NCBI GenBank assembly: GCA_000002435.2
Contig: CM018791.1
Direction: 5' to 3' (one strand)
Length of the DNA: 64,000 nucleotides
Origin: Giardia intestinalis
Taxonomy: Eukaryota
The notes under the pieces: model-generated
What the model was told of the DNA's origin: nothing
Databases searched by the model: none
The model's input: the letters and a program-made list of their open reading frames with translations, nothing else
Part shown: one piece after another, positions 1-64,000 of the stretch
Layout of the letters: each line of letters begins with the position of its first letter
Position numbering within the stretch: the first letter of the stretch is position 1
Program-made: the position numbers and the translations under genes

Positions 1-645
1 GCTTCTGAAGCTCAGCCAGCCCTTGACTCTCCCACTGAGCAGCAGCTCTCCAATAGTGGATCATTAAGGCGTCATCCCCACGACGCGGAGAACATATTTC
101 TCAGTGCACTCATTGAGGCAGGAAGCACTAGGGCTTACGTCAAAGACAAGTCAATAAGCACAAGCGTCCAGGCACAGGGGGATGAACACTTTGTTCCGCT
201 TACCGAGGACTTCATCAAGCTTAACCGCATCTTGGCAGACTTTCCCTACAACGCAGCTCTAAATGCTAAGCTTTCTCCACGTACCGCGTCGCCCCTTTCT
301 TCCATAGTTTACAATAAGGATATTAAAGGGCGGCAGGACGGTAGGTCAAGGGTTGCTCGACCGACTTCTGCACCATCGTTGAGAACACGCAGAGACGTGT
401 ACATGGTGAATGCGCTCGTCGAGAAGCTTCATATGGCAACGAACGATCTCATGCACGAAAGGAGGCGTCGGATGGAACTGGAAACCCGGCTGCTGCAGAG
501 CAACGAAGCCATCTTCCGGGCTGCATACTCTCAAGCGCGTGTCATGGTGCTTGTTGAGTTGAGAGAGGCACTACTAACAGCACTGACTGCTAGCACAGGA
601 GAGCTGCCTGAAATCCTTTCTGATGCGCTCCGGAGCCTCTCCTGA
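1..645 (+). CDS. 3' portion of a gene that starts upstream of the window (hypothetical protein, coiled-coil C-terminus)
   Basis: Frame 1 is stop-free from base 1 to the stop at 643-645. The ORF track starts it only at a TTG at 232. The C-terminal approx 90 aa are heptad-like (ERRRRMELETRLLQSNEAIFRAAYSQ). Confidence 0.5.
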   Translation, partial: ASEAQPALDSPTEQQLSNSGSLRRHPHDAENIFLSALIEAGSTRAYVKDKSISTSVQAQGDEHFVPLTEDFIKLNRILADFPYNAALNAKLSPRTASPLSSIVYNKDIKGRQDGRSRVARPTSAPSLRTRRDVYMVNALVEKLHMATNDLMHERRRRMELETRLLQSNEAIFRAAYSQARVMVLVELREALLTALTASTGELPEILSDALRSLS

Positions 646-705
646 GCTCTTCTGAATTTAGACTCGACACCGTCGGGATTCCAATTCTGTCACCAAAGGC
701 AGAGG

Positions 706-712
706 AGTAAAT
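706..712 (+). promoter_or_regulatory. AGTAAAT putative polyadenylation signal for the upstream partial gene
   Basis: Giardia-type AGTRAAY motif about 60 nt after the stop at 645. Confidence 0.35.
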
Positions 713-827
713 AGCTTATTTTCATGGATGGTCTAGCCTACTCTCTGACTGATTGCTTCTCGCTATATCTGCCATACGGAGTCTAGAGGCTGGTGAAGCT
801 TAGATTTAGGATTCTTGTCGTTAAAAA

Positions 828-3800
828 ATGTCTAGGCCCTCCACCGCGCAAGGACGGCAAAGGAGCTTGGAGCAAGACAGCGTGAGTTCTCTCCTACTAA
901 ATACCTCAAATAGGAGTCTTGTTGTCGATGACTTGGGCACTTTGGGGCTGATAGAAGAGAGAATTCAGCAGAACATTCTTCGGTCAGACGTTCTCTCTCG
1001 CTACTTTAGCAACGAAAAGATAAAAGAGCAGAATGAACTAATCAAGAGCAAATACCTCCAGAGCCTTGTTAAACTGTCGGAGACAGAGGTGATTGAGGAA
1101 TCTTATAAAGCCATCAATGATAAGTACATAAAACTTGAGGACGCATACACAGACATGCGGAAGATGAACGAGCAGCTTCTTGAGAGCCTTAAGGAAGCGA
1201 AGATCACAATTAATCAACTGAGCGGGGGATCTGGGAAGTCTGGCACGGCAGAGATCATTTCCGGGAATATTGCCCTTTCCACCGCGCAGAGCCGCACCAT
1301 CTCGACCCTTCATAAGTTATTTACTGACCTAGACATGATCCAGGTTCCGACTGAACAGGCCAATAACATGAGCGAGCCAGAGTTGGTGCAAATGGCCGCA
1401 ATCAACCTCGCAGTCCAATACAAAAGACTCAAGGTTGATGCCGACAGTCGTCGCTCCTTCTCCACAGAGAGTGAGGCGCAGATGGACAACCTCCAGCGCC
1501 AGATTGTCAAGATAGAGTTGGAGTTAGTGGAAAGCAGAAACATGGTTTCCTTCTTAGAAAAAGAGTGTGACAGGCTCAAGAATAGCAACCAGGAAGTGGT
1601 AAATCTACGTACACAGGTTTCTCAGCGTGATGAGATACTCCAAGACAAAAGCATGCTAATAAGCACTCTCCAGAACCAGATAAAGGTTATGCAGGCAGAA
1701 AAGGTCGATGCCGACCAAGCCACTTTTGTGGCCCGGAACGATTTGAGCCTAGCAGAAGAGACCATCAAGGAAAAGAGCGTAACGATCGAGAAGCTCATGG
1801 AGAAGCTGTCGAAACTCAAAAAGACATCACAGGTGGCGATAGAGCAGAGAGACCAGGACGCAGTTGAGCTAGCGAGGTCTGTTGCAGATATGCGTCAAAA
1901 ACTCAGCGATACCGTTGATGAGAAGCAGCGCATAGTCCATCAGCTACACATAGATATGGATAGTATGAAGAAGTCCCACGAGGAGAGCATTTCGCAGCAC
2001 AAAAGCGAAATCGAGGCAATCAAAAGTGCATTTGACGAGTCCACGTTTATTAAGAACGCTCGCATCAGCAAGCTCACAACCGAGTTGACAGAGACGCAGA
2101 CACAGTTAGCAAGCGCTTTGGAGAAAAATCAGGAGCTTCAGTCTGAGTCCAAAAAGGCTCAGCACGCAGCAGAAGTCCTGCTCGCGGAAAGAGAGATAGC
2201 AAATACAACTCTTACTCAAGAGCTACAAGCAACTAAGGGGGAGCTGGAAGCAGTAAGAAAGTCTAATCACGAGCAGGTCAATTCGTACGAATCTCTTCTT
2301 CAAAAGACGCAGCAGAGCTATGAGGCTCTCTTAAGGGAAAAAGAAGACACGATACTTAAGCTTAATCTAGAATGCGATAACGCTAAGAAGGCTTTTGATG
2401 ATCATTCTGAGCAGTCGACGGCCCATGTTCAAGCGTTACGCGAAGAGGTTGAGCGCGTCAGACACACCAGCGAAAACCTTCTTCAGGAAAAAATGGGGGT
2501 TATCAATCGGTTGACTGCAGAGATACAAGCCATCAAGCTTGACGGGGAGCGAGCCTTAGACAGCAAGGATACTCAGATAGCAGAGCTACAGAAGAACGTC
2601 AGTTCTTTGATGGAAGACTTAACCAAAACGTCCTCAAACTCATCTGCAGAGCTCAGCCGACTAACTAACTTGTTAGAAGCAACCAGGAAGGACTACGTGC
2701 AACGACTAGAATCAAAGGACGAGCAGCTGCGGATTGCTACTAACGAATACAAAGAGAATATGGAAAAGCTGGATGCAGTTTTTGCCAAAAAGGATGCAGA
2801 GCTTTCAAAGCAAACTGCCGCACTACACGCTCTCCGTGATGAGCTATCCCAAGTTAAGTCAAATCATCTTTTGGAAGTTGATAGGCTTCTGAAAGAAGTT
2901 AATTCTGCTCAGCAAAACACATCCATGACCTTGCTTTCTAACCAGGACGAAATTTCTCGCCTTGGAAGAGAACTAGACGTAGTCAAGAATTCGGCGTCCA
3001 TTAACGAAGTTGAGGCAAATAAAAAGATCCAGAGTCTAAATCTGAAGATCATCTCTTTACAACAAGAGCTGCAAGACTCCAAGAACGAGGCCGATGCTGC
3101 ACTCAAAGAAAAGGTACGTGAACTGGATACTCTCCGGCTTCTCATGGATGACAGCACATCCACTGCAGCAAAGGCTGCACAAAATCTTCAGAACACTGTC
3201 GACAAGCTCCAACAGGAACTCTCCTCTGTGTCATCGGACAAGCTTGCTATCTCGGCGGAAATGAATCGAGTGGTTTCAGAGCTAAAGCACGAGCTCTCAA
3301 CTGAGAAACAAATGCGAGAAGCAGAGAATTCTCGGGCACAGCTCCAGATATCCCATCTGGAGGCACAAGTCAAAGATGCAGCAAAGGCCAAGGACAGCGA
3401 AGTGACAAGGCTCCTCTCAGACCTAAAGACTGTAAAGGAGGAGCTTGCTATCGTAGTGGATCAGAAGGATGCCAAGATTGCAGAAATTTCCCGAAAATTA
3501 GAAGATACATTCCACAAACTGCAAAGGTCTGAGCAGACGGTTGAGGTCCTTCAGGCTGCAAAAGAGAAAGAGCTGTCTGTAGCCAAACTAAATACCGATC
3601 AAACAATTGCGCTGTTAAACGACCGCGTTGCTAATCTTGCCGCTGAATTGAACAAGCAGAAGAACGAGACTGAGGAGCTTCTGGCGTTTAAAGACTTACA
3701 ATACAAGCAATTACAGAAACAATTAGAGGACTCTAGGACTGAAGTCACTGAGGCAACCAGTTCTGGCAGGGCCGAGATCTCTAGGCTCCAGCTCCAGATA

Positions 3801-5690
3801 GATAATCTTGGCGAAGCGTTATTACAGGCCCAGATAGAGTATGCACAAAAAGAAGATGCACTCAAGGATGATCTAAATAGTGCCAAGGCTGTGCTTCTTG
3901 CCGAGTCAGCCGAGAAGGATGCCATCATTTCTACGTTGAAGAAAGATCTGACAAATCTGCGTGCTGAGCTGCTCTCGTCCGAAGAGGCCAAAGATGTGAC
4001 AATTGCACGGTACAAGCAGGATTGCGAAAACCTCCAAACATCCTTGACAAAGTCAATAGAGAAGAAGGAGGAGGCGTATAACATCCTCAAGCAAGAGTTT
4101 GCAGGTTATAAGAAGGACGTGAGCGCTGCAAAGCAAGCGTACGAGGCGCAGATAGCAAGCCTCACAGGAGACCTGGCAGCCGCCAAGAAGAAGTCAGAGC
4201 AGCTTGAGATGGAGATAGAGAGAGAAATGAAGCATGCTTCAGCATCGAGCAAGAAGGCGCAAGCAGAGTTGAAAGTGACAATCGATCAGAAGCAGCGCGA
4301 GTTGGAAGAACTTCAGAAAGAGTACCTTTCCTCACAGGCCGAGGCCTTGTCCACCAACAAGCGCCTACAAGATGAAATAGACAAGCTTATACAGGACAAG
4401 GGAGGTCTCATCAATCAAATATCGAGTCTGAAACAGGAGATATCGGTATCATCCGCTGACAGAGAGCATCAAGCTAAAAAAGCCGACAAAGATATCAAGA
4501 CACTTCAAGACGCTCTACGCATAGCAGAAGAGGATAAAAGAGTTTTGGAGTTGGAGGGAAACAGCAAGCTGGAGGAGATTAAACAGCAATATGAGTGCTT
4601 GATATCAGAGAAGAATAAGTCTATCACAGAACTCAATCAAAAGGTTCGAGACATGTACAATGAAGTCATCGAAGCCCAAGCAGCCAAAAACAATGAAATT
4701 GCCAGGGCTGCAGAGGAGCTTACTAAGAAGAGCCAGACACATCTCGATATCGTAAGTGAAAAGGACGAAAAACTCGCCAAAATGGAGGCGGATTTGGCCA
4801 GGGTCCAAAAGGAGCTTCGTGCGTTAGAGATCTCAAAGAAGGAAACAGAGGCACTCCTCAAGCGAGAACAGGGAGAGCTAACACTAAGATATAGCGCAGA
4901 GACCAACATGAAGGACGAGAGAATAGTAGCTCTGGAGAAGGAGCTTGGATCTTTTAAAGATAACTTAGCTAGAACGACAAAGCTCAAGGACGACGAGATA
5001 AGAGACCTGGAAGCACAGCTGCGTGATACGAAGAAGAAGTCGCAGACAGCACTAAATGAAAACACGCAGCTAATAGATTCCATTCAAGTGAAGATGGATA
5101 GCGTGAAGCAGGAGTCCGCAGAAGCTCTTAAGAAGAAGTCTGCAAAGATCGAGGAGCTAAAGGCAGAGCTGAGCCACACACTAGAAGAACACTCTACCTT
5201 TGCTATGAAGAAGGATGCAGAGATCCAAGAACTGACACGGAAACTAGGCACTCTGGAGGCCCAGCTTGGCCAGACTGTTTCCTCGGTAGTATATGATGCC
5301 GTCAAAGAGCAGTTGGATGAAAAGGAGCGGGACACAGTTGAACTTCGTGCGGAGATTGCGCGTCTCAAGGAGGCGTCACAGGCAACGTCCATGGTCAGTG
5401 GAGAGGAGAACACAAAACTTGCGCTGAAAGTTAAGCAGCTCGAAGCGGAGCTAGAGGAGCTACGCGCTTATCACGACTTTATTAAGCCCCAAGTGATGGA
5501 ACAGAAGCTTGAGGAGATGAATGCTGCACCGCCCACAGAGGAAGCGTCGTTTATGAAACAGTTAATCAAGGAGAATGGCTACCTCAAGCAGCGCCTGAAC
5601 CAGATCGCACTGGGTAGTGACGAATCTACATCTCGCAATTCTAGTATATCCGAAGGGCGGCGTCCAGGAGGCCGCTTACGAACCAAGTAA
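828..5690 (+). CDS. Large coiled-coil protein (1620 aa), myosin-tail/SMC-like heptad repeats throughout
   Basis: Uninterrupted ORF with an ATG at 828 preceded by aaaaaa. It is extremely rich in E/K/L/Q with continuous heptad periodicity after a approx 100-aa non-coil N-terminus. The antisense ORFs inside it are low-complexity shadows. Confidence 0.8.
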   Translation: MSRPSTAQGRQRSLEQDSVSSLLLNTSNRSLVVDDLGTLGLIEERIQQNILRSDVLSRYFSNEKIKEQNELIKSKYLQSLVKLSETEVIEESYKAINDKYIKLEDAYTDMRKMNEQLLESLKEAKITINQLSGGSGKSGTAEIISGNIALSTAQSRTISTLHKLFTDLDMIQVPTEQANNMSEPELVQMAAINLAVQYKRLKVDADSRRSFSTESEAQMDNLQRQIVKIELELVESRNMVSFLEKECDRLKNSNQEVVNLRTQVSQRDEILQDKSMLISTLQNQIKVMQAEKVDADQATFVARNDLSLAEETIKEKSVTIEKLMEKLSKLKKTSQVAIEQRDQDAVELARSVADMRQKLSDTVDEKQRIVHQLHIDMDSMKKSHEESISQHKSEIEAIKSAFDESTFIKNARISKLTTELTETQTQLASALEKNQELQSESKKAQHAAEVLLAEREIANTTLTQELQATKGELEAVRKSNHEQVNSYESLLQKTQQSYEALLREKEDTILKLNLECDNAKKAFDDHSEQSTAHVQALREEVERVRHTSENLLQEKMGVINRLTAEIQAIKLDGERALDSKDTQIAELQKNVSSLMEDLTKTSSNSSAELSRLTNLLEATRKDYVQRLESKDEQLRIATNEYKENMEKLDAVFAKKDAELSKQTAALHALRDELSQVKSNHLLEVDRLLKEVNSAQQNTSMTLLSNQDEISRLGRELDVVKNSASINEVEANKKIQSLNLKIISLQQELQDSKNEADAALKEKVRELDTLRLLMDDSTSTAAKAAQNLQNTVDKLQQELSSVSSDKLAISAEMNRVVSELKHELSTEKQMREAENSRAQLQISHLEAQVKDAAKAKDSEVTRLLSDLKTVKEELAIVVDQKDAKIAEISRKLEDTFHKLQRSEQTVEVLQAAKEKELSVAKLNTDQTIALLNDRVANLAAELNKQKNETEELLAFKDLQYKQLQKQLEDSRTEVTEATSSGRAEISRLQLQIDNLGEALLQAQIEYAQKEDALKDDLNSAKAVLLAESAEKDAIISTLKKDLTNLRAELLSSEEAKDVTIARYKQDCENLQTSLTKSIEKKEEAYNILKQEFAGYKKDVSAAKQAYEAQIASLTGDLAAAKKKSEQLEMEIEREMKHASASSKKAQAELKVTIDQKQRELEELQKEYLSSQAEALSTNKRLQDEIDKLIQDKGGLINQISSLKQEISVSSADREHQAKKADKDIKTLQDALRIAEEDKRVLELEGNSKLEEIKQQYECLISEKNKSITELNQKVRDMYNEVIEAQAAKNNEIARAAEELTKKSQTHLDIVSEKDEKLAKMEADLARVQKELRALEISKKETEALLKREQGELTLRYSAETNMKDERIVALEKELGSFKDNLARTTKLKDDEIRDLEAQLRDTKKKSQTALNENTQLIDSIQVKMDSVKQESAEALKKKSAKIEELKAELSHTLEEHSTFAMKKDAEIQELTRKLGTLEAQLGQTVSSVVYDAVKEQLDEKERDTVELRAEIARLKEASQATSMVSGEENTKLALKVKQLEAELEELRAYHDFIKPQVMEQKLEEMNAAPPTEEASFMKQLIKENGYLKQRLNQIALGSDESTSRNSSISEGRRPGGRLRTK

Positions 5691-5753
5691 TTCCTGGCTC
5701 TGCTCGTCCATAGCTTTGTCTTCCTTCCTCCTTCCCGCTAATAAATTAATTTT

Positions 5754-6794
5754 ATGCTGGATCTTCTTCGAAATCTATACAGGGCTATGGAAGGCGATAA
5801 CACGGAGCTTGCATGCACGTGTATTCCTTCAGATTCTCAAATTCCGGATCTCAAGTCTCTCTGCTCTTCGCTTTCATATAGCAACCTGGTTGATGGGCTT
5901 CTTGCAGTCACGTGGCTCTTGCAGCAGAGCATCGGAGAGGCCTACAATAAGTATGCCAGCTGTCTTGGAAACGCCATCATGCGGTGTTGCATTGACCAAG
6001 CCCGCGAGGTCACCCCGCTACAAACCTATAAACCAATTCCGATAAGCGACCACCCACGTAAGGCGGTCGCCAGTAAGCTCACAGATTGCATTAACTTATT
6101 ACGGATATTAAAGATAGACAGTGGCAGCGACGATCCATTCATCACGCGCCTCGAAAGCCTCTCAGACGCTGAGCTAACAACGTTTCGTACTGCAATTGCG
6201 CCACATATGAGGCGGCATTTTAGCGAGGTTGGAGACGAGGTCCGCGAGGAAGCTCAGATGGACAATCCCGCAACCGTATATGCCGTGTACCAGTCTGACT
6301 GTTCTCATCAGCCTTATGTATATTTCTATCTGCCCAAAAACCCTCTCTTCATTGCTGACCTGATAGAGTCATCCCTTTTCAATGCGTTCTCAGGCGGATA
6401 CACAAAAGAATATGAGGTCCTGGAGAGAAACAGACAGGGGCTAGCTCAATCATACGTCGACAAGTTTATCCTCATACACTCCGCCCTTACACATCCGGGA
6501 AACCTGGATCTTTGTGCATCAGTGTTTATGCAGGTAATAAAGCCACAGGAGCTTGTGCACATGAGCGTAATAGAATTAGAGCCAGCAGAATGCCGTGAGC
6601 TGAGAAATAAGGCGAGAGAGGAGATAATGGCTAGTGTAGATCTGAAGAGGTTTGTCCAGCATACAGGAATACAGTGCAAAAAGTGCAAGCAAGAGACCGT
6701 TGTTCGCTTGGAGAAGCAGACAAGAAGCGCTGACGAGGCTACGACAATAGAATACACGTGTTCCAGCTGCGGACACAGATGGAGAGTAAACTAG
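5754..6794 (+). CDS. TFIIS: Transcription elongation factor TFIIS (S-II)
   Basis: The C-terminal Zn-ribbon CKKCKQETVVRLEKQTRSADEATTIEYTCSSCGHRW matches the TFIIS CxxC-(RSADE)-CxxC signature. A 346-aa length fits TFIIS rather than the small Rpb9/A12.2 ribbons. The ATG at 5754 is preceded by aattaatttt. Confidence 0.75.
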   Translation: MLDLLRNLYRAMEGDNTELACTCIPSDSQIPDLKSLCSSLSYSNLVDGLLAVTWLLQQSIGEAYNKYASCLGNAIMRCCIDQAREVTPLQTYKPIPISDHPRKAVASKLTDCINLLRILKIDSGSDDPFITRLESLSDAELTTFRTAIAPHMRRHFSEVGDEVREEAQMDNPATVYAVYQSDCSHQPYVYFYLPKNPLFIADLIESSLFNAFSGGYTKEYEVLERNRQGLAQSYVDKFILIHSALTHPGNLDLCASVFMQVIKPQELVHMSVIELEPAECRELRNKAREEIMASVDLKRFVQHTGIQCKKCKQETVVRLEKQTRSADEATTIEYTCSSCGHRWRVN

Positions 6795-6830
6795 TGCCCA
6801 CTAAGCTCCTCAAGTGTTACACCGCCACAA

Positions 6831-7544
6831 TCAGGTGGGCGAATCTTTAGCCCCCATCTGTTCCTCGAGCATCTCTTTCCTCTTTGCATTATATTCTGCA
6901 ATCTTCGCCCGCAGCTTGTCTTCCAGAGACCCGCAGAACGAAGAGAAGTTTGGAATTTCCATGGGATCAAAGGCACTGTCCGGAAGCCAGGGGACGGGCT
7001 CCACGGCGATATTTGCCATGTTGACGCAACTCTTTTCGTTGTTAATAAAGCCCTCCACATCCACGAGAAGTCCTCCAGTTGTACGAACCCTCGTATGGTT
7101 GACAGTTAAGATGTGCTCGTTTGTGCTCAAGATTGTACGCAGGAACTCCTTCTCGGAGACAACAGGATTCCCAGTAAGGTCAACATTAGTCAGATTAGCC
7201 ATCTTAGATAGATGCCGAAGCTCTTCCAGAGAAGATATTTTGCAGCCGACAAGGGAAATGGTCTCTGCTGTGCAGACAGATACCCCTTCATCAGTCAGTT
7301 CTCCTAGAAAACCCAACGAGGTAATCGGATTCCCGTCCAAAATAAGGATCTGCAAGGATGGCATCTTCTTCACAAAAGGGGCTGATCTAAGCTTATTATT
7401 GGAGAGGTTTAGATAAAAAACGGCTGTACAGAGCTCTAAAATGGTGGCGTCATCAACGTCCCGGTCTATCACGCTGAGCCGCGTGACGTTAGAAAGCGAA
7501 AATTCGCCGCTGAGCTGCTTAACCTCTACATCAGACAGCCGCAT
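6831..7544 (-). CDS. Leucine-rich repeat protein with LRR-cap (U2A'/SDS22/LC1-like)
   Basis: LxxLxLxxN repeats (LNLSNNKLRS, LQILILDGNPITSL, LTNVDLTGNPVV) are followed by a cap-like motif. The track start at 7595 is a TTG, and the first in-frame ATG is at 7544. Confidence 0.65.
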   Translation of the reverse strand: MRLSDVEVKQLSGEFSLSNVTRLSVIDRDVDDATILELCTAVFYLNLSNNKLRSAPFVKKMPSLQILILDGNPITSLGFLGELTDEGVSVCTAETISLVGCKISSLEELRHLSKMANLTNVDLTGNPVVSEKEFLRTILSTNEHILTVNHTRVRTTGGLLVDVEGFINNEKSCVNMANIAVEPVPWLPDSAFDPMEIPNFSSFCGSLEDKLRAKIAEYNAKRKEMLEEQMGAKDSPT

Positions 7545-7591
7545 GGTCGACAGCAGTGGCAGGTGCCAAGCGGCAAAGATCGGTACCAAAA

Positions 7592-9457
7592 TCAAATTTT
7601 AATTTTTGTTTTCCGATACCCTGACAGCATTTCGCTGAGGGTCTGGCAGACTTGTTCTGCGGTCATCCGCGCGTTCATATCCAGACAAAGTAAATTGGTG
7701 ATCAAATCCACCACCCTATCAGACGGATTGCACACATAACAGGTCCCTGAACACAGATCTGCCCGTGCCCTGTCCATCAGCGAACCTCTTCCCGGTATCT
7801 CTGCGAAGTTGTTGGGAGCCAGAAATAAATTAATGTTCCCGACAAAGCATGCAAATGCTACAACCCCATAGGAGTACATATCGCTTGCTGGGCCGAAAAC
7901 CCCCTGCAGAAGTTTTTCGGGAGCAGTAAAGGGCTTTGTCCCTGCTAGAGAGGTGACCATCTGAACTTCTTTCTTGTCCGCCAGCGGCTTCACAAGGGTA
8001 AAATCGCTCAGTTTCCAGACACCCCCCTCTGCGAGGAGAATATTGCGCAATGAAATGTCGTTATGTGTGATTGGAGAATCTAATGTATGCAAATATTTAA
8101 GGGCTTCTGCAATCTGGAGTAGTATTGTTAGGAGCTCATGCTCTGTTCGTGCCTGCTTGTCGCTGCGGCAAAGGAGGGCAAGAAAATCATGCAGATCACC
8201 ACCTTCGCACAGCTCCATGGAAAGTGCAATTTCATTGTATGGTTCGTAAGCCGGATTGAGAACGATGCGCCCAGTGGTTGAATTCACAAAGATCGGGTCA
8301 GAATTCAGCTGGACGATGTTAGGATGCTTCAAGTGATGATATATTGCCGCTTCTCTGTTAAGGAACAGCCACCGCTTGGTCTCTGCTATGTGTTCATCTC
8401 CTTCCAGTGAAGTCTCTTTACGGGATATCTTCAGTGCAACAATCTGTGCTGTGCTCAAATCCATTGCCTTATAAACGGTGGAAAACCCGCCAGACCCCAA
8501 TTTCTTCATCAATATATATCGGGGACGAACAGTGGATGCCACCGGCGGGAGCTTTACCGTCTGGTAGTTCCGCACAGTCACGTCTGCATTCATCGGAAAG
8601 AGTACTGGAAGAGATTCGTTGTTATAGTAGTTGCTTAGACAATACGTCGAAACCTGGCGCCTGATCACACCATCCTCTTCAGCTTGGAGGTTGATTACAT
8701 CCAACTCAGTCAGCAAGGACCTGCACTCTATGGCAGCAGCATTATACTGAGCCGTGTATGTAGCCCTATCCTTTGGACTTAGCCTTCCTTTGAGCCGCCC
8801 CTCCAAGTCTGCAATCCGCTCTTTTAGTTGCTTGAGCGCGTGCTGCTTCTCATAATGGGCGACGGAATACACAGCACTCGTTTGCTTCTGTAGCGCCCGT
8901 GGCGGGGCGAACATCCTATTAGCATCGTACCTAAGCATGAGATACTTACGCTCAAGACCAGCCAGTTCAAGACCCAGAGAAATATGATTGCGATACAGCC
9001 TATCATGCGAGTCTGCGGGATGTGGTGGAGGTGGTGTTTGGTTTGCTTGGAAGGACCCTGACGAATAAACAGGGTTGGCAGCAGAGGCTCCTCCCAAGAC
9101 GGGTAACTGAGCTGTCTTTGTGAAAGGAGCTTTTTGGGCAGTCTCTTGGTGAAAGATTTTACTTGGAGAGCTACGGCTTGCCTGTGGCGTCTTCTGGTCT
9201 AGCTGTCCTGACTGCACGGGTGTGCTAGTAAGGCTTGTAGGGACCTCTTCTGTCTCTGGAAGCTTGTTTTCCCTAGCATCTAGCATAAGCTGAACGATCT
9301 TCTCCTCTGTCCATAGATTTGGAAAGCGCTTGGCGATGTTCTTTGCCAACTCTTCAATGGTCGCGTTAGAAGCGGTAAGATCCATAGCTTTAATGGCTCT
9401 AATTGCCTGTATTTTTCGGTGTCTAACCGAGCCTGTCACCACTGCGCCGTCGGGCAT
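7592..9457 (-). CDS. Ser/Thr protein kinase, probably NEK family, with long N-terminal extension
   Basis: The kinase core has GSGGFSTVYKAMD (Gly loop), VALK, HNDISLRN (catalytic loop variant), DFT, and TKPFTAPE. The track start at 9517 is a TTG. In-frame ATGs lie at 9457 and 9385, and the latter has the more AT-rich upstream context. Confidence 0.75.
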   Translation of the reverse strand: MPDGAVVTGSVRHRKIQAIRAIKAMDLTASNATIEELAKNIAKRFPNLWTEEKIVQLMLDARENKLPETEEVPTSLTSTPVQSGQLDQKTPQASRSSPSKIFHQETAQKAPFTKTAQLPVLGGASAANPVYSSGSFQANQTPPPPHPADSHDRLYRNHISLGLELAGLERKYLMLRYDANRMFAPPRALQKQTSAVYSVAHYEKQHALKQLKERIADLEGRLKGRLSPKDRATYTAQYNAAAIECRSLLTELDVINLQAEEDGVIRRQVSTYCLSNYYNNESLPVLFPMNADVTVRNYQTVKLPPVASTVRPRYILMKKLGSGGFSTVYKAMDLSTAQIVALKISRKETSLEGDEHIAETKRWLFLNREAAIYHHLKHPNIVQLNSDPIFVNSTTGRIVLNPAYEPYNEIALSMELCEGGDLHDFLALLCRSDKQARTEHELLTILLQIAEALKYLHTLDSPITHNDISLRNILLAEGGVWKLSDFTLVKPLADKKEVQMVTSLAGTKPFTAPEKLLQGVFGPASDMYSYGVVAFACFVGNINLFLAPNNFAEIPGRGSLMDRARADLCSGTCYVCNPSDRVVDLITNLLCLDMNARMTAEQVCQTLSEMLSGYRKTKIKI

Positions 9458-9535
9458 GTGTGGCACCGGCTCTTGCTCTAATCTGATTTTTAAGAGCACG
9501 CCAGAGCATTTACACAACGCTTCCTGCGGGCCTAC

Positions 9536-10183
9536 TTAAGGAAGAAACGGGGGATAAAGGTGGATTCGTCTAAGTCTGTGACGGACCACAAAAAGGGCCG
9601 TCGCACAGAATGCCAGAAAGAGGCCCCTGACAATCCGTTTATCTCTTCGCTCGATTTTATCAATCTCCGAAATGCACCGACGGCCCTCTACAGTTGCCAT
9701 GGCAATGCTATCGTGGCTCTGTGAGACACTGCGAAGAACGTCCGTCGACGCCTGGAGCGCCCGCAGACAGTCCTCACTTCGCGTGGCCTCTTGGGAGAGA
9801 ATTCTATAGACGTTCTCCAGACGCGATATTACATCAACGTTTGTGCGCACCCGTTCGTTATCCTCTAGATTTGCTTGTCTCTTACTGTGCTTCATGGCCA
9901 TGTTCTGGGCCTTTACATCTGCCACAAACTTCGCTCTTAGAGCATCCAAGTCATTTTGAAGGGTGTCTGCACTGACTTGGTAGATCGAAATAGCTCTGCT
10001 CTCGGCCGGATACATTGCAGAGAAGTCAGCTATAAGCAGTCCTACCTGTTCCAGCTGCTGTCGCATGCGCTCTATGCGCGCAAGAACTTGTTGCTCTGGA
10101 AGATTAAGGATATCCATCGACTGCAGAGCCGCATACTCACAGGAGACATCGTCTAGAGCAGCCCGAATCAGCTGAGCATTCAT
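9536..10183 (-). CDS. Tail-anchored coiled-coil membrane protein, possible Q-SNARE
   Basis: It has an ATG with AT-rich upstream. N-terminal heptad repeats are followed by a single C-terminal hydrophobic helix (GLFLAFCATALFVV) and a short tail. This is SNARE-like architecture, but the family is not assignable by eye. Confidence 0.5.
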   Translation of the reverse strand: MNAQLIRAALDDVSCEYAALQSMDILNLPEQQVLARIERMRQQLEQVGLLIADFSAMYPAESRAISIYQVSADTLQNDLDALRAKFVADVKAQNMAMKHSKRQANLEDNERVRTNVDVISRLENVYRILSQEATRSEDCLRALQASTDVLRSVSQSHDSIAMATVEGRRCISEIDKIERRDKRIVRGLFLAFCATALFVVRHRLRRIHLYPPFLP

Positions 10184-10191
10184 AGTTCTTA

Positions 10192-11718
10192 TTAATTTAC
10201 AGATTGTACGTCAGACTTTCGACGCACAGTTTTCCCGGTGAGCGTGAATAGCTCAAACACGTACTCTGTGAGCACAGCCTTTTCAACCTCTTCAGGGGTC
10301 TTTTGCTTGAGCTCTGGAAGGGAGAACCAGCAAAGAACGGTGCTAACAAGACCCACGCAAAAATACAAGAAGAACGTGATGTAGAGGATGTCGAGGGTAT
10401 ACGGGAATGAAATCATGACCACTATGGATATGATGCGAAAGATGAGAAACGTGAAGCTCATGAGTCGTATCCGGATCCGCTGGGGAAAGCTCTCTCCGCA
10501 GACGGTGAAAATAAGGGGACCTATCGAGAAGTTGAAAGCAAGAAAATAGAGAAATATAGAGACTAGCAGTAATACAGTAGTAACTGTTTGATTGGTTATG
10601 AGGTAAGAGGTCATCAGGAGAATCAGAGAGAAGAGAATGATAGGCATCCCAATAAAGATCAGGTATCTGCGCCCTTTCTGCTCTACTAAAGGGATTGCGA
10701 TGATACCAGCTAACACGCACCACAAAGCAAGAAGGGCCGCGCCGACAACGTCGCTGTCAGGAAAGCTAAGCTGTTTGAAAATGGACCCAGCGTACAAGAG
10801 AATGGCATTAACGCCCACTCCTTGCTGCATGAGGGGCATGCACACAGAGATAAAAACGCAACGACGGTAGATACGGTTGCAGAATATCTCTTTTAAAGGG
10901 ACTGGAGAATCGCTACTCTGGCTTGATGGATTGGTCGCAGACCTAGCCCCATTCTCCACTACAGTCAGAATAGTAGCGCGGGACACTCCACTGATGTCTG
11001 TACACGACGATGACGCTGGGACAGTCGTCTGACTCATTTCTATGAAAGACGACTGTTGCGGATGCGGATGTGGATGTGGATGCTGTTGCTCGTGATCGGG
11101 CAATGCGCTCAGAGGAAGCTCCTTGATTGGGATGGCAAGTACGAACACAACGATGCAGCTGAGGATGGTGAAGCCAGTAGGAACTTGCCACGTAGATGGC
11201 CAATGCTTGACAATAATGACAAGCAGATAGACGAAAAACGTCCCCAAGGAGTTTCCTAGTTGGAGACAGGACGTAAGGCGACCACGAATTTCGCTAGGAG
11301 ATAGCTCAGATATCCACGCTGGAAAAACGATGAGGAACGAGGTCGACGGAACCCCAACAAGAAATCGCATGATTATGAGATACAAGTAGTTCACGGGGAT
11401 AAGTGTCAGCCCGAGAAGGCCGGCCACTAGCACAGCAAAAAGCATGCAAGCAGCCTTGCGCCCTATTCTGTTGACGATTGGGGCTGTAATGAAGATGCTT
11501 GCGAAAGATCCGATGACGATACTTGATGTAAGAAATGAAAAGATGGTCCGGTTACGCGCATCGGTCCCGTCAGGATCGAAGCCCCCAGTAATCTGCGCGT
11601 ATGCACGTAGGACTGTGAGAGGAACATTGGCCAGTACAGACCCGATGTTGAAGCCACCGGCCAATATGAGGAACACAAGAAGCACTATCTGTGTTCTATT
11701 TCGTGTTTGATGAGACAT
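10192..11718 (-). CDS. Major facilitator superfamily sugar (hexose) transporter
   Basis: It has 12 predicted TM helices, the sugar-porter loop motifs RIGRK and ISELSPSEIRGR (PESPR-like), and a central cytoplasmic loop. Confidence 0.8.
   Translation of the reverse strand: MSHQTRNRTQIVLLVFLILAGGFNIGSVLANVPLTVLRAYAQITGGFDPDGTDARNRTIFSFLTSSIVIGSFASIFITAPIVNRIGRKAACMLFAVLVAGLLGLTLIPVNYLYLIIMRFLVGVPSTSFLIVFPAWISELSPSEIRGRLTSCLQLGNSLGTFFVYLLVIIVKHWPSTWQVPTGFTILSCIVVFVLAIPIKELPLSALPDHEQQHPHPHPHPQQSSFIEMSQTTVPASSSCTDISGVSRATILTVVENGARSATNPSSQSSDSPVPLKEIFCNRIYRRCVFISVCMPLMQQGVGVNAILLYAGSIFKQLSFPDSDVVGAALLALWCVLAGIIAIPLVEQKGRRYLIFIGMPIILFSLILLMTSYLITNQTVTTVLLLVSIFLYFLAFNFSIGPLIFTVCGESFPQRIRIRLMSFTFLIFRIISIVVMISFPYTLDILYITFFLYFCVGLVSTVLCWFSLPELKQKTPEEVEKAVLTEYVFELFTLTGKTVRRKSDVQSVN
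11058..11082 (-). repeat. (GYGGAT)4 microsatellite encoding an HPHPHPHP loop in the MFS transporter
   Basis: Direct hexanucleotide repeat gcggatgcggatgtggatgtggatg. On the minus strand it translates as His-Pro repeats. Confidence 0.6.
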
Positions 11719-11952
11719 TTAGCCGGTGGAAGATAGACTACTGACAAGCTTTAGTCCGGAGACACTCTGGTTTGGGCAGCCAATAATTTTTTAGCTGAGG
11801 ACAGCTCTGCCAGACTCTGACCCGGCTGTGGAGCTAATTATACTGGACCTGGTCAGACTGGCTACAGAGGAGGGCGTGCCGTTCCCTGCTTTTTGTTCTT
11901 TTTGAACCGGCTCAGGGGTTTTTATCACATTTTAATCTAAAATTCCAGTGTT

Positions 11953-13428
11953 ATGGGATCGTCCTCTGGCGCTCAGGGAAAGACTAAGGGGTCGTCCATC
12001 CAGGCGTACAGGAGTATCAAGATTAAGGGTGTCGTGTACAATGTCTGGCTGCGCTTTAAAACGGGGGATTTCTCTGTCCATCTTGAGAATGATGAAACTG
12101 GAGAACACTGGTTCAACGCGTTCACGCCTGAATATATAGATGAAATGACACGCAAAACGGGAAACCAACGGCGCTATGACGTATTCACAAGTATGCTGAC
12201 CTCGGCTTTGGAGAAGACAAGCTCTCGTCGGCCGAACAGTCAAACTCCTTTGGACTTAAGTCTCGATTTGCTCTTTGTGGAGGATCTCGAGCGCATGAGG
12301 GATGCGAATGGTGGGGCACACAGCGACTCTGTTGATGCAACGATCCAATCGGCTGCCAACAAGTCGCGTTGCTTCCTCATCGTGGCATACGCAGTAGAGT
12401 TTGAGCGCACCTTCTACCCTCTTCCGCTCAACAAGTCCGGACCACCGAGCACAAACCTCGAGGAATGGCTCTTATTTGCATATCGGCATACGAAGGAGCA
12501 AGCAAGACGGATGATGGAGGAAAGCAGTCTGAACGAAGGGATAGTCAGCATGAGTGGGACAGATACCCAGAAGCTTCGGACAGAGCTTAAAAAGCAGAAG
12601 GAGATAATATTTTCTCTGGAAAAGGAGCGGAACAAGGCTTTGGAAGTTTCAAAGAAACTACTAACGGAAAACAACATACTAAAGGAGCAGCTAACTCACA
12701 TCAAGGATTCTATCGTGTCCAGAACCGCCAGCAATGGAAGATCGCTAAGCCGTGACCTATCAGGTAGAACGTTGAAATCTGAATCTGCCAACACGAGGTC
12801 AACTAGACCCTATGCGGAACAGTCACACAAGAGTAGGAGCCAACGATACTACAGAGAGGGAGAGACAAGTAGACCTCCCTCGCAAACTCATTCTCGTGCA
12901 TCGAGTCGGTCTGCGAGCAATACTGCCAAAAGATCAACATCTCGTCACGTCTCAGAACAGCCTTCCCCTGCTGTGGCATCTGGGTACCTCAACCTCTCCC
13001 ATGCACGGTCACGCAGTGCATCGATTGGCAACTCGCAAACATTACGTGGATCCTATACCAGCTCGATGAGCGCTTCGCTAAACCCATTCAAGCGTACCAC
13101 ATCCACAATCTATTCTAATAGTGCGTCAGAGTTTGATGAAGGCCTCTCACAGCAGCTTGTTGAGAAGGCTAGAAGGTCTAGCAGCCGGAGCTCTGAAGGC
13201 CGCCGAAGAAAGCGGTCGTCTTCGTCACACAGGAACAGAGATTCTGTGGTTCTAGACGATTACAATGATAGAGGAAGCGGGCATCACGGATCTAGCTCCA
13301 GCAGGACTCGAACACAGAGAAGCGCTCAATATGAGGAGCCTCAAGACGATAGACACAGATCCGGAAGTGGTAGGAGGAAACACAGGAAAGAGCACTCTGG
13401 TGCATCTAGATCTGAAAAATATTATTAG
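11953..13428 (+). CDS. CCDC61: CCDC61 / VFL3 homologue (basal-body/centriole protein) with Ser/Arg-rich C-terminal tail
   Basis: The N-terminal head aligns with recalled metazoan CCDC61: W..F....I.EMTRKTGN, LDL(S)LDLL..EDLE.MR, and LIVAYAVEFERTFYPLPL versus LILIYSVEFDRIHYPLPL. A central coiled coil is followed by an RS-rich tail. Confidence 0.7.
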   Translation: MGSSSGAQGKTKGSSIQAYRSIKIKGVVYNVWLRFKTGDFSVHLENDETGEHWFNAFTPEYIDEMTRKTGNQRRYDVFTSMLTSALEKTSSRRPNSQTPLDLSLDLLFVEDLERMRDANGGAHSDSVDATIQSAANKSRCFLIVAYAVEFERTFYPLPLNKSGPPSTNLEEWLLFAYRHTKEQARRMMEESSLNEGIVSMSGTDTQKLRTELKKQKEIIFSLEKERNKALEVSKKLLTENNILKEQLTHIKDSIVSRTASNGRSLSRDLSGRTLKSESANTRSTRPYAEQSHKSRSQRYYREGETSRPPSQTHSRASSRSASNTAKRSTSRHVSEQPSPAVASGYLNLSHARSRSASIGNSQTLRGSYTSSMSASLNPFKRTTSTIYSNSASEFDEGLSQQLVEKARRSSSRSSEGRRRKRSSSSHRNRDSVVLDDYNDRGSGHHGSSSSRTRTQRSAQYEEPQDDRHRSGSGRRKHRKEHSGASRSEKYY

Positions 13429-13448
13429 ACCCTACCTTGTAAATCATC

Positions 13449-16400
13449 TCATCCGTTGGGGGGCGCTAACATGAGTATTTCGGTATTAGCCTTTCTTAGG
13501 TCTGAGATCATGCGATTGAGCTTGTGTACTTCAAGTTCCTTTGCGCGCAGATTGGCCTGCAGTATCTCTACCGTGGTCGTTGCAGCGATGTAGTTCTGAA
13601 CAGAGAGCCCCGATACGATTCTCGAATCTCTGCCCGAAAGGTCTCTAATAGTTTGGAATAATTGGCTAATAACTGTCTCATAAGCATCGCTTATTTCTCG
13701 ATGCTGCTCTACGCCGTTTAGAAAAGTTCCATTGACATCCCTGACGACAACTCGGATCTCTGGATGGCCTAGCATCTGCTCCAACTGTGCACAGGTCAGC
13801 AGATGGCGGTTTTTCATGTCCTCGTAACTCTGTTGCAGCCTCTCTAGGTCGTTAGTAAGCTCTCTGCATGTACTCTCCAAGCGGGTGACGTACAGTCCAG
13901 GGGAGCCGTTATATTCTGGCGGAACATGGATGCCCTCAATGATCTGCTTTAAGCGCGCAAGATCACGGGTAATGTTGGCACCATCAGAGTCACTGCAGTG
14001 ATCCTTGAGAGCCTTGATTTGCTGCTCTGACTTCGAGAGCTCCTGGCGCAGATGTGCATTCTCTAGCACAAGCTTCACATGAGCGTCATCAACTGCTTTA
14101 GATGTTGTGCCACGAGGTGCGAGAGCACCAAGAACGGCACACGGCGAGGTCTGCAACTGTTTGTTAGACTGATCTGTCTTCAGAGGGTGTGCAAGCATGA
14201 CAAGTCTCTCGTTATCTTCCTCGAGCTCTTTGATACGGGCCTGCAAGCCTAGCACTTCGTCATGGAGAGTCAGCTGGAGGCTTTGAAGTTCCTGCTGCTG
14301 ACCTGCAATTATAGCGGCTTGATCAGCACCTCTATTCTGTAATTCTGTACACATTTCTTGCAGTCTGCTGCAGTCGTCAGAAGCTCGCTGCATGCTCTCT
14401 AATGTCTCCCTGAGTCGCAGCTCGGCTACCTCGGCACGAGTCGTTATTGCCTTATTCTCCTCTAGACTCGCTTTGTGCTCCGATTCCAAACATTGAAGAC
14501 GCTTCTCGAGATTCAGCGCATTACACACGAGTGCGTTTTCATCATCTGTCTTAAGTGTACGAAGCTGTGTAATGATGGCTTCTAAATCCTTCTTCTCAGC
14601 GTACATAGCCTGGAATTGCTTATCAGATGAATCTTTGAGCTTTTCAAGTGCAGCCCTAAGAGATGCTGCTTCCTCCTCAAGGAGACGATGCTCTTCCAGG
14701 CTAACTGTTGTCTTGAGATGCTCCTTAAGCGCCTCGCTTGTCTTTCGTTTGAAGTCGCGAAGTTCGTCTGTGAGCTTTGTGTTGGCTCTTGAAAGCCTTT
14801 CATTCTCAGCTCGCATCCTCCAAACCTCTTGAGTAAGGGCCACGTGGGCCTGCTGTATTTCGTTTGCCTTCTGAAGTGTTACCTCTGACTCTCGTTGCTT
14901 TTCCTCTAAGGACAAGATTTTCTGTTGCATAGACACCGTGGAAAGCTGCTCGTCGCTTAGCTGCGTATACGTTGCATGCTGAGAGTAAGCATAGGCATGC
15001 AAAGTATCATACTTCTTCTGCAGTTCGACCGCCTCATTAACTGCCTTCTCCTTTTCTGCCGAGGTGTCAAGAAGCTCCTCGCTCAAAAGCCGAAGACGCT
15101 CCATCAGAGACACGTTTTCTGCTGCAAGATCTTGTGCCAAGTCATCCTTAACGACGGTCTCTCTTTCCAGGAAGTCGTGTTCCGTCTGAGTGGCTGACGA
15201 GACGGTCAGTGGCGGAGCTGGTGCTGTTTGTAATGCTTCAAGAGCGGTTTCCATAGACAGTAGCTCTCTGTTGAGACGTAAGTTTTCCTTTGTAAGTTCC
15301 TTAAGCTCATCGTTAGCCTTGGACAGCTCCTCTTTACATCTAGTGGTCTCCTGCAGGTAATCTAGGGCGTTATTTCGTGTGTCAACTAGTTGGTTCCGTA
15401 TTGCAAAGCAGTGCTCACGTTCCTGTGCAAGCTCTGCCTCTACTTTGGCAAGCGTCGCTTCTGTAGCTACAAGCTTGCTCATCGTAAGGTCGAGATCTCG
15501 AGCCGTAAGGGTTGACTGTATGTCGACGTTGGCAGCTGCTGTACATTGTGCGGCAGATTGCTGGATCTCAGTTTGAATTTCAGTTTGAATTGCCTTTTGG
15601 TCACATGCAGCCGCAACAGCCCTTGGAGTTTTTTCATTATAACCCAGATATGCATCAGTTTGTGTTGCACATTCTATACTAGCATGTGGAGCGGTTGTCT
15701 CTGTTGCAAGATGGGCCCGGGCTGCGGATGCTTCGTAGATAAAGAGCTTTCTCTCCAAGTCATTGACCTTTGCAACCAAAACATCGTTATCCTCTATAAT
15801 TGCCGAAATATTTCCTTGATTGAAAGACCGTTTAAGCTCTATGAGCATGCTTTTCAACTTCTTATTCTTTTCGCGAAGCTCACTATTCTGCTGCTCAAGC
15901 GCCTGCTGGTGGGATGCGTAATATATTTGCTGCAAATAGCTTGGTTGCGAAGAATGTGCTGATTCAACCGGTTCTCCTGTGTTCTGCTTTTTGGCTGGCA
16001 CCTGAAGATCTAAGGGGCATTCCATTAGCATATCTACCGAACCGCCTAGTGTAGTTGTCAAAGACTTGTCTTTGTCTCCATTACTACTGGCGTGGCGTGG
16101 GGGTATAATGAGGCTGTGCTGGCCGCTAACGGTGATGGTCGAAGAGCATGTCTTGCTAGCAGGCTTATGTAGTGCGGAGAGGACTGGGTTTATCGTGGAG
16201 CAATCTATAGACACTGTTTCCCCGCTATGCAATTCGTTTGCTGTGTCGATGGGCGCGGATACGGAAAGGTCTGGTAGTCGGTTAATGGGGATTGATTTCG
16301 AGCAGGGTACAACAACCGGCGAGCTCTGGCTTTCGTGTTGATCCGTTGACACACGGGTGAAGCTTTCCAATGCTGCTGTGACGTCTTCGAACCTCTCTCG

Positions 16401-17348
16401 CAGAGTGGCCATCTCTTGCTTCATGAGTTTATTGTCTCCAGTTATGGCCCAAAGAAGATTCTCAAGGGAGCTTTCGTTCTTTGTGTGGCGAAGTCGTCGC
16501 TTGATGGACGTAGCAGGCGAGGAAGAAGAGACAAAGCTGAGACGTCGGGGGCTGCATGCAGTAAGTGCCTTGGCCCGCCGCTTGCTACCAATTGTACTAC
16601 TCTTTACAAAGTGATACTTATGCTGCCGTCTGTAGAGATTGGTTAGTACACTTGCGTGGGCGGGATAGGGCCCCTTTGTGACAGATGCTATACTGGGTAT
16701 TCCGGCAACGGTGCTATTTAGGGCATGAGAGGAGGTAGACGCTGATCGCCCCTTGCAAGACGGTACCCTAGTCCCCGAAGGACCAGAGATAGATGCCCTC
16801 CTGCTGGAAGCAGAGTTGAGGGAGGTAGAGCGAGAGGAGACACTCTCTTGAATCTCTTCCAACATGGTGTAGGGCCTGTGCCGGAGTACATGCTTAGAGT
16901 CACGCTCTGCTGGCTTCTGCGAAGAAGGACGCTGGTGGCGGTCTGATGATCGAGGCCTTGCTATCTTCTTAGTATGGATAGTGAAAAGCTCCGGGGTGGC
17001 CTGCACACTCGTCAACGACGGCTGAACGGAAAAAGAAGACAGAGGGGGTGTCTGAAGACATGCCCTCAATCTGTCTATCTCTGCATTGGCAATCGCTAGC
17101 TTCTTTTCAAGGTCCACACTATGGACAAGAAGTGCCTGAGAGGCGCCCCGGAGGCACGAATATTTTGACAAAAGCATGGATACTGGAGCAGTGGATAAAT
17201 CCGAGTCGCTGTCCGAAAGAAGGGCCTGCATGTTCTTGATGGGATCCAATGTCATCTTAAAGAGAAACGAGTCTGCCGCGTCTCCAGCGCCCGTACTGCT
17301 GTCTGCAGCGCTAGGAACAGGATCTAACAAGACTCCAGAACCACACAT
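13449..17348 (-). CDS. Large coiled-coil protein (1299 aa) with Ser-rich N-terminal region
   Basis: ATG at 17348. The N-terminal approx 450 aa are S/T-rich low complexity and the rest is a continuous coiled coil. It contains a 12-bp tandem duplication (IQTEIQTEIQ). Confidence 0.75.
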   Translation of the reverse strand: MCGSGVLLDPVPSAADSSTGAGDAADSFLFKMTLDPIKNMQALLSDSDSDLSTAPVSMLLSKYSCLRGASQALLVHSVDLEKKLAIANAEIDRLRACLQTPPLSSFSVQPSLTSVQATPELFTIHTKKIARPRSSDRHQRPSSQKPAERDSKHVLRHRPYTMLEEIQESVSSRSTSLNSASSRRASISGPSGTRVPSCKGRSASTSSHALNSTVAGIPSIASVTKGPYPAHASVLTNLYRRQHKYHFVKSSTIGSKRRAKALTACSPRRLSFVSSSSPATSIKRRLRHTKNESSLENLLWAITGDNKLMKQEMATLRERFEDVTAALESFTRVSTDQHESQSSPVVVPCSKSIPINRLPDLSVSAPIDTANELHSGETVSIDCSTINPVLSALHKPASKTCSSTITVSGQHSLIIPPRHASSNGDKDKSLTTTLGGSVDMLMECPLDLQVPAKKQNTGEPVESAHSSQPSYLQQIYYASHQQALEQQNSELREKNKKLKSMLIELKRSFNQGNISAIIEDNDVLVAKVNDLERKLFIYEASAARAHLATETTAPHASIECATQTDAYLGYNEKTPRAVAAACDQKAIQTEIQTEIQQSAAQCTAAANVDIQSTLTARDLDLTMSKLVATEATLAKVEAELAQEREHCFAIRNQLVDTRNNALDYLQETTRCKEELSKANDELKELTKENLRLNRELLSMETALEALQTAPAPPLTVSSATQTEHDFLERETVVKDDLAQDLAAENVSLMERLRLLSEELLDTSAEKEKAVNEAVELQKKYDTLHAYAYSQHATYTQLSDEQLSTVSMQQKILSLEEKQRESEVTLQKANEIQQAHVALTQEVWRMRAENERLSRANTKLTDELRDFKRKTSEALKEHLKTTVSLEEHRLLEEEAASLRAALEKLKDSSDKQFQAMYAEKKDLEAIITQLRTLKTDDENALVCNALNLEKRLQCLESEHKASLEENKAITTRAEVAELRLRETLESMQRASDDCSRLQEMCTELQNRGADQAAIIAGQQQELQSLQLTLHDEVLGLQARIKELEEDNERLVMLAHPLKTDQSNKQLQTSPCAVLGALAPRGTTSKAVDDAHVKLVLENAHLRQELSKSEQQIKALKDHCSDSDGANITRDLARLKQIIEGIHVPPEYNGSPGLYVTRLESTCRELTNDLERLQQSYEDMKNRHLLTCAQLEQMLGHPEIRVVVRDVNGTFLNGVEQHREISDAYETVISQLFQTIRDLSGRDSRIVSGLSVQNYIAATTTVEILQANLRAKELEVHKLNRMISDLRKANTEILMLAPPNG
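15568..15591. repeat. 12-bp perfect tandem duplication (tcagtttgaatt x2) inside the coiled-coil CDS
   Basis: Direct inspection of the sequence. Confidence 0.6.
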
Positions 17349-17437
17349 CCAAGCGGAAGGCCGTATATGTAGAAGTTAGTGCAAGATGTTAGTACAAGAT
17401 TTTACTTAAAAAGCTAAGGTTTATTTCGTTGGCCTTA

Positions 17438-17782
17438 ATGGAGTATGACAACACAGATTTCCTTATTGCGTTCATGGATACACACTCGAAGGACGCTGTA
17501 CGGCGACTACCAATTTCGCGTGTTCGCGCAATTTGCCGAACTGTCCCAACCATCACTCTCCTTTCTGCTGAGGCGCCCCTGCTGATCTCCAGACTTGCTG
17601 AGCTTTTTATTGCCGACGTTACAAATCAAAGCTACCAGATGGCTATTCGAAGTAACGCGACAACGGTCACAGAGGATGACGTCGCTCATGTTTTTAACGT
17701 CACCCCAGAGTACGACTTCCTAGCCATTCTTAGAGCGCTCCGGAAGAATACCAACGACTCTGCCTCTGAGAAAGAAGAGTGA
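17438..17782 (+). CDS. Histone-fold protein of the NF-YC / NC2alpha(DRAP1) / Pol-epsilon Dpb4 class
   Basis: LPISRVRAICRT...LLSAEAPLLISRLAELFIADVT....EYDFL matches the H2A-like CBF/NF-Y histone-fold pattern (FP.ARIKKIM...AP.+IS+A.ELF+..DFL). The track start at 17429 is a TTG, and the ATG is at 17438. Confidence 0.65.
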   Translation: MEYDNTDFLIAFMDTHSKDAVRRLPISRVRAICRTVPTITLLSAEAPLLISRLAELFIADVTNQSYQMAIRSNATTVTEDDVAHVFNVTPEYDFLAILRALRKNTNDSASEKEE

Positions 17783-17865
17783 ACTCCCCTGTGTGGCTCG
17801 ATGCTCCTTGTTTACTGACTGCACAGGATGCCAAGGCCCCGAAAGGACGAGGCGGTCCTGTTACA

Positions 17866-19542
17866 TCATTTAGTGGGCTTCCTTACAGAGGTCTTTTGCT
17901 CCCCGTCTTTCTTGATCGGCGCCAGCGCCTGGGGCTTAACGCGAGAGCCAGAAAGTGGGGCCAGGGCACCAGCCGAGCCAGGAGCCTTTGCGCTTCCAAG
18001 GCGCTCCTGTGGCTTACTGCGCAGTCCCTTGTCTCCGGAAAGAGAAGACGTCGAGCTTGTCTGACTGTTTGCGGGGATGGTCATTTTGGTGAGGTTCTTT
18101 GCACTAGCACCTGTTCCAGTCTGGCCGTTCGGGAGCTCCGGCTTAGCCAAGCCAGCAGCAGCCTTGGGCTTATCTGGCATCGAATGCGTTGGTCGTCCCA
18201 CCGGCTGTTTTTCAGGAGCAGGGCGGATCGTGTTCTTTAAGGATGGTTTCGTGGCTTGCTTTGCCGATTGTGTAGTGGCAAGAGGAGCAGCTGGCTCTGG
18301 TGCCTCGGTTGGGTCAGGTATGTTGGCCATCCAAATGCCATATCCGGCGCCGCCATATGCAACGTAGCGCGTGTCAGGAGACATCGCGGTGGCAAACCCG
18401 CTCTTTGGAAGGCGCACACCCCCTAAGACTTCACCTGTTTTATAATCCAGCACCTTTGCCTCGTTCGCCCCACTGCCACATGCAGATACCAGAGGGATAG
18501 CAGGGTTTTTGGACACACTAACAGAGTAGATAAGGGTGGTCTCTAAGGTGTTGGCTACTAGTTTGGACTTCCACGGCGCTTCAGTGCCGCTAGTGTCTAA
18601 CATAAGCTCCATGCCAATCTTTGCAGCTTTTCGCTCTAGCTCCCTATCTGCATCACTGTCGCTGCCCGATTGCTCATCTTCTAGTGCAGCAACTTGATCT
18701 GTATATGCTGCAATGCGCTCTGCCCGGAGCTTGTTCTTTGCTTCCTCTTTGCAGTCGTCCAGGTAAGCGTCGATTGCAACCTGGTACTCCTCTACACTAG
18801 CAGCAGGAGGAACGTGCTTTGACCAGTCATAGATTGCAAGGGTATCACGAGTGCGCAGATCGTAGACATGAATTTGATCTGTCCCCTTCCATGACCCCAC
18901 AACTAAGTAGCTCCCCACGGTGTCCAGAGACTCCCCGCACACATTGGGGCCATAGTAGGACCAAACAGAGTGGCCAACGCGGATGTCCCAGATCTGAATA
19001 GTGTTGTCCCAGCCACCAGATGCGATTATATTGGCATCGTCTGCTCTATAACGGGCTGAAAATATCCGGTTCGCATGACCAGAAGTCGTCTCCTCATTTC
19101 CATGTCGCAAGGAGCACAAGAGCTGGTTGGTACTCTCGTCGTAACAGCGGATCACCATGTCCTTGCCGGCCGTCAGAAAGGACGTTCCATCAGGACTAAA
19201 TGTACAGGTGTATAGCTCATTGTTGTCCTCGGTGAACGTATGTAACATTGACCCTCGGGAGACGTGCCAATGACACACTTGACCAACTGACGACACGCTC
19301 AACAGAAGAGGAACGGAGCCTGCGCTAGTGACGTTGCAGAACGAGAGAGATGGAATGGGGTGCTGGCTGCTGTGCTGCAGCTTGTGAAGTCTCCGCCCGG
19401 AGGCCGGGTTGTAGAGACGAGCAGTCCCATCGCCGTACCCAGCTGCGAGAACAGCGCCGTCAGCAGAGAACTCTAGCTTGTAAATATCCAGGGGGTCGTC
19501 ACGGATCTCCGGCCGGAGCTTGAAAGGAGGACAGGCTTTCAT
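17866..19542 (-). CDS. WD40-repeat protein with low-complexity Pro/Ala/Lys-rich C-terminus
   Basis: It has multiple WD repeats (GGWDNTIQIWDI, VCHWHV, etc.) and the ATG is at 19542. Confidence 0.8.
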   Translation of the reverse strand: MKACPPFKLRPEIRDDPLDIYKLEFSADGAVLAAGYGDGTARLYNPASGRRLHKLQHSSQHPIPSLSFCNVTSAGSVPLLLSVSSVGQVCHWHVSRGSMLHTFTEDNNELYTCTFSPDGTSFLTAGKDMVIRCYDESTNQLLCSLRHGNEETTSGHANRIFSARYRADDANIIASGGWDNTIQIWDIRVGHSVWSYYGPNVCGESLDTVGSYLVVGSWKGTDQIHVYDLRTRDTLAIYDWSKHVPPAASVEEYQVAIDAYLDDCKEEAKNKLRAERIAAYTDQVAALEDEQSGSDSDADRELERKAAKIGMELMLDTSGTEAPWKSKLVANTLETTLIYSVSVSKNPAIPLVSACGSGANEAKVLDYKTGEVLGGVRLPKSGFATAMSPDTRYVAYGGAGYGIWMANIPDPTEAPEPAAPLATTQSAKQATKPSLKNTIRPAPEKQPVGRPTHSMPDKPKAAAGLAKPELPNGQTGTGASAKNLTKMTIPANSQTSSTSSLSGDKGLRSKPQERLGSAKAPGSAGALAPLSGSRVKPQALAPIKKDGEQKTSVRKPTK

Positions 19543-21234
19543 TAGAAGTGCTTCGCCTGACGGTTATAATAGCAATTTCCATTAAAATATATGGTTAACA
19601 TGTACACTACTTCCTCTGCCAAGGTAGCCCTTCCCAATGGCAACACACCCCAGCAAATGGGCAGTCTGACTGTTCAACAAACATTGCTGTAAGAACACTA
19701 CGATCGTGTAATAACTGTCAATCCTACTGTAACTTTTGATATGTACTAGATTGGTCTCGCATAAATTAAAATTTACTAGCCCGTGATAGGATGAAACCGG
19801 TGCTAGCATATGCACCCACGTAGAGTCGTAAGCAAGCAATCTTGAAGGAAATCCATTCTATGGCCATCAGAGAACGCTGCTCCAGAAAGCAAAGCAGGGG
19901 CGAGACAACTGATCTTTGAGTGGAAACAATGCATCAATTGAAGAGACCGTGAAGCAGGCATTCAGTGCTAGGGACATGTTAGTCAATTCTGGTCTGATGA
20001 CACAAAGTCTGCTACCGATCGAGTGAGATAGCCCTTCCTCGGCCAAAACGATGCATATAGCAGTAACCCTTGCTTTGTCTGCCATAAGAAACTCGCCTCT
20101 ATAAGATGTGGCGCACAAGGAAGGCAAGTTGCCTCCAAAAACTTGTTCCATAGTCATCGAGCCACGTACCCCCTAGCTGAACGGCAATTCATGGGAATGT
20201 CCGGCAAAAGAGCCCCATATATCGCCGAAAGCGTAGAGAAACAGCGTGTAGTACTCCAAAAGATAAAACAGATCCGTCGCGTCTCGTAGGCGTGGCACAG
20301 AATAAAAGCGTGCAGCCAGGGAACAAGTGCAGAGCGAAATAAGCATTGCTAAGCGTTTAGAGCTGCAATGCAGTGAAACAAAAGCATAGAATCGTGGAGC
20401 TGTAGTGAGAAGTGGGCAGTCGCATCCTTGTGGAAGACGCCGAGCCACACAAGCCCCACGCCATGTAGCAGTGCATCAAAGGGGGTGCAGTATGTGCTAA
20501 TTTTCAAAGAAGGACATGTAAACACTCCTCCACCACAATTATAATAAAAAGCGAGCTACTTGGAGTCGTGTCGTCACTCACTTGTACCTGGAACCTGCAC
20601 GCCTGCTCATAACTGTGCCGCGCACACTCAGCTGGGCAATCTGTGCACTGTCTGGAGCTATTGTGATAGGTGACAGCCCCTTCTCAAGTCCGCTTGGGGC
20701 CATGGGTGGACGCCAACCGAAAGATCCTGGGCTGTAGAGCCCCGGGCTGCGAGATACCATTCCTATATGCTGGAAATACGTACGTACAGCTGCTCTGCCT
20801 CAGAGTAGCCTCGGAAACGGCCGATTTGTGCAACTTGCCATGAAAACTGGATTTCAGGTCAAACGCAAATCAATTTCGAAAGAGCCATCACTTTTACCAA
20901 AAGAAATAAGACGGCGGTACACATGCCACAGCATGGTGCCAGGTGCCATCAACCCTCAATAGAACCTTACTGTAAGCCCCCGCTATTTTACTGTAAGCTG
21001 GACAAATGATTTTGACAAGGACAATTATCGCGAACCGCAGGATATGGGCCGCTGCAGATGGCAATGAATGTAAACTAACAGAGTTGTAAACAGTGTTTGG
21101 TCCCGCCTAGGTCATGGGATGAAAGGGCGGTCAACTTTGTCTCTGCAGGACAGAGGCGCTCCGCAAGAAGCCATGTGACACATACTAAAGAACAACACGA
21201 TCATGTTAGAAAGCTAATAATACAGGTGAGTTAC

Positions 21235-22242
21235 ATGAAAATTAAATGTCCAGTAAGCTGTAAAAAAATGGATCTGCTCAATACGTATAGCCCGAAGCAT
21301 CTCTCTATCTTGTCGGCCGTCGCCGCGCACGTAAAAGAGGTTCTGTTTCTTCCGTCTACAGTGGAAGAGCTGCTTGAAAACCTAGAGTACCTGCACAAGT
21401 GTGTCAGCAAGGTTCGGGTCAAGTGGCAGGCAATATCAAAGGACATCGGTATCACAGGACGGGAAGCATATAGATGGTATAACGAGGTGCACGTCCGTAA
21501 GCTGTTTCGCGGTATCATGACCCCCGAGGACCGCCAAGCCCTCCAAGGGATTATTCTACAAGGAATTTATGACAGAAGCATCCTTCTGCCTAACTTTCGG
21601 AAGGTTGCTCGGTCTAAGCTGTGTGCTGATTACCCTCTCCAGATCTTCACAATGACATACAATAACCTTTTGCGGTCGAAGACTGTGCGAGAGGCTCTGA
21701 TCTACGAGAGGGTGCTGCTCCCGATGCGCTCGGCTCCCTCCAGGCCGTCCAGGCAGCCCGCCCCCGAGGTGTCTGGGCCCGCTCCGGTTAGCCAGGTCGC
21801 CATGGAACCCCCTCCGTATTTTCCACGATTTCCCTCTGTGGCTCCCCCGCCCCAGATGGTTCCACCTTACATGGCTCCTCCACCCCACATGCGCCATCCA
21901 TTTTTCGGTATAGAGTCCCACCAGGCCCAAAGCTGGCCAAATCCTTTTGCTTGTAGCGTTCCACTGGATAGAGTTTATCCCTACTCCTATCCCTATCCAT
22001 ACTCGGGTGAGTACGCGCACAATTTCGCTCCCGATGCGCCTCTCCCTGGTATGAGAGACGCCCCCATGGGCAACTCGGGATTGTACCTGAGTACTGCCCC
22101 GGACATGAATTCGTCTTGTTCTGGTCACTCGTTTTTCGACGAGATAGCCAATAAAAGTGATAGCAATCAGGTTCTATTGGCTTCTAGCGTGGCCCAAGGA
22201 GACTATTCTTCTGGTTCGAGCTACGATCATATGCATGTATAG
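21235..22242 (+). CDS. Hypothetical protein with proline-rich C-terminal half; possible single Myb/SANT-like helix
   Basis: The ORF is open from a TTG at 21097, and the first in-frame ATG is at 21235. A W...W-spaced segment (KWQAISKDIGITGREAYRWYNEV) resembles a SANT/Myb repeat. The C-terminal half is PPxY/YPY-rich. Confidence 0.45.
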   Translation: MKIKCPVSCKKMDLLNTYSPKHLSILSAVAAHVKEVLFLPSTVEELLENLEYLHKCVSKVRVKWQAISKDIGITGREAYRWYNEVHVRKLFRGIMTPEDRQALQGIILQGIYDRSILLPNFRKVARSKLCADYPLQIFTMTYNNLLRSKTVREALIYERVLLPMRSAPSRPSRQPAPEVSGPAPVSQVAMEPPPYFPRFPSVAPPPQMVPPYMAPPPHMRHPFFGIESHQAQSWPNPFACSVPLDRVYPYSYPYPYSGEYAHNFAPDAPLPGMRDAPMGNSGLYLSTAPDMNSSCSGHSFFDEIANKSDSNQVLLASSVAQGDYSSGSSYDHMHV

Positions 22243-22264
22243 GTTAGATTATAAATTCTTCAAG

Positions 22265-22271
22265 AGTAAAT
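22265..22271 (+). promoter_or_regulatory. AGTAAAT polyadenylation signal
   Basis: AGTRAAY motif 22 nt after the stop at 22242 and just before the next ATG at 22279. Confidence 0.45.
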
Positions 22272-22278
22272 AGTCGTT

Positions 22279-23229
22279 ATGGACTCGCTTCTGGCGGCAA
22301 TAGCAAGCCTGCGCGAGAACCCGGGAGCGAGGGGGGTGCAGACCGATAACGTTATCCTACAGGACCGGGCTCAGGGGCTGACCACGGTTGTCCTGCGGCG
22401 CAGAGAGGCCTTAGAGTCGAAGGTTAAGAGTCTCAAGTCTCAGACACCAGATGCACTGGGATCGCCAGACCCAGCTGACCAGCTTGTGATGGCGCCACAC
22501 AATGGCCTTATACTCATCAGGAACAGATTCAACATTATGGATGTACATCTACTCCTCTGCGCTGCAGAATTCGTCCATCAACTACAGCCTCTGGTGCTGA
22601 GTGACATGGAAGTAGTGCAGCCTCTTCTAGGGCGCGGAATTTTGGCTGCGTACAATGCCGGCAAGCTATCAGGGGCCAGTCAGCCCCGCAAACACATCCA
22701 ATTGATAGGGCTTCCTTTCCTCTCCAAGAATGAGTGGAATGTCTTTCCACTGAGGGCCCTTGTAGAACGTGAGCTTTCAGACCCAGATAGATGTGATGAA
22801 CCAGCTCAACTTTCCGTGTTTGCTGGGCGGAACCACGGGGTGATTCGCTTCAAAAGACCTCCATCACCAGCGAAGCTATATGCGCATTACACCAAGCTCC
22901 TAGAATATTGCAATGCTGGTGATCTTATCACCGTCAACAAGCACGAACTCGGCCTAGGCTTCGACAGGCCCTCGGCCAGTGCGCCTGAAGATGCTAGTGA
23001 TGAGTGCATGGTACAGGTTTATCGCCGCGATTTTTCATTGCTCATTGCTGAGGAGTTCATCTTCATAGGTGTGCGCGAAACTGAAAAGCCCTTTGAAATA
23101 GGGTGTAACAGCATAAGCTACACAGGAAACCTGTTTGTTAGCAGTGATGATCAGGAGCGGACAGTCGCTGAGGTGGGGCCGTTTGCTGTGCTGGCTGCGG
23201 GTCTGGAAGAACTTCCGCCTAAAAAATAA
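22279..23229 (+). CDS. Hypothetical protein (316 aa)
   Basis: Clean ATG ORF. Its TAA stop overlaps the ATG of the first alpha-giardin (TAATG at 23227-23231). No family was recognised. Confidence 0.55.
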   Translation: MDSLLAAIASLRENPGARGVQTDNVILQDRAQGLTTVVLRRREALESKVKSLKSQTPDALGSPDPADQLVMAPHNGLILIRNRFNIMDVHLLLCAAEFVHQLQPLVLSDMEVVQPLLGRGILAAYNAGKLSGASQPRKHIQLIGLPFLSKNEWNVFPLRALVERELSDPDRCDEPAQLSVFAGRNHGVIRFKRPPSPAKLYAHYTKLLEYCNAGDLITVNKHELGLGFDRPSASAPEDASDECMVQVYRRDFSLLIAEEFIFIGVRETEKPFEIGCNSISYTGNLFVSSDDQERTVAEVGPFAVLAAGLEELPPKK

Positions 23230-24119
23230 TGTCTGCCACGGTATCCACAGTGTCCGCGGATCTTCACAAAGCAATAGATGCTGGAGACGAGGACAAGATA
23301 ACCAAGATTACTGCGTCGTATGGATCTGAGCAGCGCGATAAGATCATTCCAGCCTATCACGCAAACTATGGCATCCCTCCCTCGGAAGCCATCCGCAAAG
23401 CGTTTAAGACAGGCTTCTATGAAACAATGATTGTGCACGCGTGGACTTCACGCTTTGAGCTCCGGGCGAAATTGATTCACGAGTCTATTAAAGGGAAGAT
23501 AGATGTGATAACACTACTGGATCTGGTTATAGCTTGCATGCCTGACGACTGGTACGGCACGAAGGTCTGTTACACAAAGCTCTATGGACGCGAACTTGTT
23601 AGAGAAATAGACGAAGTGATAGGGGTGGGTACTCCTTGGCAGAGTCTTGTTTCTGGCTGGGTCAAGCATGATAGAAAGTATCGCAAGTCAATAAAGAGTG
23701 ATGCGGAGGCGTTTCGAATGGCGCTAGACAGTGACAACTACGAAGTCCTCGGAAGTATGCTTGCGACAAGTGTCCCAGATGAATGGATGCGGATTGCCGC
23801 TGCATACGAAGAGACCACTGGGATGCCTATTGACCAGGCGATTGCATCCCGGTACGTGAAGGTGGACCAGACGGCCTTAATTCTAGCACACCACTGGCTT
23901 TGCGACCCGGGCCAGGCGGCTGCGTATATCTGCTCTCAGTGTTGCGCTGAGCGCAAAGGCAACTACGCACGGATTTGTCGCTTCACCTCCATGATGTACG
24001 ACCATTGCCTGAAGTGCAAGTACGCCTACAGGGCGTATGGGTCCCTCGCAATGGATATTCGGAAATGCTTCGAGCCTAAGCTAGCAAAGCATCTGCTAGT
24101 CTTTTGGCGCGTGGAGTAG
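23229..24119 (+). CDS. Alpha-giardin (annexin-like), array copy 1
   Basis: A 296-aa four-repeat annexin-like protein clearly paralogous to the three downstream copies (shared motifs such as LI..ALSGKND...DLVI.C..EDW and C.RIT.MM.D.CLA.KYAY..YG). The start context is aaaaaataATG. Confidence 0.85.
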   Translation: MSATVSTVSADLHKAIDAGDEDKITKITASYGSEQRDKIIPAYHANYGIPPSEAIRKAFKTGFYETMIVHAWTSRFELRAKLIHESIKGKIDVITLLDLVIACMPDDWYGTKVCYTKLYGRELVREIDEVIGVGTPWQSLVSGWVKHDRKYRKSIKSDAEAFRMALDSDNYEVLGSMLATSVPDEWMRIAAAYEETTGMPIDQAIASRYVKVDQTALILAHHWLCDPGQAAAYICSQCCAERKGNYARICRFTSMMYDHCLKCKYAYRAYGSLAMDIRKCFEPKLAKHLLVFWRVE

Positions 24120-24141
24120 TCTAGAGTTTGCGCATCTCATG

Positions 24142-24147
24142 AGTAAA
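24142..24147 (+). promoter_or_regulatory. AGTAAA polyadenylation signal of alpha-giardin copy 1
   Basis: It lies 22 nt after the stop at 24119. Confidence 0.5.
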
Positions 24148-24226
24148 GGCATGGTCTACTTGCAGTTTGAAACACGGTCATAATACTTTGGATAATTTGG
24201 CAGGCATCCAAAAAATAAAACCGCAA

Positions 24227-25120
24227 ATGGTCACCACGGTCCAAGATCTTGCAGAGCAGCTGAGGCAGGCTGTCGAAAGTTCCAATGAGCAGATGATAGC
24301 AGGACTGGCTAGCGCATACAGCGGTAAAGAACGAGAGAAGGTTCTGAGGGCGTATCTGAGCGCAACAGGTACCACTGCTGCCGACGCTATTCGTAAGGCC
24401 CTCAAGAACGGCCCCACCGAGAACTTGCTCGCCTATCTTTGGGATAAGCCCGGAGATGTGCGTGCCAAACTTATCCGCAACGCGCTTTCGGGGAAGAACG
24501 ACGAAGCTGCCCTTATTGACCTTGTTATCCACTGCAGTTCTGAGGATTGGTACAATACATGCACGGAGTATACAACAGATTACAAAAGGGTTCTCAACGA
24601 CGACCTTCTTTCAGACATAGGGACAAAGGAGCAGTGGACAAAGGTTTTCAAGCACTGGATCCTCCACAAGAGGTCTGACCGCTTCGACATCGATGGAGAT
24701 GAGAAGCGCCTGGTCACAGCCATCGGCAAGAAGGACTACGACACCATTGCAGAGATGCTAGGAACCACATCGGTCAGCGAGTACGCAAACATAGTCAGGA
24801 GAGCTGAGGTAACCTTGGGCAAAACCATAGACCAGGCCCTCTCTGCGGTCTGGTCTAAGCAAGACTTGGCAGTGCTTCTAGCCGCGCACTACGAGCTCCT
24901 CCACCCGGCGCGTCTAGCCTTCCACTTGCTTAAGCAGGCGCTCGACGGCAAAAAGCCCGATGAGGCGCGCATCATACGCATCACGGCCCTTACTTTCGAC
25001 ACCTGCCTTGCGGTGAAGTATGCAGCATCCGAGGCTGGCTACGACATTGGTTCTGCATTCGCTAAGGCCCTAGATAAGCGTCTCGCTCCCCTGATTAAAA
25101 TCCTCTGGCGTGTTATGTAA
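24227..25120 (+). CDS. Alpha-giardin (annexin-like), array copy 2
   Basis: Paralogous to copy 1. The track start at 24167 is a TTG. The first ATG at 24227 gives a 297-aa product matching the family length. Confidence 0.85.
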   Translation: MVTTVQDLAEQLRQAVESSNEQMIAGLASAYSGKEREKVLRAYLSATGTTAADAIRKALKNGPTENLLAYLWDKPGDVRAKLIRNALSGKNDEAALIDLVIHCSSEDWYNTCTEYTTDYKRVLNDDLLSDIGTKEQWTKVFKHWILHKRSDRFDIDGDEKRLVTAIGKKDYDTIAEMLGTTSVSEYANIVRRAEVTLGKTIDQALSAVWSKQDLAVLLAAHYELLHPARLAFHLLKQALDGKKPDEARIIRITALTFDTCLAVKYAASEAGYDIGSAFAKALDKRLAPLIKILWRVM

Positions 25121-25140
25121 AGGCGGCTATTACGCTTTCG

Positions 25141-25147
25141 AGTAAAC
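25141..25147 (+). promoter_or_regulatory. AGTAAAC polyadenylation signal of alpha-giardin copy 2
   Basis: Canonical Giardia AGTRAAY 20 nt after the stop. Confidence 0.55.
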
Positions 25148-25318
25148 GATCTCCAGTTGTGTGAGCCAAAGGAGAAACAGTGGCCGGCTCCCTCTTTTTG
25201 TTTTCTGGCCCAGGTTCTCTAGGAGCCCATCTACGGTTTACCTGGGCTCGTATGAAGCCCTGTAAACCTTCGAACCCTTCGCATCAGTTGGTAGAGGTCT
25301 CAGGGGCAGGAAAAAATA

Positions 25319-26227
25319 ATGACGTCCACTGTTGCTCAGATATGCTCGGATCTCAAGGGGGCTATCGACAAAAAAGACGAGCTTCGAATTGCCTTCATTG
25401 CCTCTGAATATTCGTCGCCGAGTCGTCTTAAAATCGCGCAGAGCTATGAAGCAACCTACAAAACCCCGATCACTGAAGCCATCAAAAAGTCCCTGAAAGG
25501 AGGAACTGCCGAGGATTTACTGGTGAATATGTGGGTCAGTAGACATGAGCATCGCGCAGAGCTGATAAATAAAGCCCTAGGCGGTTCCAGCGACGAAGAG
25601 GCGATTCGCGAACTGGTGTTTCTCTGCAATCCTGAAGATTGGCACGAGACCGCGTCTGTTTATAACCAAAAGTATCAGAAGATCATGCAGGACGCCGTCA
25701 CAAAGGCGATTGGAAGCAAAAGTCATTGGGCAAAGCTTGTGGCAGGTTGGATGGAACACAAACGTGAAGATAGGGGGTCGGTTGAAAACGATGTCAAGTA
25801 TTTGAAGGAGCTCATAGACGCACCCGTGACGGACGGAAATGCGTTAGCGCAATTCTTTGCCAGCACAACCCCTGATGAGTACACTCAGATAGCAGACAAG
25901 TTTTGCGAAGAATATAATTTAAGCATTGATCAGGCTCTTGTGAGGCCGCTAAAGGAGAACGAAGACGATCTGGAGGCATATGCTGCTGCCCACTTTGCGC
26001 TCCACGGGCTTCCCGTCTTGGCGGCCCAACTCATCAACAAAGCATGCAGACCCAAGAACGGAAACGAGCGAAGTATCTGCAGAATAACAACCCTCATGGT
26101 TGATCAGTGCTTGGCGGCAAAGTATGCGTATAAACTCTATGGAGACATGGGGGCAGACCTGTCTCGCTGCTTTGACGAGCGAATGGCCCCTATTTTGCGC
26201 ACGCTATGGCGCGTCACAGATGCATAG
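25319..26227 (+). CDS. Alpha-giardin (annexin-like), array copy 3
   Basis: A 302-aa paralogue with the same aaaaaataATG start context as copy 1. Confidence 0.85.
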   Translation: MTSTVAQICSDLKGAIDKKDELRIAFIASEYSSPSRLKIAQSYEATYKTPITEAIKKSLKGGTAEDLLVNMWVSRHEHRAELINKALGGSSDEEAIRELVFLCNPEDWHETASVYNQKYQKIMQDAVTKAIGSKSHWAKLVAGWMEHKREDRGSVENDVKYLKELIDAPVTDGNALAQFFASTTPDEYTQIADKFCEEYNLSIDQALVRPLKENEDDLEAYAAAHFALHGLPVLAAQLINKACRPKNGNERSICRITTLMVDQCLAAKYAYKLYGDMGADLSRCFDERMAPILRTLWRVTDA

Positions 26228-26296
26228 GATAAGCGAACTCATGATGGAAATTCAAATTACCTTAAAATATATTTTCTGAGCGCTTACATTTAGAAA

Positions 26297-27187
26297 ATGC
26301 CGAAGCTATCCCAGATCGTCGCTGACATGAAGCAGGCCATCGATGCCAAGGACGAGGCCCAGATCGCGTTCATAGCGTCGGAATACTCTGCAGATGCGCG
26401 TCAGAGGATTGCGCAGGGGTACAGGGACCAATACGGCAAGGAGCTCCCCGACGACATCAAGAAGGCGCTCAAGGGCGGCTCCGAGGAGAGCCTCCTGATG
26501 GATCTCTTCAGCGATCGTCACGAGGTCCGCGCCCAGCACATCCGCGACGCGCTTTCCGGCAAGAACGACCACATGGCCTTCTTCGACACAGTCATTCTGT
26601 GCACCCCCGAAGACTGGCACGAGACCGTCGCCGCCTACACGAGGATGTTCAAGAAGCCCCTCGTCGAGGACTTCATGAAGGATGTCGGCCGCAAGGAGAA
26701 TTGGTGTCTTTTCATGGAGAAGTGGATGGCTCACGAGCGCACTAGCCGTGAAGGCAGCCCTGACGAGGAAGCAGAGAAACTGAACAAGGCGTTCAGTGAG
26801 AGCGACCACGACTACATTTCCAGCTTCATGGCTGGGGTGCCTCCCGAAGAATACAAGTCCATCAACACCAGCTTCAAGAGCCTTACAGGAAAGGGCATCG
26901 ACCAGGCCTTCGCCACCATCTATACGGGGACTGACTACTACTCCCTGTACTGCGCCCACTTTGCTCTTCTTGGCATGCACAAGCTTGCCGCCTACCTGGT
27001 CAACTGCGCCTGCAACGATAAGGGCGACGAGAAGCGCATGAGGAGGATCACGGGCATGATGGTCGACAAGTGCTTGGCTGCAAAGTATGCCTACAAGACC
27101 TACGGGAGTATGAAAGCCGACGTCGAAAGGTGCTTTGATAAGCGCATGGCTCCGATCCTCTGTACCCTCTGGCGCCTAAGGGAGTGA
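26297..27187 (+). CDS. Alpha-giardin, alpha-1/alpha-2-giardin-like (array copy 4)
   Basis: At 296 aa it is closest to the recalled alpha-1/alpha-2 giardin sequence (KELPDDIKKALKGGSEESLLMDLFSDRHEVRAQHIRDALSGKNDHMAFFDTVILCTPEDWHETVAAYTRMFKKPLVEDFMKDVGRKE, CACNDKGDEKRMRRITGMMVDKCLAAKYAYK). The exact paralogue number cannot be assigned without a database. Confidence 0.9.
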   Translation: MPKLSQIVADMKQAIDAKDEAQIAFIASEYSADARQRIAQGYRDQYGKELPDDIKKALKGGSEESLLMDLFSDRHEVRAQHIRDALSGKNDHMAFFDTVILCTPEDWHETVAAYTRMFKKPLVEDFMKDVGRKENWCLFMEKWMAHERTSREGSPDEEAEKLNKAFSESDHDYISSFMAGVPPEEYKSINTSFKSLTGKGIDQAFATIYTGTDYYSLYCAHFALLGMHKLAAYLVNCACNDKGDEKRMRRITGMMVDKCLAAKYAYKTYGSMKADVERCFDKRMAPILCTLWRLRE

Positions 27188-27216
27188 GCGCCTTTACTGC
27201 GGGGTTTCCTTTCGCT

Positions 27217-27223
27217 AGTGAAT
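27217..27223 (+). promoter_or_regulatory. AGTGAAT polyadenylation signal of alpha-giardin copy 4
   Basis: AGTRAAY motif about 30 nt after the stop at 27187. Confidence 0.45.
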
Positions 27224-27235
27224 TGCCTAGCGGGT

Positions 27236-27242
27236 GTTTACT
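27236..27242 (-). promoter_or_regulatory. AGTAAAC polyadenylation signal overlapping the stop codon of the minus-strand membrane-protein gene
   Basis: The minus strand reads cAGTAAACa, with the TAA stop (27238-27240) embedded in the motif. Confidence 0.55.
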
Positions 27243-30198
27243 GCCTTCTGTTTCTTTTTGCCCTGTCCTGGCGGTCCAAGATGCTATCCTGCGATGAGAG
27301 GTCTTTCGAGAACGGATGCGAGAAGTCTGGGATTGCTACATGCCGTCCACCTGACTGTGAGGGTGAGTAGGACTGGAGTAGCGGCAAGGAGTGGGAGCTC
27401 ATGTTGTCCATAGAGCTGTATGCCTGATCAATCTGCCCATTTCCTGCTTGTCCTCTGCGGGTTTTTTGTTTCAGATCTGAGCTGCCTAACCGAGAGGGGC
27501 CGTACTCTATGCTTAGTTCTCTATTAACCAACTGAACAGCCTTTGCTCGCTTGCTTGCCAGTGTATATTTATATCTATATTTCAAGAACAGAGAGAGGAC
27601 CGTGATGAAGAGGAGCAGGATGAGTGTCGCAACGGACCAGAACACGACAATAAGGGCTATAGACATCTTAGAATGATAACCAACAAAGCTTATGAACTCC
27701 TCTCCACTGAAAGAAGAGGAAAGATACCGAGTCTCGTAAAACTGAATGGTAGTCCTATCGATGGTGTGCCCCCAGATAGGGTCTACTATCGGCTGGTTGG
27801 TAAGATTGCTTGCAGCGGTATCGACAGCTGCCACAACCACTAAGTAGTAAGGCTCGTGCTTGTACGAAGGAAGGTCAACGGGAATGCGAAGCATGGACCA
27901 GGTGTTATTTGCTTGCTCGATAAACTCAGGAGTATATATTTCAGTATTGTCTGCAGCGGGTGCAACGACCCACTCGCTTACTCTATAAACAACATTAGAT
28001 GTATCCATATCTTGTACACTAGGTGTATGCTCTAGTGCCCCCTCTAGCCCACATCTGGAAATAGGGACCATCGGATAGGCCTGTCTAACCTCAGCCACGG
28101 ATGCACACGGGACCAAGTAAACGGCGTATGCAATATGAATGCCGGCCTCTCCGGTGTAAGCGGTGTACCTTTGTGCCGGTGCCTTGGCGCTATCCACCTC
28201 AATTATGTCAGACATAAGTCCCGTATGGATTCTAACTCGCGAATCGCCAATGATGATCCCCGCAAACCTTGTTAAATACCCAATTTTATAAGAGATTGCT
28301 GAGGGAGAGACATATTCTGTATCAAGGATCCTAACAAATGTAGCGTATGACGAGTACACAGGGGCATACACCATTGCCTCTGTGATAGGAACAAGCATGT
28401 CCAGGAAATTGATTCCCGAATGATCCATGTTGTCGGTCAGGCGGAGCTTAATTGGTTTTTTGTTGCTTTGATTTGAAAGGAACAGAGACGTATTACAAAC
28501 ATCAAAATAGATGTACCCACTGAGAGTGCTGACTCCCGTAGTGTGGCCAGAGTCTATGTAATATAGGTTCAAGGCCGATAGTGGATTGCTCTCTGTTCCA
28601 TAGAGCAATCCTGGTCTCAACGGAGCTGGCTTGGCCGCGTTTAGAATCAGGAGATCCAAATCAACAGAATGTTCAAGCTTTATATAGATTGAGCCGGTAT
28701 CTGGCTGTACTGAGAAGTCTTCTGGGCGAATCCGGAGGACAGCAGATTTATTTGTTATTGCCTCGAGATAGGTTGGTATGACAGAGCTCCCTGCATAGTT
28801 AACTCCACTAAGGTGGGGGAAGTTCATAACGTAAGCAAGAGAGTTATGAGTTTCGTTCGGATAGACAAGCGTAGTACTTAAGAAGAACTGCACATACGGG
28901 TGAAAGTTGGGAATAGAGACTTCGTAGAACGGGCGGAGCGTGATAACAACAACGAGCTCATCATCTATCCAGCCAGGATTCTCTATGATGAGAAGGGTTG
29001 CCTTGTTGCGATTATTTTTATTCACGAAGGATAGTGTCTCTGTGGCGCCGGTTATGAAGTTAACGTTAGTAAGGAATATCTTGCAGCTCCCGGCACTCTT
29101 TAAATTATATATCTCTGCTGACGTTGAGGCCTGGTACCCGGCAAACGAGGATAAGTCGGAGACATAGATAGAGGAAAGGTATCCTGGCGGAGTTACCTCC
29201 TGTACGGTCATCCACGCGTACCGAAGAGTGTTCTGCAGTATTAGGGAGCAGGCTACACTAAGGATATTATATCTAAGACAGATCCTGATGGAGGAATAAG
29301 GAATGCGCTCGGCGTCGAGACAGGTCGAGCCTATTAGTATTTGTGTTCCTGCTCGATAGTCAGATATGTCAACGGTATAGTGTATGGGTACATTATAATA
29401 GTCTATCTGCAAGTCAGGAGTAAAGCGCTGGTAGCGCTCAACATACGATATTGTCAAAGAGGAGAGTTCGTCGTGGAGATTGACAGTAAGGTAGTAGAAG
29501 CTTGACTCCATAAAGAGGCGCTTTGGGAGCGTTAAGTGGTCCTCTTGGTCGTTGGTAGCAGCAACGTACTGATACGTGTTACCAACAGAGCGAATGAGTA
29601 GGGTGGTAGGGTTGGCCAGCGACTCTCTTTTTGTAGCGAACGGTTGAGAATGAAGATCGATGAAGCAAGTAGGAGGAGCGTTCGCAGGTGTTTTATCGCC
29701 ATCAGAGAATGTGAGGAGGATGTCATGGAGTCCATCGTTTGCTAAGGCGAGAACACGCTCGCTTGCACGTGCATTGCCAGCAATAGTTATACTTTTTCCA
29801 TATATCAACTGCCTAAAGAGCCCGGCTGTGAAGTTTATGGTCGTAGGCATGGTAGCCTGGACTGTGAAATCGATGACAGATGGTGTAGAGCTTTCAGATA
29901 GCTGAATCAAGGAGGCTACTGTTTCCAACGGAATGGCAGTCATGTTGCTTCCCGTCGTTAACAAAAGCGGTATCCTCCCTACAGATACGCTCACAGTCGA
30001 CGTCTTTGCATAGGAAGTAAGGTTGACGCATAGGAGAGGCGAACTATTATGAACTGGCGTATATGTATACCTTATAGTGGCTGTGGAGTCTATGTCTAGA
30101 GAGATTGGTTCCATGTCCTTTATATTATAGACTCCTTCAGTGCTATGGGACGCTAGTATCATGGAAAGAAGAGCGAGTTGCAGTGTTCCCGGCCCCAT
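27238..30198 (-). CDS. Large type I membrane glycoprotein (signal peptide, approx 830-aa ectodomain, one TM, approx 110-aa cytoplasmic tail), family unknown
   Basis: The track start at 30207 is a TTG, and the ATG is at 30198. The N-terminal signal peptide is MGPGTLQLALLSMILASHS. It has many N-x-S/T sites, a single TM helix (IALIVVFWSVATLILLLFITVLSLFL) and a basic/Ser-rich tail. Confidence 0.75.
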   Translation of the reverse strand: MGPGTLQLALLSMILASHSTEGVYNIKDMEPISLDIDSTATIRYTYTPVHNSSPLLCVNLTSYAKTSTVSVSVGRIPLLLTTGSNMTAIPLETVASLIQLSESSTPSVIDFTVQATMPTTINFTAGLFRQLIYGKSITIAGNARASERVLALANDGLHDILLTFSDGDKTPANAPPTCFIDLHSQPFATKRESLANPTTLLIRSVGNTYQYVAATNDQEDHLTLPKRLFMESSFYYLTVNLHDELSSLTISYVERYQRFTPDLQIDYYNVPIHYTVDISDYRAGTQILIGSTCLDAERIPYSSIRICLRYNILSVACSLILQNTLRYAWMTVQEVTPPGYLSSIYVSDLSSFAGYQASTSAEIYNLKSAGSCKIFLTNVNFITGATETLSFVNKNNRNKATLLIIENPGWIDDELVVVITLRPFYEVSIPNFHPYVQFFLSTTLVYPNETHNSLAYVMNFPHLSGVNYAGSSVIPTYLEAITNKSAVLRIRPEDFSVQPDTGSIYIKLEHSVDLDLLILNAAKPAPLRPGLLYGTESNPLSALNLYYIDSGHTTGVSTLSGYIYFDVCNTSLFLSNQSNKKPIKLRLTDNMDHSGINFLDMLVPITEAMVYAPVYSSYATFVRILDTEYVSPSAISYKIGYLTRFAGIIIGDSRVRIHTGLMSDIIEVDSAKAPAQRYTAYTGEAGIHIAYAVYLVPCASVAEVRQAYPMVPISRCGLEGALEHTPSVQDMDTSNVVYRVSEWVVAPAADNTEIYTPEFIEQANNTWSMLRIPVDLPSYKHEPYYLVVVAAVDTAASNLTNQPIVDPIWGHTIDRTTIQFYETRYLSSSFSGEEFISFVGYHSKMSIALIVVFWSVATLILLLFITVLSLFLKYRYKYTLASKRAKAVQLVNRELSIEYGPSRLGSSDLKQKTRRGQAGNGQIDQAYSSMDNMSSHSLPLLQSYSPSQSGGRHVAIPDFSHPFSKDLSSQDSILDRQDRAKRNRRQ

Positions 30199-30270
30199 TA
30201 TGGGCAAAACTGTTTGTAGAGATGAGGATGGGTTTGCTTTTTATTTTTCTCTGAGTATTTCTACTCTACC

Positions 30271-33200
30271 ATGCCTCCTCTGGCCCGTAGAGACCTTACC
30301 ATTCCTGCAGCCCTGCGCGCTATCTCTCGACAAACAGGGCACCGCATCTCATGTGATGAGAAGCGTGCGAAGTCAAGCATCTCTCAGTTTCGCAGCCACT
30401 CCCCTCAACCGTCATACCTTGCATCGGAAGCCCGTCTCAGTGGATACAAAAGTATATTTAAGGCGCAAAATCCACCGAAAGTCCTTTCCAGTATTGATGC
30501 TTTTCTTCGTCCGAACGAAGAAAAGAAAGAACCCATCTCCCCGCCATCAGAGGCGGTCATAGGCTCGCCAAGGATGTTTACCATGAGCCCAAAGTTTGCC
30601 AGAAGTAAGGCACTTGGCATAGATCCCCGCTCTCTAGCGCCCTCAGACAATATTTACTATAAAGCAGCCGAGTTTCCCAGTCAAAATGCAGAGTTCTACA
30701 GCAATCAGCCACCACCCATCACAAGCAGCCTCCCAGATACAGCATACAGCAAGGCGGTTCATCCTCCGACAACCGAGGACGGAATCCGACGTGTGGGCAG
30801 CGTCATGTCTGTGTTGCGGCCAACAGATGCGGCTCCCCGACTAGAAAAGGCGCAAGCAGCAGACTTCCTTTTAGAACAACTCATAGAGAACTCGGTTCAG
30901 ATCCTGCACGGGCTCGGACTCAGTAGGATTTATGAAGCAAACCAGACCCAAAATTGGTATGAATGTGAGGTAATTGCAAAAATGGGTGATAAGTTTGAAG
31001 TGTACTTTCCTGCTATCAACCATAAGAAGATAGTAACATTGAAGAACCTAATATTAAAGCAAATTACGATCACACAGGCCTCTGATGTTACTCTTCCTAT
31101 GTTGCCAAACTACAGTTCGCAGAACACCAACTCAATGGCTGCAATCACTAATGCAATACCCACAGTTCCTGAGGCACAGAGTTTAGCACACGCTCCTTTC
31201 TCACCTCCCTCTGAACAGAGAGACAAGGGCACAGTTGCAGACTCCGCACACATGGCCTCATTCAGTACACTTGCTGATAAGCCAGCGGTTGTTCTTCCTC
31301 CAAGAAAAAAATCCAGACCAGCTCCTCACACCGCTAGTTCTGACTCACATTACCAGTCAGTGCCCATTACCTTAGATGATATAGCAGAAGCAACAGACTC
31401 TCAGCAGATCAATCTGTTTGATGAATCTTTTGATAACTCATCTTTTACCCACGTAATCACACAACCCTATGTTCATGTAACGGTATCTCCCTGTATGCCC
31501 TGCATCTCTCTGGAGCCACCTAGCAGTATGAGCGCATCGGAATGCACAGTAAGAAGTGATATTCAACCCGCACCAGAGCTTGAGGAGCCCGGCTGTGCTA
31601 ACCTTTCCGTCATGGCAGATATGCTCAGTGATCTTATTAATGAAATCACACCAGCGTATAACACGTCACTATTTGGGAAGCGCCCCTCCTCCTGTCGACT
31701 GAATATCACGGACGCTCAATCTGATCCCGATGCAGTCCCTTCAAATATGTACAGGGGACATGCAAATCATACTGGTGCTCCATTTGATTGCGTAGAGTTG
31801 TATGAGGCCACTGAGCAGCCAAACAACGCTAACACTACTTTTGAGTGTACAGATTTCCTTGAGCAGGTGCTGAATAGCGCTAGTCCAGAGGTAAACAATG
31901 ACCCCAAGGAGTCATCTCTTACGGCGAACATTGTTCTCACCGATGCTAAAGGCCCACCAGATATATTCCTTTCCAACGACACAACGACTAGCAAGACCGA
32001 TCAGTTTGAAATCACACTTAAGCCATTGGCTGCACCAAAGGAGCAAGACACACTCTGTACATATACCCCCATACAGCAGCTCCCGCTGACACCCTCAAGG
32101 AACAAGCCTACCAGAACCATTGACTTAGTGTCTCTTCTGGGGATAACAACGCACACAGAGCTTATCAATGTGTTCCTGGAGTGTATAGATCACTTCACTC
32201 TCAAAGACCGCTTTGCAATGGCTGTTCGCTATCTGTCTTCGGAAATTCTTCACCGCAAGGTCCAAAACCACCAGTATTTAAGTATATTTACCACTTCCAT
32301 CATAGCAGCACTACTGGAGCTACGATTGCCCCACACAAGCCGTGCATCATATACGATAGACTGCGTTACGGATTACCGCGAGGCACAAATAAGATTGGAT
32401 AAGGTGCGCTTCAAATGCAACGCCGATCGCCTCCAGGCACTTCAGAATCTTGCACACGAAAAAGAGCTGCTTTACAAAAAGCTCTGCCTCACCTTTCAAA
32501 CTAAGAATCTGACTACCAGCTCTGCTGTCGAGTTGTGCTCCATCGGAATCAAATCTGCTCAACCTATCTTAAACCACATCAGAACGAGCAAGCTAACCCT
32601 TCATCTGGAGTCACTAGATCCCCCTGCTTTCAACTTCCAGCAGACAATGGCAGATGCAGTCATGGACTACCTGGCCAATGCACAGACGACTGATCTTCAA
32701 ATCCAGCTTATTCAAGAGGCCTCTATCAATACCTCTTCCCCTATTCACTGGTGTCACACATATCTTGCTAGCTTTTTATGGAACACATCCAAATATTACC
32801 TCACTGCTCAAAACACTTCTATAGTCAACTACATGGCACAAACGGCTGCTGATCGTCGCTTGATGATGGAGCGGGGAATAGCTGCACTATCTAATATCTC
32901 GTACCTGAGTGCAGATCGAGCGATGTTTCTACTTTTCCGACAACTTACAGCTACCATCGAAGACTATATCGGATATCTGACGCTTACGCCGGATCTCCTT
33001 TTGGTGACTGGGATTCCGTTTTACCCAAAGGTCTCGCCGGATATTTTAGGGTCCATTGTTTTCACAGAAGACTCTGAACAAAGGGAAAAGCGACTAGTAA
33101 CGGAAAATGGCGTCTCCCTTGATCCTGATCAAAAGGTAGTGATGTTCGACGGATACTCTCTCAAGAAAAGACTTGGCTACCGGTTTTTTCCCGAGGTGCA

Positions 33201-36200
33201 GATGGCAGCAAACAACACGGCCCACGGACATTCGGTTCCACTAACTAACATCATCAACGATACACCGGCGCGCTCGCTCTTCATCAGAATTGAAAAGGGC
33301 ATCAATTTCATGCAGAAACTAGACTTTTATCTAACAAACTCCTTCATTCTCCTCTTTGAGATCCTAATTCCATACATTCAAGAGACGCTGCTAAGTAATT
33401 ATGACCAGAAAATGCAAAGAAGTCTTGAGAAGATGATTAAGATGGAAAAGATTAACAGCAAGCGGCAAAAGCTGCCCGATGAGACCATTGAGAAATTGGC
33501 TATCCAGGCGCAGAGTTCCCTGAAACACGGATATGTAGAACTGGAAAAGCAAATAGAGGTATACATATATAGACTTTTCAACAAGGTTTTCGAGGATACA
33601 GTTTTTCCACTGTGGTTAGGGCTAATTCATAGCTTGTTGCACAGTATTGATGTACCAGAGAAATGTGATAGATATGCTCTTCATAGCGGTACAAGTGCAA
33701 TGTCAGAAGAGGTGGCATCAATACAACAGCACCACGAACATTGTAGTGCAGACGCGACCACCCTTGATGCTCTTACAAAGAACATGAAGGGCTCCACAGG
33801 GTCAGGAATCGACGAAAGCACTCTCCGTGCCACAGATCTTTGCACTGAGCGCACGGCATCATTTTTGCAGATGCCTGAATCAGTAGAACTGGATTCAGAC
33901 TCGGCGCCTTCTTCAGTACTGGTAAGTGGGATGAATGTGGACGCAGACAACCTCCTACTCTCACACGTTTCCGCAATGCGTGGATGCAATTTATCTTCCT
34001 CACTTCAAAGTGGGCCATTGGTGCTTACTAAGTTATTTACCCCAGAGATCGCCAACTTTTTTCTACAACTGCAGGAGAAGTTTGCTAATATAAAGCAGAA
34101 ATACCAGCAGGTGTCTAGCATACTATTCACCACTCCTTACACCCGGCCAATCTTCGAAAGCTTAGATTTGGATCTAAACTACTTTCAAGCAGATATGGCG
34201 CAAAACTCTTTGGACACGGCCAAGGAGTCAATAGAGCATATTCTTAACGTGCTTTCAACGCTGGTAATACATGTTATCTTTGAAACGAACAGCTATGGGC
34301 TCATCAGTAATATCGCTTTCGATCCATCTTCGGACTCTATTTATTCCGGTTTACTCTGCTTTATCTTTGATTTGGTGGACTTTTACTCGGCCACACCGAC
34401 CCTCGTGAACGTCCTCCTCAATCGCCGGGTCAATGCGCAGGTAGACATTGTTGACCTCATAGCAGACTCAGCTGGAATGGGTGTCAAGCGGCCTCATGTA
34501 AGGGGTGGCAGGGAACATGCAGTGTCAGAAGCAATCCAGGGACCAACGTACCTATATGATAACGAGCCTGCACTTGATAACGATCAGCTTGTCTCACGAA
34601 GTGTTATTGGCATGAACACGACACTGCTGAGACCGCTGGTGAGTCCCGACACGAAAGATATGTCTGCAAACTCCTATCTCGATGTGGCAAAAGATGTGGT
34701 AGACTCCTTTGTAATCGAAAACTGGAATATCTTCAAGCGAGAATCAGTCTATTCTGAATACATCAAAATGTTTTTTGATTTGGACATAACTTCTTGCACA
34801 CAGAGCTATCAGCTGCATTCCTCTCAGCCCCCATGCGCTTCAAAGAACCCCAAAAAGGCTCCTGTCCATGCACAAAATGCTTCTGCTATAGATCCTTTTG
34901 AAACTGCTGATCTAAAAATCCCTCATGCAATTACAAAACGAAAGCGGCAGCTATCTCGTGTAACCAGTCGATTGCGCAACGATCCGCCAGCTAGTGGCCT
35001 CAAGCTGATGAGCGTAGCAAAGCTAGCCCTCACAAACATGTCTATCTACTTAAAATCACTACAGAACGACTTCTCGACATTCTATCACGCCAATCTTTTG
35101 GCACTACGGGATCTATTTAATGAAGCCTATCTCTTTCCGCGCGAAGTCTACACAGGTTCTAAAACCATGCTGTCTCTCTATTCACTATTCAGATCTAAGC
35201 TCAAGGCTCTAAGGAAGAATCATACCAAACAGATCAATGGTAGGCTGGCCAAAGAACTAGGGCTGTCCACAGATGTCAAGGACGACGTCGAGAGTAGAAA
35301 AATACCAATAGAAGATATGGTTGCTTCTGCTGAGGTCGTCGTTTCGGAAACGGGTGCTGTCTCTCATCCCTCCATTGATTCCTCACACTTTTACCTCGAC
35401 GAAACCTCTTGTAGAGATTACTTTCTACCTATACACCACCCCATTGCTTCCTACCTACAGGGTGACATGATGGATAAGTTCCTATTTACAACAGAGCCTG
35501 CCGAGCACTCATCACGGAAATACGAGGAAGAGCTTCGTAAATCTGTCGCAGCGAACCGTACTGGGGCCTGCCATGCACGAAATCTTATCTTTGACGAACT
35601 TCTACTCTTCACTGGATACCTGCGGCAGCCTGCAGTTGTGACTGCTCTTTGCCAATTCTATATCCCAGGCGACAAGCCGCCAGAGCTTCTGTCTAAACAT
35701 ATTATCGATATTACCAATACATCCTCTATCATCACACGTATTCTAAGCAACATCTACGGCTTGTCTGAAAGCTATTATGCCGTGACTGCTTTGCCTCCGG
35801 TTTGTTTCTACGGTACCATTAAGATTGATTACAGCAATTATTTGGCAACGGTCGCCCGACAGGCTCATGAGCTCTATGTACTCTATCTAAATCGACTTGA
35901 CGACTATTGCAGACTAATACACGAATGTGGTGTAACATGTATAGAATATATTACAAAGAACTTAATGAACACGCATTTCGATTCGGCAGCTTCTCTTGGC
36001 GCGGTCTACTTTATTTTCAAGAACTTTGCCACATTCTATCCTAAATGGCGCGATTACTATGCATGGTTTAACGATGTCTCTGTCTGCCTGGGAAATATGA
36101 TAATTGATGGCAGGAGAGCTGCTCTTCTGAATGAGAAGCTCTTATACTATCGCACGCAAGGGTCACTTATGCTCATGAAGACATTTAAATCCATGGAAAA

Positions 36201-39200
36201 TCGGTCACAATCGATTTCACAGTGCTATCAGAAACTTATAAGCCAACTGACGCTCATAGATAACTGGGTTCTCAGTACTCAGGACGCCCTCTTTCAGAGA
36301 ATACGGGAGTACATACGCCTCAATACTCAGGCTATCGCCCTGTGTGATGAGGCACCCGCCAAGTTTGCGCAGCAGTACGAGACATTCACCAGAAACTTTG
36401 TCTTTCCACGCGCTGTCCGCAATCTTCACGACAAGGGCGACCTTCTGGATATAACAGCTGTCCTTAAGTCAATTGATTCCGCCACGTGCTTACCATTTTT
36501 ATCCAGCCTCTCGGACTGTTTAAGAAGACGCGAGCCCTCAATTCTGCAGCTCTTCCACAGGGATACCGACGCCTCTGGTATCCCTATTTTTCGCTCTGTT
36601 GACTTTCCGGCGGCGTTTACCGAGTGCGAGGACATAGCGCATCATTTAATTCTCCTGTGCGAAGCCCTAATTAGGACGAGGAAAGACGCCCTTGCTCTTA
36701 ACATGTATCCGTACAACGATAAGACTCTGTTTCCGACTGATAAGGCAATACTGGACGCAATAACGGAGGATAGAAATCTGTCGGCTATAGATGCAGTCAT
36801 ATTCTACGACAAAGACGTTGACACAGCAAAAACACGTACAGCACGACGGGACTACTTTCTCAAGCAGTTGCTGGACCCCGGGGAGTCTCTTAAACTTTCT
36901 TCGAGCACGGTGGATGCAATACTCCACCCCAGCACTCAGCAGGGGCCAGTACTTACTCGCTTAAGAAATCTCTTGCCTCTTCTCTTTCTTATCAACAAGC
37001 TTGTGGCTCTCTACTTCGACTTTCTGAGTAACTTTGAGCAATGGATGAATTGCACGATAGGCCGCCTTAGCCTGTCCGACGTCAAAAACTTTGTGGTGCA
37101 GGTAGTAATAACCGCCACGATTATTCTTGAAACTCTTAGGGATAGCGTGCCCATCTCTGAACTGGCCAGGACTCTCCTTCAATTCATCACTAAAAAGCGG
37201 TCTCAGCTCCAATTATTTTTCATACTGAAGTCGAGCCTTTACAAGATCAACTTTATTCAGTCACCTAACGCAGCTAGGAACGTTTGCCTTAGCTCCTTTG
37301 AGGCCATGGAGGTTGTCACCAACAGGCTGCTACTGCTCAGCGACCTGGAGCCCCTGCGGACAAACGAATTGGGTCAGCTCCTCGGTATTATTCAAGCAAA
37401 CATAGATGAGTTCCTTTGCATTGACCCGCGAGATCTACATGTAGTGGATTTTTACGTCCGAGATCTGTTGAAATATAATCGGTCTAAATATTCTGATGAA
37501 ACAAAGGTGAAAATATTTTTGGAGATAGTGAGCAATCACGAATGTTCCATTATGAGGTCCTACCGGATAGGCCTGCACCGAATTCGTGCGGAGCGATTTC
37601 AATACATCCAGTCCTCTTTGATTCAGCGAGCATTAGCAAACAAGGAAAATAGAGTCAATCCAGATGAAAGGCTCGAGTTTCCTTGCCACTTTCTCGTCTC
37701 CAGAACGGGAGGGTTCGTTTTGGAGACGACCGTTCTGCAACCACAAGTCCTAGAGGTTGTCAGTAAGTATGCATCCACCAGTGATCAAGGCACAACGCAG
37801 ACGGCCGAGAAGCTACCAGCAGCGAGTCGCAAGGCCCTCTATTCCTTTCACTCTGAAGAGCTGAGTGGGAAACTTCAGGACTTAACAAAAGTCAGTATGT
37901 CAGACACGCTCGACGCTAGTCTAGAGATGTATGAAGAGGGCAGAGATACTGACTCTGCCAAGACAGTGGAGCCCGATGAAAAGCTCACTATGACGGCAGC
38001 CCTGGCCCAGAAGGAGGGCATTGTGATACGGGGCCCGATACGCAACGCAGCCATCAACGCTTCTCAATGCTTCTCTACAGGAATATTTTATGAAGCTTGT
38101 ACTTTTGGATATCTAGCTTATCAATACTTTGGCCTTTTTGTCCTTGATCAGGATGAAAAAGACAACAAGCAGCCAAATGTGGATCTCGGTAAGTCATCTA
38201 GAAAGTGTGGTAATAACATAGCTGCAGAAACTCGCCGCTACAATTCGTCGCTGGACCGGATTAAGCTTCTAGGGTCTGACGAGCCAGTTATTTATTCACG
38301 CGTCAGTGCTGATTATTCGCCTCTTAATTCTGTGTACTTGAAGCAAAACTATCCGAGCTTTCTGGATAAGTCACACTTTCTATCCTTGTGCTACCATGCC
38401 GATTTCACTCTTGTGGGCGACAAACGCGGGAAGCTTCTCTTTCTTGAAAAGAAGCTTACCATTAAGGTGCCGCGTAAGCTCTTTGAGCTGGACTCACAGC
38501 TGCAGTATGACCTTTTAGGCCTCCAGGGACCGCTTAGTCACACGACTGAGCAGCGGCCTGCTGCCCCGACTTGCATGGCTTTAAAAAGGCTCACAATTAT
38601 TCCTGATATCAATCTGCACATCTTCACAATTCTCTGTGCTGTCCTTCAGAATTATGTGACGTTTGACTCTCTCGCATCCCATCTGTTCGATCTGGACGCA
38701 ATTCATCAGCTTGTGTCACTGCAGTGGCGGGTGTATCTTCTGATGAGCAGATGCATTTTTATTATCTCATATGTCAGGGCCCACGCAAATAAGCTTTTTT
38801 ACTATGTCGATATGCAGACCATTTGTCTGCAAGCTAGAGGCTTGCCCGTTCTAGTGCCAGCTGTGCACACTAGAGCAGTGACCCACAAATTCTTAACGTT
38901 ACTATACAAGACACAAACCCTGCTCAGTACAGCCCAATCCAATGGAGCGACGATGAGCAATATCGCCTCTCGAAAGGTACTCAGAGACACCATCTTTGCG
39001 CAGATAAAGGACCTTATTGAGTTTGAGGGCGAAATAGTCGCCGCAAACATGCCATTTCTACAGCATTCGGGGACCCTCCGAGACAGTGCTAATTTTCCAG
39101 ATAGCTACATGCTATCGCGTCAATTTCTTGTCAGCTCCTTTATTGAATCAATCATATATGATAACTTTTACTCTCCTGTCATATGCTCTGCAGATAAGCT

Positions 39201-42200
39201 CACAGAATGCAAGGGAGCCGTTGTTTGTTCGCTCCCCGCAAGAGTCATAACTGCATGCAGCACTGTTCTATCCAACTTCGGATTTCACAGGATGCAGTTT
39301 GTGATTTACAAGATTGTTTCCCTGACGAATAGTCGTTCATTCTACATTTTCGCTGGCGTTCTTTTCGGTATGGATTTGCATGAGGCCTCTGGGCGCCAGC
39401 AGGAATATCTTCGCTTTTGCATGCCAATCTTACTGGATAGGCTTCCACATTGTTTCACCATATTGACATACTCTATGCTGCAAACGACCATTTCTGCGTC
39501 TCTCTCCTGGTATGTGCAATACTACTCGGACATACTTGCCAATGACGCACTCAATTGCGACATAGCATTGTGCATTCTTCGGAGCATACCTTTGGCCACT
39601 GGAGTTCTGGCCATTCTCAGGCTTTTCCACGTCCTGGTCTCCGATTCAACTAAGCCGGGTGTCAATAGTTTGGAGAAGCTGAAAACTTTGAGGTCCGCTC
39701 TCGCAACTCTTACGTATGTCTTAAGCATCCTTCTTCGGTATCAGATTATCACTGTTCCCTCTACATACATGAGCCTTGTGCATCGCTCTGTTTGCATTAG
39801 CATTGATAAGTACCTTGATCCATCCACTAGCGTTTGCTGTCACACCCATTTCACTATAGACTTTGAGGCACTTGAGGAGCAGTTTCCATATAACCACCAG
39901 CGCCATGACATGCCGATAACCAAGGCGGTTACCTTTGAGCAGCATGCACCCACTGAGGACTCGTACACGATACCGTGTTTCGATATGCTCCACGGCTCCC
40001 TGTCCAAAGACTTCAAACGAGAGGCCCAGAAAGATTATATGGCTGCGCTTTTGCACTACAATAAGCACCACATAAAGCACGCAACTATTCTGGGACCATG
40101 CACAGTGCTTCCATTCAGCTACCTATACATTAAAGATACTTCTCCCCTCGAAGTGCAGATATCTTCTATTTTGCAGGAAACTTTCACTAGCGTTCGATAT
40201 AGGCTCTTTAGAGACATCCTTATTTCGCTTTCCAATACCTTATCTGATATAATTGAGGACTGTGTAGAGACTCCGCCAGTGCTAACTCTGCCACCTAGCG
40301 AGAAACAGATCCAACCACCTGACACTGCGTCTCCAACAGTTAATCCTTATGTATCACACGGCTTTGTCACGAGCATCTTTGTGTCTGGTGGTGATGAGTC
40401 TCTTTTTCGGCTTCTTGATGATTTTAATATTTTTGCTTTTCAATTGCTTGGAGACTACTTACACACGTACAACCGTGACTTTATCACTAGTATGCGCTTC
40501 TTCCAAACCCGTGCTTCATTTTTGGGAACTCAACAGGCGTTCACACCCATGCGTGTATACTCTGGGGTAACGCCTGTCTGTGCCTATAAAGGCCACGTTT
40601 TTCTGGATGCTTCCTTTCCAGACGGCATGTTTGCTGAGTTTTCAACACTACCAATCTACTCCGAAATATTGGACAAGCTTTTATTTTACAAGTTATTGTT
40701 TATTGTTTCTCCTATCAATGATGGCCCAGCGTGTAACTCACCTCTCAAGTCCTTTTTCAGCGCTTATGTACCACTTATTACTGGGCATCCTGTGGTATTC
40801 GACCAGCCATGCTTGGTAGATGAGTTCTCCATCGAATCAATGACAGATAAAGAGGCTACGTACTTTAGGTCGCTCCTATGCATGTTGGTGCTCGGTGCTA
40901 TCATAGTAATCACAAGTGAGGTTGCTACGAGACATAACTGGGCTACCTATATGCGCCTGCACGAAGAAAGGGTTCGGCAGGACCTTCCAGGCAGCCTAGT
41001 CTTCATTCTTCCTGGCCTGGTAAAAACATATCATGAACACAATATAGAGGAACCTATGTACGTGCTCGCCGAGAAGGCGCTTAGCATTTTAGCCCTTTAC
41101 GGGTTGGGTCAGGAGTCCAACCACTTAATTCGGTATCGAGACGGTTTTGTCGGCACAGACAAAGTTCAGCAATATGTGCATGACACAGATCTCTCTATCA
41201 AAATAGAACGGCTGGCTGCAAAGTTCTCTCAGCTGTCTGTTGGGAGTCAGAGCTTGTCAAACGCCATGCTCAGATCAGTTTTCTCTAACACACCTAACGT
41301 GTTGTCTGCAGCCCCTCTACCTTACTTACTGCGTAATTACTTGTTGCTTATTGCTGGCACTTTAGACGATTCTGAGGCTCGTATGGTTTTGACAGCCGTG
41401 TTTGTATCCACCTTTGGCACTTCTCTGCTTGACAAAGATGAGTCAGGGCAAGATGCGATGGCCTTCCTCACTGAGTTGACAGAGCGATATGCAGCTTCGA
41501 GTTATTACTTTTTGGACTCTGACATGAAAGAAGTACCTGCTTCTGCAAATCCACCCATGACCTATACTGTACCGTTTGCTCTAATGTTTTCCTATGCATT
41601 TTCAAGCTTGCAATATATTAGAGCCTCGCACACTGAGCTCCGATTCTTCTCGGAACCGGCATGTCTAACAGAATCAGAGAAGCGGCTTAATCAGGAGTTT
41701 CATCTGAGCACTTCTAATATGAGACTCTGCGGACTTCTTTCCGAGTTCTATCTACAGTTCTTTGGCAGAGATATTCTAGCAACTTTCCCCTTTTCGACTA
41801 CAGGCTTTTATTTTCTTTTCAATTTAGTTTACATTATTCTATTAATACTAACCCAATCTGTTTCTATTGGACCAATTGGTCTTCATGTTATAGACTTACC
41901 TCTTTGCAACACTCTTTATGGAATGGTTACTGCTGCGATTAGATACCTCGTCTCGGATATAATAATCATGGAATTAAGGTTTCAGAACCAGTGTAGGTTT
42001 GCTAGCAAGCGCCTCAACATTGCCGATCCGGTTGAGGGCGAGGAGTCTAGCATCTCCCATCCATCATTCGTGGAGGTAACCGATGTGTCTCAAATTACAG
42101 ATGTAGCGACAGGAAGGGTAACATATAGGCCTTACACAATATACTTTATGGCCTTAAAAGTGATTAATCCCACTCAAGATACAACAATGCTGTATGAAAT

Positions 42201-45200
42201 TTTGCTGTCAGCTCCACGACCCTCAACGACTGCCATTGTCATCATGTCACCATGTCTACGGCTATTGCAGTCCTTCACAGGGTATCACCTTCACTCTCAG
42301 CATTCTCTGCTCAATCCCAAACTTCTCCTCCAATATCAGACCCGCGAAATAAGATACTATCATACATTCAAGCTGTCTTCAATCAGTACTTCGGAGAGCA
42401 CAGACGTCTCCTATTCGCAATTCGAGGATCTGATCACGAGCTTTTCCATAACACAGTTGCAGCGGTTAATGCAGATGAAGGCGATGCGCTTCTTTATTCA
42501 GCTCTCCCCGCTCGTGCTTGCGTTCTGTGCTGACGCCTGTCTTCTAACCGAGCCTCGAGATTACTACGCTGCATACTGTAATTTTGTCTATCTCTGCTCT
42601 AAGTATTGTATTATTACCGTTGTACCAGTGATTCAAAATGGGTTTGAAACAGCAAGCCTTTATGGTCGCTGGGAGACATCCGATCCTTGCTCAAATTCGA
42701 TATCAGATCTTGAACGGCTTCTTGGCTCTAGAATGAAGGGAAAGGAGCAGGCTACACCGCAGGCTACCGTATATGAAGCCCAGACATCCACTAAAGACTT
42801 TGAGCAGCTTGCTTCTTCGATAGTCGGAAGTGCCGTCACAACCTTCCCTGGAGCGATGTCTACATGTGACAGTGCCATAGACAAATGTATGGCAACATCG
42901 TTCATGCACCACACTGCGCAGGGCTCTGTCACTGAGCAGGGACACGCCGACATCAAAAGGCCCAAAGAGAACAACGTCTTCGAGCTCTTCAACATTTCTC
43001 AGAACAAGCTCCTATGTACAATGCCCATCCCACATGATTCAGTTAGGCAGTGTCTTATATTTTCTCAGCTAGAAATAAGATGCAACCCTGCCTTCTTTAC
43101 ATGCTTCACTTACTGCAATCAGAACTACTCTGAGTTAGTGGCAAAGCTGGCGCTTATCATCTTTGGACTTGCATTCTCCGCTTGCAAGCTTAAGACTATA
43201 GTTCCAGCGGGATCTAATTCAGAGGTATTCAGACGGATGTCTGCGTTCTTAGCCTCGTCCCTGAACATTGATGACCTGTATAGCGACTCACAAGATGTTT
43301 TGTTCGACTTTCACGAGCAGGCCTATAAACAGTGCAGAGAAGCATTGCTTATGGATGGGCCTCAAACTGCATATTCCGTCTTCCTCTCGCGCTACTTCCT
43401 TAGCACAAATGACGAGGAATCACTCACCGACACAAACGAGGCATATAGCACGGCTTATAATGAAACTCACGGAGCCATTTCAGTAGACAGGTATGTCTAT
43501 GTCCGTATTCTTAACAGCATGCTTCCAACGGCACAGACCATCGCTGCAAAAGGTGATGCGTTCCTTTACAGCTTGCTTCTTCCTTCGTTTTCAATGGAAC
43601 CCATGACCTATGAGGGGCTTCGATTGGTTGAGGAGACTATTTCTCGGTTTTCGGACGGAGATTTCGACACTCTTCTCACACTGCTCAATTTTAGCACAGT
43701 GTATCTACACTTCACCCCAGCGCTCTACCCCAAACGGTATATCCTGCACCAAGGCACAACTAAGCGTCCATCTTCAACACTATACAGTCCTGTTGGAGTG
43801 CAAGAAGATCGTCCTGGTCCGTTCAATGAAATTGTGGATGTGGGATATCTGACTGCATATCCTATAAGTAGCTATGATGCTGAGTTAAGGATGCTAGCCT
43901 TATCCATCGTTGCAGCTATGTTTTGCAAGATACCTGTTGTTCTTTTCAGTGTCTTCTCACCAATATTTAACCAATCCGCGTTGCGTGCCGCCACTGCGCT
44001 ATTTGAAGAGGACACGTCTGTTCTCATACAGGATGATAAGTATAGAGAAAATATGCAACTCCAAACATCAGCAGACGAGCATATAAAATTTGGCACCTTT
44101 TCATATAACACGTATCTAATTCATAGTGTTTGCACTGATGCTGACCTGATCCAGCTTCTCGCTCGCCTACGGTCCATGTGCCAGTTTGTTTCATGTAACT
44201 CCCAGACCTATCTGGTTTCGCCATGTAGACTCATAGTCCTCATCAGAGCACATGCTTCTTTTCTATATTACCCAACCCTCCTCACACTACTTGGTCAGAA
44301 AGTTCAAATGATCGATAACACTGGAGTCATGCAACTAGTTACTCTGCGCAATATCCTCTTCTTGGTTGATGTTGCTCACGGGCCTCCAAAGGATATGTTA
44401 AGGATTTACCAGGTCTCACACCTATACACAGTTCGCACAGATGTGTCACTTCCCAGAACGCGGCGTGATAGACTCTGCACACAAGGAAAGCATTATGGGC
44501 ACTATCTCCTGGCAAAGATCTTTGGGTTCCGTGCTGTCAGTCGGCAGCTGGAGAACTTTCTCCTTGACCGAAACTTTATGTACACAGAGCGTATTTCTGC
44601 TTCGATAAGCACAATTTGGCTTATGGAACAATATTATGGTGTGTCACGAAGCAACGACCACACACTTAACGATACTATTTCTGCCATAATCTACAATTCA
44701 ATAGAACAAGCCGCCACTCAATATCATGAACAATATCCAGAAATTTATAGTGCACTCTATGGTGCCACGACTAAACAGAGGTTGATGTTAAAATTAGCTG
44801 ATGCGCCAGCTGCTTCCAGTACGCTAGAAGCGCTTACTTGCAGACAGCTTCTCACGCACACACCTGGTCAGGGCGTGCTCCTCAAGCAATTGATTGATGC
44901 CTTCAACATAAACCTCTTGAAGATCCTGATTAATCGAAGTCTTTATTCCCATTTCATGAACGAGTACGCTGAGCGAGTTGGCGGTCGAAAGAACCGAAAA
45001 AGTCGGCAACACACGACCGCCAGACAAGCTTCTGCAATCTCTAGAAAATCGGGTGCATCCCGTAGTTGCTGTGGCTCTCGGGCGTCATCGTTGACTGTTC
45101 TGGAAGAAACTATTGAAGAAGGAACTTTCTTCACACCAACAATCGATCTAAGTTACTATCAATCTGTGAAATCTAAGCGGTTAGAGGATAAGTCTGATGG

Positions 45201-48200
45201 ACCAAGCAGTAAAAACAGTGACTCGTTTGATACCACCTCCACATCGGCAGCTGCAATTTCACCTAGAGATCAGAGGGCCTCTGACATCAAATCATCTCAG
45301 GTTCCATCTCTTAGTGTTAAGTGGCTCAAGCCACCTATGGTGCAGCAGAACCCTGAGGTAGATGAGCACACAGAGAGCGCAGTAAAGCTGCCTGCTGTTG
45401 TATCGTCCCTTCTTAATAAGGACGTTGGTACCAAATACTTAGCCAAACTGAGTAGCCTCACAGGGCAAGACTATTTCGGAGTCCACACAATGGAGCTAAG
45501 GAACATTTTGGCAGAGGCTCACCTTTCTCCCATGCACATACCGACCACCCTGTTTGTCCCTTCAGGGCTTCTTAGCTACGCTGATTTTATCCTTCTAGCT
45601 AAGTCTTTACCTGGTGTTCTTGATGCTCTCCCGATAGACAGTCGTGTTCACCCAGTAGACAAAGACTCCATTTTATTGGTCGATATAGCTGCTGCTTGCG
45701 GATTAACAGATAGGGCACTTCCACCAGTACTCCAAACAATGAGCGTTACCGATAGATTTCTCACGGCCCTAAGGGCAGCTACGTGTGCGGCGATGGGTAT
45801 GCCTCCATCTGCGGCATATCCTCGAATCTTTGAACGCTTCAAGAAGCAAGCATTTTCGGGCATAGGATCCAGTTTGGAATCTCCGCTTTACCTACCTAGT
45901 GGACGCTTATCAGATACGACTATCATGCCGCAGCACATTCTGTCTACACACCCTCTCCTGGCTATACCGCGATGGCACTTTCACATAAACATCCAGACAC
46001 AAACCCTTATTCAGTATAAAACATCCATGCGAACAAGGACCGAATTTCACCCCGAATACGTCCCATATAACAAATATCCCCATCAATTTAATACCGTTAT
46101 TTTGGCAATCCCTCTCAGCCTTGCAGTGAGTTGCAATCTCCTCACTATGGTTGCTAACTTCCTTTATCCGGGGTCGGGAGAAAACAGCTGGATAAACAGG
46201 GAAGATCAAAGTGATTTTCTATCCGACTTCAGCTCCATTTCTAAACTCGGATTGGTCACCACAAGAACATATTTATGTTTTGTGAGCTGTACCATGCAAG
46301 TGATTATATTCGACAACTACTGTTTGCAAGCTGCTGTGCGCAAGGACATTCTTGCCATACTCCCACCTCATTTGGACGTAGTGCACTTTCATGCAGGCTT
46401 AAGCATGCACAAAGATATTGCTTCCATAACACAAAGTCCGTTGATGCAGCACAGGCTGTCAATTCCCATCCTGGCTTTGCCACCAACAGCCACTATAACA
46501 ACCCAGCAGAAAACGGTGGAGATATCGGAACAGTTGGCTGAAATGCGTGTATACATTGTAGCATATTATCTATATGACACGCTGGTGACACAGTTTTCAA
46601 GTTTCTCCATTCCATTCAGCAATAGCGTCGAATCTTCGGGTGAACTGGACACCGAACACGCCAACATGGATGTCAATCAAAGGACTCTGACAGCCTACTC
46701 TGCTCAGCGTAGCACCAAAGACTCAACATTGCACTCGGACGAGTCTTCAAATTACGTGGACTCGGAGATCAGAAGCCTGCGTTTACCTTCACTCTTGTCC
46801 TGTCCATCCTCTGCGAGGTCCAAGCGCTCTGTACACAATGATTTTCAAGATAAGTATAAGCACGCTGCTACTGTGTCTGGAATCCACGCTAGATCGATCA
46901 AATCTATTTCTAAGTTTATCCCATATTCAAACATTAACGATTTTATCCTGATAGTACGCCATGTATACCGAAACTTGAGAAGCTACTATGCTTCTAAGTT
47001 GCATGACATATCTCTCTTTCAGCAGCAATCTGTCAATTTAACAAAGCTAGCAAAGCATGGAAGCATACAAACACAGGAGACATTAACAAGAACTGCGGAA
47101 AATATCGCGCAATTTGCAGCAACTATTGTCCCAGAAGAAGACTTAGATGAGGAGAAATACAAGGAGTCAACAAAGGCACTCCACGAAGCAGAGAAAAGGC
47201 TTGCAACAATTACGCAAGAACTTACTGATGCTGAAGCGAAGGTGAAGACTCAAAAAGAGAAGCTGAAGAATAGCATAGAGGGAAGTTGCGCTGCTGTCAT
47301 GTACTTTGGAGACTCTAAGCTTGCCAGCTATGTGAAGGCGTTGCTGGCAGACCCGGCCAAATACCGCAACTTTGCTGAATTGCTACATAGAATCCCGGTC
47401 ATTTCTTCTGCAGTGGAGACTGTCAGTATTACTCCATGTGCTGCCTTACCCATTGCTGACTTTTGGAACATTGTTGCAGCTGAGGTTTTCAGCTCATGTG
47501 AGCGCCTCTATTCCCTCTTGGTTGGCTTCGACCAAGAAAGGGATGTGCTGGACCCCATAACCACGATAGATAGCTCTGCATTTAACGGCATTGAGACGAT
47601 CGTCTTCACTTGGTATATGGAAACCATAGAATACAGACGCTTTAAGGACGAATGTGTTGCTCAGTTCAAGCTGGAAGAGCTACGGAATAACCACGTTAAC
47701 CAGCAACACATCGTCTCAACCCTTGCAGCAGAAAATAGATTGCTTCAACAGACCTGCCAAAATACAGATAAAGCACGCAACATCAGCAGTTCTCAGTTGG
47801 ATCTTCTAGAAGCTCAGCTGTGCGACCTTAAGGAGTTGTTCCAAATAGAGAAGGATACCATAGGTATGGTTGTTAAGCACATTCCATCTATGGTCACTGA
47901 GGAGCGGCGGATGCGACAGATGCACAATCTCAGTTATGTTCACGGTGTCATTGTCGCTGCAACCGTGTATTTCGGAATTGGCTTAACCAGCATCTGCATT
48001 GATATTTTATCTAAAGCGAGTGGAACTTGCTCTTCAGAAGAGTGCTGTGCATTTTGTAGCATTCTCGATCTACCCCTCTGTTCGTGCTGCAATTGCTGTC
48101 TATGTTTTTGCGATTGCAAGTATGTGATGTCAGACACGGGTGCTACATTTCTGGTCAAAGCAGATGTTTTTAGTGAGCGTTCCATCTGTCGCCACATGAA

Positions 48201-51198
48201 ACGGAAAGACCAAGTTGTATCTCAGATGTTCCTTCTGCTGCGTAGCGAGTTCTCTCGCCAGCGTCTTTTGAAGTACAAGCTGCAGACAGACCAATTTCGC
48301 GTTCTGGAATTTGCGAGTCTCCTTATTCTCCACAAGGTCTTCAAGCGCCCGATCTTTGCTAGTAAGTATGCAATCCGTGATCTACCGCTTCTTGCAGATT
48401 GCATGGGTGCCTTAGATCCGTTTCTTTCCGTCCATACAGTCAGGGTGGCCCAGAATCTTTCTGCGTTTTGCTCTGCATTCCGAAAGGCTCTCCTAGACGT
48501 GCATACAAGAGTTATAGTCTTTGAGATAGCAGACACATGCCCTGCAATCCTGGATATTCTTGTCGCCTTCACGGTAGTTTATCCCTCTAAGGTTGAGACT
48601 GTGAATGAGGACACAACTTATAGCATACAAACTTTCTCCGTAAAGACTCCACGGCCCTTATCTCAGTATCGCTTCATAGTGACATTCGATATTGACGGTG
48701 CCAATCCTTTGGTGTATTGCATTGAGCCTGTAATTGTCAATCCATCTATTTTGCAAATGGATGTGTTAGAATTTCCATGGTATGCCTTGTTACAGAATGC
48801 TAGTATCTCTGCTGGCACCCTTTCTATGCACCGACCTTTTAGCTCCAAGGACGCTGAGGCCTCTATTCTTCTGCATAAGGATACAATACTTCAGCAGATT
48901 ATTTGTCACTACATTAATGGATACCACGACCGAGTTTTGGAGTATAGAACTGCTATTGTGGAGCTTGAAAGTGTAGTGGAGAGACAGCTACAGGTGTGCA
49001 TTGAGCAGTTGCATGAAGTGGAGAGTACCAGCTATACAGCAAAGGCATCAGTAGTCTATACGTGCTACAGGACATACCTTGACCAGGTGGACACACTATC
49101 TGCACTGTCCGATAAAAACAAGGCTATTCTCACAGAGCGGGCAAAGATGGAGAACGACGAACAGAGCAATCTCAATGTTGCCACCAGAATTATTATGGCC
49201 ATGAGCAACTATCTGCTCCGCTTGGCCCTGAGCTACCCTGCTGTACTTTATCCTCTGATATGTATACAATCCAAACCGTTCGCACATGACACAGATTATG
49301 TAGATTGCTCCCTTTTATTTTTACTCGAGATTGCTGATAACTTGTATAGAGCACTTCCACTATCAATCTTTCTCCCTGCCCTCATAATGGTTATAATAGT
49401 TTCTGAAATTACTCGGGGAACATTAACTCTGGATGACTATCAGCTCTTTAGCGCTGTTATGCTATCTGTAGGCAAGATACCCACTATCAACAGGGAAAAT
49501 ATTGATGTCGCCTCTCCATTCGGTCCCTACTATGCCGTTCAGTTTGATTCTTCTGGAAAGATTGTGCTTACATCAAAGGAGGCCTACTGCCTGGCTATGC
49601 TCCGAAAAGCTCATCCAAAAGTAGATTTTTCCATATTCACCACACCACTGGTGGGATCAGGAGAGGAGCCATTGAGTAGTGCACACACTACAAGGAACAA
49701 TCTCATGCTATACATCTTACGACAATACTCCGAAAAGAGCCCCAAACACATACACAATTTTCTTAGGACACTGGGAGAGTCCTTCTATTGCAAAATCATG
49801 GGTCTAGTATGTTATGGAACCGCCGGAGTGCAGACTACCACCAGTTCTAGACTAGCTTGTGCATTCAAGATTAAGCTTCCTGGGCCATCTATTGGACTAA
49901 TAACGAGAGTTGCTCAATCTGCCTCACCGTCCAGGGTCGTGCTTCTGCTCACTGCCAACACCGTACAGACTGCATATGCGCTATGGGCAACAGGCTTGTT
50001 TACTATGTCAGCTTCTGTGCTAGATGCAAGTACCCCCCAGGGGGCAGGATTGATTCTGTACCCATGTGTCCCGATACATGCTTTATCACGGCTTACAAAG
50101 GGATCTGTTGGAGTAGCTGATATTAGTTTGGGAATAACGACAATCTCGGACATATGTTGTCTGCTATCGCAATTGTCCGCGTTAAGCACAGCGCATCAAG
50201 CAGATAACCTATTAGTATGGTCTGATCGTCCGTTGGGGCTTCGTGCGCTGGTGGCCGCCATCACCGTGCCTCTGAGAATGCGCAAGAGGAGTTCATGGCT
50301 CTTGTCTCCATTGACACAGGTAGTGTGTACGGTTCATACCGACCAAGATCGCTTGATGGAGAGGCTTATAGTTGCTTCTATAGCAATATGCATGCGCTAC
50401 CCCCTTCTATTTAATAAGCTGTCGTTTTTCTTCAACCGTTCTGAAGCTATTCTCTCTTCAAACCAGTGGTATTTTCAATTAGTTCGAGCACGCTGCAATC
50501 ACGTGGTTACAAACATGAAGCAAATACAAAAACTCTGTATTAATGAAACAAACACACTAGAATGCATTGTGAGGTTTGCGCATGGGTTCTCATCAATTAT
50601 AGAAAAGGCAAGCCTGCATTCTTTCGTCTATGCTTTTGACAAGCTGACCCTAGGGCTACATGATGATGCTTATAGGCAACCCCTTGCCTCTCTCTTTACT
50701 TTCATGACCTTGCTACTGTTGCAGTTAAGCCCGAATAGTGATGAAGATGGTTTTGTTTCTGCTTCTGAAATGGAGCAATCAGTGACGTGTACTGGGCAAA
50801 GCCTTTCTGCCCCGATTCTGGATATGGCAATATTAAGCTCTAACGATGCTCTGATTAGTGATTCTGTTGGTGGAACAACCTCCGATGCCTACTCTTCTCG
50901 AGACGACTTTGCCACTTACTCTGATAGAATAATTCGATGTATGCTAACATTCACTACCCTTCCAGATGCGCGACTACTTACATCCTCAGTCCATCAGTTG
51001 CGCCAATCCCCTGTTCAAGCATCAACCCTGGCACATTCTCTCCTGGAGGAACTAGTTGCTTCATCACAACAAGATCAGCAGACTTCTCCAGAGAAACGTC
51101 TAGTTACACCTGTGCAGGCTCAAAACTGCGGTGTATACCTCTTACAAGACGATTGCGTGGTAGCTCCTCTGAATGAGAAAAACGCTGCCGATGCATAG
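30271..51198 (+). CDS. Giant hypothetical protein (6,975 aa) with no recognisable catalytic motif
   Basis: A single uninterrupted 20,928-nt ORF with the ATG at 30271 behind an AT-rich leader. It has no Walker A/P-loop, so it is not dynein or midasin-like. It is L/S/T/I-rich and non-repetitive, with a few hydrophobic segments and one poly-Cys cluster. Confidence 0.8.
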   Translation: MPPLARRDLTIPAALRAISRQTGHRISCDEKRAKSSISQFRSHSPQPSYLASEARLSGYKSIFKAQNPPKVLSSIDAFLRPNEEKKEPISPPSEAVIGSPRMFTMSPKFARSKALGIDPRSLAPSDNIYYKAAEFPSQNAEFYSNQPPPITSSLPDTAYSKAVHPPTTEDGIRRVGSVMSVLRPTDAAPRLEKAQAADFLLEQLIENSVQILHGLGLSRIYEANQTQNWYECEVIAKMGDKFEVYFPAINHKKIVTLKNLILKQITITQASDVTLPMLPNYSSQNTNSMAAITNAIPTVPEAQSLAHAPFSPPSEQRDKGTVADSAHMASFSTLADKPAVVLPPRKKSRPAPHTASSDSHYQSVPITLDDIAEATDSQQINLFDESFDNSSFTHVITQPYVHVTVSPCMPCISLEPPSSMSASECTVRSDIQPAPELEEPGCANLSVMADMLSDLINEITPAYNTSLFGKRPSSCRLNITDAQSDPDAVPSNMYRGHANHTGAPFDCVELYEATEQPNNANTTFECTDFLEQVLNSASPEVNNDPKESSLTANIVLTDAKGPPDIFLSNDTTTSKTDQFEITLKPLAAPKEQDTLCTYTPIQQLPLTPSRNKPTRTIDLVSLLGITTHTELINVFLECIDHFTLKDRFAMAVRYLSSEILHRKVQNHQYLSIFTTSIIAALLELRLPHTSRASYTIDCVTDYREAQIRLDKVRFKCNADRLQALQNLAHEKELLYKKLCLTFQTKNLTTSSAVELCSIGIKSAQPILNHIRTSKLTLHLESLDPPAFNFQQTMADAVMDYLANAQTTDLQIQLIQEASINTSSPIHWCHTYLASFLWNTSKYYLTAQNTSIVNYMAQTAADRRLMMERGIAALSNISYLSADRAMFLLFRQLTATIEDYIGYLTLTPDLLLVTGIPFYPKVSPDILGSIVFTEDSEQREKRLVTENGVSLDPDQKVVMFDGYSLKKRLGYRFFPEVQMAANNTAHGHSVPLTNIINDTPARSLFIRIEKGINFMQKLDFYLTNSFILLFEILIPYIQETLLSNYDQKMQRSLEKMIKMEKINSKRQKLPDETIEKLAIQAQSSLKHGYVELEKQIEVYIYRLFNKVFEDTVFPLWLGLIHSLLHSIDVPEKCDRYALHSGTSAMSEEVASIQQHHEHCSADATTLDALTKNMKGSTGSGIDESTLRATDLCTERTASFLQMPESVELDSDSAPSSVLVSGMNVDADNLLLSHVSAMRGCNLSSSLQSGPLVLTKLFTPEIANFFLQLQEKFANIKQKYQQVSSILFTTPYTRPIFESLDLDLNYFQADMAQNSLDTAKESIEHILNVLSTLVIHVIFETNSYGLISNIAFDPSSDSIYSGLLCFIFDLVDFYSATPTLVNVLLNRRVNAQVDIVDLIADSAGMGVKRPHVRGGREHAVSEAIQGPTYLYDNEPALDNDQLVSRSVIGMNTTLLRPLVSPDTKDMSANSYLDVAKDVVDSFVIENWNIFKRESVYSEYIKMFFDLDITSCTQSYQLHSSQPPCASKNPKKAPVHAQNASAIDPFETADLKIPHAITKRKRQLSRVTSRLRNDPPASGLKLMSVAKLALTNMSIYLKSLQNDFSTFYHANLLALRDLFNEAYLFPREVYTGSKTMLSLYSLFRSKLKALRKNHTKQINGRLAKELGLSTDVKDDVESRKIPIEDMVASAEVVVSETGAVSHPSIDSSHFYLDETSCRDYFLPIHHPIASYLQGDMMDKFLFTTEPAEHSSRKYEEELRKSVAANRTGACHARNLIFDELLLFTGYLRQPAVVTALCQFYIPGDKPPELLSKHIIDITNTSSIITRILSNIYGLSESYYAVTALPPVCFYGTIKIDYSNYLATVARQAHELYVLYLNRLDDYCRLIHECGVTCIEYITKNLMNTHFDSAASLGAVYFIFKNFATFYPKWRDYYAWFNDVSVCLGNMIIDGRRAALLNEKLLYYRTQGSLMLMKTFKSMENRSQSISQCYQKLISQLTLIDNWVLSTQDALFQRIREYIRLNTQAIALCDEAPAKFAQQYETFTRNFVFPRAVRNLHDKGDLLDITAVLKSIDSATCLPFLSSLSDCLRRREPSILQLFHRDTDASGIPIFRSVDFPAAFTECEDIAHHLILLCEALIRTRKDALALNMYPYNDKTLFPTDKAILDAITEDRNLSAIDAVIFYDKDVDTAKTRTARRDYFLKQLLDPGESLKLSSSTVDAILHPSTQQGPVLTRLRNLLPLLFLINKLVALYFDFLSNFEQWMNCTIGRLSLSDVKNFVVQVVITATIILETLRDSVPISELARTLLQFITKKRSQLQLFFILKSSLYKINFIQSPNAARNVCLSSFEAMEVVTNRLLLLSDLEPLRTNELGQLLGIIQANIDEFLCIDPRDLHVVDFYVRDLLKYNRSKYSDETKVKIFLEIVSNHECSIMRSYRIGLHRIRAERFQYIQSSLIQRALANKENRVNPDERLEFPCHFLVSRTGGFVLETTVLQPQVLEVVSKYASTSDQGTTQTAEKLPAASRKALYSFHSEELSGKLQDLTKVSMSDTLDASLEMYEEGRDTDSAKTVEPDEKLTMTAALAQKEGIVIRGPIRNAAINASQCFSTGIFYEACTFGYLAYQYFGLFVLDQDEKDNKQPNVDLGKSSRKCGNNIAAETRRYNSSLDRIKLLGSDEPVIYSRVSADYSPLNSVYLKQNYPSFLDKSHFLSLCYHADFTLVGDKRGKLLFLEKKLTIKVPRKLFELDSQLQYDLLGLQGPLSHTTEQRPAAPTCMALKRLTIIPDINLHIFTILCAVLQNYVTFDSLASHLFDLDAIHQLVSLQWRVYLLMSRCIFIISYVRAHANKLFYYVDMQTICLQARGLPVLVPAVHTRAVTHKFLTLLYKTQTLLSTAQSNGATMSNIASRKVLRDTIFAQIKDLIEFEGEIVAANMPFLQHSGTLRDSANFPDSYMLSRQFLVSSFIESIIYDNFYSPVICSADKLTECKGAVVCSLPARVITACSTVLSNFGFHRMQFVIYKIVSLTNSRSFYIFAGVLFGMDLHEASGRQQEYLRFCMPILLDRLPHCFTILTYSMLQTTISASLSWYVQYYSDILANDALNCDIALCILRSIPLATGVLAILRLFHVLVSDSTKPGVNSLEKLKTLRSALATLTYVLSILLRYQIITVPSTYMSLVHRSVCISIDKYLDPSTSVCCHTHFTIDFEALEEQFPYNHQRHDMPITKAVTFEQHAPTEDSYTIPCFDMLHGSLSKDFKREAQKDYMAALLHYNKHHIKHATILGPCTVLPFSYLYIKDTSPLEVQISSILQETFTSVRYRLFRDILISLSNTLSDIIEDCVETPPVLTLPPSEKQIQPPDTASPTVNPYVSHGFVTSIFVSGGDESLFRLLDDFNIFAFQLLGDYLHTYNRDFITSMRFFQTRASFLGTQQAFTPMRVYSGVTPVCAYKGHVFLDASFPDGMFAEFSTLPIYSEILDKLLFYKLLFIVSPINDGPACNSPLKSFFSAYVPLITGHPVVFDQPCLVDEFSIESMTDKEATYFRSLLCMLVLGAIIVITSEVATRHNWATYMRLHEERVRQDLPGSLVFILPGLVKTYHEHNIEEPMYVLAEKALSILALYGLGQESNHLIRYRDGFVGTDKVQQYVHDTDLSIKIERLAAKFSQLSVGSQSLSNAMLRSVFSNTPNVLSAAPLPYLLRNYLLLIAGTLDDSEARMVLTAVFVSTFGTSLLDKDESGQDAMAFLTELTERYAASSYYFLDSDMKEVPASANPPMTYTVPFALMFSYAFSSLQYIRASHTELRFFSEPACLTESEKRLNQEFHLSTSNMRLCGLLSEFYLQFFGRDILATFPFSTTGFYFLFNLVYIILLILTQSVSIGPIGLHVIDLPLCNTLYGMVTAAIRYLVSDIIIMELRFQNQCRFASKRLNIADPVEGEESSISHPSFVEVTDVSQITDVATGRVTYRPYTIYFMALKVINPTQDTTMLYEILLSAPRPSTTAIVIMSPCLRLLQSFTGYHLHSQHSLLNPKLLLQYQTREIRYYHTFKLSSISTSESTDVSYSQFEDLITSFSITQLQRLMQMKAMRFFIQLSPLVLAFCADACLLTEPRDYYAAYCNFVYLCSKYCIITVVPVIQNGFETASLYGRWETSDPCSNSISDLERLLGSRMKGKEQATPQATVYEAQTSTKDFEQLASSIVGSAVTTFPGAMSTCDSAIDKCMATSFMHHTAQGSVTEQGHADIKRPKENNVFELFNISQNKLLCTMPIPHDSVRQCLIFSQLEIRCNPAFFTCFTYCNQNYSELVAKLALIIFGLAFSACKLKTIVPAGSNSEVFRRMSAFLASSLNIDDLYSDSQDVLFDFHEQAYKQCREALLMDGPQTAYSVFLSRYFLSTNDEESLTDTNEAYSTAYNETHGAISVDRYVYVRILNSMLPTAQTIAAKGDAFLYSLLLPSFSMEPMTYEGLRLVEETISRFSDGDFDTLLTLLNFSTVYLHFTPALYPKRYILHQGTTKRPSSTLYSPVGVQEDRPGPFNEIVDVGYLTAYPISSYDAELRMLALSIVAAMFCKIPVVLFSVFSPIFNQSALRAATALFEEDTSVLIQDDKYRENMQLQTSADEHIKFGTFSYNTYLIHSVCTDADLIQLLARLRSMCQFVSCNSQTYLVSPCRLIVLIRAHASFLYYPTLLTLLGQKVQMIDNTGVMQLVTLRNILFLVDVAHGPPKDMLRIYQVSHLYTVRTDVSLPRTRRDRLCTQGKHYGHYLLAKIFGFRAVSRQLENFLLDRNFMYTERISASISTIWLMEQYYGVSRSNDHTLNDTISAIIYNSIEQAATQYHEQYPEIYSALYGATTKQRLMLKLADAPAASSTLEALTCRQLLTHTPGQGVLLKQLIDAFNINLLKILINRSLYSHFMNEYAERVGGRKNRKSRQHTTARQASAISRKSGASRSCCGSRASSLTVLEETIEEGTFFTPTIDLSYYQSVKSKRLEDKSDGPSSKNSDSFDTTSTSAAAISPRDQRASDIKSSQVPSLSVKWLKPPMVQQNPEVDEHTESAVKLPAVVSSLLNKDVGTKYLAKLSSLTGQDYFGVHTMELRNILAEAHLSPMHIPTTLFVPSGLLSYADFILLAKSLPGVLDALPIDSRVHPVDKDSILLVDIAAACGLTDRALPPVLQTMSVTDRFLTALRAATCAAMGMPPSAAYPRIFERFKKQAFSGIGSSLESPLYLPSGRLSDTTIMPQHILSTHPLLAIPRWHFHINIQTQTLIQYKTSMRTRTEFHPEYVPYNKYPHQFNTVILAIPLSLAVSCNLLTMVANFLYPGSGENSWINREDQSDFLSDFSSISKLGLVTTRTYLCFVSCTMQVIIFDNYCLQAAVRKDILAILPPHLDVVHFHAGLSMHKDIASITQSPLMQHRLSIPILALPPTATITTQQKTVEISEQLAEMRVYIVAYYLYDTLVTQFSSFSIPFSNSVESSGELDTEHANMDVNQRTLTAYSAQRSTKDSTLHSDESSNYVDSEIRSLRLPSLLSCPSSARSKRSVHNDFQDKYKHAATVSGIHARSIKSISKFIPYSNINDFILIVRHVYRNLRSYYASKLHDISLFQQQSVNLTKLAKHGSIQTQETLTRTAENIAQFAATIVPEEDLDEEKYKESTKALHEAEKRLATITQELTDAEAKVKTQKEKLKNSIEGSCAAVMYFGDSKLASYVKALLADPAKYRNFAELLHRIPVISSAVETVSITPCAALPIADFWNIVAAEVFSSCERLYSLLVGFDQERDVLDPITTIDSSAFNGIETIVFTWYMETIEYRRFKDECVAQFKLEELRNNHVNQQHIVSTLAAENRLLQQTCQNTDKARNISSSQLDLLEAQLCDLKELFQIEKDTIGMVVKHIPSMVTEERRMRQMHNLSYVHGVIVAATVYFGIGLTSICIDILSKASGTCSSEECCAFCSILDLPLCSCCNCCLCFCDCKYVMSDTGATFLVKADVFSERSICRHMKRKDQVVSQMFLLLRSEFSRQRLLKYKLQTDQFRVLEFASLLILHKVFKRPIFASKYAIRDLPLLADCMGALDPFLSVHTVRVAQNLSAFCSAFRKALLDVHTRVIVFEIADTCPAILDILVAFTVVYPSKVETVNEDTTYSIQTFSVKTPRPLSQYRFIVTFDIDGANPLVYCIEPVIVNPSILQMDVLEFPWYALLQNASISAGTLSMHRPFSSKDAEASILLHKDTILQQIICHYINGYHDRVLEYRTAIVELESVVERQLQVCIEQLHEVESTSYTAKASVVYTCYRTYLDQVDTLSALSDKNKAILTERAKMENDEQSNLNVATRIIMAMSNYLLRLALSYPAVLYPLICIQSKPFAHDTDYVDCSLLFLLEIADNLYRALPLSIFLPALIMVIIVSEITRGTLTLDDYQLFSAVMLSVGKIPTINRENIDVASPFGPYYAVQFDSSGKIVLTSKEAYCLAMLRKAHPKVDFSIFTTPLVGSGEEPLSSAHTTRNNLMLYILRQYSEKSPKHIHNFLRTLGESFYCKIMGLVCYGTAGVQTTTSSRLACAFKIKLPGPSIGLITRVAQSASPSRVVLLLTANTVQTAYALWATGLFTMSASVLDASTPQGAGLILYPCVPIHALSRLTKGSVGVADISLGITTISDICCLLSQLSALSTAHQADNLLVWSDRPLGLRALVAAITVPLRMRKRSSWLLSPLTQVVCTVHTDQDRLMERLIVASIAICMRYPLLFNKLSFFFNRSEAILSSNQWYFQLVRARCNHVVTNMKQIQKLCINETNTLECIVRFAHGFSSIIEKASLHSFVYAFDKLTLGLHDDAYRQPLASLFTFMTLLLLQLSPNSDEDGFVSASEMEQSVTCTGQSLSAPILDMAILSSNDALISDSVGGTTSDAYSSRDDFATYSDRIIRCMLTFTTLPDARLLTSSVHQLRQSPVQASTLAHSLLEELVASSQQDQQTSPEKRLVTPVQAQNCGVYLLQDDCVVAPLNEKNAADA

Positions 51199-51754
51199 TA
51201 TGCACGCGCTTCTCAGAGTCTTCGATAGTATAAGCGAAGGCGGGCCTTCTTTATACAGAGAGTTCATCGACGCCACATCGCGTCAATTCTCAGAGAGCAG
51301 CCTTCCTGGAAGCGGGTCCCCGATCGTCGGAGCACCTTCATCTGGCTCCCACGAGCCCTACCGAAAACCAGTAACCCCAACAACACCATCTATCGGTATA
51401 AACACGGAATCGTCCAGTCCGCCCAAATGGAACCCTCTTCTTAGATGTGTCGCACCTCTGAGATTGCCGCGTCCACCCAAGCCTTGGCACCGAGGAACGT
51501 GGAGCGGCATGTGTACCGGTGACACAGGAATCTTGGCTATAGACCTTTTCAGCAGTCCGCAGGAGGTGGATCCTAGCTCTCTTGCCTTTGTTGTCGCCTC
51601 AGAAATGGCGGTGTATGATACCGTCTGCCTACTGATCCACGTCAGAAACAAGGGGATCTGCCACTTCGTTCCGCGGGGATGCACCGTCGGCGTGTGCGCA
51701 TCGATGGAGGAGGCAGAGACATTTCTGCGCTGCCTCTTTGGGGCTGTTGAGTGA
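51173..51754 (+). CDS. Small hypothetical protein (184-193 aa) overlapping the 3' end of the giant gene
   Basis: It has in-frame ATGs at 51173, 51191 and 51200, and the last is just past the giant-ORF stop. Its C-terminus is Cys-containing. No similarity was recognised, so coding status is uncertain. Confidence 0.35.
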   Translation: MRKTLPMHSMHALLRVFDSISEGGPSLYREFIDATSRQFSESSLPGSGSPIVGAPSSGSHEPYRKPVTPTTPSIGINTESSSPPKWNPLLRCVAPLRLPRPPKPWHRGTWSGMCTGDTGILAIDLFSSPQEVDPSSLAFVVASEMAVYDTVCLLIHVRNKGICHFVPRGCTVGVCASMEEAETFLRCLFGAVE

Positions 51755-51922
51755 AGGGTCAGACGAAAGGCGGTTTCTTCCTCACGTTGGGCTCAGCGGT
51801 AGCTGATTTATCTCTCTTCATCTACGAACCCCTTTTCTGTGAGCTGCAAAGTGAATTTAAAATACAATCTATTTTTAAAGTATCTTTTCATCACATTATG
51901 GCGTAATACATTTCCTCGCCAG

Positions 51923-52495
51923 ATGCTCTTCCACATTGAGGCCACGGAGACGGTCCAGCTTCGCCCGTGCGACTTCCACGAGCACTACGCTACGGCAGTT
52001 ATTGCACTGATGAAGGAACAGCTTTTTAATGGGGTGTCTCACACGTTTGGAAAAGTCCTTCAAGTCATAATACACCCAGACTTGATCCCAAAAACGCCTC
52101 TCCTGCAGCCCCATACTGGTGTAGCGACATTCCAGGTGGCATACAAAGCTATAATAGAGCGTCCAATGCGTAATGAGCGAGCTGTGGCATATGTTGAGAG
52201 TATCGAGCGGAGCAATGATAACTTCTTTATACTGAAACTTCTGTTGGGCTCATATATTCTCGAAACTACGCTCTTAGACAAGCTGTACCGAGAAACATCA
52301 ATAGGGGGGCTGGAGCTGGTCGAAGAAAACTACAGCCCGAAGGAAGACAACGCCTTTCGTCTTGAGAAGATAAGCCAAGGGGACTTTGTGCGCATTATAG
52401 TCACCTCCTCAGACTCCTGTCAACTAATGGACGCCGCCCAAGAGGACGACGTCGAGTCGGACGACGAGGATAAGGGATACTATGGCGACGATTAA
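51923..52495 (+). CDS. DNA-directed RNA polymerase subunit of the Rpb7/Rpa43/Rpc25 (subunit E) family with acidic C-terminal tail
   Basis: MLFHIEATETVQLRP.....GKVLQVI....I......TGVATFQVAYKAIIERPMRNE aligns with the Rpb7 N-terminus (MFFHIEL...LHP....GK.G.V..V...I......G...F.V.YKAIVFRPFKGE). The track start at 51839 is a TTG. The ATG at 51923 has an AT-rich upstream region. The protein ends DDVESDDEDKGYYGDD. Confidence 0.7.
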   Translation: MLFHIEATETVQLRPCDFHEHYATAVIALMKEQLFNGVSHTFGKVLQVIIHPDLIPKTPLLQPHTGVATFQVAYKAIIERPMRNERAVAYVESIERSNDNFFILKLLLGSYILETTLLDKLYRETSIGGLELVEENYSPKEDNAFRLEKISQGDFVRIIVTSSDSCQLMDAAQEDDVESDDEDKGYYGDD

Positions 52496-52516
52496 AGCTC
52501 AATAAATTGAAAGATC

Positions 52517-54250
52517 ATGTCTGCGAGCGTGGGCGCAGGGGTTGGAACGCTTGGAAGGTCTCTCGGCGTCCGCTTGCCTGGCTCCAAGGAATCGCGCAAT
52601 GAACTTGCTCTTTCCGCTGGTCCAGCTAAATCTAGTGAACGACCCCTGGGTCTCGGACCTTCTGTGATTAGTCGCACCTCTCAGTATAAGAACCTTGAAG
52701 AGCAGTACAACATCTTGAAGAGCAAGTACATGTCTAACGTGGATCGAGTTGCCGAAACTGTGCAGCTCAGCAACGAGTACAAGCAACTTGAGAAGAAGTA
52801 TGCTAATGCAACACGATCAGCCAGTGAGCTTGCGGCTGAAAACGAAGCTTTACGCGGAGAACTTTCGGAAACAAAGGGAGCTCTTGATACGTACAAGGAG
52901 AAGCTGGCGGAAATTTCTGTGCAACCTCCGCCAATTCTGGACACTGACTTGTCCACTAATCACTTATATTCGGACCATAATTTGGCTACTTCTGCCTCGA
53001 TGTCTGCTGCTGCCAATGTCATACCCCTTGCTGCGCCCTCTTATGTAAGCCAGGAGGAGTACAACGAGATGCTCAAGTCCCGAACATCTCCCGCGTCTGT
53101 GGTTCCATCTGTCCCGTTTGAGGCCTCTAATGCATCCGTGGATAGCACAGCGCAAGTCTGCGAAGCACTTGATAGCCTTCAAAAGGACAACATTGAGCTT
53201 AGAACAGATATTAAGGAAACCCTCCTAGAGGTCACGGGAAACCTCCAGACAACCATGGTTGACTTCAGAGATCTTCGGTCGAAGTGCGAGGACATGCGTG
53301 TAGTTTTGAATCAGCGTGAATTGCATCTTCGGGATTTGGTGCACACCTTGGAAGATAGGGACAAAGAAATATCAAGGCTTCAGCGTGCTATAGAGGCTGC
53401 AGAAAAGCACCGAACGCACCGCGAAGAGGAAATACAACGCTTCACTACTGAGTGCGAAGAGGTGGCTAAACACAATGAAGAAGTGATGAAGGAGAAAACA
53501 GCGTTACTTTCAAAGCTCAAAGGTGATAATATTGACCTTAAGGCGGAACTGCATATTAAAGCAGCTGAGCTGACTGAGCTCAAAGATAAGTTAGTAGATG
53601 CACAAAAGCAGTTAAGCTCTCATGCTAGCGAGAACGCGTCGCTTCTTGCCAGGCTTGGCACAGTAAAAAACAATGCAGAACGCCTCCTATTGCAACGAGA
53701 TGAAGACGTTGAAAGACTGACAAATGAGTTAACTAAGCTCAAAGAGGAACATACACAGCACATTGAGCAAAAGGACGAAGTGATCTCGCGACTGACAGGC
53801 GAATGTGAACGACTGAAGGTCGAGCTTGCACATTTAGCAGCAGAAAAAGACACGGAACTAAGTCGGGTCAGCGCTGATTTAGCAACTCTGCAGCAAACAT
53901 TTACCCAATCAACACGAAAGAAAAACGAAGAGGCCACAAAGCTAGCTCAGGATATCGTTGAAAATAAGCTGGAAGCTGCACAAGCGCTTGAAGAAAGAAA
54001 CAAAATAATTACACAGTTGAATGCTCGCATTACAGAATTAGAACTAGAACTAAAACAACGTCCGCTGGCCAGGGAATATACCACAGTTGATATGACAATA
54101 ACACAAAAACAGCGCCCACTGTCTGCAATCGATTCTAGAAAGACACACGAGGATGAGGCAAATTCTATACGGTTCTCAAAGTCTGTGGCAGGATCTTCAT
54201 CAAATAAGCTTGTTGTTCCCATCGAATATTTGGTCATCTCTAAGCAGTAA
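52517..54250 (+). CDS. Coiled-coil protein (577 aa)
   Basis: ATG at 52517 after aaagatc. The N-terminal 60 aa are Gly/Ser-rich and the remainder is heptad-repeat rich. Confidence 0.75.
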   Translation: MSASVGAGVGTLGRSLGVRLPGSKESRNELALSAGPAKSSERPLGLGPSVISRTSQYKNLEEQYNILKSKYMSNVDRVAETVQLSNEYKQLEKKYANATRSASELAAENEALRGELSETKGALDTYKEKLAEISVQPPPILDTDLSTNHLYSDHNLATSASMSAAANVIPLAAPSYVSQEEYNEMLKSRTSPASVVPSVPFEASNASVDSTAQVCEALDSLQKDNIELRTDIKETLLEVTGNLQTTMVDFRDLRSKCEDMRVVLNQRELHLRDLVHTLEDRDKEISRLQRAIEAAEKHRTHREEEIQRFTTECEEVAKHNEEVMKEKTALLSKLKGDNIDLKAELHIKAAELTELKDKLVDAQKQLSSHASENASLLARLGTVKNNAERLLLQRDEDVERLTNELTKLKEEHTQHIEQKDEVISRLTGECERLKVELAHLAAEKDTELSRVSADLATLQQTFTQSTRKKNEEATKLAQDIVENKLEAAQALEERNKIITQLNARITELELELKQRPLAREYTTVDMTITQKQRPLSAIDSRKTHEDEANSIRFSKSVAGSSSNKLVVPIEYLVISKQ

Positions 54251-56528
54251 CGGAATGTATTTTGGTAATTGGCTTTGTGTTTCTATTGCTTAGTAGGATT
54301 TCTATACTCTTTTACATTCCTGCAACGCTTGCGAAAGCATAATAATCACATATAATAAGCTTAATATATTTTTATTGGTCAAACCGTCCTCAGTACTTAA
54401 TACTAGAAATGTGGACGCATTAATGGATATGTATTGTGAGTAAACGTGCTTATTTTAATGAGTATCATTTTAACCATTGATGATTAGAATCGTTGGCTAC
54501 ACTTATAGAATATGCTATTACATACAAAAGATATGCATAGGGCACTGGCCAATTAATAGTTCTCTTCTACTGCGCTAGTTTGGCGTCTGTTGTGATCTTG
54601 TGTCCTGTCTCGTCATCAATAAACTTTTCTGTTATGGATAGCATCATCGATGGCTGGTCATTCGATAGCTACAGTTGCGACAATCATCGTCAGTTATTCT
54701 TGCTGGCGGAGACAGGCCTCAGGAAGATACTTGTTCGGAGATCCCGTTTGCGTCCACTACGGCGCCTATCCTGAGAAGACAATGCTAACTTGCGTAAGGT
54801 ACTTCCACTGCTCATTCCCGCTGGTCCAGATAAACGCCTTGCATACTTCGGATTGCCCTCTGCTGGCAACAGAGCAGCCACTGCCCTTTGTGTTTCCTTC
54901 AGACACATGCCCATCTATGACGGCGCTTCTTGTCTCTTCTCTGGTGAGGCATAACCGCACCAATCCAGACACCTTGCTCTCAGCACGCATCTCGTATCCA
55001 GCAGAAGCCAGGTGTTCGTCAGCCATATCCCGTGAGCATCAGCACTGTGCCACTATGTTACTTCCTGTCCTTCTTGAGGGGCGTGCTCTAATCATCCCAG
55101 TGTCTCTATGATAGGAGAGCTGTGGATCCGGAGGCTGCTGTGGCTTTCTGGCCCTCTCTGCTGTCCAGGAGAATCCAAACTCGCCCTTCGGGAGTCGGTC
55201 CCCTAACCTTCTGTTCTCTCGGGGAAGTGGTCCTTGGATAGTGCTACCCAGAGGGCTCCCGAAGCCTCACTATATGGGTGCTGCTTCTAAGAACTCCTGG
55301 AGTATCCTTAGAGAGTCTCCCAGTGGCGCAAATCCTACCCATTGTCAGCGGAGGTCTCGGCTCTCAAGGACATCTCAGGGACAGCACGCCGGTGCCACTT
55401 CCTGACGGGGGCCAGGCGGGGGCCGCTCACCCTTGTGGATCCATCATTGGCATCGAGAGCACTAAGCCTGCCATCTTCGCTGGAGGTGTCAGCAGACGGT
55501 ACTCCGCATCCACCTATGGAAGGGCTGAGTCGTGTGCTGTCGTCATAATATTCCATATTAATGCAGATAAATCTCCCGGTGGCACTTGGGGATACCCAGC
55601 ACAGCACGCTAATATGTTGCTTGCTCGAGCTATCGCTCAGATCTGCGATCCCCGTGGTCTGGGCCAGGTGCCTTGAATGGCCTCCAGCCCTAGTAGGAGC
55701 ACAGGTCGGTGCTCCTTGTTCCAAACAAGCATTCCGTCTATTGTGCCCAGCCCTGAAAGACTCGCTCCTTCGCAGGTGCCCGAGCCAAGCGCTGTCTGCC
55801 GCCCAGGAGGCGTGCTGGCATTCAACAGAGAGGCTTGCAGATACCACAGACCTCGTTGGTAAAGCGCCTGGGCCCCTGCCCTGGGCACGAGTAAGAAGCC
55901 CCAGCAGTACTTCGCTGCGGACTATGACACGGCTCCTGTGTGCACCAGGCGATGCACAGCAGCCACGAGTGTGCAGTCCTCTGCGCCTGCCCACCGATGA
56001 CGCAGCTGGGGCCTGTGGGGCAGCAGGGCCGAGACATACATATGGGAGGCGCCAACGGGCATTGGGCTATTGGCCGTCAAATGGTGGGTATGACTTGAGA
56101 GGTGGCTCGCGGCAAGTAGTTTACTCGACCGCAGCAGACAGGATCGCCTTTGGCCTAAAACCGCCATGTGTCGGTAGATGCACCTGTGTCTTCCACCATT
56201 GTTCTGTGTGCTATTATTATATTCTGGCTTCTCTAGATTTAGCAGAGGCATCTAACAAGGAATTCACAACTAGAGGCTGGCCCAACAGCCAGAGAGGCGT
56301 CTATTGGGCTGTACACCCATGCACCGGATTGTCTCGAAGGCGTCGTTCCCTCTCTAATTACGTGCCCTGTCCCCGGTCCGTACCAGCGAAAGTCTTACTG
56401 AGACACCCACTGTCCAGGATACTGACCAGACCACCAGGCAGCGATTGGCCGGAATAAGGGAGAGCCGCTCTCCTTGGCATACTCTACTATGTGCGTGCAA
56501 GAATGGATGGACCATAAAGTGAGGCCAC

Positions 56529-58949
56529 TCAGTTTTTCTTTCGGAAGACGAAAAACCAAACCAGCACACCCGCCACACCGCCGACGACGAGGACCACGCT
56601 GATGGCGATGCCAGAGATGGCACTAGACGAGAGGGCGGACTTTTTGGAGGTGCTGTCGTACTCCAGACATACGGGTGTGGCTGCACCCTCTGGAACCACG
56701 CAGAGGCTGCACTTGGAGATCGCCTTGTGACACGCCTTGCACGTGCTCTCGGAGAAGTAGTACCCGGCCAGGCAGTCAAAGCATACCTCCCCATGGGGGC
56801 AGGTGGCGCAGCCCTTGGAGCACGCCTTGCACGCCCCCTTCTCCAGGTAGAACCCGCTGTTGCAGGCGTTGCAGACCCCACTGCTACACATTGCGCAGTT
56901 CGTCGGGCATGTAAGGAGCGTTCCGTTGTACGTTATCCCGTACCCGGTCACGGTGCTGTCACACCAGCCGTTACTCTCCTTCGTGCAGACAGTCTTCCCG
57001 GGGAGGAGCGTGGAGGTGTAGCACCCCCCGTTGAGGCTGAAGGAGTTTGAGCTGCAAGCAGCACATCTACCGGCAGCGACATTCGCGCACGCGATGCCAG
57101 CCGCCCGCAAGCTGGAGAAGGTGCACGCCCCGTTGTTGGGGTACTCCGTGCTCTTGGCGCAGCGCGAGCAGTAGCTGGTCCCGCCCACCGTGAGCCCGCA
57201 CTCTGCACAGCTGCTGTCCTGCACGCACTGCGGGACGCACGATCCCTTGGCACCGTCGCTGTACTGCAGCCGCTTCCTGGCAGGGCAGGAGGTGCAGTCA
57301 CCGGACGCCGGTCCGCTGCACGTGGCACACTCAGAGCTGCACGGCTTGCATCCTCCCGAGCCCTCGACGTAGAACCCGTCCCTGCAGGTCTTGCACTTGG
57401 ATTCCGACTCGCAGACTGCGCAGTTGCCGAGCGTGCACGCCACGCACCTCGAGACGCCCCCCACGGTGGCCTTGTAGTACCCGGCGGAGCCCAGGCAGTC
57501 CTTCACGCACAGACCGTGGGGGTCGAGGCTGTTGCCACCGGCACACTTTGTGCATACGTTTCTGTCCTCGCACGTGTCGCAGTTGGGGTCCTTGCACTTG
57601 GTCGCCACGCACTGACTGCCGGAGAGTGTGTAGCCATACTTGCACTTCTTACAGCTCGACTCGTCACACTCAGCGCAGTTCTCCACCGCGCACCCGACGC
57701 ACTTCCCGTCCTTCAGATATGACCCGTCATCGCACGCGCAGCTGTGGACCGAGGATGAGGACCCCTTTATGCCCTTCTGCCCCTTGGGACAGCTGGCCAG
57801 GCAGCTCCTCTTATCCAGGCTCAGGTAGAGGTCGCGGCACTCCAGACACTGAAGACTACTGTCCTTCATCTCACACCTTTGGCATCCCTCTATTCCCCCG
57901 TTGGCTGAGTCCCCGCAGCGCCAGCATCCGTTGTTCTTGGTGAACACTTCATTGATTGAACTGTTGCATGCAGTACACACATTGTTTTGCACTGTCTGAC
58001 AAATCTGAGACCCTACTTGACCTGGAGCATAACTAAATAAGTAGCATCCACCATAAAACAAGAAGTATTGCCTGTTGCTATCATTCTTACAAGATGTGCA
58101 TTTTCCCGTTTCAGAATCTTTCGTACAAACATTATCAAATCCGCTAATTGACCCACAGAGGCCATTCTGAGGCACTTCTGATGAATTGGCACATTGTGTG
58201 CACAACGATTGTCCCTGTATATCTATAGTATTTCTTGGTAAACAGATACTGTTGCCAATTACACTATCTGTGGTATAACACCCAAACTGACTCCAGACGT
58301 AACCCCTAGGACAAAAGTAACAATAGCCGAGCTCGAGTCCCTTAACAGACCTACATCGAAAATCAAAAGGGCACATAAATCGTTCTGAGCATTCGCTACA
58401 GCTGGGTATAGTGTTCCCTGGCAACCTATGTTGGTTACAGTACTGACACCTATATACACCACTACTCCCGCCAAAGCCTACTATATCTCCGCAGTAGATA
58501 CAGCGTTCAGGAGAGGTCGCATTAGGGTTGGTAAAAGTTATTGGAGTATAGTACGTACTACCCTTTCCGCACTCTTGACAAATCCCATTTTCTGCACGAT
58601 CGCAAATACTTGCTTTCCATCTGCCAGACAATTCATAGCAGCCACCGTAAAATAAGAAGTAACCATTTTTACATCCTGTGCACCATCCACCTTTCGGCGA
58701 TTTAACACAACCGGCTTTATTAACTTTTTCGTCTGTAGTAGCAACACATGTGCCGTTGATGGGAACATAATCCTGGCTACACTCTGTGCAAAAAAAAGCA
58801 CCTAAGTCCACTAGGCATCTATCCTGAAGACACTGTGAGATCTTGCCTTCACAAGAATACCCAAAGCCATTGTAGTATACAAACGTTTCCTCAGAGAAAG
58901 ACCCTGCCAGAAAACAAGTCAGAATCACGATCAGCGAAGCCAAAGTCAT
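56529..58949 (-). CDS. High-cysteine membrane protein (HCMP; VSP-like Cys-rich ectodomain, not a VSP)
   Basis: Signal peptide MTLASLIVILTCFLAGSFS. It has dozens of CxxC/CxC motifs and GYY/GYF (GGCY-like) repeats. The C-terminal TM plus RKKN tail differs from the VSP CRGKA tail. ATG at 58949. Confidence 0.85.
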   Translation of the reverse strand: MTLASLIVILTCFLAGSFSEETFVYYNGFGYSCEGKISQCLQDRCLVDLGAFFCTECSQDYVPINGTCVATTDEKVNKAGCVKSPKGGWCTGCKNGYFLFYGGCYELSGRWKASICDRAENGICQECGKGSTYYTPITFTNPNATSPERCIYCGDIVGFGGSSGVYRCQYCNQHRLPGNTIPSCSECSERFMCPFDFRCRSVKGLELGYCYFCPRGYVWSQFGCYTTDSVIGNSICLPRNTIDIQGQSLCTQCANSSEVPQNGLCGSISGFDNVCTKDSETGKCTSCKNDSNRQYFLFYGGCYLFSYAPGQVGSQICQTVQNNVCTACNSSINEVFTKNNGCWRCGDSANGGIEGCQRCEMKDSSLQCLECRDLYLSLDKRSCLASCPKGQKGIKGSSSSVHSCACDDGSYLKDGKCVGCAVENCAECDESSCKKCKYGYTLSGSQCVATKCKDPNCDTCEDRNVCTKCAGGNSLDPHGLCVKDCLGSAGYYKATVGGVSRCVACTLGNCAVCESESKCKTCRDGFYVEGSGGCKPCSSECATCSGPASGDCTSCPARKRLQYSDGAKGSCVPQCVQDSSCAECGLTVGGTSYCSRCAKSTEYPNNGACTFSSLRAAGIACANVAAGRCAACSSNSFSLNGGCYTSTLLPGKTVCTKESNGWCDSTVTGYGITYNGTLLTCPTNCAMCSSGVCNACNSGFYLEKGACKACSKGCATCPHGEVCFDCLAGYYFSESTCKACHKAISKCSLCVVPEGAATPVCLEYDSTSKKSALSSSAISGIAISVVLVVGGVAGVLVWFFVFRKKN

Positions 58950-60529
58950 GAAGCTATTATTCTTTATTGGATACCTATGAAAGTTACACGCACTAATCCG
59001 AGTCAGCCACTGAAAGCCTTGGCTTAGAATTACAACTGTCAGAGTAATACCCCTTGTACTTCTTACAGACAGACTACAGCCGGCAGACCCATAGAAGGGC
59101 CCGCTCTACTTATACTAGTCATCGACTCACACGGCGACCTGAGCAGCCTGTAATCTGGCTCTGCAATGAAACAGTTAGGCGATCTGTTTGTCCCCACTCT
59201 CAAGCGGAATTGCCTAATTCAAAATTACTAACATACGCTTCAAAGTTTCGCAGGACTTACAGTACAGAAAACTCATTGAGAACCTATTCCGAGCAAACAC
59301 GTCCGGTACACAACCACCTCGCAAAGGACTCTCTGCTGTCAAGGAGATCCTCTCGAGGTCTATGAGTGGGGTGACTGTAAGCGAGCTTCTTGAAGAATGG
59401 CCGTTTTCAGGCGCCTGTCCATCCCCTTACCCCGATGTTCCGGGAACCAGCATCAGTCATATCTTCGTTGAGCAAGGGCACTGTGGAGGGGACTCTGCAG
59501 GGCCTAACGAGCGTTCGAAGGTGCAGCAGAACAACGACGAGACACGGTATGCCGTCGCATAGGCACTAAGATCTTGCTGACCTGTGCACTGAAGGATGCA
59601 GGCCATCCGAGTCCTTCTCTGTATGCAATCGTAGCCTGCTGCTTTCGTCGGTGTTTGTCATCCACGAGGGCCCTTATTACCCGAAGCCCTAGAGCCCTGA
59701 GGTCGTACTGCGGCAAGCATCTGCTCTACAGGTGCTGACGTACAGGCCACTTTACTTTATTACTGGCAGTCGGAGAATACTTCGACGTGGTTTGTTCAGA
59801 GACGCCAGGAGTACAGCCAAGTACCTTGCCGATAAGCACAACATCCAGCCCCAGAAGAACATCTAGTCCTCCTGACGCACGATGCGGCCATGTTTGTCTT
59901 CTGCTGGTACCGGGCCCAAACGGACAGCCTGCTTACTGAAGAAGAACGTATGCAGTTAGACACCTTTGAAGGCCTGGCCTGCCTTAGCAACCCAATTCAC
60001 TGCAGAGTGCCCTTTGCTGCTCCCCGCCCCCAATGCACGGAGATTTAATCAAGCGTGATGATTCATTGCACCCGCCGGCCACGCCCAGCCCTGCCCGCGG
60101 GCGTCTCACTCAAGTCCCGGCCGTCCTGGTGGGCGCGGGTCTCCGCAACCCTTTTCAACAAAGCTCCCACCTGTCGCGGCGGCGGCTGTCGGCCTCTGGC
60201 TCACCGGCTGGGGCCGCCCCTCCGCGAGGAGCTCTGCGACGTCCCTGTTCCCCGCCTGCGCAGCGAGCAGCAGGGCCCTGCGGCCGTCGGCGCCCTCCCT
60301 CTCGTGCTCTGCGGGGCGGGGATCCGGGCCACCCTGGGGCGGTTCCCGTGGGCGGCGTGCATGAGGCCGTCACCCCCTACTCGTCACGTTTGCTGATGCC
60401 AATCCCTCTTCAAGTAGTGTCCGGACGGTCTCTGTGTTGTTTGTGTGCAGCGCGCATCAGCCTGAGGAAGACTGTGGGTACCGGCCGCTCCATCCTGTCA
60501 CTAAGCTGCATGACCTTGGCCTCTAGCCT

Positions 60530-61684
60530 TCACGTGGCCAGATGCCCTTTACCCTGATCCTCGAGAGTGCCCTTAAGAGAGGCAGTCTCAGCAGACCTGG
60601 CGTCGAGGGCCGCCTCAAGAGTAGTAATCCTGTCCAGCTTGGTCTTGGCATCCTCCTCCAGAAGTGTAATCCTGGCGTTAGCACTGTTCAGAGTAGTCTC
60701 CAAGGCGCCGCACTTGTACCTCAGCATCACGCACTGACCCCCCAGCTCACTAACTGGGATGTCGAATGTAGCGAGCGTCTCGTGCAGCTCCCTGGCCGTC
60801 GGCCTCCTCTCTGGCTCCAGCACGAATATCCTCTCCAGAACATTCTGCATGAAGCCATCAGTGACATCGCTCAGGTCCGGCCTCCACCCATCGACGAAGA
60901 CCTCTGCTGGGACTTTACCTTCTAGGAAGTCCGGTTTCCTTAGAGTAGTAAGCTCGTAGAGGATGACCCCGAGGCTCCACACGTCGGAGGCGGGGCTGGC
61001 CTCGTTGCGAAGGAGCACCTCGGGGGCCACGTATGCCATTATTCCCATGAGAGTGCTCCCACTCCACAGGGCGTCCTTGCAGAGGCCGAAGTCGGCGATG
61101 ATGAAGCGCTCTCCGTCTGCGCTGACGAGGATGCTGGCAGGCCTGAGGTCGCGGTGGACGAGCCCCCTAGTACCTATCCCACTGAGGCCGTAGAGATAGG
61201 CGAGGGCGGCAGCGACCTGCCTCAGGACGGAGAGGATCACAGCGATAGGGATGAGAGTCTTCCTTCGTTTGTGCTCGGTGAGGAGGCGCTCGAGGGTCTT
61301 GTCGTGCCGGTCTATGACGACATAGATGAGACCTTCGTCCTCGACTACTTGGTGGTGCCTGAGGACCCCCGGATGGGAGAGGTCGAGAAGGGCGGTCAGC
61401 TCTAGTCTGATGGCATCTGCACTGTTCTTATCTAAGCCGTCGAGGAGGATCTCCTTCAGGGCAAGGCTCGGATATCCCTTGAGGGAGTAGACTACACCTG
61501 CGACGCTTTCATTAGGCACGCTATCCAGTCGCTCGTGGAGTTCCCTGAGGGCGAAGTGCAGGGGGCTGGACGCGCGACTGCCACCGCCGCCCACGAATTC
61601 CGTTTTTGGACGCCCGGGCGATCGATCGGACGGCCCGCGGAGAGGCCGCTCCTGCCGGCCCTGTGGCAGCGAGCGATGCCGCAC
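60530..61684 (-). CDS. NEK-like protein kinase with C-terminal coiled coil, with no in-frame ATG before the kinase C-lobe (possible pseudogene or non-AUG start)
   Basis: Kinase motifs are present (VGGGGS, LALKEI, HRDLRPASIL, ADFGLCK, YVAPE). The ORF opens with a GTG 19 codons after an upstream in-frame TAA. The first in-frame ATG is at residue approx 215 (STLMGIMAY). Confidence 0.5.
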   Translation of the reverse strand: MRHRSLPQGRQERPLRGPSDRSPGRPKTEFVGGGGSRASSPLHFALRELHERLDSVPNESVAGVVYSLKGYPSLALKEILLDGLDKNSADAIRLELTALLDLSHPGVLRHHQVVEDEGLIYVVIDRHDKTLERLLTEHKRRKTLIPIAVILSVLRQVAAALAYLYGLSGIGTRGLVHRDLRPASILVSADGERFIIADFGLCKDALWSGSTLMGIMAYVAPEVLLRNEASPASDVWSLGVILYELTTLRKPDFLEGKVPAEVFVDGWRPDLSDVTDGFMQNVLERIFVLEPERRPTARELHETLATFDIPVSELGGQCVMLRYKCGALETTLNSANARITLLEEDAKTKLDRITTLEAALDARSAETASLKGTLEDQGKGHLAT

Positions 61685-61805
61685 CTGTCCACCCGTAGGG
61701 CCGAGGTCAGTAAACGGCCGGTGGCTGCCTGCACCAAATATTTACTGGGCTGACAGGACAGCACTGCTTTTAAAACTATAACAAGTTTCAAAATAAGAAA
61801 CCTTG

Positions 61806-62348
61806 ATGAAGGTTGTGATTCAGAGGGTTCACTCTGGTTCTGTCACTATTAATAAGGGCAAAGATACAGAGTATGTTAGCGGAAGCATTGGAAGGGGGTA
61901 CGTAGTTCTAGTTGGAATCAGTCGCGAGGATGTCATTGAAGACATGCACTATATAATAGGAAAGCTCCTAGCCGCAAGACTTTTCCCAGACGAAACTGGA
62001 AAGGAGTGGGCGCGGAACATTATTGAAGTAGAGGGAGAGATTTTGCTTGTTTCTCAGTTTACTCTATATGGATTTCTAAACGGAAACAAACCAGACTTCC
62101 ACGAGGCAATGAAGAGTGAAGAAGCTGGCCCGCTGTTTGACAAGTTTGTTCAGCATGTGAAAGAGAAGTATGTTTCAGATCGCGTGCACACAGGGGTCTT
62201 TGGGGGTGACATGGTCGTATCAATTGAAAACGATGGTCCTACTACGTTAACAATAGATAGCCGTGTGAGTGCATACGCGAAAGATGCCGCTGGGATGGCT
62301 AAAATAGGGGGGAACAAAACGTGGAAGAAATACAACCCCGATAAATAA
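61806..62348 (+). CDS. DTD: D-aminoacyl-tRNA deacylase (D-Tyr-tRNA(Tyr) deacylase, DTD) with C-terminal extension
   Basis: MKVVIQRV...GRGYVVLVGI...LVSQFTLYG...GVFGGDMVVSIENDGPTTL matches the DTD signature motifs SQFTL and NDGP(V/T)T. The track start at 61803 is a TTG and the ATG is at 61806. Confidence 0.85.
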   Translation: MKVVIQRVHSGSVTINKGKDTEYVSGSIGRGYVVLVGISREDVIEDMHYIIGKLLAARLFPDETGKEWARNIIEVEGEILLVSQFTLYGFLNGNKPDFHEAMKSEEAGPLFDKFVQHVKEKYVSDRVHTGVFGGDMVVSIENDGPTTLTIDSRVSAYAKDAAGMAKIGGNKTWKKYNPDK

Positions 62349-62383
62349 TAGAAACTGATCTCGGCGCTACATTGTATTTTCAG

Positions 62384-64000
62384 TTAGTTATTCTGTGTGA
62401 ACTCGTTCTTTGCAACCTCTGATTTGGCATACTCAGCCGCACTTCGGCCCTTTTTATCGCGTAAATCCTGTTCGTATGGGAGCAACAAGCGGATGGCATT
62501 GATGTGTCCCTTGTTTGCTGCGACCATCAATGCAGTGTATCCCAATCCCGAACCATCTTCTTTTATTGCTTTTCTTCCAGACTCGTGAGGAGCAAGAGCT
62601 TTCAAACAATCCAGACTGTTGTGTGCGGCTGCATACATAAGCGCAGTCTTTCCATCATTGCTCTGCATCCCAGCCTCGCTAGGTAGCAAGCATAAAGCGG
62701 CGTCTACCTGATTGTTGGCAGCAGCTATCATTAGGGCTGTGCGACCGGATGTATCGCGCATTTGGCACTCATGAGTACACAGAAGCTTAACTAGTGATAT
62801 GTTCCCCGCGTCTGCTGCAAGCATTAGAGAAGTACGCCCAGTTGCATCTGTCATACGCTTCTGATAGGGGAGGAGAGACCACACCTTGACTATGTCTCCG
62901 TCCGATGCCGCGTTAAGTATTTCAGGTGGCCTATTCTCTCCTTCCATACCCTGATAGGATGTGCCAGTAATACGTACCCCTTCATCATCTGTTAATAGCT
63001 CGGCAAGCTTAAGTTCGCCTAAGCGAAGACACCTGAGCAATGCACTATCTCCATTGGAACAAACATGCCCGGCTTCTAGGCCAATCAGCATATGAATTAT
63101 TTCTTCGTTACGGGTAGGTATTGCCAGCATTAATGCTGTTTCGCCTTTATTGTTTATTTGCCGAGCATAGTGGAGAAGCCCACGCACAGCAGTGATATTT
63201 TCTGCCAAGACTGCGTTCATCAAAGGAGTATTGTTATCGTGATTGAGGTAAAAGTAGTCTGCATTTTCTTGTCTGATGAAACTCTCTGTGATGAGATGGG
63301 AATCAGGAGAATGAGGTCTGCGACCGACAACCGGTAATGATGTGGGTTCAATCGCATCATTTTCTAATTCCTGAGATATAATTTCGCAAAGAAATGGCGC
63401 ATCCTGGACAGATCTATCCGTTACAGAAGGAATCAAATCGAGAAGCGGCTTGAGAGAAGTTTGGAGCACAGTTGAACACTCAGACATCTTAAGAAGGTTT
63501 TTACTGATAAGTAGTTTTGCAAGTTCAGCACTTAAGGAAGAGGCGTCCGGGATTACTGCAGAGTTAAATGCGAGGCTGGCTCTAAAGGATACAGACGGAT
63601 CAGAAACTAACAAATGGAGCATATATTCATAGGCCAATTGCCTATACTCCAGTTTTATCAAAGATGTGCTAAGATCATTGCTTTTGGCTAGCTGTTTCTC
63701 TAATTCTCTATTCTTTTCAAGTTGTCGTTGTAAGTCCTCACCAAGAGTCTTAATTTTCTCCTCTAATTTTGAACAAATTGTATTATCGGTGTTTGACAAT
63801 TGCACTATAAGTGCCTCTCGCTCAGCAAGCTCATCGGATAGCTTATTTATCAGTGAAGTCTTGTCTTTCAGATCGCTTAGCAGAGCTTCGGTTTGATGAG
63901 CAAGTGATGGGTGATCTGAATGCTGAGAGGCGAGCAAGCTATGGGTATCGGAAAACGTTTCAAAGGAAGGAACAATGCCATCGCTAGTTTCTTCTGATCG
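62384..64000 (-). CDS. Ankyrin-repeat protein with N-terminal coiled coil ('protein 21.1'-type), 5' end outside the window
   Basis: It has at least six ANK repeats (GETALMLAI, GRTSLMLAADAGN, GRTALMIAAANN, GKTALMYAAAHN, GYTALMVAANKGH, KGRSAAEYA). The minus-strand frame stays open to base 64000 with no in-frame ATG. The track 'M' at 63937 is a TTG. Confidence 0.8.
   Translation of the reverse strand, partial: RSEETSDGIVPSFETFSDTHSLLASQHSDHPSLAHQTEALLSDLKDKTSLINKLSDELAEREALIVQLSNTDNTICSKLEEKIKTLGEDLQRQLEKNRELEKQLAKSNDLSTSLIKLEYRQLAYEYMLHLLVSDPSVSFRASLAFNSAVIPDASSLSAELAKLLISKNLLKMSECSTVLQTSLKPLLDLIPSVTDRSVQDAPFLCEIISQELENDAIEPTSLPVVGRRPHSPDSHLITESFIRQENADYFYLNHDNNTPLMNAVLAENITAVRGLLHYARQINNKGETALMLAIPTRNEEIIHMLIGLEAGHVCSNGDSALLRCLRLGELKLAELLTDDEGVRITGTSYQGMEGENRPPEILNAASDGDIVKVWSLLPYQKRMTDATGRTSLMLAADAGNISLVKLLCTHECQMRDTSGRTALMIAAANNQVDAALCLLPSEAGMQSNDGKTALMYAAAHNSLDCLKALAPHESGRKAIKEDGSGLGYTALMVAANKGHINAIRLLLPYEQDLRDKKGRSAAEYAKSEVAKNEFTQNN

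Follow-up and report, generated by a model that had tools for sequence, protein, structure and literature searches.

Giardia intestinalis GL50803_005167 as a probable CCDC61/VFL3 orthologue without the C-terminal alpha9 helix

The Giardia intestinalis gene GL50803_005167 is listed in the databases as encoding a "hypothetical protein", and the question raised by this locus is whether its product is a homologue of the basal-body protein CCDC61/VFL3, as had been predicted from the sequence, and which parts of the family architecture it has retained. In the stretch of 64,000 nucleotides that was analysed (contig CM018791.1, hereafter the window), the gene occupies positions 11953..13428 on the + strand as an intact open reading frame, with an ATG start, a TAG stop and 491 codons plus the stop, yielding a protein of 491 aa. 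The translation was found to be 100% identical to that of GL50803_005167 from G. intestinalis WB (XP_037901775.1; UniRef D3KHB0). Strains DH and P15 also carry 491-aa alleles of this gene, and the P15 allele, EFO64425.1, belongs to the same 90% cluster. The list of open reading frames, the exact database match, the PF27933 annotation and the dN/dS analysis (both described below) all mark this as a complete CCDC61/VFL3 gene. Reading of the flanking sequence revealed an A/T-rich stretch (ttttatcacattttaatctaaaatt; 11920..11945, + strand) located 8-33 nt upstream of the ATG, which we take to be of the kind that serves as initiator or promoter in Giardia, and to which we assign that putative role. 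Downstream, the heptamer TGTAAAT (13438..13444, + strand) lies 10 nt past the stop codon, in the 20-nt gap between the CCDC61 stop and the stop codon of the convergent neighbour; it resembles the Giardia polyadenylation signal and presumably acts as one. An A/T-rich stretch upstream of the start and a TGTAAAT past the stop are both typical of Giardia genes. Giardia-type splice signals were absent from the + strand within the gene.

Selection on the gene was assessed by comparing the assemblage A sequence with that of assemblage E (P15 allele). The overall dN/dS was 0.049, a low value that marks this as a functional coding gene. When the regions were considered separately, the ratio was lowest in the head (0.037), followed by the tail (0.045) and the coiled coil (0.061). 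Strong purifying selection is thus acting on all three regions, and the "disordered" tail is constrained as strongly as the folded head.

The identity of the protein was examined through sequence searches, profile annotation and structure prediction. When the protein was compared by phmmer with all PDB chains, residues 21-166 matched the crystallized CCDC61 heads from zebrafish (6hxy, E = 3.9e-18; 6hxv, E = 2e-16) and human (6hxt, E = 2e-15), in agreement with the prediction that the N-terminal ~170 aa form a CCDC61 head. Chance similarity cannot account for matches of this strength. No other family appeared below E = 1, and no SAS-6 or XRCC4 chain was retrieved even at E <= 10. A word-indexed homologue search returned just 3 matches, and the family became visible through an exhaustive HMMER search of residues 1-200 against 1.84 billion representative sequences, in which 573 relatives were found at E <= 1e-3, 157 of them reaching E <= 1e-10. 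All relatives that bear names, from Ciona and insects, are named CCDC61; the Giardia muris orthologue is GMRT_11777. For this very protein, as for its relatives, the precomputed Pfam annotation gives PF27933 (CCDC61_N), which is the sole Pfam domain of the protein, with no RNA recognition motif (RRM). A local Pfam-A scan likewise detected no RRM; that it reported 0 families, even at E <= 10, reflects a library older than the PF27933 model.

To describe the fold, an AlphaFold2 (AF2) model was built from a 38-sequence alignment. The head domain (residues 16-167; 11998..12453, + strand) was modelled at a pLDDT of ~90, with strands at residues 16-24, 27-36, 39-46, 52-57, 102-108, 140-148 and 151-161. 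Two helices (residues 59-68 and 75-91) form a helix-turn-helix between the fourth strand and beta5. Beta5 is followed by an extra helix (residues 109-118), a lower-confidence segment (residues 119-139) and the last two strands. In the model, this helix and its loop correspond to the CCDC61-specific alpha3 insertion between beta5 and beta6, and the predicted order of elements is that described for CCDC61 (PMC7267773). When the model was compared with the PDB by Foldseek, the top 7 matches were all CCDC61 chains (E = 1e-12 to 5e-10; target TM 0.69-0.90). The runners-up were SAS-6 (E ~1e-6) and then XLF (E ~1e-4), with TM values of 0.4-0.6. An orthologue of CCDC61, itself a member of the XRCC4 superfamily, should give just this ranking, with CCDC61 above SAS-6 above XLF. 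A head of another fold would have spoken against the original prediction; the Foldseek comparison returned a head of the XRCC4/CCDC61 type.

Given that the fold is shared across the superfamily, and that SAS-6 and XLF are themselves among the Foldseek matches, an identity other than CCDC61 is conceivable in principle, namely SAS-6 or a further paralogue of the XRCC4 superfamily (XRCC4, XLF or PAXX). SAS-6, the protein of the centriole cartwheel, also combines a head with a parallel coiled coil and makes its head contact by a Phe in a pocket. However, its resemblance to the Giardia protein is a distant structural one, at 8-15% identity and with no sequence-level match to the SAS-6 head, the region of its PISA motif. 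CCDC61 was the single family retrieved by the PDB sequence search, and in Foldseek its E values were a million-fold better, with TM values of 0.7-0.9 versus 0.4-0.6; SAS-6 fell below every CCDC61 chain by six orders of magnitude. Moreover, the helix that sets CCDC61 apart, between beta5 and beta6, is present in the model, and both the Pfam domain and all the named relatives point to CCDC61. A SAS-6 identity is thus effectively refuted, and for any such paralogue we would allow only the slimmest of chances, the smallest that we give to any reading of this gene.

The residues of the head-to-head contact were then compared with those of the characterized proteins. In human CCDC61, F128 and D129 are the key head-to-head contact residues, and the pocket comprises M70 and V82 (PMC7267773). 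The alignments place F150 and E151 of the Giardia protein (codons at 12400..12405, + strand) opposite F128 and D129. F150 is nearly invariant in the family alignment, and E151 is a conservative replacement of the Asp. In the pocket, M81, which is invariant, is equivalent to human M70, and L102 to human V82, with Leu for Val. As judged from the alignments, the head-to-head contact residues F150, E151, M81 and L102 are therefore kept, either identical or conservatively replaced. With the human and zebrafish proteins (6HXT, 6HXV, 6HXY; Ochi et al. 2020, PMC7267773), the Giardia protein shares a homologous head (E = 4e-18; TM up to 0.90; ~26-31% identity by structural alignment), the order of strands and helices, the helix after beta5, and the contact Phe with its pocket. 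Its head differs from theirs by Glu in place of D129 and, as in the rest of its clade, by an insert of ~10 residues (RRPNSQTPLD) before beta5. The closest orthologues are G. muris GMRT_11777 and the two Giardia-like sequences P0015 and P0016, with 46-57% identity in the head; all three have the insert of the Giardia clade and carry the contact motif in the variant form FE(R/N)T.

A coiled coil had been predicted to follow the head, and it was recovered in the model. The first stalk helix (residues 168-194; 12454..12534, + strand), equivalent to alpha4, was assigned by DSSP on the AF2 model at a pLDDT of ~85; its heptad periodicity was not significant on its own. The main coiled-coil segment (residues 204-262, pI 9.6; 12562..12738, + strand) lies in a predicted helix that extends over residues 204-280, with the part past residue 262 at lower confidence. 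Over residues 204-259, hydrophobic residues were enriched at heptad positions a and d (0.42 versus 0.19 +/- 0.08 in shuffles, p ~0.03). The coiled-coil region is net basic (pI 9.5-9.9) and, in the alignment, shorter than that of most orthologues, including the human and zebrafish proteins. Human CCDC61 binds tubulin tails through the alpha7 residues K259, R263, R266, R268 and K270 (PMC7267773). MAFFT paired the human alpha7 segment KASERNLKIRVKS with RSLSRDLSG--RT of Giardia (residues 263-273), in a poorly aligned region. There, within the helix extension of the AF2 model, R263, R267 and R272 face three of the five basic human alpha7 positions, so that the alpha7 cluster can be aligned in part.

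The coiled coil gives way to a disordered, basic, Ser/Arg-rich tail (residues 263-491; 12739..13425, + strand), delimited by its composition and a pLDDT <50, and ending in ...RRKHRKEHSGASRSEKYY. The succession of head, coiled coil and basic Ser/Arg-rich low-complexity region is shared with human and zebrafish CCDC61. The tail contains 25% Ser, 16% Arg and 19% Lys plus Arg, has a pI of 11.2, and carries 45 K+R versus 21 D+E. It had been described as RS-domain-like. One could accordingly suppose that it is a genuine RS domain, which would direct the protein to the nucleus or to the machinery of RNA processing, in the manner of SR splicing factors, and its Ser and Arg contents, together with 23 RS or SR dipeptides, are what such a domain might show. 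R-x-x-S/T motifs were also modestly enriched (17 versus 11.0 +/- 2.6). However, composition-preserving shuffles of the tail gave 17.9 +/- 3.4 RS and SR dipeptides (p ~0.09), so that the observed count is explained by composition, and RSRS runs numbered just one. The absence of an RRM or other RNA-binding domain also counts against this reading, as does the fact that Giardia has very few introns. Moreover, in 36 other orthologues the median contents of the equivalent region are 16% Ser, 15% Arg and 22% Lys plus Arg; the Giardia composition is thus typical of the family, and the tail is the usual low-complexity region of CCDC61 with a moderate excess of Ser. Tails of like composition occur in CCDC61 proteins from animals to protists, and microtubule binding in vitro has been shown for the coiled coil of the human protein as well as for its C-terminal region (PMC7267773). 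The description of a long Ser/Arg-rich tail thus stands, whereas a true RS domain was rejected; we consider it very improbable that the tail serves as one.

The serines of the tail may have another role. Several basophilic kinases are located at Giardia basal bodies (PMC4931700), and phospho-regulation of CCDC61 through the tail serines would be plausible. Counts of PKA-like and Aurora-like motifs in the tail were not significantly above those of shuffles.

The CCDC61 family has been defined by the head, the F128/D129 contact, a discontinuous basic coiled coil, a low-complexity region and a conserved C-terminal helix, alpha9 (PMC7267773). Nearly all full-length orthologues finish with this helix, in the form ...[DE]IDARLxALQxFLK..., but in the alignment the G. 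intestinalis protein stops before it. An alpha9 HMM and a PSSM recognized the helix at the very C-terminus of orthologues withheld from training, with scores of 10-43 bits, but gave no score exceeding those of shuffles for G. muris or for assemblages A, B and E of G. intestinalis. The G. muris protein has 17 C-terminal residues more than that of G. intestinalis, but these are only weakly alpha9-like. The Giardia-like relative P0015 gave a weak but correctly placed C-terminal match (p = 0.008). By eye, the other such relative, P0016, also keeps alpha9. Neither the other frames around the gene nor any of the six frames of the window contained a hidden alpha9; the best six-frame match (E = 0.05) lay out of frame within a giant open reading frame and was dismissed as chance. 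An alpha9 encoded behind an intron was also rejected, as splice signals are absent from the + strand of the gene. The C-terminal ending of the protein is conserved among assemblages. A second motif found in most orthologues, RFDPTAY, was not visible in the aligned diplomonad sequences, and human and zebrafish CCDC61 differ from the Giardia protein in having both this motif and alpha9.

Two published observations lend some weight to this absence. In human CCDC61, the C-terminal helix (aa 484-512) is a binding site for LRRCC1/VFL1, and deletion of alpha9 in human cells lowers, but does not abolish, LRRCC1 binding (2026 preprint, 10.64898/2026.07.08.732882). VFL3 of Chlamydomonas, the orthologue in a flagellate protist, is located at the basal bodies, and striated fibres, rootlet microtubules and the correct number of flagella all depend on it. 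It has both alpha8 and alpha9, in contrast to the Giardia protein, which naturally ends without alpha9; the vfl3-1 mutation is a stop codon that removes alpha9, and this loss coincides with the mutant phenotype. We tentatively suggest, at somewhat less than even confidence, that G. intestinalis has a naturally alpha9-less CCDC61, in which the helix decayed within the Giardia lineage, being still recognizable in at least one Giardia-like relative, while the rest of the protein stayed under constraint. The VFL1-VFL3 module of centriole rotational asymmetry would then have been rewired or halved in this organism.

Taken together, these data make it very probable that the Giardia gene encodes the CCDC61/VFL3 orthologue, a paralogue of SAS-6 that scaffolds basal-body-associated structures. 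How it might do so can be proposed by homology. From what is known of CCDC61 in human, zebrafish and Chlamydomonas, two chains would be expected to pair through the coiled coil into parallel dimers. The heads of neighbouring dimers would touch by insertion of F150 into the M81/L102 pocket, giving linear filaments; CCDC61 forms filaments of this kind, whereas SAS-6 forms ninefold rings. Binding to the acidic C-terminal tails of tubulin may fall to the basic tail together with the coiled coil at its basic end. At the eight basal bodies of Giardia, such filaments might connect accessory fibres with triplet or root microtubules and contribute to the position and orientation of the basal bodies. 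Filament formation, microtubule binding and phosphorylation of Giardia CCDC61 are all inferred here by analogy with characterized relatives. Given that alpha9 is missing, the G. intestinalis protein is probably recruited through microtubule binding, or else through other regions or partners.

The loss of alpha9 also bears on a different role for a true CCDC61 orthologue, namely that it would have been repurposed, mainly as a general basic microtubule-binding scaffold on other arrays such as the cytoplasmic axonemes, the median body or the nucleation zone of the ventral disc, and would be no triplet-specific asymmetry factor of basal bodies. The helix is absent in assemblages A, B and E and undetectable in G. 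muris; it binds LRRCC1 in human cells, and its loss accompanies the vfl3-1 phenotype. In addition, labelling of axonemes, the median body or the disc is common among Giardia basal-body proteins (PMC4931700). Against such repurposing, the head and its dimer-contact residues are highly conserved and strongly constrained, binding of human LRRCC1 is reduced but persists without alpha9, and the mislocalisation seen in Chlamydomonas was shown for a microtubule-binding mutant and not for an alpha9-specific one. We therefore regard repurposing as unlikely, albeit a more serious contender than either an RS domain or a SAS-6 identity, and favour a scaffold of basal-body-associated structures.

The genomic neighbourhood, which had been described as rich in coiled-coil and WD40 cytoskeletal genes, did not bear out that description. 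The nearby genes encode TFIIS, a small LRR protein, a protein kinase, Sec20, a sugar-proton symporter, a histone-fold protein and a WD40 protein, and the convergent neighbour encodes a 1299-aa coiled-coil "putative spindle pole protein"; the set is mixed, with one coiled-coil and one WD40 protein. To our knowledge, Giardia is a eukaryote without operons. Because the neighbours are functionally mixed and operons are absent, the neighbourhood carries no functional weight, and it was rejected as functional evidence.

The CCDC61/VFL3 assignment is correct, and it has already been published. GL50803_5167 appears as "VFL3" in Table 1 of a review of Giardia basal bodies (McInally & Dawson 2016, PMC4931700), with homology as the only evidence and the localisation given as "n.d.". 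Table S1 of Ochi et al. 2020 (PMC7267773) gives the P15 allele EFO64425.1 as the orthologue of CCDC61 in Giardia, and current Pfam recognizes the protein as well. Our literature search found no report on the localisation or function of Giardia CCDC61. Since both the review and the structure paper state the orthology, our result is for the most part a confirmation of a known assignment, behind which the genome annotation lags. What we add is modest, namely the natural lack of alpha9 in G. intestinalis and a tail that is as constrained as the head.

Only a handful of conserved proteins disrupt the ninefold symmetry of the basal body and determine where flagellar roots lie, and CCDC61/VFL3 is one of them. 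Because the eight basal bodies of Giardia differ in their fates and accessory arrays, a confirmed orthologue is a sensible handle on how each of them is oriented. If the natural loss of alpha9 is true, Giardia would offer a natural test of CCDC61 function without LRRCC1 coupling, in a cell whose eight basal bodies have different specialisations.

The head domain of the Giardia CCDC61 protein carries an insert of about 10 residues, RRPNSQTPLD (protein residues 96-105; window 12238-12267, plus strand), which was located in the CCDC61 head alignments between helix alpha2 and strand beta5. As the alignment of orthologues showed, an insert of this type is common to G. intestinalis, G. muris, and P0015 and P0016, two Giardia-like relatives recovered by homologue search, and none was found in any other CCDC61 orthologue aligned. 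Among the orthologues aligned, the insert is specific to the Giardia clade. Sequence comparison also revealed that P0015 has kept a recognisable alpha9, the conserved C-terminal helix of CCDC61 orthologues. The CCDC61 genes of these two Giardia-like relatives were found in raw-read assemblies of SRR31929897 (locus L001, 3001-4551) and SRR14944320 (locus L002, 3001-4677); both genes are G+C-rich, and their head identities are 55% and 46%.

The CCDC61 gene itself (window 11953-13428) bears the accession XP_037901775 (UniRef D3KHB0), much later than those of the neighbouring genes (XP_0017069xx; A8BI..). This difference suggests that the gene was overlooked at the first annotation of the genome and entered afterwards. 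Its database name is still 'hypothetical protein', despite the VFL3/CCDC61 assignment in print.

Convergent with CCDC61, the ORF list contains a gene for a 1299-aa coiled-coil protein (window 13449-17348, minus strand) in which no Pfam domain was found; strain WB has this protein under the name 'putative spindle pole protein', but the strain DH annotation calls it 'chromosome segregation protein SMC'. The stop codons of the two genes are separated by only 20 nt, and therefore their 3' UTRs must overlap.

Elsewhere in the window, GL50803_16544 ('hypothetical protein'; 30271-51198, plus strand) is a single unbroken ORF encoding a very large uncharacterised protein of 6975 aa; when each half was scanned, no Pfam match was obtained at E <= 1e-4. 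A variant-specific surface protein (VSP) gene lies at 56529-58949 on the minus strand (Pfam PF03302, E = 1.5e-84). Four annexin-E1-type genes (296, 317, 302, and 296 aa) form a tandem array at 23229-27187 on the plus strand. Because the three that were looked up are annotated as alpha-4, alpha-5, and alpha-2 giardin, this array is the known alpha-giardin cluster. The alpha-4 giardin ORF (23229-24119, plus strand) begins on the last nucleotide (23229) of an Ap4A-phosphorylase-like gene (22279-23229, plus strand), and this 1-nt overlap exemplifies the very dense packing of the genome.

Follow-up and report, generated by a model that had tools for sequence, protein, structure and literature searches.

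The alpha-4/alpha-6/alpha-5/alpha-2 giardin cluster of Giardia intestinalis: old paralogues and a signature of gene conversion with alpha-1 giardin

Introduction

Four annexin-like genes stand head to tail in a 64,000-nucleotide stretch of Giardia intestinalis DNA (GCA_000002435.2 CM018791.1; the whole stretch is hereafter termed the window). Does this array record a simple series of local duplications, and has gene conversion acted on its members? A first-pass annotation, made from the DNA alone, had described the array as a textbook example of local duplication and had raised the possibility of gene conversion. Weiland et al. 2005 is cited for the alpha-giardin family. The 21 genes of this family, their conservation and synteny in GS and their chromosomal loci compared to G. 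muris have been published (PMC2723961, PMC4863580). Here, we find it very probable that the array is a known cluster of old paralogues, formed partly by in-place duplication, of which alpha-2 has repeatedly undergone conversion with alpha-1, a gene outside of the array.

Results and Discussion

Identity of the four genes

The array was found to consist of four ORFs, all on the + strand as previously proposed, that encode proteins of 296, 297, 302 and 296 aa. By exact-sequence look-up, these proteins were matched to GIA4_GIAIN, GIA6_GIAIN, GIA5_GIAIN and GIA2_GIAIN of G. intestinalis WB (Table 1), which provided the paralogue numbers. The locus is the annotated alpha-4/alpha-6/alpha-5/alpha-2 giardin cluster of G. 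intestinalis WB (assemblage A1) and is already known; the array genes are identical to the named alpha-giardins, with no difference in the genes themselves. The alpha-4 gene is presumably GL50803_7799 of GiardiaDB. All four proteins scored above the Pfam gathering cut-offs for PF00191 (Annexin, 36.8-55.3 bits compared to a cut-off of 25 bits) and PF22293 (ANXE1_4th, 82.9-110.2 bits compared to 27 bits). Each was also aligned over its full length (residues ~1/5-295) to the solved alpha-1 giardin, 4EVF, with E-values of 5.9e-55 (alpha-4), 4.2e-62 (alpha-6), 3.4e-79 (alpha-5) and 1.7e-159 (alpha-2), and alpha-11 and alpha-14 giardin were matched by all four proteins as well. The assignment to the annexin-like alpha-giardins was upheld by these matches, and, as expected of this family, each protein consists of a four-repeat core of ~295 aa and lacks a long N-terminal domain.

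When the four proteins were scanned for the canonical type II Ca2+ motif G-x-G-T...(D/E), no G.GT was detected at the AB-loop positions; remnants of Ca2+ sites were limited to degenerate KGGS/KGGT in alpha-2 and alpha-5 and, in alpha-4, a single GVGT at residue 132. This result does not argue against membership, since the motif defines classical annexins and not alpha-giardins, of which poorly preserved type II sites are a known state (PMC4863580). Each gene encodes a ~296-aa group E annexin of four-repeat fold, for which the membrane/cytoskeleton association described in the literature is a putative function. In Table S1D of PMC7641422, alpha-5 and alpha-2 are listed as ventral-disc proteins. 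Alpha-4 reportedly localises to the cytoplasm and flagellar root and binds EB1, and a translation-blocking morpholino has been published for this protein (PMC11001682), the sequence of which matches window positions 23228-23252.

Table 1. Features of the giardin cluster, numbered from the first nucleotide of the window.
Feature	Position	Strand	Remarks
Alpha-4 AT-rich initiator aaaaaataATG	23221..23231	+	Identical in DH-like, P15 and GSB
Alpha-4 giardin gene	23229..24119	+	296 aa; exact protein match XP_001706962 / Q4VPQ3
AGTAAAG, poly(A)-signal-like, after alpha-4	24142..24148	+	AGTAAA core conserved in four isolates
Conserved block upstream of alpha-6, ggtcataatactttggataatttggca...atccaaaaaataaaaccgcaa	24176..24226	+	Near-invariant in assemblages A, E and B; presumed promoter/initiator
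Alpha-6 giardin gene	24227..25120	+	297 aa; exact protein match XP_001706961 / Q4VPP5
Alpha-6/alpha-5 spacer, 198 bp	25121..25318	.	Least conserved part of array
AGTAAAC, predicted poly(A) signal, after alpha-6	25141..25147	+	AGTAAAC or AGTAAAT in four isolates
Alpha-5 AT-rich initiator ggaaaaaataATG	25308..25321	+	Invariant in four isolates
Alpha-5 giardin gene	25319..26227	+	302 aa; exact protein match XP_001706959 / Q4VPQ4
Alpha-2 AT-rich start region cttacatttagaaaATG	26283..26299	+	Conserved in four isolates
Alpha-2 giardin gene	26297..27187	+	296 aa; exact protein match XP_001706958 / P19389
Main ectopic conversion tract with alpha-1	26432..26698	+	Alpha-2 CDS nt 136-402, aa 46-134; ~260 bp
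Second, shorter low-divergence tract with alpha-1	27000..27073	+	CDS nt ~704-777; boundaries vary by isolate
AGTGAAT, predicted poly(A) signal, after alpha-2	27217..27223	+	Invariant in four isolates

Divergence and conservation of the array

The four copies share 32-45% aa identity, and identity to alpha-2 rises along the array from 34% (alpha-4) to 37% (alpha-6) and 45% (alpha-5), in agreement with the description of the first three copies as more divergent. The last copy, described as alpha-1/alpha-2-like, corresponds to alpha-2 giardin proper, with 77% overall identity to alpha-1 giardin (4EVF/4EVH), which has the same four-repeat annexin fold. No shared nucleotide stretches were detected among the four copies, the longest similarity being 33 nt at 85%. 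Between assemblages, dN/dS was 0.015-0.018 for alpha-4, 0.02-0.055 for alpha-6, 0.019-0.025 for alpha-5 and 0.025-0.044 for alpha-2; by contrast to this overall range of 0.015-0.055, a neighboring gene was at 0.11-0.13. Array order and neighbors were unchanged in assemblages A, B and E (WB, P15, GSB and a DH-like assembly, where the P15, GSB and DH sequences are draft assemblies). These comparisons of sequence indicate that the four genes are old, functionally diverged paralogues under strong purifying selection and not recent copies.

Origin of the array

By neighbor-joining, alpha-5 was placed as sister to alpha-1/alpha-2 (97%) with alpha-6 next, and alpha-4 was grouped, at 71% and 61% bootstrap, with alpha-8 and G. 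muris alpha-9, both located at the alpha-1 locus. The closest relative of alpha-2 was alpha-1, which lies outside of the array. The members are therefore not mutual closest relatives as in a simple tandem array, a pattern that only the alpha-5/alpha-2 adjacency fits. Nor was the whole array present in the sister species. In G. muris, alpha-5 and alpha-2 are in tandem and are the sole array members at the syntenic site, alpha-6 is alone on another chromosome, and alpha-4 was not found among the table entries listed or in a search clustered at 50% identity. The genes that flank G. muris alpha-6 are orthologous to those at 6.8-19.5 kb of the window, to the left of the array, and those found downstream of the G. 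muris alpha-5/alpha-2 pair have their orthologues at 51.6-54.2 kb, to the right. The array thus straddles a G. intestinalis/G. muris synteny breakpoint that coincides with the alpha-6/alpha-5 spacer.

An origin by tandem duplication in place alone, with gene order as history, no rearrangement and conversion confined to the array, would be in line with the head-to-tail arrangement of all four genes and the climb in similarity to alpha-2, and the tree ((a1,a2),a5) then a6 fits a stepwise duplication of alpha-6, alpha-5 and alpha-2. We consider this scenario rather unlikely, as it is at odds with the location of alpha-1 outside of the array, the grouping of alpha-4 with alpha-8 and G. muris alpha-9, the presence of G. 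muris alpha-6 on another chromosome beside orthologues of the left side of the window, and the lack of a conversion signal among the four copies. The textbook view of local duplication thus holds for the alpha-5/alpha-2 adjacency but is too simple for the array as a whole in light of the tree and G. muris synteny. In the account that we favor, alpha-5 and alpha-2 would already have been in tandem before the lineages of G. intestinalis and G. muris split, and the cluster would be only partly the product of in-place duplication, with alpha-6 unlinked in G. muris and alpha-4 related to alpha-8/alpha-9. Judged from synteny, either species may be the one that keeps the ancestral arrangement.

Annexin clusters on chromosomes 3, 4 and 6 of Spironucleus salmonicida have been read as duplication loci (PMC4863580). 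By their published description, these are likewise clustered annexin paralogues in a diplomonad, but the S. salmonicida annexins are not orthologous to alpha-giardins and the expansions are independent (PMC4863580).

Gene conversion between alpha-2 and alpha-1

Gene conversion was examined by synonymous divergence and a GENECONV-type permutation test, the checks that had been suggested for the array. No signal was detected among the four copies. By contrast, a clear signal was found between alpha-2 and alpha-1, a gene that in WB lies outside of the window on the chromosome of the array, at a distance of ~40 gene models (tens of kilobases), and that in G. muris occupies a separate chromosome. 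The alpha-1/alpha-2 divergence profile was a mosaic. Within the main tract, paralogues of the same isolate differed by 3-8 nt and had a dS of 0.02-0.10, compared to 14-24 nt and 0.28-0.51 for orthologues of different assemblages, with perfectly identical runs of up to 257-260 bp in GSB and P15. In the flanks, paralogue dS was 1.0-2.3 in 11 of 12 comparisons (three same-isolate G. intestinalis pairs), the exception being the N-terminal segment of the DH pair at 0.37; across CDS nt 406-675, alpha-1 and alpha-2 differed at 96-101 nt. Repeats III-IV and the first 45 residues were specific to each paralogue. Sequences clustered by isolate within the main tract and by paralogue outside of it, with a bootstrap nearest-neighbor support of 1000/1000, and isolate-specific synonymous variants in the tract were common to both paralogues. 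By permutation, runs of 27-30 concordant polymorphic sites were significant (0/10000; 1-2/10000 for the DH pairs), while cross-isolate paralogue pairs, included as negative controls, were not. For WB, the same-genome comparison was at the protein level (P17063 and P19389, with K89R the one difference in aa 46-134), complemented by the nearly identical DH alpha-1 gene and a chimeric Logan contig.

Collapse of paralogue reads in the draft assemblies could also generate identity within an isolate, and short-read and 454 assemblies do err at this tract: GS EET01090 and Logan contig L003 are alpha-2(5')/alpha-1(3') chimeras, and L011, a WB-like short-read contig, breaks off at alpha-1 nt 165, exactly 30 nt inside the main tract. 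Such chimeras and breaks are, however, the expected product of a truly shared repeat, and we attribute the chimeric alpha-1/alpha-2 database entries to the shared conversion tract. The P15, GSB and DH paralogue pairs retain their 3-8 differences in the tract and therefore were not merged in assembly. Moreover, the agreement of P17063 and P19389 at all but K89R is between what we take to be products of separately cloned WB genes, and the tract variants seen in the genome assemblies recur in alpha-1 sequences obtained by PCR from many isolates. An assembly artefact is thus highly improbable as the source of the tract.

Even less credible is that extreme purifying selection on the protein or RNA, and not conversion, accounts for the near-identity in aa 46-134. 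The tract protein is highly conserved in all G. intestinalis sequences, GC3 is ~0.9, and inter-assemblage dS is lower in the tract than in the flanks (0.25-2.4), although the reverse was observed for alpha-1 of assemblages A and E (flank dS of 0.13-0.28, below a tract dS of 0.37). The lower dS and high GC3 suggest that synonymous sites in the tract are also subject to some constraint or to a GC-biased process. Orthologues nevertheless still differ between assemblages at tract sites that are mostly synonymous, and the synonymous states specific to an isolate are found in both of its paralogues. Selection on a common sequence cannot yield such clustering by genome.

The second tract gave a statistically weaker signal, with dS of 0-0.36 compared to >1 in the flanks. 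Identical runs in this tract were 54-74 nt in the G. intestinalis pairs, and G. muris had a 93-nt identical run (nt 687-779) with 2 differences across nt 631-779. Orthology of alpha-1 in G. muris was supported by 75% identity and by an upstream gene common to both species, and that of alpha-2 by its adjacency to alpha-5. The alpha-1/alpha-2 duplication predates the G. muris split, as G. muris carries both genes at syntenic positions, and the flanking segments group by paralogue, consistent with a duplication older than the lineages compared.

Conversion is the reading that we retain. Non-allelic conversion between alpha-2 and alpha-1 would be the one ongoing recombinational process at the cluster, and would have homogenised the sharply bounded ~260 bp (the end of repeat I and repeat II) and the shorter 3' tract on independent occasions in G. 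muris and in each of assemblages A, B and E, while leaving repeats III-IV and the N-terminus paralogue-specific. Alpha-2 may have been either the donor or the recipient in these putative events. We regard as evenly balanced the fuller proposal that alpha-1 and alpha-2 are ancient, distinct paralogues that were repeatedly and independently homogenised within sharp, recurrent boundaries; selection on repeats III-IV and the N-terminus, where the two have diverged, would presumably maintain these boundaries.

Textbook examples of ectopic gene conversion are the primate gamma-globin genes and CYP21A2/CYP21A1P. As in ectopic conversion generally, a discrete tract is homogenised at synonymous sites as well, the flanks are diverged, and tract and flank trees are incongruent. 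Unlike in these cases, both giardin partners are functional and strongly constrained, they lie tens of kilobases apart (or, in G. muris, on different chromosomes), and the same region was apparently converted independently in several lineages. In the literature searched, no report of alpha-1/alpha-2 conversion was found; for Giardia, whose sexuality is debated, the discussion of conversion has so far concerned VSP genes (PMC7641422). If correct, alpha-1/alpha-2 conversion would account for the chimeric 'alpha-2' model in the draft genome of GS, and some of the confusion as to whether alpha-2 is specific to assemblage A may have the same cause.

Gene starts, spacers and poly(A)-like signals

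When counted from the accepted ATG codons, the spacers of the array measure 107, 198 and 69 bp and not 47-198 bp as first described. The 47-bp value is obtained only when an in-frame TTG at 24167 is taken as the start of copy 2; this TTG begins a 317-aa alpha-6 model in some automatic annotations, and the UniProt and RefSeq product is of 297 aa from the ATG at 24227. The aaaaaataATG noted for copies 1 and 3 is indeed common to both. At alpha-4, the ATG is overlapped by 1 nt by the TAA stop of an upstream Ap4A-phosphorylase-like gene. Outside of its conserved block, the alpha-4/alpha-6 spacer diverges across assemblages A, E and B, and the GSB version of the alpha-2 start region is tagtaaaATG. 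An AGTRAAY signal had been proposed after each copy. Exact matches were found after alpha-6 and alpha-2, but the alpha-4 element (AGTAAAG) departs at its final base, and for alpha-5 neither an exact AGTRAAY nor a conserved one-mismatch candidate was detected up to the alpha-2 start region. AGTRAAY was not enriched across the window (28 found compared to 31.6 expected), and thus the motif is informative only where it follows a stop codon. The cluster would be read as four separate intron-less genes, each with its own short AT-rich start region directly before the ATG and three of the four with an AGTAAA/AGTGAA-type signal 21-30 nt past the stop codon, for which promoter and poly(A) functions are predicted. 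Identity of WB to GSB was 60% in the 198-bp spacer and 72-78% in the other spacers.

Alpha-giardin genes of the array

The four open reading frames at 23229-27187 (+) were found to encode proteins of 296, 297, 302 and 296 aa. All four proteins scored above the Pfam gathering thresholds for PF00191 (Annexin) and PF22293 ('Annexin E1 fourth repeat') and aligned over their whole length to the solved structure of alpha-1 giardin (4EVF), with E values of 1.7e-159 to 5.9e-55. Alpha-11 and alpha-14 giardin were also matched, and animal annexins more weakly. By exact-sequence match to G. intestinalis WB (assemblage A1), the copies were identified in order as alpha-4 giardin (XP_001706962, Q4VPQ3), alpha-6 giardin (XP_001706961, Q4VPQ5), alpha-5 giardin (XP_001706959, Q4VPQ4) and alpha-2 giardin (XP_001706958, P19389), all encoded on one 1,973,847-bp contig; the window is thus part of a chromosome of the reference Giardia genome. 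These matches settled the paralogue numbers without phylogeny and, together with the Pfam and 4EVF results, confirmed the annexin-like, alpha-giardin assignment of the first-pass annotation. The last copy, previously described as alpha-1/alpha-2-like, is alpha-2 giardin itself and is 77% identical to alpha-1; the first three had been considered more divergent, and pairwise identities were indeed 32-37% for alpha-4 and alpha-6 compared to the others and 45% for alpha-5 compared to alpha-2. No further annexin genes were detected in the 64-kb window, and a homologue search from the alignment returned only five proteins, without additional paralogues; searches from single sequences likewise gave few matches. 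The alpha-giardin family has 21 members, which in GS (assemblage B) are conserved 'along with the genome synteny' (PMC2723961), and a published study has compared the loci of the family in G. intestinalis with those in G. muris (PMC4863580). Taken as such, the array is an ordinary set of annotated, known genes of a reference genome and holds nothing new. The earlier observation was real and its family assignment correct, two of its details are corrected here, and its interpretation is partly supported.

Positions of features in the window
Feature	Position	Strand	Remark
Ap4A-phosphorylase-like gene (Pfam)	22279-23229		upstream of alpha-4
TAATG overlap	23227-23231		
Match to alpha-4 morpholino	23228-23252		
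Alpha-4 giardin	23229-24119	+	
Antisense ORF	24137-24532	-	131 aa, spans alpha-6 start
In-frame TTG	24167		
N-terminal extension of alpha-6	24167-24226		
Alpha-6 giardin	24227-25120	+	
AGTRAAY of alpha-6	25141		exact
Alpha-5 giardin	25319-26227	+	
AGCGAAC	26232		nearest alpha-5 candidate
Alpha-2 giardin	26297-27187	+	
Antisense ORF	26306-26980	-	224 aa, inside alpha-2
Main tract, alpha-1/alpha-2	26432-26698		alpha-2 CDS nt 136-402
Second tract, alpha-1/alpha-2	~27000-27073		shorter, near CDS nt 700-777
AGTRAAY of alpha-2	27217		exact
Gene downstream of alpha-2	27238-30207	-	989 aa
Uninterrupted ORF	30271-51198	+	6975 aa (20.9 kb)
GlsR8 (RF02337)	51757-51826	-	C/D-box snoRNA
GC-rich stretch	56001-58000		
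ORF	56529-58949	-	
GC-rich stretch	60001-62000		
ORF	60530-61684	-	

The locus was compared between the window, P15 (assemblage E), GS_B (assemblage B) and a DH-like assembly (A2). Gene order (alpha-4, alpha-6, alpha-5, alpha-2) was identical in the three other isolates, which also shared the flanks, with the same upstream gene and a ~985-aa opposite-strand gene downstream. Copy-number variation, which the first-pass annotation had proposed to check, was not seen in P15, GS_B or the DH-like assembly, each of which carried a single copy of each gene. Between assemblages, dN/dS was 0.015-0.055 for the four giardins, compared to 0.11-0.13 for the neighbouring gene, revealing that all four are functional and tightly constrained.

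Gene conversion involving alpha-2 and a distant paralogue, alpha-1 giardin

The order and divergence of the copies had been thought to indicate possible gene conversion within the array. Conversion among the four array genes was rejected, as the longest shared stretch recovered by repeat search was 33 nt at 85%, a conserved motif. The only point of some interest in the locus was found to be conversion between alpha-2 and alpha-1 giardin. The latter lies outside the window; accession order places it on the same WB contig, ~40 gene models upstream and three models from alpha-8. When the alpha-1 and alpha-2 proteins of several isolates were aligned, a mosaic was observed, in which residues 1-45 and 135-295 are paralogue-specific and residues 46-134 are almost identical, with the variable positions 89, 99, 101 and 111 following the isolate and not the paralogue.

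The DNA comparison included alpha-2 of the window, P15, GSB (assemblage B) and the DH-like assembly, alpha-1 of P15, GSB and DH, and both G. muris genes; the alpha-1 genes of DH, P15 and GSB stood in for that of WB. Over CDS nt 136-405, paralogues of the same isolate differed by only 3 nt in P15, 8 in GSB and 6 in DH (dS 0.02-0.10), and DH alpha-1 differed from WB alpha-2 by 4 nt, compared to 14-24 nt (dS 0.28-0.51) for orthologues of different assemblages. Over CDS nt 406-675, the paralogues differed by 96-101 nt and the orthologues by 3-49 nt, and for the majority of flank segments dS between paralogues was 1.0-2.3. Both paralogues of P15 carried ten variants specific to that isolate and both paralogues of GSB carried seven, nearly all of them in the third position of a codon, and the longest stretch of perfect alpha-1/alpha-2 identity measured 260 bp (P15) and 257 bp (GSB). 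Selection alone cannot account for the identity of the tract, since the isolate-specific synonymous states agree between the paralogues. When the polymorphic sites were permuted in a GENECONV-type test, 0 of 10,000 permutations gave a run as long as the 27-30 concordant sites observed; cross-isolate paralogue pairs gave no signal in the same test. Similarly, in 1000 bootstrap resamples of the tract, alpha-1 of P15 and of GSB always had the alpha-2 of its own isolate as nearest neighbour, and in 1000 resamples of the flanks always another alpha-1. Conversion that is bounded and recurrent is thus well supported for alpha-2 and its distant partner alpha-1, with WB represented by DH alpha-1 DNA.

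Collapse of the two paralogues during assembly, which could also render them identical, is unlikely to explain the tract, as pairs from the same isolate do differ at a few tract sites, P17063 and P19389 of WB are identical within it except for K89R, and the tract variants of the assemblies recur in PCR-derived alpha-1 sequences of many isolates.

Low-divergence tracts were also found between G. muris alpha-1 and alpha-2 (nt 77-247 and 631-779), despite their location on different chromosomes. G. muris alpha-1 has a common upstream gene and 75% identity with its G. intestinalis counterpart, and G. muris alpha-2 adjoins alpha-5, as in G. intestinalis; the alpha-1/alpha-2 duplication is therefore older than both species. 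Accordingly, the apparent monophyly of G. intestinalis alpha-1 and alpha-2 in the full-length tree (95%) is an effect of conversion.

The inter-assemblage dS of the main tract (0.28-0.51) was lower than that of the flanks (0.25-2.4), and its GC3 was ~0.9 (0.87-0.92) compared to 0.60-0.88 in the flanks. Both may be due to GC-biased conversion or to selection on codon usage.

Misassembly at the shared tract

The shared tract does cause misassembly of alpha-1 and alpha-2, and short-read assemblies break or turn chimeric at this position. Contigs with the exact WB protein numbered one each for alpha-1 and alpha-2, and 62-187 for alpha-4, -5, -6 and -8. In one Logan short-read contig (L003, SRR29338404, 1-1730), the 3' end of alpha-5, the spacer and the 5' half of alpha-2 are joined to the 3' half of alpha-1. 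A second, WB-like contig that was found via the neighbouring alpha-8 (L011, SRR3177805, 1-165) stops at alpha-1 CDS nt 165, which is 30 nt past the last alpha-1/alpha-2 difference, where a k=31 graph is expected to break. In the GS draft, the 'alpha-2 giardin' at the syntenic position (EET01090, P0074) consists of alpha-2 aa 1-134 followed by an alpha-1 C-terminus, and a 204-aa C-terminal fragment of alpha-2 (EET00264, P0050) is on a different contig; in GS_B, a later assembly, alpha-2 is intact (ESU45130). The EET01090 chimera is probably a misassembly through the shared tract. Franzen et al. 2009 described GS alpha-1 as differing from WB 'mostly in the N-terminal region' (PMC2723961), a difference that may reflect the chimeric GS model.

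Significance of the tract

The immunodominant antigens alpha-1 and alpha-2 giardin are vaccine candidates as well as targets for typing. Since the shared 260-bp tract is reset in each lineage, primers, peptides and antibodies directed to aa 46-134 cannot separate the two. Trees of full-length alpha-1 and alpha-2 are likewise misleading, as they suggest a recent duplication within G. intestinalis. Giardia is tetraploid and rarely sexual, and the tract bears on how recombination works in such an organism. In the literature searched, gene conversion in Giardia was discussed for VSP genes, and the tract provides a clean non-VSP case in which genes at dispersed loci have recombined ectopically. None of the papers found in this literature connects alpha-giardins to gene conversion; the segment may already have been mentioned by Weiland et al. 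(2005) or by Alonso & Peattie (1992), and priority for the alpha-1/alpha-2 tract cannot be claimed.

History of the array

A bootstrapped neighbour-joining tree of named G. intestinalis and G. muris proteins grouped alpha-1 with alpha-2 (100%) and placed alpha-5 as their sister (97%), with alpha-6 as the next branch at weak support. Alpha-4 clustered with alpha-8 (71%) and G. muris alpha-9 (61%). At the G. muris site syntenic with the right side of the window, only alpha-5 and alpha-2 are present, in tandem and separated by 43 bp, and the genes 3' of them are orthologues of those at 51.6-54.2 kb of the window. G. muris alpha-6 (47% identical) is solitary on a different chromosome, and its left-hand neighbours (LRR, WD40, histone, spindle-pole protein, CCDC61-like and CAMK kinase) are orthologues of those at 6.8-19.5 kb. 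Based on this synteny on both sides, the G. intestinalis array straddles a breakpoint between alpha-6 and alpha-5; either an ancestral array came apart in G. muris, or rearrangement brought the array together in G. intestinalis. The names 'Alpha-4 giardin' and 'alpha-8 giardin' were not found among the G. muris orthologue-table entries listed, and both genes are likely absent from G. muris; the exhaustive representative protein search was clustered at 50% identity, a level at which a closely similar alpha-4 of G. muris could be missed. Thus, the array is a textbook local duplication only in part, given the separate location of alpha-6 in G. muris and the affinity of alpha-4 to alpha-8 and alpha-9.

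Alpha-1 was found to have a small giardin neighbourhood of its own (retrieved sequence L002, 12732-12888; L011, 1-5352). In G. muris, alpha-9 is located 5.8 kb downstream of alpha-1, and in G. intestinalis two genes separate the divergently oriented alpha-8 and alpha-1. It is to these neighbours, alpha-8 and G. muris alpha-9, that the alpha-4 protein of the array shows most similarity, which hints at an old relationship of the array locus and the alpha-1 locus.

Start regions, spacers and 3' signals

When the accepted starts are used, the three spacers measure 107, 198 and 69 bp, and not 47-198 bp as annotated at first. The 47-bp value is obtained when an in-frame TTG is taken as the alpha-6 start, as in the 317-aa model of some automatic annotations; the reference alpha-6 is a 297-aa product that starts from ATG. 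Automatic annotations of DH and GS_B (retrieved sequence L007, 3886-4839 and 4937-5926) have alpha-6 at 317 aa from TTG and alpha-5 at 329 aa, and the reference proteins give no support for either extension. The alpha-6 extension spans a conserved block of ~50 bp upstream of the ATG that is nearly invariant between isolates.

The aaaaaataATG reported at copies 1 and 3 was found before both. The AGTRAAY poly(A) signal proposed for each gene was exact after alpha-6 and alpha-2 but not after alpha-4 or alpha-5. Alpha-4 is followed by AGTAAAG, of which the AGTAAA core is kept in four isolates. For alpha-5, neither an exact nor a conserved candidate was found in the four isolates compared: the nearest, AGCGAAC, is not kept in assemblage B, and another, AGAAAAT, overlaps the alpha-2 ATG and is AGTAAAA in assemblage B. 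Across the window, AGTRAAY was not enriched (28 observed, 31.6 expected). The start regions and three 3' signals of the array are conserved between isolates, and the alpha-6/alpha-5 spacer is its least conserved part (60% identity, A compared to B). An operon-like or polycistronic reading was set aside in view of the conserved start region at every gene and the separate 3' signals of three of them.

The TAA of the upstream Ap4A-phosphorylase/ATP-adenylyltransferase gene shares one base with the alpha-4 ATG (TAATG). P15, GSB and the DH-like assembly have the same overlap, which thus occurs in all isolates examined and places the alpha-4 initiator inside the coding sequence of the preceding gene. 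A published translation-blocking morpholino against alpha-4 matches 23228-23252. The long antisense ORFs in alpha-2 and at the alpha-6 start are most likely by-products of codon bias, and the RefSeq number missing between alpha-6 and alpha-5, XP_001706960, may be a former antisense-ORF model.

Other features of the window

Rfam gave no match inside the array and detected the Giardia snoRNA GlsR8 elsewhere in the window above the gathering score (104 bits, E 4e-24). The 989-aa gene downstream of alpha-2 is kept at this position in assemblages A, B and E and had no Pfam match. No tblastn match was found to the 888-aa G. muris gene at the same position, so that the 989-aa gene is either fast-evolving or not orthologous to it. 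The 6975-aa ORF, which starts just 3' of the array, was also found in P15, GSB and the DH-like assembly, where it is incomplete at the locus end; no Pfam family is on record for its partial products. The G+C content is ~0.60 in the two GC-rich stretches and 0.44-0.52 elsewhere. These stretches overlap two ORFs, of which the first resembles a 1613-aa G. muris protein adjoining alpha-1 and the second resembles kinases.

Follow-up and report, generated by a model that had tools for sequence, protein, structure and literature searches.

GL50803_137755, a lineage-restricted, non-variant gene of the Giardia duodenalis complex predicted to encode a type I membrane protein

The Giardia coat is dominated by switching VSPs, which are recognised by a Cys-rich ectodomain with many CxxC motifs, a conserved CRGKA C-terminus, and a match to the Pfam VSP model. 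Among proteins of comparable gross architecture, those of the HAP2/GCS1 type hold disulphide-rich ectodomains. GlVps, a further Giardia protein, has a tyrosine motif in its tail that reportedly directs traffic to peripheral vacuoles (PMC3423367). Outside Giardia, the trypanosome ISG/IGP families are an example, among parasitic protists, of type I membrane glycoproteins that are invariant and restricted to one lineage (PMC4497807).

The gene analysed here, GL50803_137755, has so far been part of a much larger and anonymous set. Hypothetical-protein genes account for about two thirds of Giardia ORFs according to one paper, and GL50803_137755 is one of many such lineage-restricted "hypothetical" genes, with no evidence that singles it out. 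Literature searched by identifier holds no mention of it or of its alternative IDs, and 137755 is absent from the searched supplements of Giardia proteomic, transcriptomic, and genomic studies.

A conserved single-copy gene and its flanks

Within the window, that is, the whole stretch of 64,000 nucleotides that was analysed, an uninterrupted minus-strand ORF of 986 codons extends over positions 27238-30198, from an ATG at 30198 to a TAA stop at 27238-27240. Its product is 100% identical to the hypothetical protein GL50803_00137755 (GL50803_137755; UniProt A8BI07) of Giardia duodenalis WB, and full-length orthologues with identities of 64-82% are found in assemblages A2, B, and E, as well as in two other lineages. 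The gene is single copy, since homology searches return one sequence cluster per lineage, and the order giant ORF, GL50803_137755, alpha-giardin array is kept across lineages. In five lineages the ORF remains uninterrupted, at a saturated synonymous divergence (dS 0.8 to >2). Purifying selection is evident from a dN/dS of 0.11 overall against assemblage E (Nei-Gojobori); by part, the same comparison gives values of 0.07-0.13 for the ectodomain (three regions) and for the tail, and of about 0.2 for the signal peptide and the transmembrane (TM) segment, both of which are short. GL50803_137755 is a genuine, single-copy gene of the Giardia duodenalis species complex, maintained by purifying selection.

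Diversifying selection on the ectodomain was considered through within-assemblage polymorphism and dropped, as amino-acid polymorphism is not significantly more frequent in the ectodomain than in the tail (Fisher p=0.24 and 0.35). Surface exposure thus receives no support from any pattern of immune-driven diversification. As judged by sequence searches, orthologues are confined to the G. duodenalis complex. An orthologue in G. muris or other diplomonads was also sought through synteny, using the adjacent 6975-aa protein; this neighbour likewise has homologues only in the G. duodenalis complex and thus provides no synteny anchor.

Both flanks of the gene hold candidate expression signals (Table 1). 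Giardia promoters are short and AT-rich, and by analogy an AT-rich element located 38-50 nt upstream of the ATG, AAAAATAAAAAGC (30236-30248), is a candidate promoter or initiator. This block reads the same in WB and assemblage E, lacks one base in L001, and has diverged further in assemblage B. The encystation Myb-box C[TA]ACAG, also looked for in the promoter, is present in only one of four lineages and is therefore not conserved. On the 3' side, a candidate poly(A) signal for GL50803_137755 is provided by AGTAAA on the minus strand (27193-27198), while the plus-strand AGTGAAT, assigned to the alpha-giardin gene, fits the Giardia poly(A) consensus AGTRAAY; a 3' block, CGCTAG..AATTCACTAGCG, is conserved in four of four lineages. 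The GC3 of GL50803_137755 (0.50, versus 0.80 for alpha-1 giardin) suggests a low to moderate expression.

Table 1. Features of the GL50803_137755 locus, with positions in the window
Feature	Coordinates	Strand	Basis or remarks
Complete CDS GL50803_00137755 / A8BI07, 986 codons + TAA	27238..30198	-	ORF translation, 100% identity, full-length orthologues in four further lineages
Predicted signal peptide, residues 1-22 (MGPGTLQLALLSMILASHSTEG)	30133..30198	-	Hydrophobic h-region, read from sequence
Ectodomain region D1, residues 23-371	29086..30132	-	Ends in variable linker 347-371
Ectodomain region D2, residues 372-735	27994..29085	-	Ends in indel-rich linker; dN/dS 0.09
Membrane-proximal ectodomain region D3, residues 736-843	27670..27993	-	Possibly FN3/Ig-like
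Predicted single TM helix, residues 845-872 (MSIALIVVFWSVATLILLLFITVLSLFL)	27583..27666	-	Hydropathy
Predicted cytoplasmic tail, residues 873-986	27241..27582	-	Basic, Ser-rich, invariant short motifs
Divergent intergenic region, 72 bp, shared with the 6975-aa ORF	30199..30270	.	Upstream comparison
Convergent intergenic region, 50 bp, containing the 3' ends of both GL50803_137755 and the alpha-giardin gene	27188..27237	.	Sequence

Predicted architecture of the protein

GL50803_137755 is predicted to encode a single-pass membrane protein of 986 aa with type I (N-out, C-in) topology, as an earlier sequence-only reading of the locus had proposed. Hydropathy and charge agree with the features expected of this topology, namely an N-terminal signal, one TM segment, and a positive-inside flank. 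The h-region LQLALLSMILA is followed by small residues, which, judged by eye, fits a cleavable signal peptide with possible cleavage sites at SHS|T or TEG|V. Conservation along the protein is lowest in this segment (41-64% identity), although its hydrophobicity is kept in the orthologues. There is exactly one strong hydrophobic segment, at residues 845-872, which takes all 15 top-scoring 19-residue windows (Kyte-Doolittle mean up to 2.97). It has an acidic flank on its N-terminal side and is followed directly on its C-terminal side by the basic cluster KYRYKYTLASKRAK, in agreement with the positive-inside rule. The dimensions proposed for the two soluble parts were also close to those counted: 821 aa (residues 23-843), with a net charge of -25, for an ectodomain given as about 830 aa, and 114 aa, with 16.7% Ser and a net charge of +10 (20 K+R versus 10 D+E), for a basic, Ser-rich tail given as about 110 aa.

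The emphasis of the same reading on a glycoprotein did not survive counting. Instead of the more than 25 N-x-S/T sites claimed, the protein holds 11, of which 10 lie in the ectodomain (12 in all with N-P-S/T), compared with 8.4 predicted by composition, so that sequon density is at chance level and unusually dense N-glycosylation is not apparent; five sequons are invariant in all five orthologues. On the other hand, its exclusion of the variant surface repertoire was borne out. GL50803_137755 has nine Cys residues (0.9%), seven of them conserved across orthologues over the 821 aa, and no CxxC motif, and is therefore neither a VSP nor an HCMP, the latter being expected to hold at least about 10% Cys with repeated CxxC/CxC. 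Its C-terminus reads ...AKRNRRQ, lacking the CRGKA tail, and it has no match to PF03302 or to any other Pfam model at E<=10, while the VSP gene in the same window (56532-58949), taken as a positive control, matches with E=1.5e-84. As a single-copy gene with syntenic orthologues, GL50803_137755 likewise falls outside the variant repertoire.

In the orthologue alignment, the ectodomain is divided by two linkers of variable sequence with many indels (residues 347-371 and 700-735), the second of which bears a PEPEPEPEP insertion in one orthologue. D3 is the most conserved part of the protein, with a mean column identity of 87% and a dN/dS of 0.07. The description of the ectodomain as beta-rich holds weakly for D1, where the hydrophobic period-2 signal exceeds that of shuffled sequences (z=2.3 for residues 23-371) and AlphaFold returns an all-beta model for about residues 30-255 (pLDDT only 50-66), but not for the whole ectodomain (z=1.5). 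These models give a weak hint that about residues 30-255 may form one or two jelly-roll-like beta-sandwiches. D2 is modelled with a pLDDT of 20-45 and has no PDB profile match at E<=10. For D3, with a pLDDT below 50, the sole PDB profile match is the FN3 domain of the IL-22 receptor alpha-2 (E=0.077, not significant), which suggests that an FN3-like domain may adjoin the membrane (residues 736-843). Fold searches with the low-confidence models returned generic sandwich matches only. As both structure models are of low confidence (pLDDT 32.7 for the full length with a five-sequence alignment, and 47.6 for residues 23-371), these fold hints could be artefacts. Self-comparison with hhalign revealed no internal repeats.

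The tail, for which AlphaFold gives no confident structure, is probably disordered, and it is conserved (dN/dS 0.08-0.11), with blocks of invariant residues that include the motifs VQLV.RE.S.EY, SSMDNM, LPL, YSPSQ, and HPFSKD.SSQDS.LD. The tail also carries a YxxPhi-like YSSM (HSSM in one orthologue), an LPLL/LPLI/LPLM motif, and serines close to acidic residues (SSMDNMSS, SSQDS.LD), all short enough that they could be chance matches. The alignment, inspected by eye, shows no canonical C-terminal di-lysine ER-retrieval motif in any orthologue.

Family searches and competing explanations

The statement that no family could be assigned to the protein was confirmed by exhaustive searches of Pfam, NCBIfam, PDB, sequence databases, and metagenomes. 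At E<=10, no Pfam family was retrieved for the target, and the five orthologous sequences gave only chance-level matches, such as DUF2244 on the TM segment. NCBIfam returned no significant match, and neither did sequence (phmmer) and profile searches of the PDB with the whole protein and its three sub-domains. When 1.84 billion representatives were searched exhaustively with phmmer, only G. duodenalis-complex sequences were recovered, word-indexed searches with the sequence and with a profile yielded at most the orthologues from this complex, and a degenerate-pattern scan of JGI metagenomes found nothing. Two signatures spotted by eye, a pair of D[ST]G motifs at 500 and 549 read as an aspartic protease and a DLDL pattern read as a PPC domain, had no model support and were discarded. 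GL50803_137755 thus belongs to no family detectable by sequence.

From this architecture, an adhesion- or receptor-type protein is the most reasonable reading. The explanation that we favour, tentatively and at a little less than an even chance, is a membrane protein of the receptor or adhesin type, lineage-specific and non-variant, with its trafficking governed by the conserved tail. Its ectodomain would consist of beta-sandwich modules in series, with a jelly-roll-like fold at the N-terminus and an FN3-like one by the membrane, an arrangement with which the two variable, indel-rich linkers are consistent. It would act as a non-variant binding platform, facing either the exterior of the trophozoite or the lumen of the ER/peripheral-vacuole system. 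The disordered tail might serve as a sorting and signalling handle, in which YSSM, LPLL/LPLI/LPLM, and the serines in acidic contexts would recruit adaptor or kinase machinery and, by doing so, control where the protein resides and how it cycles.

Alternatively, the protein may be an intracellular cargo-sorting receptor, similar in function to Vps10/sortilin or GlVps rather than to a surface adhesin, that would pick up lumenal hydrolases or cyst-wall material in the ER and deliver them to peripheral vacuoles or encystation vesicles. Type I topology, a conserved tail with YxxPhi-like and LL-like motifs, and the lack of a diversifying-selection signature on the ectodomain all agree with this role, and Giardia is reported to possess a sorting receptor that depends on a tyrosine motif (PMC3423367). 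However, no Vps10/sortilin or other Pfam family was matched, and 137755 does not appear in the searched supplements of organelle and clathrin-interactome proteomics or of encystation expression studies. This function is considered unlikely.

It is improbable that GL50803_137755 is the orthologue, diverged to an extreme degree, of a housekeeping type I glycoprotein of the ER or nuclear envelope that is conserved among eukaryotes; the candidates would include EMC1, nicastrin/nicalin, NOMO, gp210/Pom152-like proteins, and PIG-T. A single-copy, non-variant gene under purifying selection, with a codon usage that suggests low expression, would suit such a role; a length of 986 aa with a large lumenal domain and one C-terminal TM segment resembles EMC1 or NOMO, and sequence methods often fail on Giardia proteins because of their divergence. 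Nevertheless, homology to a housekeeping glycoprotein of the ER or Golgi, which the sequence-only reading had named as the result that would lower the interest of this gene, was not found: nicalin, nicastrin, ribophorins/OST, EMC1, NOMO, PIG-T, and sortilin gave neither Pfam-domain nor PDB-sequence matches, the five orthologues fall into no Pfam family and have no PDB sequence or profile match, and the phmmer search of representatives stayed within the G. duodenalis complex. The protein also evolves fast for core machinery, with 82% identity between assemblages A and E compared to 97% for the adjoining alpha-giardin, and proteins of the EMC1 or NOMO type do not typically bear a conserved cytoplasmic tail of 114 aa.

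It is very improbable that GL50803_137755 drives cell or nuclear fusion as a HAP2/GCS1-type (class II, fusexin) membrane fusogen, or as one of an analogous kind. This reading agrees with the gross architecture alone (signal peptide, large and probably beta-rich ectodomain, one TM segment, and basic tail), and karyogamy and genetic exchange have been reported for Giardia, as cited in PMC8113336. The literature searched assigns no fusogen to this organism. The suggestion of a fusogen-type protein received no positive support: no Pfam family at E<=10 for the five orthologues and no PDB sequence or profile match pointed to HAP2-GCS1 or any other fusogen (HAP2 entries being assumed to be present in both libraries), and the matched PDB chains include neither. 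In addition, seven conserved Cys in 821 aa contrast with the disulphide-rich HAP2 ectodomains, and a family confined to one species complex contrasts with the antiquity of HAP2. Just as improbable, with the architecture as the one point in its favour, is a Giardia-specific protein that promotes fusion, as the fusogen itself or as a co-factor, through a fold that bears no relation to HAP2; located in the ER/nuclear envelope or on the surface, it would mediate the nuclear or cell fusion inferred for Giardia cysts. To our knowledge, no fusogen is known for these events.

Finally, a chance ORF or decaying pseudogene, in line with the lack of functional annotation, literature, or family, is effectively refuted by a frame intact in five lineages despite the high dS, a dN/dS of about 0.1, conserved synteny, and the presence of the gene on dozens of independent assemblies.

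Significance and comparison with known systems

The main practical result is a negative one, in that GL50803_137755 is not predicted to be heavily glycosylated and is not a VSP or HCMP, not detectably a HAP2, and not a recognisable housekeeping glycoprotein. Should trophozoites display the protein on their surface, it would join the few non-variant surface proteins common to the human-infective assemblages A and B, and, because the coat is otherwise made up mainly of switching VSPs, it would then merit interest as an invariant antigen, a factor in attachment, or a target for diagnostics. Its ectodomain may also hold folds missing from current databases.

With HAP2/GCS1 class II gamete fusogens, the protein shares only gross architecture, and differs from them in the lack of a Pfam or PDB sequence match, its few conserved Cys, and its restriction to one species complex. 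Modular beta-sandwich ectodomains, such as those of tandem CUB domains, galectin/SPRY-like jelly-rolls, and FN3 cytokine-receptor modules, provide the best, although weak, matches. The domain-linker pattern of the alignment fits a modular build of this kind; however, the matches lie below or at the edge of significance, come from low-confidence models, and are not accompanied by any Pfam model at E<=10. GlVps, also a type I protein, may be a functional analogue (PMC3423367), although GL50803_137755 is larger, has different tail motifs, and shows no detected sequence similarity to it. The VSPs and HCMPs share with it the organism, the type I topology, and, in the case of one VSP gene, the window itself; unlike them, GL50803_137755 is poor in Cys, lacks CxxC and the CRGKA tail, and stands as a single copy in conserved synteny. 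The trypanosome ISG/IGP families differ in that GL50803_137755 has no sequence relationship to them, is single copy instead of a paralogous expansion, and carries a far larger ectodomain (821 aa). Nonetheless, they resemble it in their combination of a signal peptide, a large lineage-only ectodomain, a single TM segment, and a tail with sorting information (putative in GL50803_137755), and in being non-variant proteins beside a variant surface coat.

Predicted topology and domain layout

The window DNA derives from Giardia duodenalis, whose WB protein XP_001706957.1 (UniProt A8BI07; "hypothetical protein GL50803_00137755") matches the target protein at 100% identity. The gene is already annotated, as hypothetical, and is one among many Giardia-restricted orphans. 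The listed minus-strand ORF (27238..30207) opens with TTG, and the first ATG, at 30198, gives the same limits as the sequence-only reading. The product is a type I membrane protein that is single-copy, non-variant, and restricted to this lineage; the most likely reading, still tentative, is that it is of the receptor or adhesin type.

The signal peptide and single transmembrane segment proposed earlier both hold. The N-terminus, MGPGTLQLALLSMILASHSTEG, is shaped like a signal peptide, and the sole strong membrane segment by hydropathy spans residues 845–872 (19-residue Kyte–Doolittle mean up to 2.97), flanked by an ectodomain of 821 residues and a tail of 114, lengths that had been estimated correctly. 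The type I topology is well supported by KYRYKYTLASKRAK C-terminal to this segment, together with an acidic ectodomain (net charge −25) and a basic tail (+10), the latter with 16.7% Ser. The nine cysteines (0.9%), seven of them invariant, form no CxxC motif, which, with the lack of a Pfam match, bears out the earlier exclusion from the VSP and HCMP families; the VSP elsewhere in the window, a positive control, is recovered by the same library (E = 1.5e-84), which gives nothing for the target. Largely right overall, the sequence-only reading erred in counting more than 25 N-x-S/T sites: the protein has 11 (or 12 with N-P-S/T included), of which the ectodomain holds ten, against 8.4 predicted by composition. 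Five are invariant among orthologues, roughly what the 79% overall column identity would yield.

Variable or indel-rich stretches in the orthologue alignment (residues 347–371 and ~700–735) suggest a division of the ectodomain into three regions—23–371, 372–735, and 736–843—of which the last, membrane-proximal one is the most conserved. The ~700–735 stretch, linking the second and third regions, holds a PEPEPEPEP/(PE)n insertion in one orthologue, from one of the two lineages with 64–65% identity. No internal repeats were found in the target by hhalign self-comparison. As for its proposed beta-rich nature, residues 23–371 exhibit period-2 hydrophobic periodicity above shuffles (z = 2.3), whereas the remainder does not, and AlphaFold places strands in approximately residues 30–255, at a pLDDT of only 50–66.

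Tail motifs and evidence on location

The tail holds several invariant blocks (VQLV.RE.S.EY, SSMDNM, LPL, YSPSQ, and HPFSKD.SSQDS.LD), a YxxPhi-like YSSM motif (Y to H in one lineage), LPLL/LPLI/LPLM, and serines in acidic contexts. A canonical C-terminal KKxx is absent from every orthologue aligned, and no Cys lies close to the membrane as a palmitoylation site.

Support for surface exposure was sought in polymorphism and in the literature, with negative results. Polymorphic amino-acid sites number 28 within assemblage A (eight sequences) and 78 within assemblage B (13 sequences); their higher density in the ectodomain relative to the tail falls short of significance (Fisher p = 0.24 and 0.35). 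The gene ID and alternative accessions are not mentioned in the literature searched, and "137755" is absent from Giardia supplementary data on organelle proteomics, the clathrin interactome, lipid rafts, two encystation transcriptomes, the secretome, and the G. muris genome, a weak negative because some of these files may be incomplete. A purely intracellular sorting receptor is considered unlikely.

Family searches and structure models

Pfam returned no family for the target at E ≤ 10 and, across all five orthologues, only chance matches on the transmembrane segment or tail; NCBIfam likewise gave no family. Against PDB sequences, the single query had no match, the full-length profile a single one driven by the transmembrane segment (E = 1), the profile of residues 372–735 none, and that of residues 23–371 a chance lipocalin match (E = 0.9). 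The profile of residues 736–843 gave one sub-threshold match, to the FN3 domain of IL-22 receptor alpha-2 (E = 0.077), pairing EPYYLVVVAA with EPYYGRVRAA. Exhaustive phmmer over 1.84 billion cluster representatives retrieved Giardia sequences only, a profile search for distant homologues added nothing, and a JGI metagenome scan yielded no relative. A diverged housekeeping glycoprotein of the ER or nuclear envelope is considered distinctly unlikely.

AlphaFold2, with a five-sequence alignment, modelled the full-length protein at a pLDDT of 32.7 and residues 23–371 at 47.6. For the former, Foldseek against the PDB gave no match below E = 1e-3; with the latter as query, the best Foldseek match was to the tandem CUB domains of cubilin (E = 7e-4, TM ≤ 0.24). 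At most, these results point to one or two probable jelly-roll-like sandwiches within the first 230 residues, and an ectodomain of beta-sandwich modules is weakly indicated. The earlier cautious wording—family unknown, adhesion-type architecture—stands, whereas its fusogen suggestion gains nothing, and such a role is very improbable. Class II fusogens are not among the Foldseek matches, which come from models too poor to count as a fold test.

Locus, orthologues, and comparison with known systems

Features of the target locus and of the window
Feature	Position	Strand	Remarks
Orphan ORF	828-5690	+	1620 aa; sole Pfam match a 22-residue 'Strep_SA_rep', uninformative
Orphan ORF	11953-13428	+	491 aa; no informative Pfam family
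Orphan ORF	13449-17348	-	1299 aa; no informative Pfam family
Ap4A phosphorylase-like gene	22279-23229		Precedes alpha-giardin array
Tandem array, four alpha-giardin genes	23229-27187	+	~296-317 aa each
Last two alpha-giardins (annexin-type)	25319-26227, 26297-27187	+	One flank of target; Pfam Annexin/ANXE1_4th
Mechanical ORF	26306-26980	-	224 aa; antisense to alpha-giardin gene; almost certainly a non-coding listing artefact
Convergent spacer, alpha-giardin stop to target stop	27188-27237		50 bp; strongly conserved in all four lineages compared
Target CDS	27238-30198	-	986 codons from ATG 30198; TAA stop 27240-27238
Mechanical ORF	30140-30562	+	140 aa; spans target 5' end and promoter; almost certainly a non-coding listing artefact
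AT-rich element AAAAATAAAAAGC	30236-30248		Within 72-bp bidirectional intergenic region
Giant ORF	30271-51198	+	6975 aa, uninterrupted; other flank of target, divergent
VSP, bona fide	56532-58949	-	806 aa; Pfam PF03302, E=1.5e-84; G+C-rich segment (GC ~0.60)
Second G+C-rich patch	60-62 kb		Overlaps protein kinase gene 60533-61684

The target is a real gene, with full-length orthologues in assemblage E (P15; 82% identity), assemblage B (GS/GL50581_2496; 72%), and two lineages from public read assemblies such as SRR17450158 (P0004, at 8001–10997 of locus L001, and P0005; 64–65% identical to WB). The alpha-giardins adjoining the SRR17450158 orthologue are 88–90% identical to WB, which places these lineages within the G. 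duodenalis complex, probably as non-human assemblages. Gene order (giant ORF, target, alpha-giardin array) is constant in all loci fetched. Relative to assemblage E, dN/dS is 0.11 overall (Nei–Gojobori, dS 0.8), with 0.13, 0.09, and 0.07 for the successive ectodomain regions and 0.11 for the tail; that the ORF is no gene at all is a negligible prospect. Between assemblages A and E, the target (82% identity) evolves much faster at the protein level than its alpha-giardin neighbour (97%) and about as fast as the giant ORF (85%).

The giant ORF encodes a giant orphan protein: neither half matches a Pfam family at E ≤ 0.01, and its homologues (75–98% identity) are confined to the G. duodenalis complex, so its use as a synteny anchor toward G. 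muris failed. Its head-to-head arrangement with the target is kept in assemblages B, E, and one further lineage, and the AT-rich element between them—unchanged between A and E, shortened by one base in L001, and more diverged in B—is probably their shared promoter or initiator. No conserved Myb-type encystation box was found upstream of the target. On the 3' side, the spacer contains a 6-bp inverted repeat (CGCTAG ... CTAGCG) flanking AATTCA, and AGTGAAT on the plus strand, fitting the Giardia poly(A) signal consensus, AGTRAAY; the 3' UTRs of both genes must overlap.

The first two alpha-giardin genes of the array were identified via their syntenic counterparts in L001. Codon bias is related to expression in Giardia; by this trend, the GC3 of the target (0.50, versus 0.80 in the abundant alpha-1 giardin) suggests modest expression, and that of the last alpha-giardin gene (0.80, versus 0.55–0.58 in its paralogues) suggests much higher expression than theirs.

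As a receptor- or adhesin-type protein, the target would bind a ligand through its modular, probably beta-sandwich ectodomain, while its conserved, presumably disordered, phosphorylatable tail would set trafficking or signalling. The protein might reside in the ER, or else at the plasma membrane together with the peripheral vacuoles. It falls outside the VSP, HCMP, and, at the sequence level, HAP2 families, as well as all housekeeping glycoprotein families recognisable via Pfam or PDB sequences. By inference, it may rather be likened to the modular beta-sandwich ectodomains of adhesion and receptor proteins, and to the invariant type I membrane proteins found beside the variant coats of other parasitic protists.

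Follow-up and report, generated by a model that had tools for sequence, protein, structure and literature searches.

An A/T-rich core promoter of Giardia lamblia is reportedly known from the studies of Elmendorf, Yee and Holberton. It consists of a short stretch rich in A/T, located no more than about 60 bp from the ATG, and no other conserved motif is apparent upstream of the genes in genome-wide comparison. The Giardia genome is very compact, with intergenic distances of 30–177 bp called the "typical range", and its promoters are about 60 nt long (PMC1885649). These promoters have been described as inherently bidirectional. A single core promoter placed between two head-to-head reporters drives both of them, with the wrong-way reporter reaching 33% of a two-promoter control; the divergent transcripts begin in the distal A/T element, and a TATA-like A/T element lies about 30 bp upstream (Teodorovic et al. 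2007, PMC1885649). The ran and phd genes, a natural head-to-head pair, have a common spacer of 153 bp (PMC1885649). By TSS-seq, an A/T-rich 11-nt consensus was found, centered on the dominant transcription start (Tolba et al. 2013, PMC3792122). Some adjacent divergent genes start at the same nucleotide of a roughly symmetric consensus, and these authors argue that what looks like a bidirectional promoter is in many cases a pair of neighboring unidirectional initiators (PMC3792122).

Outside Giardia, bidirectional promoters are known from yeast and mammals, where divergent genes less than 1 kb apart have a common nucleosome-free regulatory region, an arrangement comparable to the one described below. 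Mammalian bidirectional promoters lie in CpG islands, and the two genes are often correlated in expression and related in function. The Giardia arrangement, by contrast, follows from genome compaction and from loosely directional A/T promoters, and co-expression of neighbors is no general rule.

We analyzed the divergent spacer between the genes GL50803_137755 and GL50803_16544 within a window of 64,000 nt (the whole stretch of DNA considered here) from Giardia duodenalis (syn. lamblia, intestinalis) isolate WB. As with ran/phd and the alpha-2-tubulin promoter (Teodorovic et al. 2007, PMC1885649), the arrangement is head-to-head with a short spacer, here half as long as that of ran/phd, and a single A/T core plausibly fires both ways, with the "correctly" oriented direction expected to be favored. 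Those systems have a pair of Inr and TATA-like elements, whereas this spacer has one conserved A/T block. Like the Giardia core promoter in general, the block is short and A/T-rich and lies no farther than about 60 bp from the ATG, and the spacer has no other conserved motif. The 5′UTRs, about 28 and 44 nt if the predicted starts lie in the element, are in contrast longer than the usual 1–20 nt. The architecture is standard for the compact Giardia genome, in which bidirectional promoter use is already documented.

The divergent spacer and its two genes

The spacer covers positions 30199–30270, as read directly from the sequence. On its left side lies GL50803_137755 on the minus strand (27238–30198; 986 aa from the ATG), and on its right side GL50803_16544 on the plus strand (30271–51198; 6975 aa; in the following called the giant gene). 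Both are exact matches to annotated WB proteins and both are annotated as "hypothetical protein". The CAT at 30196–30198 reads as ATG on the minus strand, and the plus-strand ATG occupies 30271–30273. Because the former reaches 30198 and the latter opens at 30271, the spacer is exactly 72 bp long. This bears out the first-pass annotation, which had described a 72-bp head-to-head gap of AT-rich sequence: the GC content of the spacer is 36%, compared to 48.6% for the window, and the string quoted there, ctttttatttttctctgagtatttctactctacc, is found at 30237–30270.

An alternative TTG start for GL50803_137755 at 30207, taken from an ORF listing with the bacterial code, was rejected; the organism is a eukaryote, and translation begins with the conserved ATG at 30198. 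The orthologue in isolate DHA2 (assemblage A2) is annotated with 989 aa, which is the length counted from the TTG at 30207. The discrepancy with the 986 aa in WB is probably an annotation difference.

We asked how unusual the spacing is, and for the gap statistics counted as a gene each non-overlapping ORF of the window that begins with an ATG. The median gap between ORFs is about 70 bp in the 64-kb window, and its six divergent gaps measure 72, 89, 234, 757, 1083, and 1692 bp. A divergent gap of 72 bp is typical, the norm for this compact genome. [quoted passage not shown]

GL50803_137755 has a hydrophobic N-terminus, which is kept in five Giardia lineages despite sequence divergence, and the mature N-terminus after the hydrophobic stretch is conserved as TE.(V/I)Y.(I/V).DMEP. 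A single strong transmembrane (TM) segment lies close to the C-terminus at about residues 847–873 (Kyte-Doolittle value of 2.97 at 847–865), with a conserved tail of about 113 aa behind it. By these heuristics, the protein is consistent with the type I membrane topology proposed earlier. It has 11 N-x-S/T sequons, compared to 8.4 expected from its composition, and five sequons in the ectodomain are conserved in 5/5 lineages; glycosylation appears possible. The ectodomains of VSPs and high-cysteine membrane proteins (HCMPs) are cysteine-rich, with about 10% Cys or more and CXXC motifs. GL50803_137755 was rejected as a member of either class, with 9 Cys in 986 aa (0.9%) and no Pfam match. An AlphaFold2 model calculated from a five-sequence alignment had a mean pLDDT of 32.7, too poor for a fold search.

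The protein encoded by the giant gene is rich in leucine and serine, its hydrophobic segments are weak and no strong TM segment is found, so that a cytoplasmic location appears plausible. Neither protein matched Pfam or PDB sequences, and no homologue outside the G. duodenalis complex was found for either of them in a word-indexed search of 5.8 billion proteins and in JGI metagenome contigs. For GL50803_137755, a full HMMER search against 1.84 billion representatives likewise yielded no distant homologue. Judged by these searches, both proteins are Giardia-only orphans.

Conservation of the spacer in five Giardia lineages

We compared the WB locus with that of four other lineages, whose contigs were found via orthologues of GL50803_137755. 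These were P15 (assemblage E; L001), a human-gut metagenome contig (L002), which is probably of assemblage B, and two more divergent lineages from the read sets SRR17450158 (L003) and ERR3333378 (L004). The GL50803_137755 orthologues are 82, 72, 64, and 65% identical to the WB protein in the four lineages. The two neighbors diverge alike, with identities of 82/72% for GL50803_137755 and 84/72% for GL50803_16544 to the same two lineages.

The head-to-head pairing is present in 4/4 other lineages. Conservation in other Giardia genomes, which the first-pass annotation had named as a check, was thus found in P15 and in three further lineages. All other flanking genes are likewise in the same order in all four: four annexin-like genes, an Ap4A-phosphorylase-like gene, a WD40 gene, and a histone-fold gene. 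Because the whole neighborhood is equally syntenic, the conserved adjacency reflects the general synteny of the species complex and is no specific signal.

The spacers were then aligned together with 340–360 nt of flanking sequence. They are 72 (WB), 73, 86 (L002), 70, and 70 bp long, and both start ATGs are conserved across the five lineages except for the GL50803_137755 start in L002. Within this alignment, positions 30236–30249 form the sole constrained block inside the spacer, reading GCTTTTTATTTTTC on the plus strand and GAAAAATAAAAAGC on the minus strand. Ten of the 14 columns are invariant in all 5 lineages, with a mean pairwise identity of 0.87 over the block. For the remaining 59 columns of the spacer, the pairwise identity is 0.52, compared to 0.53–0.54 for the third codon positions of both flanking genes and 0.74–0.88 for their constrained codon positions. 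Outside the block, the spacer diverges like third codon positions, that is, at the neutral rate. With an assumed neutral invariance rate of 0.2, the binomial probability of at least 10 invariant columns among 14 is 4.6e-5, or about 0.003 when corrected for the window positions.

In WB, the block is upstream of both genes, separated by 21 bp from the ATG of the giant gene and by 37 bp from that of GL50803_137755. These distances are steady within 2 nt, at 20–22 bp on the side of the giant gene and 36–37 bp on the other side, the shifted ATG of L002 apart. By our reading of the sequences, the conserved start codon is the first ATG encountered when moving away from the tract on either strand, in 5/5 lineages. 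Seen from the giant gene, the tract spans −34 to −21, and in the 20–22 bp from there to the ATG no conserved A/T element was found in the alignment of the five lineages.

In L002 (positions ~2545–2561), an ATA stands in place of the GL50803_137755 start codon and an ATG 15 nt downstream is used, leading to the 86-bp spacer and a shorter signal peptide. The comparison also exposes that automatic gene calling in two draft assemblies wrongly set both start codons at this spacer. In the Logan assemblies of L003 (1–10001) and L004 (9848–10001), the automatic calls extend the giant ORF across the spacer, and in L004 the membrane protein is begun at an internal Met (that of DMEP), by which the signal peptide is lost. 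Despite these calls, the conserved ATGs are found in both lineages at the same places as in WB.

Probable promoter use of the A/T block and alternative readings

On the minus strand, positions 30237–30247 read AAAATAAAAAG, a verbatim variant of the transcription-start consensus oriented toward GL50803_137755, which appears in the table of the commonest consensus variants (PMC3792122). In a PWM made from the variants of this table, it scores 13.8 bits, and the window contains only 8 sites of at least 12 bits (both strands of 64 kb, i.e., 128 kb). The plus strand of the tract, TTTTTATTTTT with its central A at 30243, is a poor match with −2.8 bits. If the central A of the minus-strand match is the start, transcription of GL50803_137755 is predicted to begin near 30242, with a 5′UTR of about 44 nt. 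Across the five lineages, starts within the tract would give 5′UTRs of 27–29 nt for the giant gene and 43–57 nt for GL50803_137755. Giardia 5′UTRs are usually quoted as very short, about 1–14 nt (PMC3610916); only 31.5% of the mapped start regions lie within 40 nt of the ATG (PMC3792122). The start sites of this locus are not among the rows listed in the TSS-seq supplements of the latter study.

The spacer must contain the promoters of both genes. It holds one constrained element, this element matches the start consensus, and a shared bidirectional core element is therefore the best reading: the 14-bp tract probably represents a single core-promoter element that serves both genes and is used both ways. 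The pattern of one conserved A/T block recurs in another divergent spacer of the window (17349–17437), in line with this reading. The label "bidirectional promoter", chosen in the first-pass annotation for the whole 72 bp, is reasonable in view of the one constrained A/T element with its consensus match, while use in both directions is what we infer from these features.

In such a promoter, the transcription machinery would assemble at the tract (30236–30249) and fire in both directions. Toward GL50803_137755, the A-rich strand would serve as the initiator, with the start near 30242 and a 5′UTR of about 44 nt. Toward GL50803_16544, transcription might start on the opposite strand within the tract near 30243, which would leave a UTR of about 28 nt, or the tract might act as a "−30" TATA-like element with the start nearer to the ATG. 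The output would likely be asymmetric, GL50803_137755 above GL50803_16544, because the consensus faces GL50803_137755 and the giant gene lacks another conserved A/T element. For two uncharacterized, Giardia-restricted genes, the likely core promoter is hereby narrowed to a 14-bp tract. The locus, in which one conserved A/T block lies between neutrally evolving flanks and faces two genuine protein-coding genes, is a clean natural test case for the question whether one element fires both ways or two initiators lie next to each other.

Both genes are transcribed. In the listed rows of Table S1 of Franzen et al. 2013, GL50803_137755 has trophozoite FPKM values of 60.1 in WB, 48.6 in AS175, 43.0 in P15, and 16.2 in GS, and a 3′UTR of 9–15 nt. 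For GL50803_16544, a series of encystation time points and cysts (Einarsson et al. 2016, Table S1) gives FPKM values of 6.1 in trophozoites, 7.9 at 90 min, 4.1 at 7 h, 5.7 at 22 h, and 18.0 in cysts. The levels are about 10-fold apart, ~60 FPKM for GL50803_137755 and ~6 for GL50803_16544, in two different studies with different normalization. With this provenance of the values, the gap is consistent with an orientation-biased promoter. GL50803_16544 is not among the rows of the Franzen et al. table listed down to 38.55 FPKM, due to either lower expression or absence from this four-way orthologue table. Among the rows listed in the supplements of PMC3792122, PMC8700996, PMC4670223, and PMC5913674, no expression or proteomic values matched the two genes.

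Alternatively, the 72 bp could contain two independent unidirectional promoters, with the tract as the initiator of GL50803_137755 and a weak initiator of the giant gene's own in GAGTATTTCTACTCTACC, the 21 bp adjoining its ATG. We regard this as possible, though rather unlikely. The consensus match is indeed strand-specific (13.8 bits on the minus strand versus −2.8 bits on the plus strand), the very short 5′UTRs typical of Giardia favor a start of the giant gene nearer to its ATG, and paired initiators correspond to the view of bidirectional loci taken by Tolba et al. (PMC3792122). However, the 20–22 bp beside the giant gene's ATG evolve neutrally and contain no conserved A/T element in the five lineages, whereas the tract at −34 to −21 occupies the place expected for a TATA-like element. 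Even with a separate initiator, the tract would probably contribute to the promoter of the giant gene.

A further proposal of the first-pass annotation concerned the proteins: the head-to-head arrangement would be due to co-regulation, and a type I membrane anchor would bind a giant cytoplasmic scaffold as a functional pair. We consider this improbable. Five Giardia lineages keep the pairing and the spacer length, both proteins are orphans restricted to Giardia with similar divergence rates, the conserved cytoplasmic tail of ~113 aa in GL50803_137755 could bind something, and the giant protein, which lacks a strong TM segment, is plausibly cytoplasmic. Against this, a divergent gap of 72 bp is the norm here and the order of the flanking genes is equally conserved, which makes the adjacency uninformative; the arrangement gives no support to a membrane anchor and its scaffold. 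In SAGE data for head-to-head neighbors at most 250 bp apart, the tag ratios are widely scattered genome-wide, although the authors allowed for a relationship where the promoter region is common (PMC1885649). The steady-state levels of the two genes are about 10-fold apart in the separate studies, and a full-text literature search by either gene ID found nothing relevant and no mention of either gene in the papers covered. Combining both ideas, one could envisage a conserved module in which the cytoplasmic tail of the membrane protein docks the giant protein and both genes are tied to one bidirectional A/T initiator. Its support would be an adjacency whose conservation does not exceed that of the remaining locus, and we find such a module highly doubtful. 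A common promoter element does not imply a partnership of the two proteins, and co-regulation is not supported either.

Homopolymeric A/T tracts are generally known to exclude nucleosomes in other eukaryotes. S/MAR-like A/T elements are reported for Giardia (PMC3017767). That the tract is such a nucleosome-excluding or a matrix-attachment poly(dA:dT) sequence, or a chance patch of low mutation, and not a promoter element as such, is very improbable. Conservation by chance is unlikely (P of about 0.003 after correction), and the tract matches a transcription-start consensus variant verbatim, at distances from both ATGs that are typical of promoters. A tract free of nucleosomes between divergent genes would in practice work as a bidirectional promoter element, which is hardly a distinct outcome.

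Further features of the window

Several other features of the window were noted. The longest of the six divergent gaps, 1692 bp at 19543–21234, contains no ATG-initiated ORF of at least 100 aa and is unusually long for such a compact window; Rfam and tRNA scans of this stretch gave no match. On the plus strand at 22279–27187, an Ap4A-phosphorylase-like ORF precedes a tandem array of four annexin-like (alpha-giardin-type) genes of 296–302 aa. The Pfam matches of these genes were obtained from the orthologues. The first annexin ATG and the preceding stop codon have base 23229 in common.

At the other end of the giant gene, a candidate ATG-initiated ORF of 193 aa lies at 51173–51754 on the plus strand. 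It begins inside the giant coding sequence, whose final 26 nt it covers in a different frame. The downstream side of the giant gene and of this ORF is adjoined by the C/D-box snoRNA GlsR8, the miR10 precursor, at 51757–51826 on the minus strand (Rfam RF02337, 104 bits compared to a gathering score of 100).

A second short divergent spacer of 89 bp is located at 17349–17437, between a gene for a 1299-aa protein and a histone-fold gene. It contains a single A/T block, AGCTTTTTAAGTAAAAT, that is kept in WB, P15, and SRR17450158, while the remainder of the spacer diverges.
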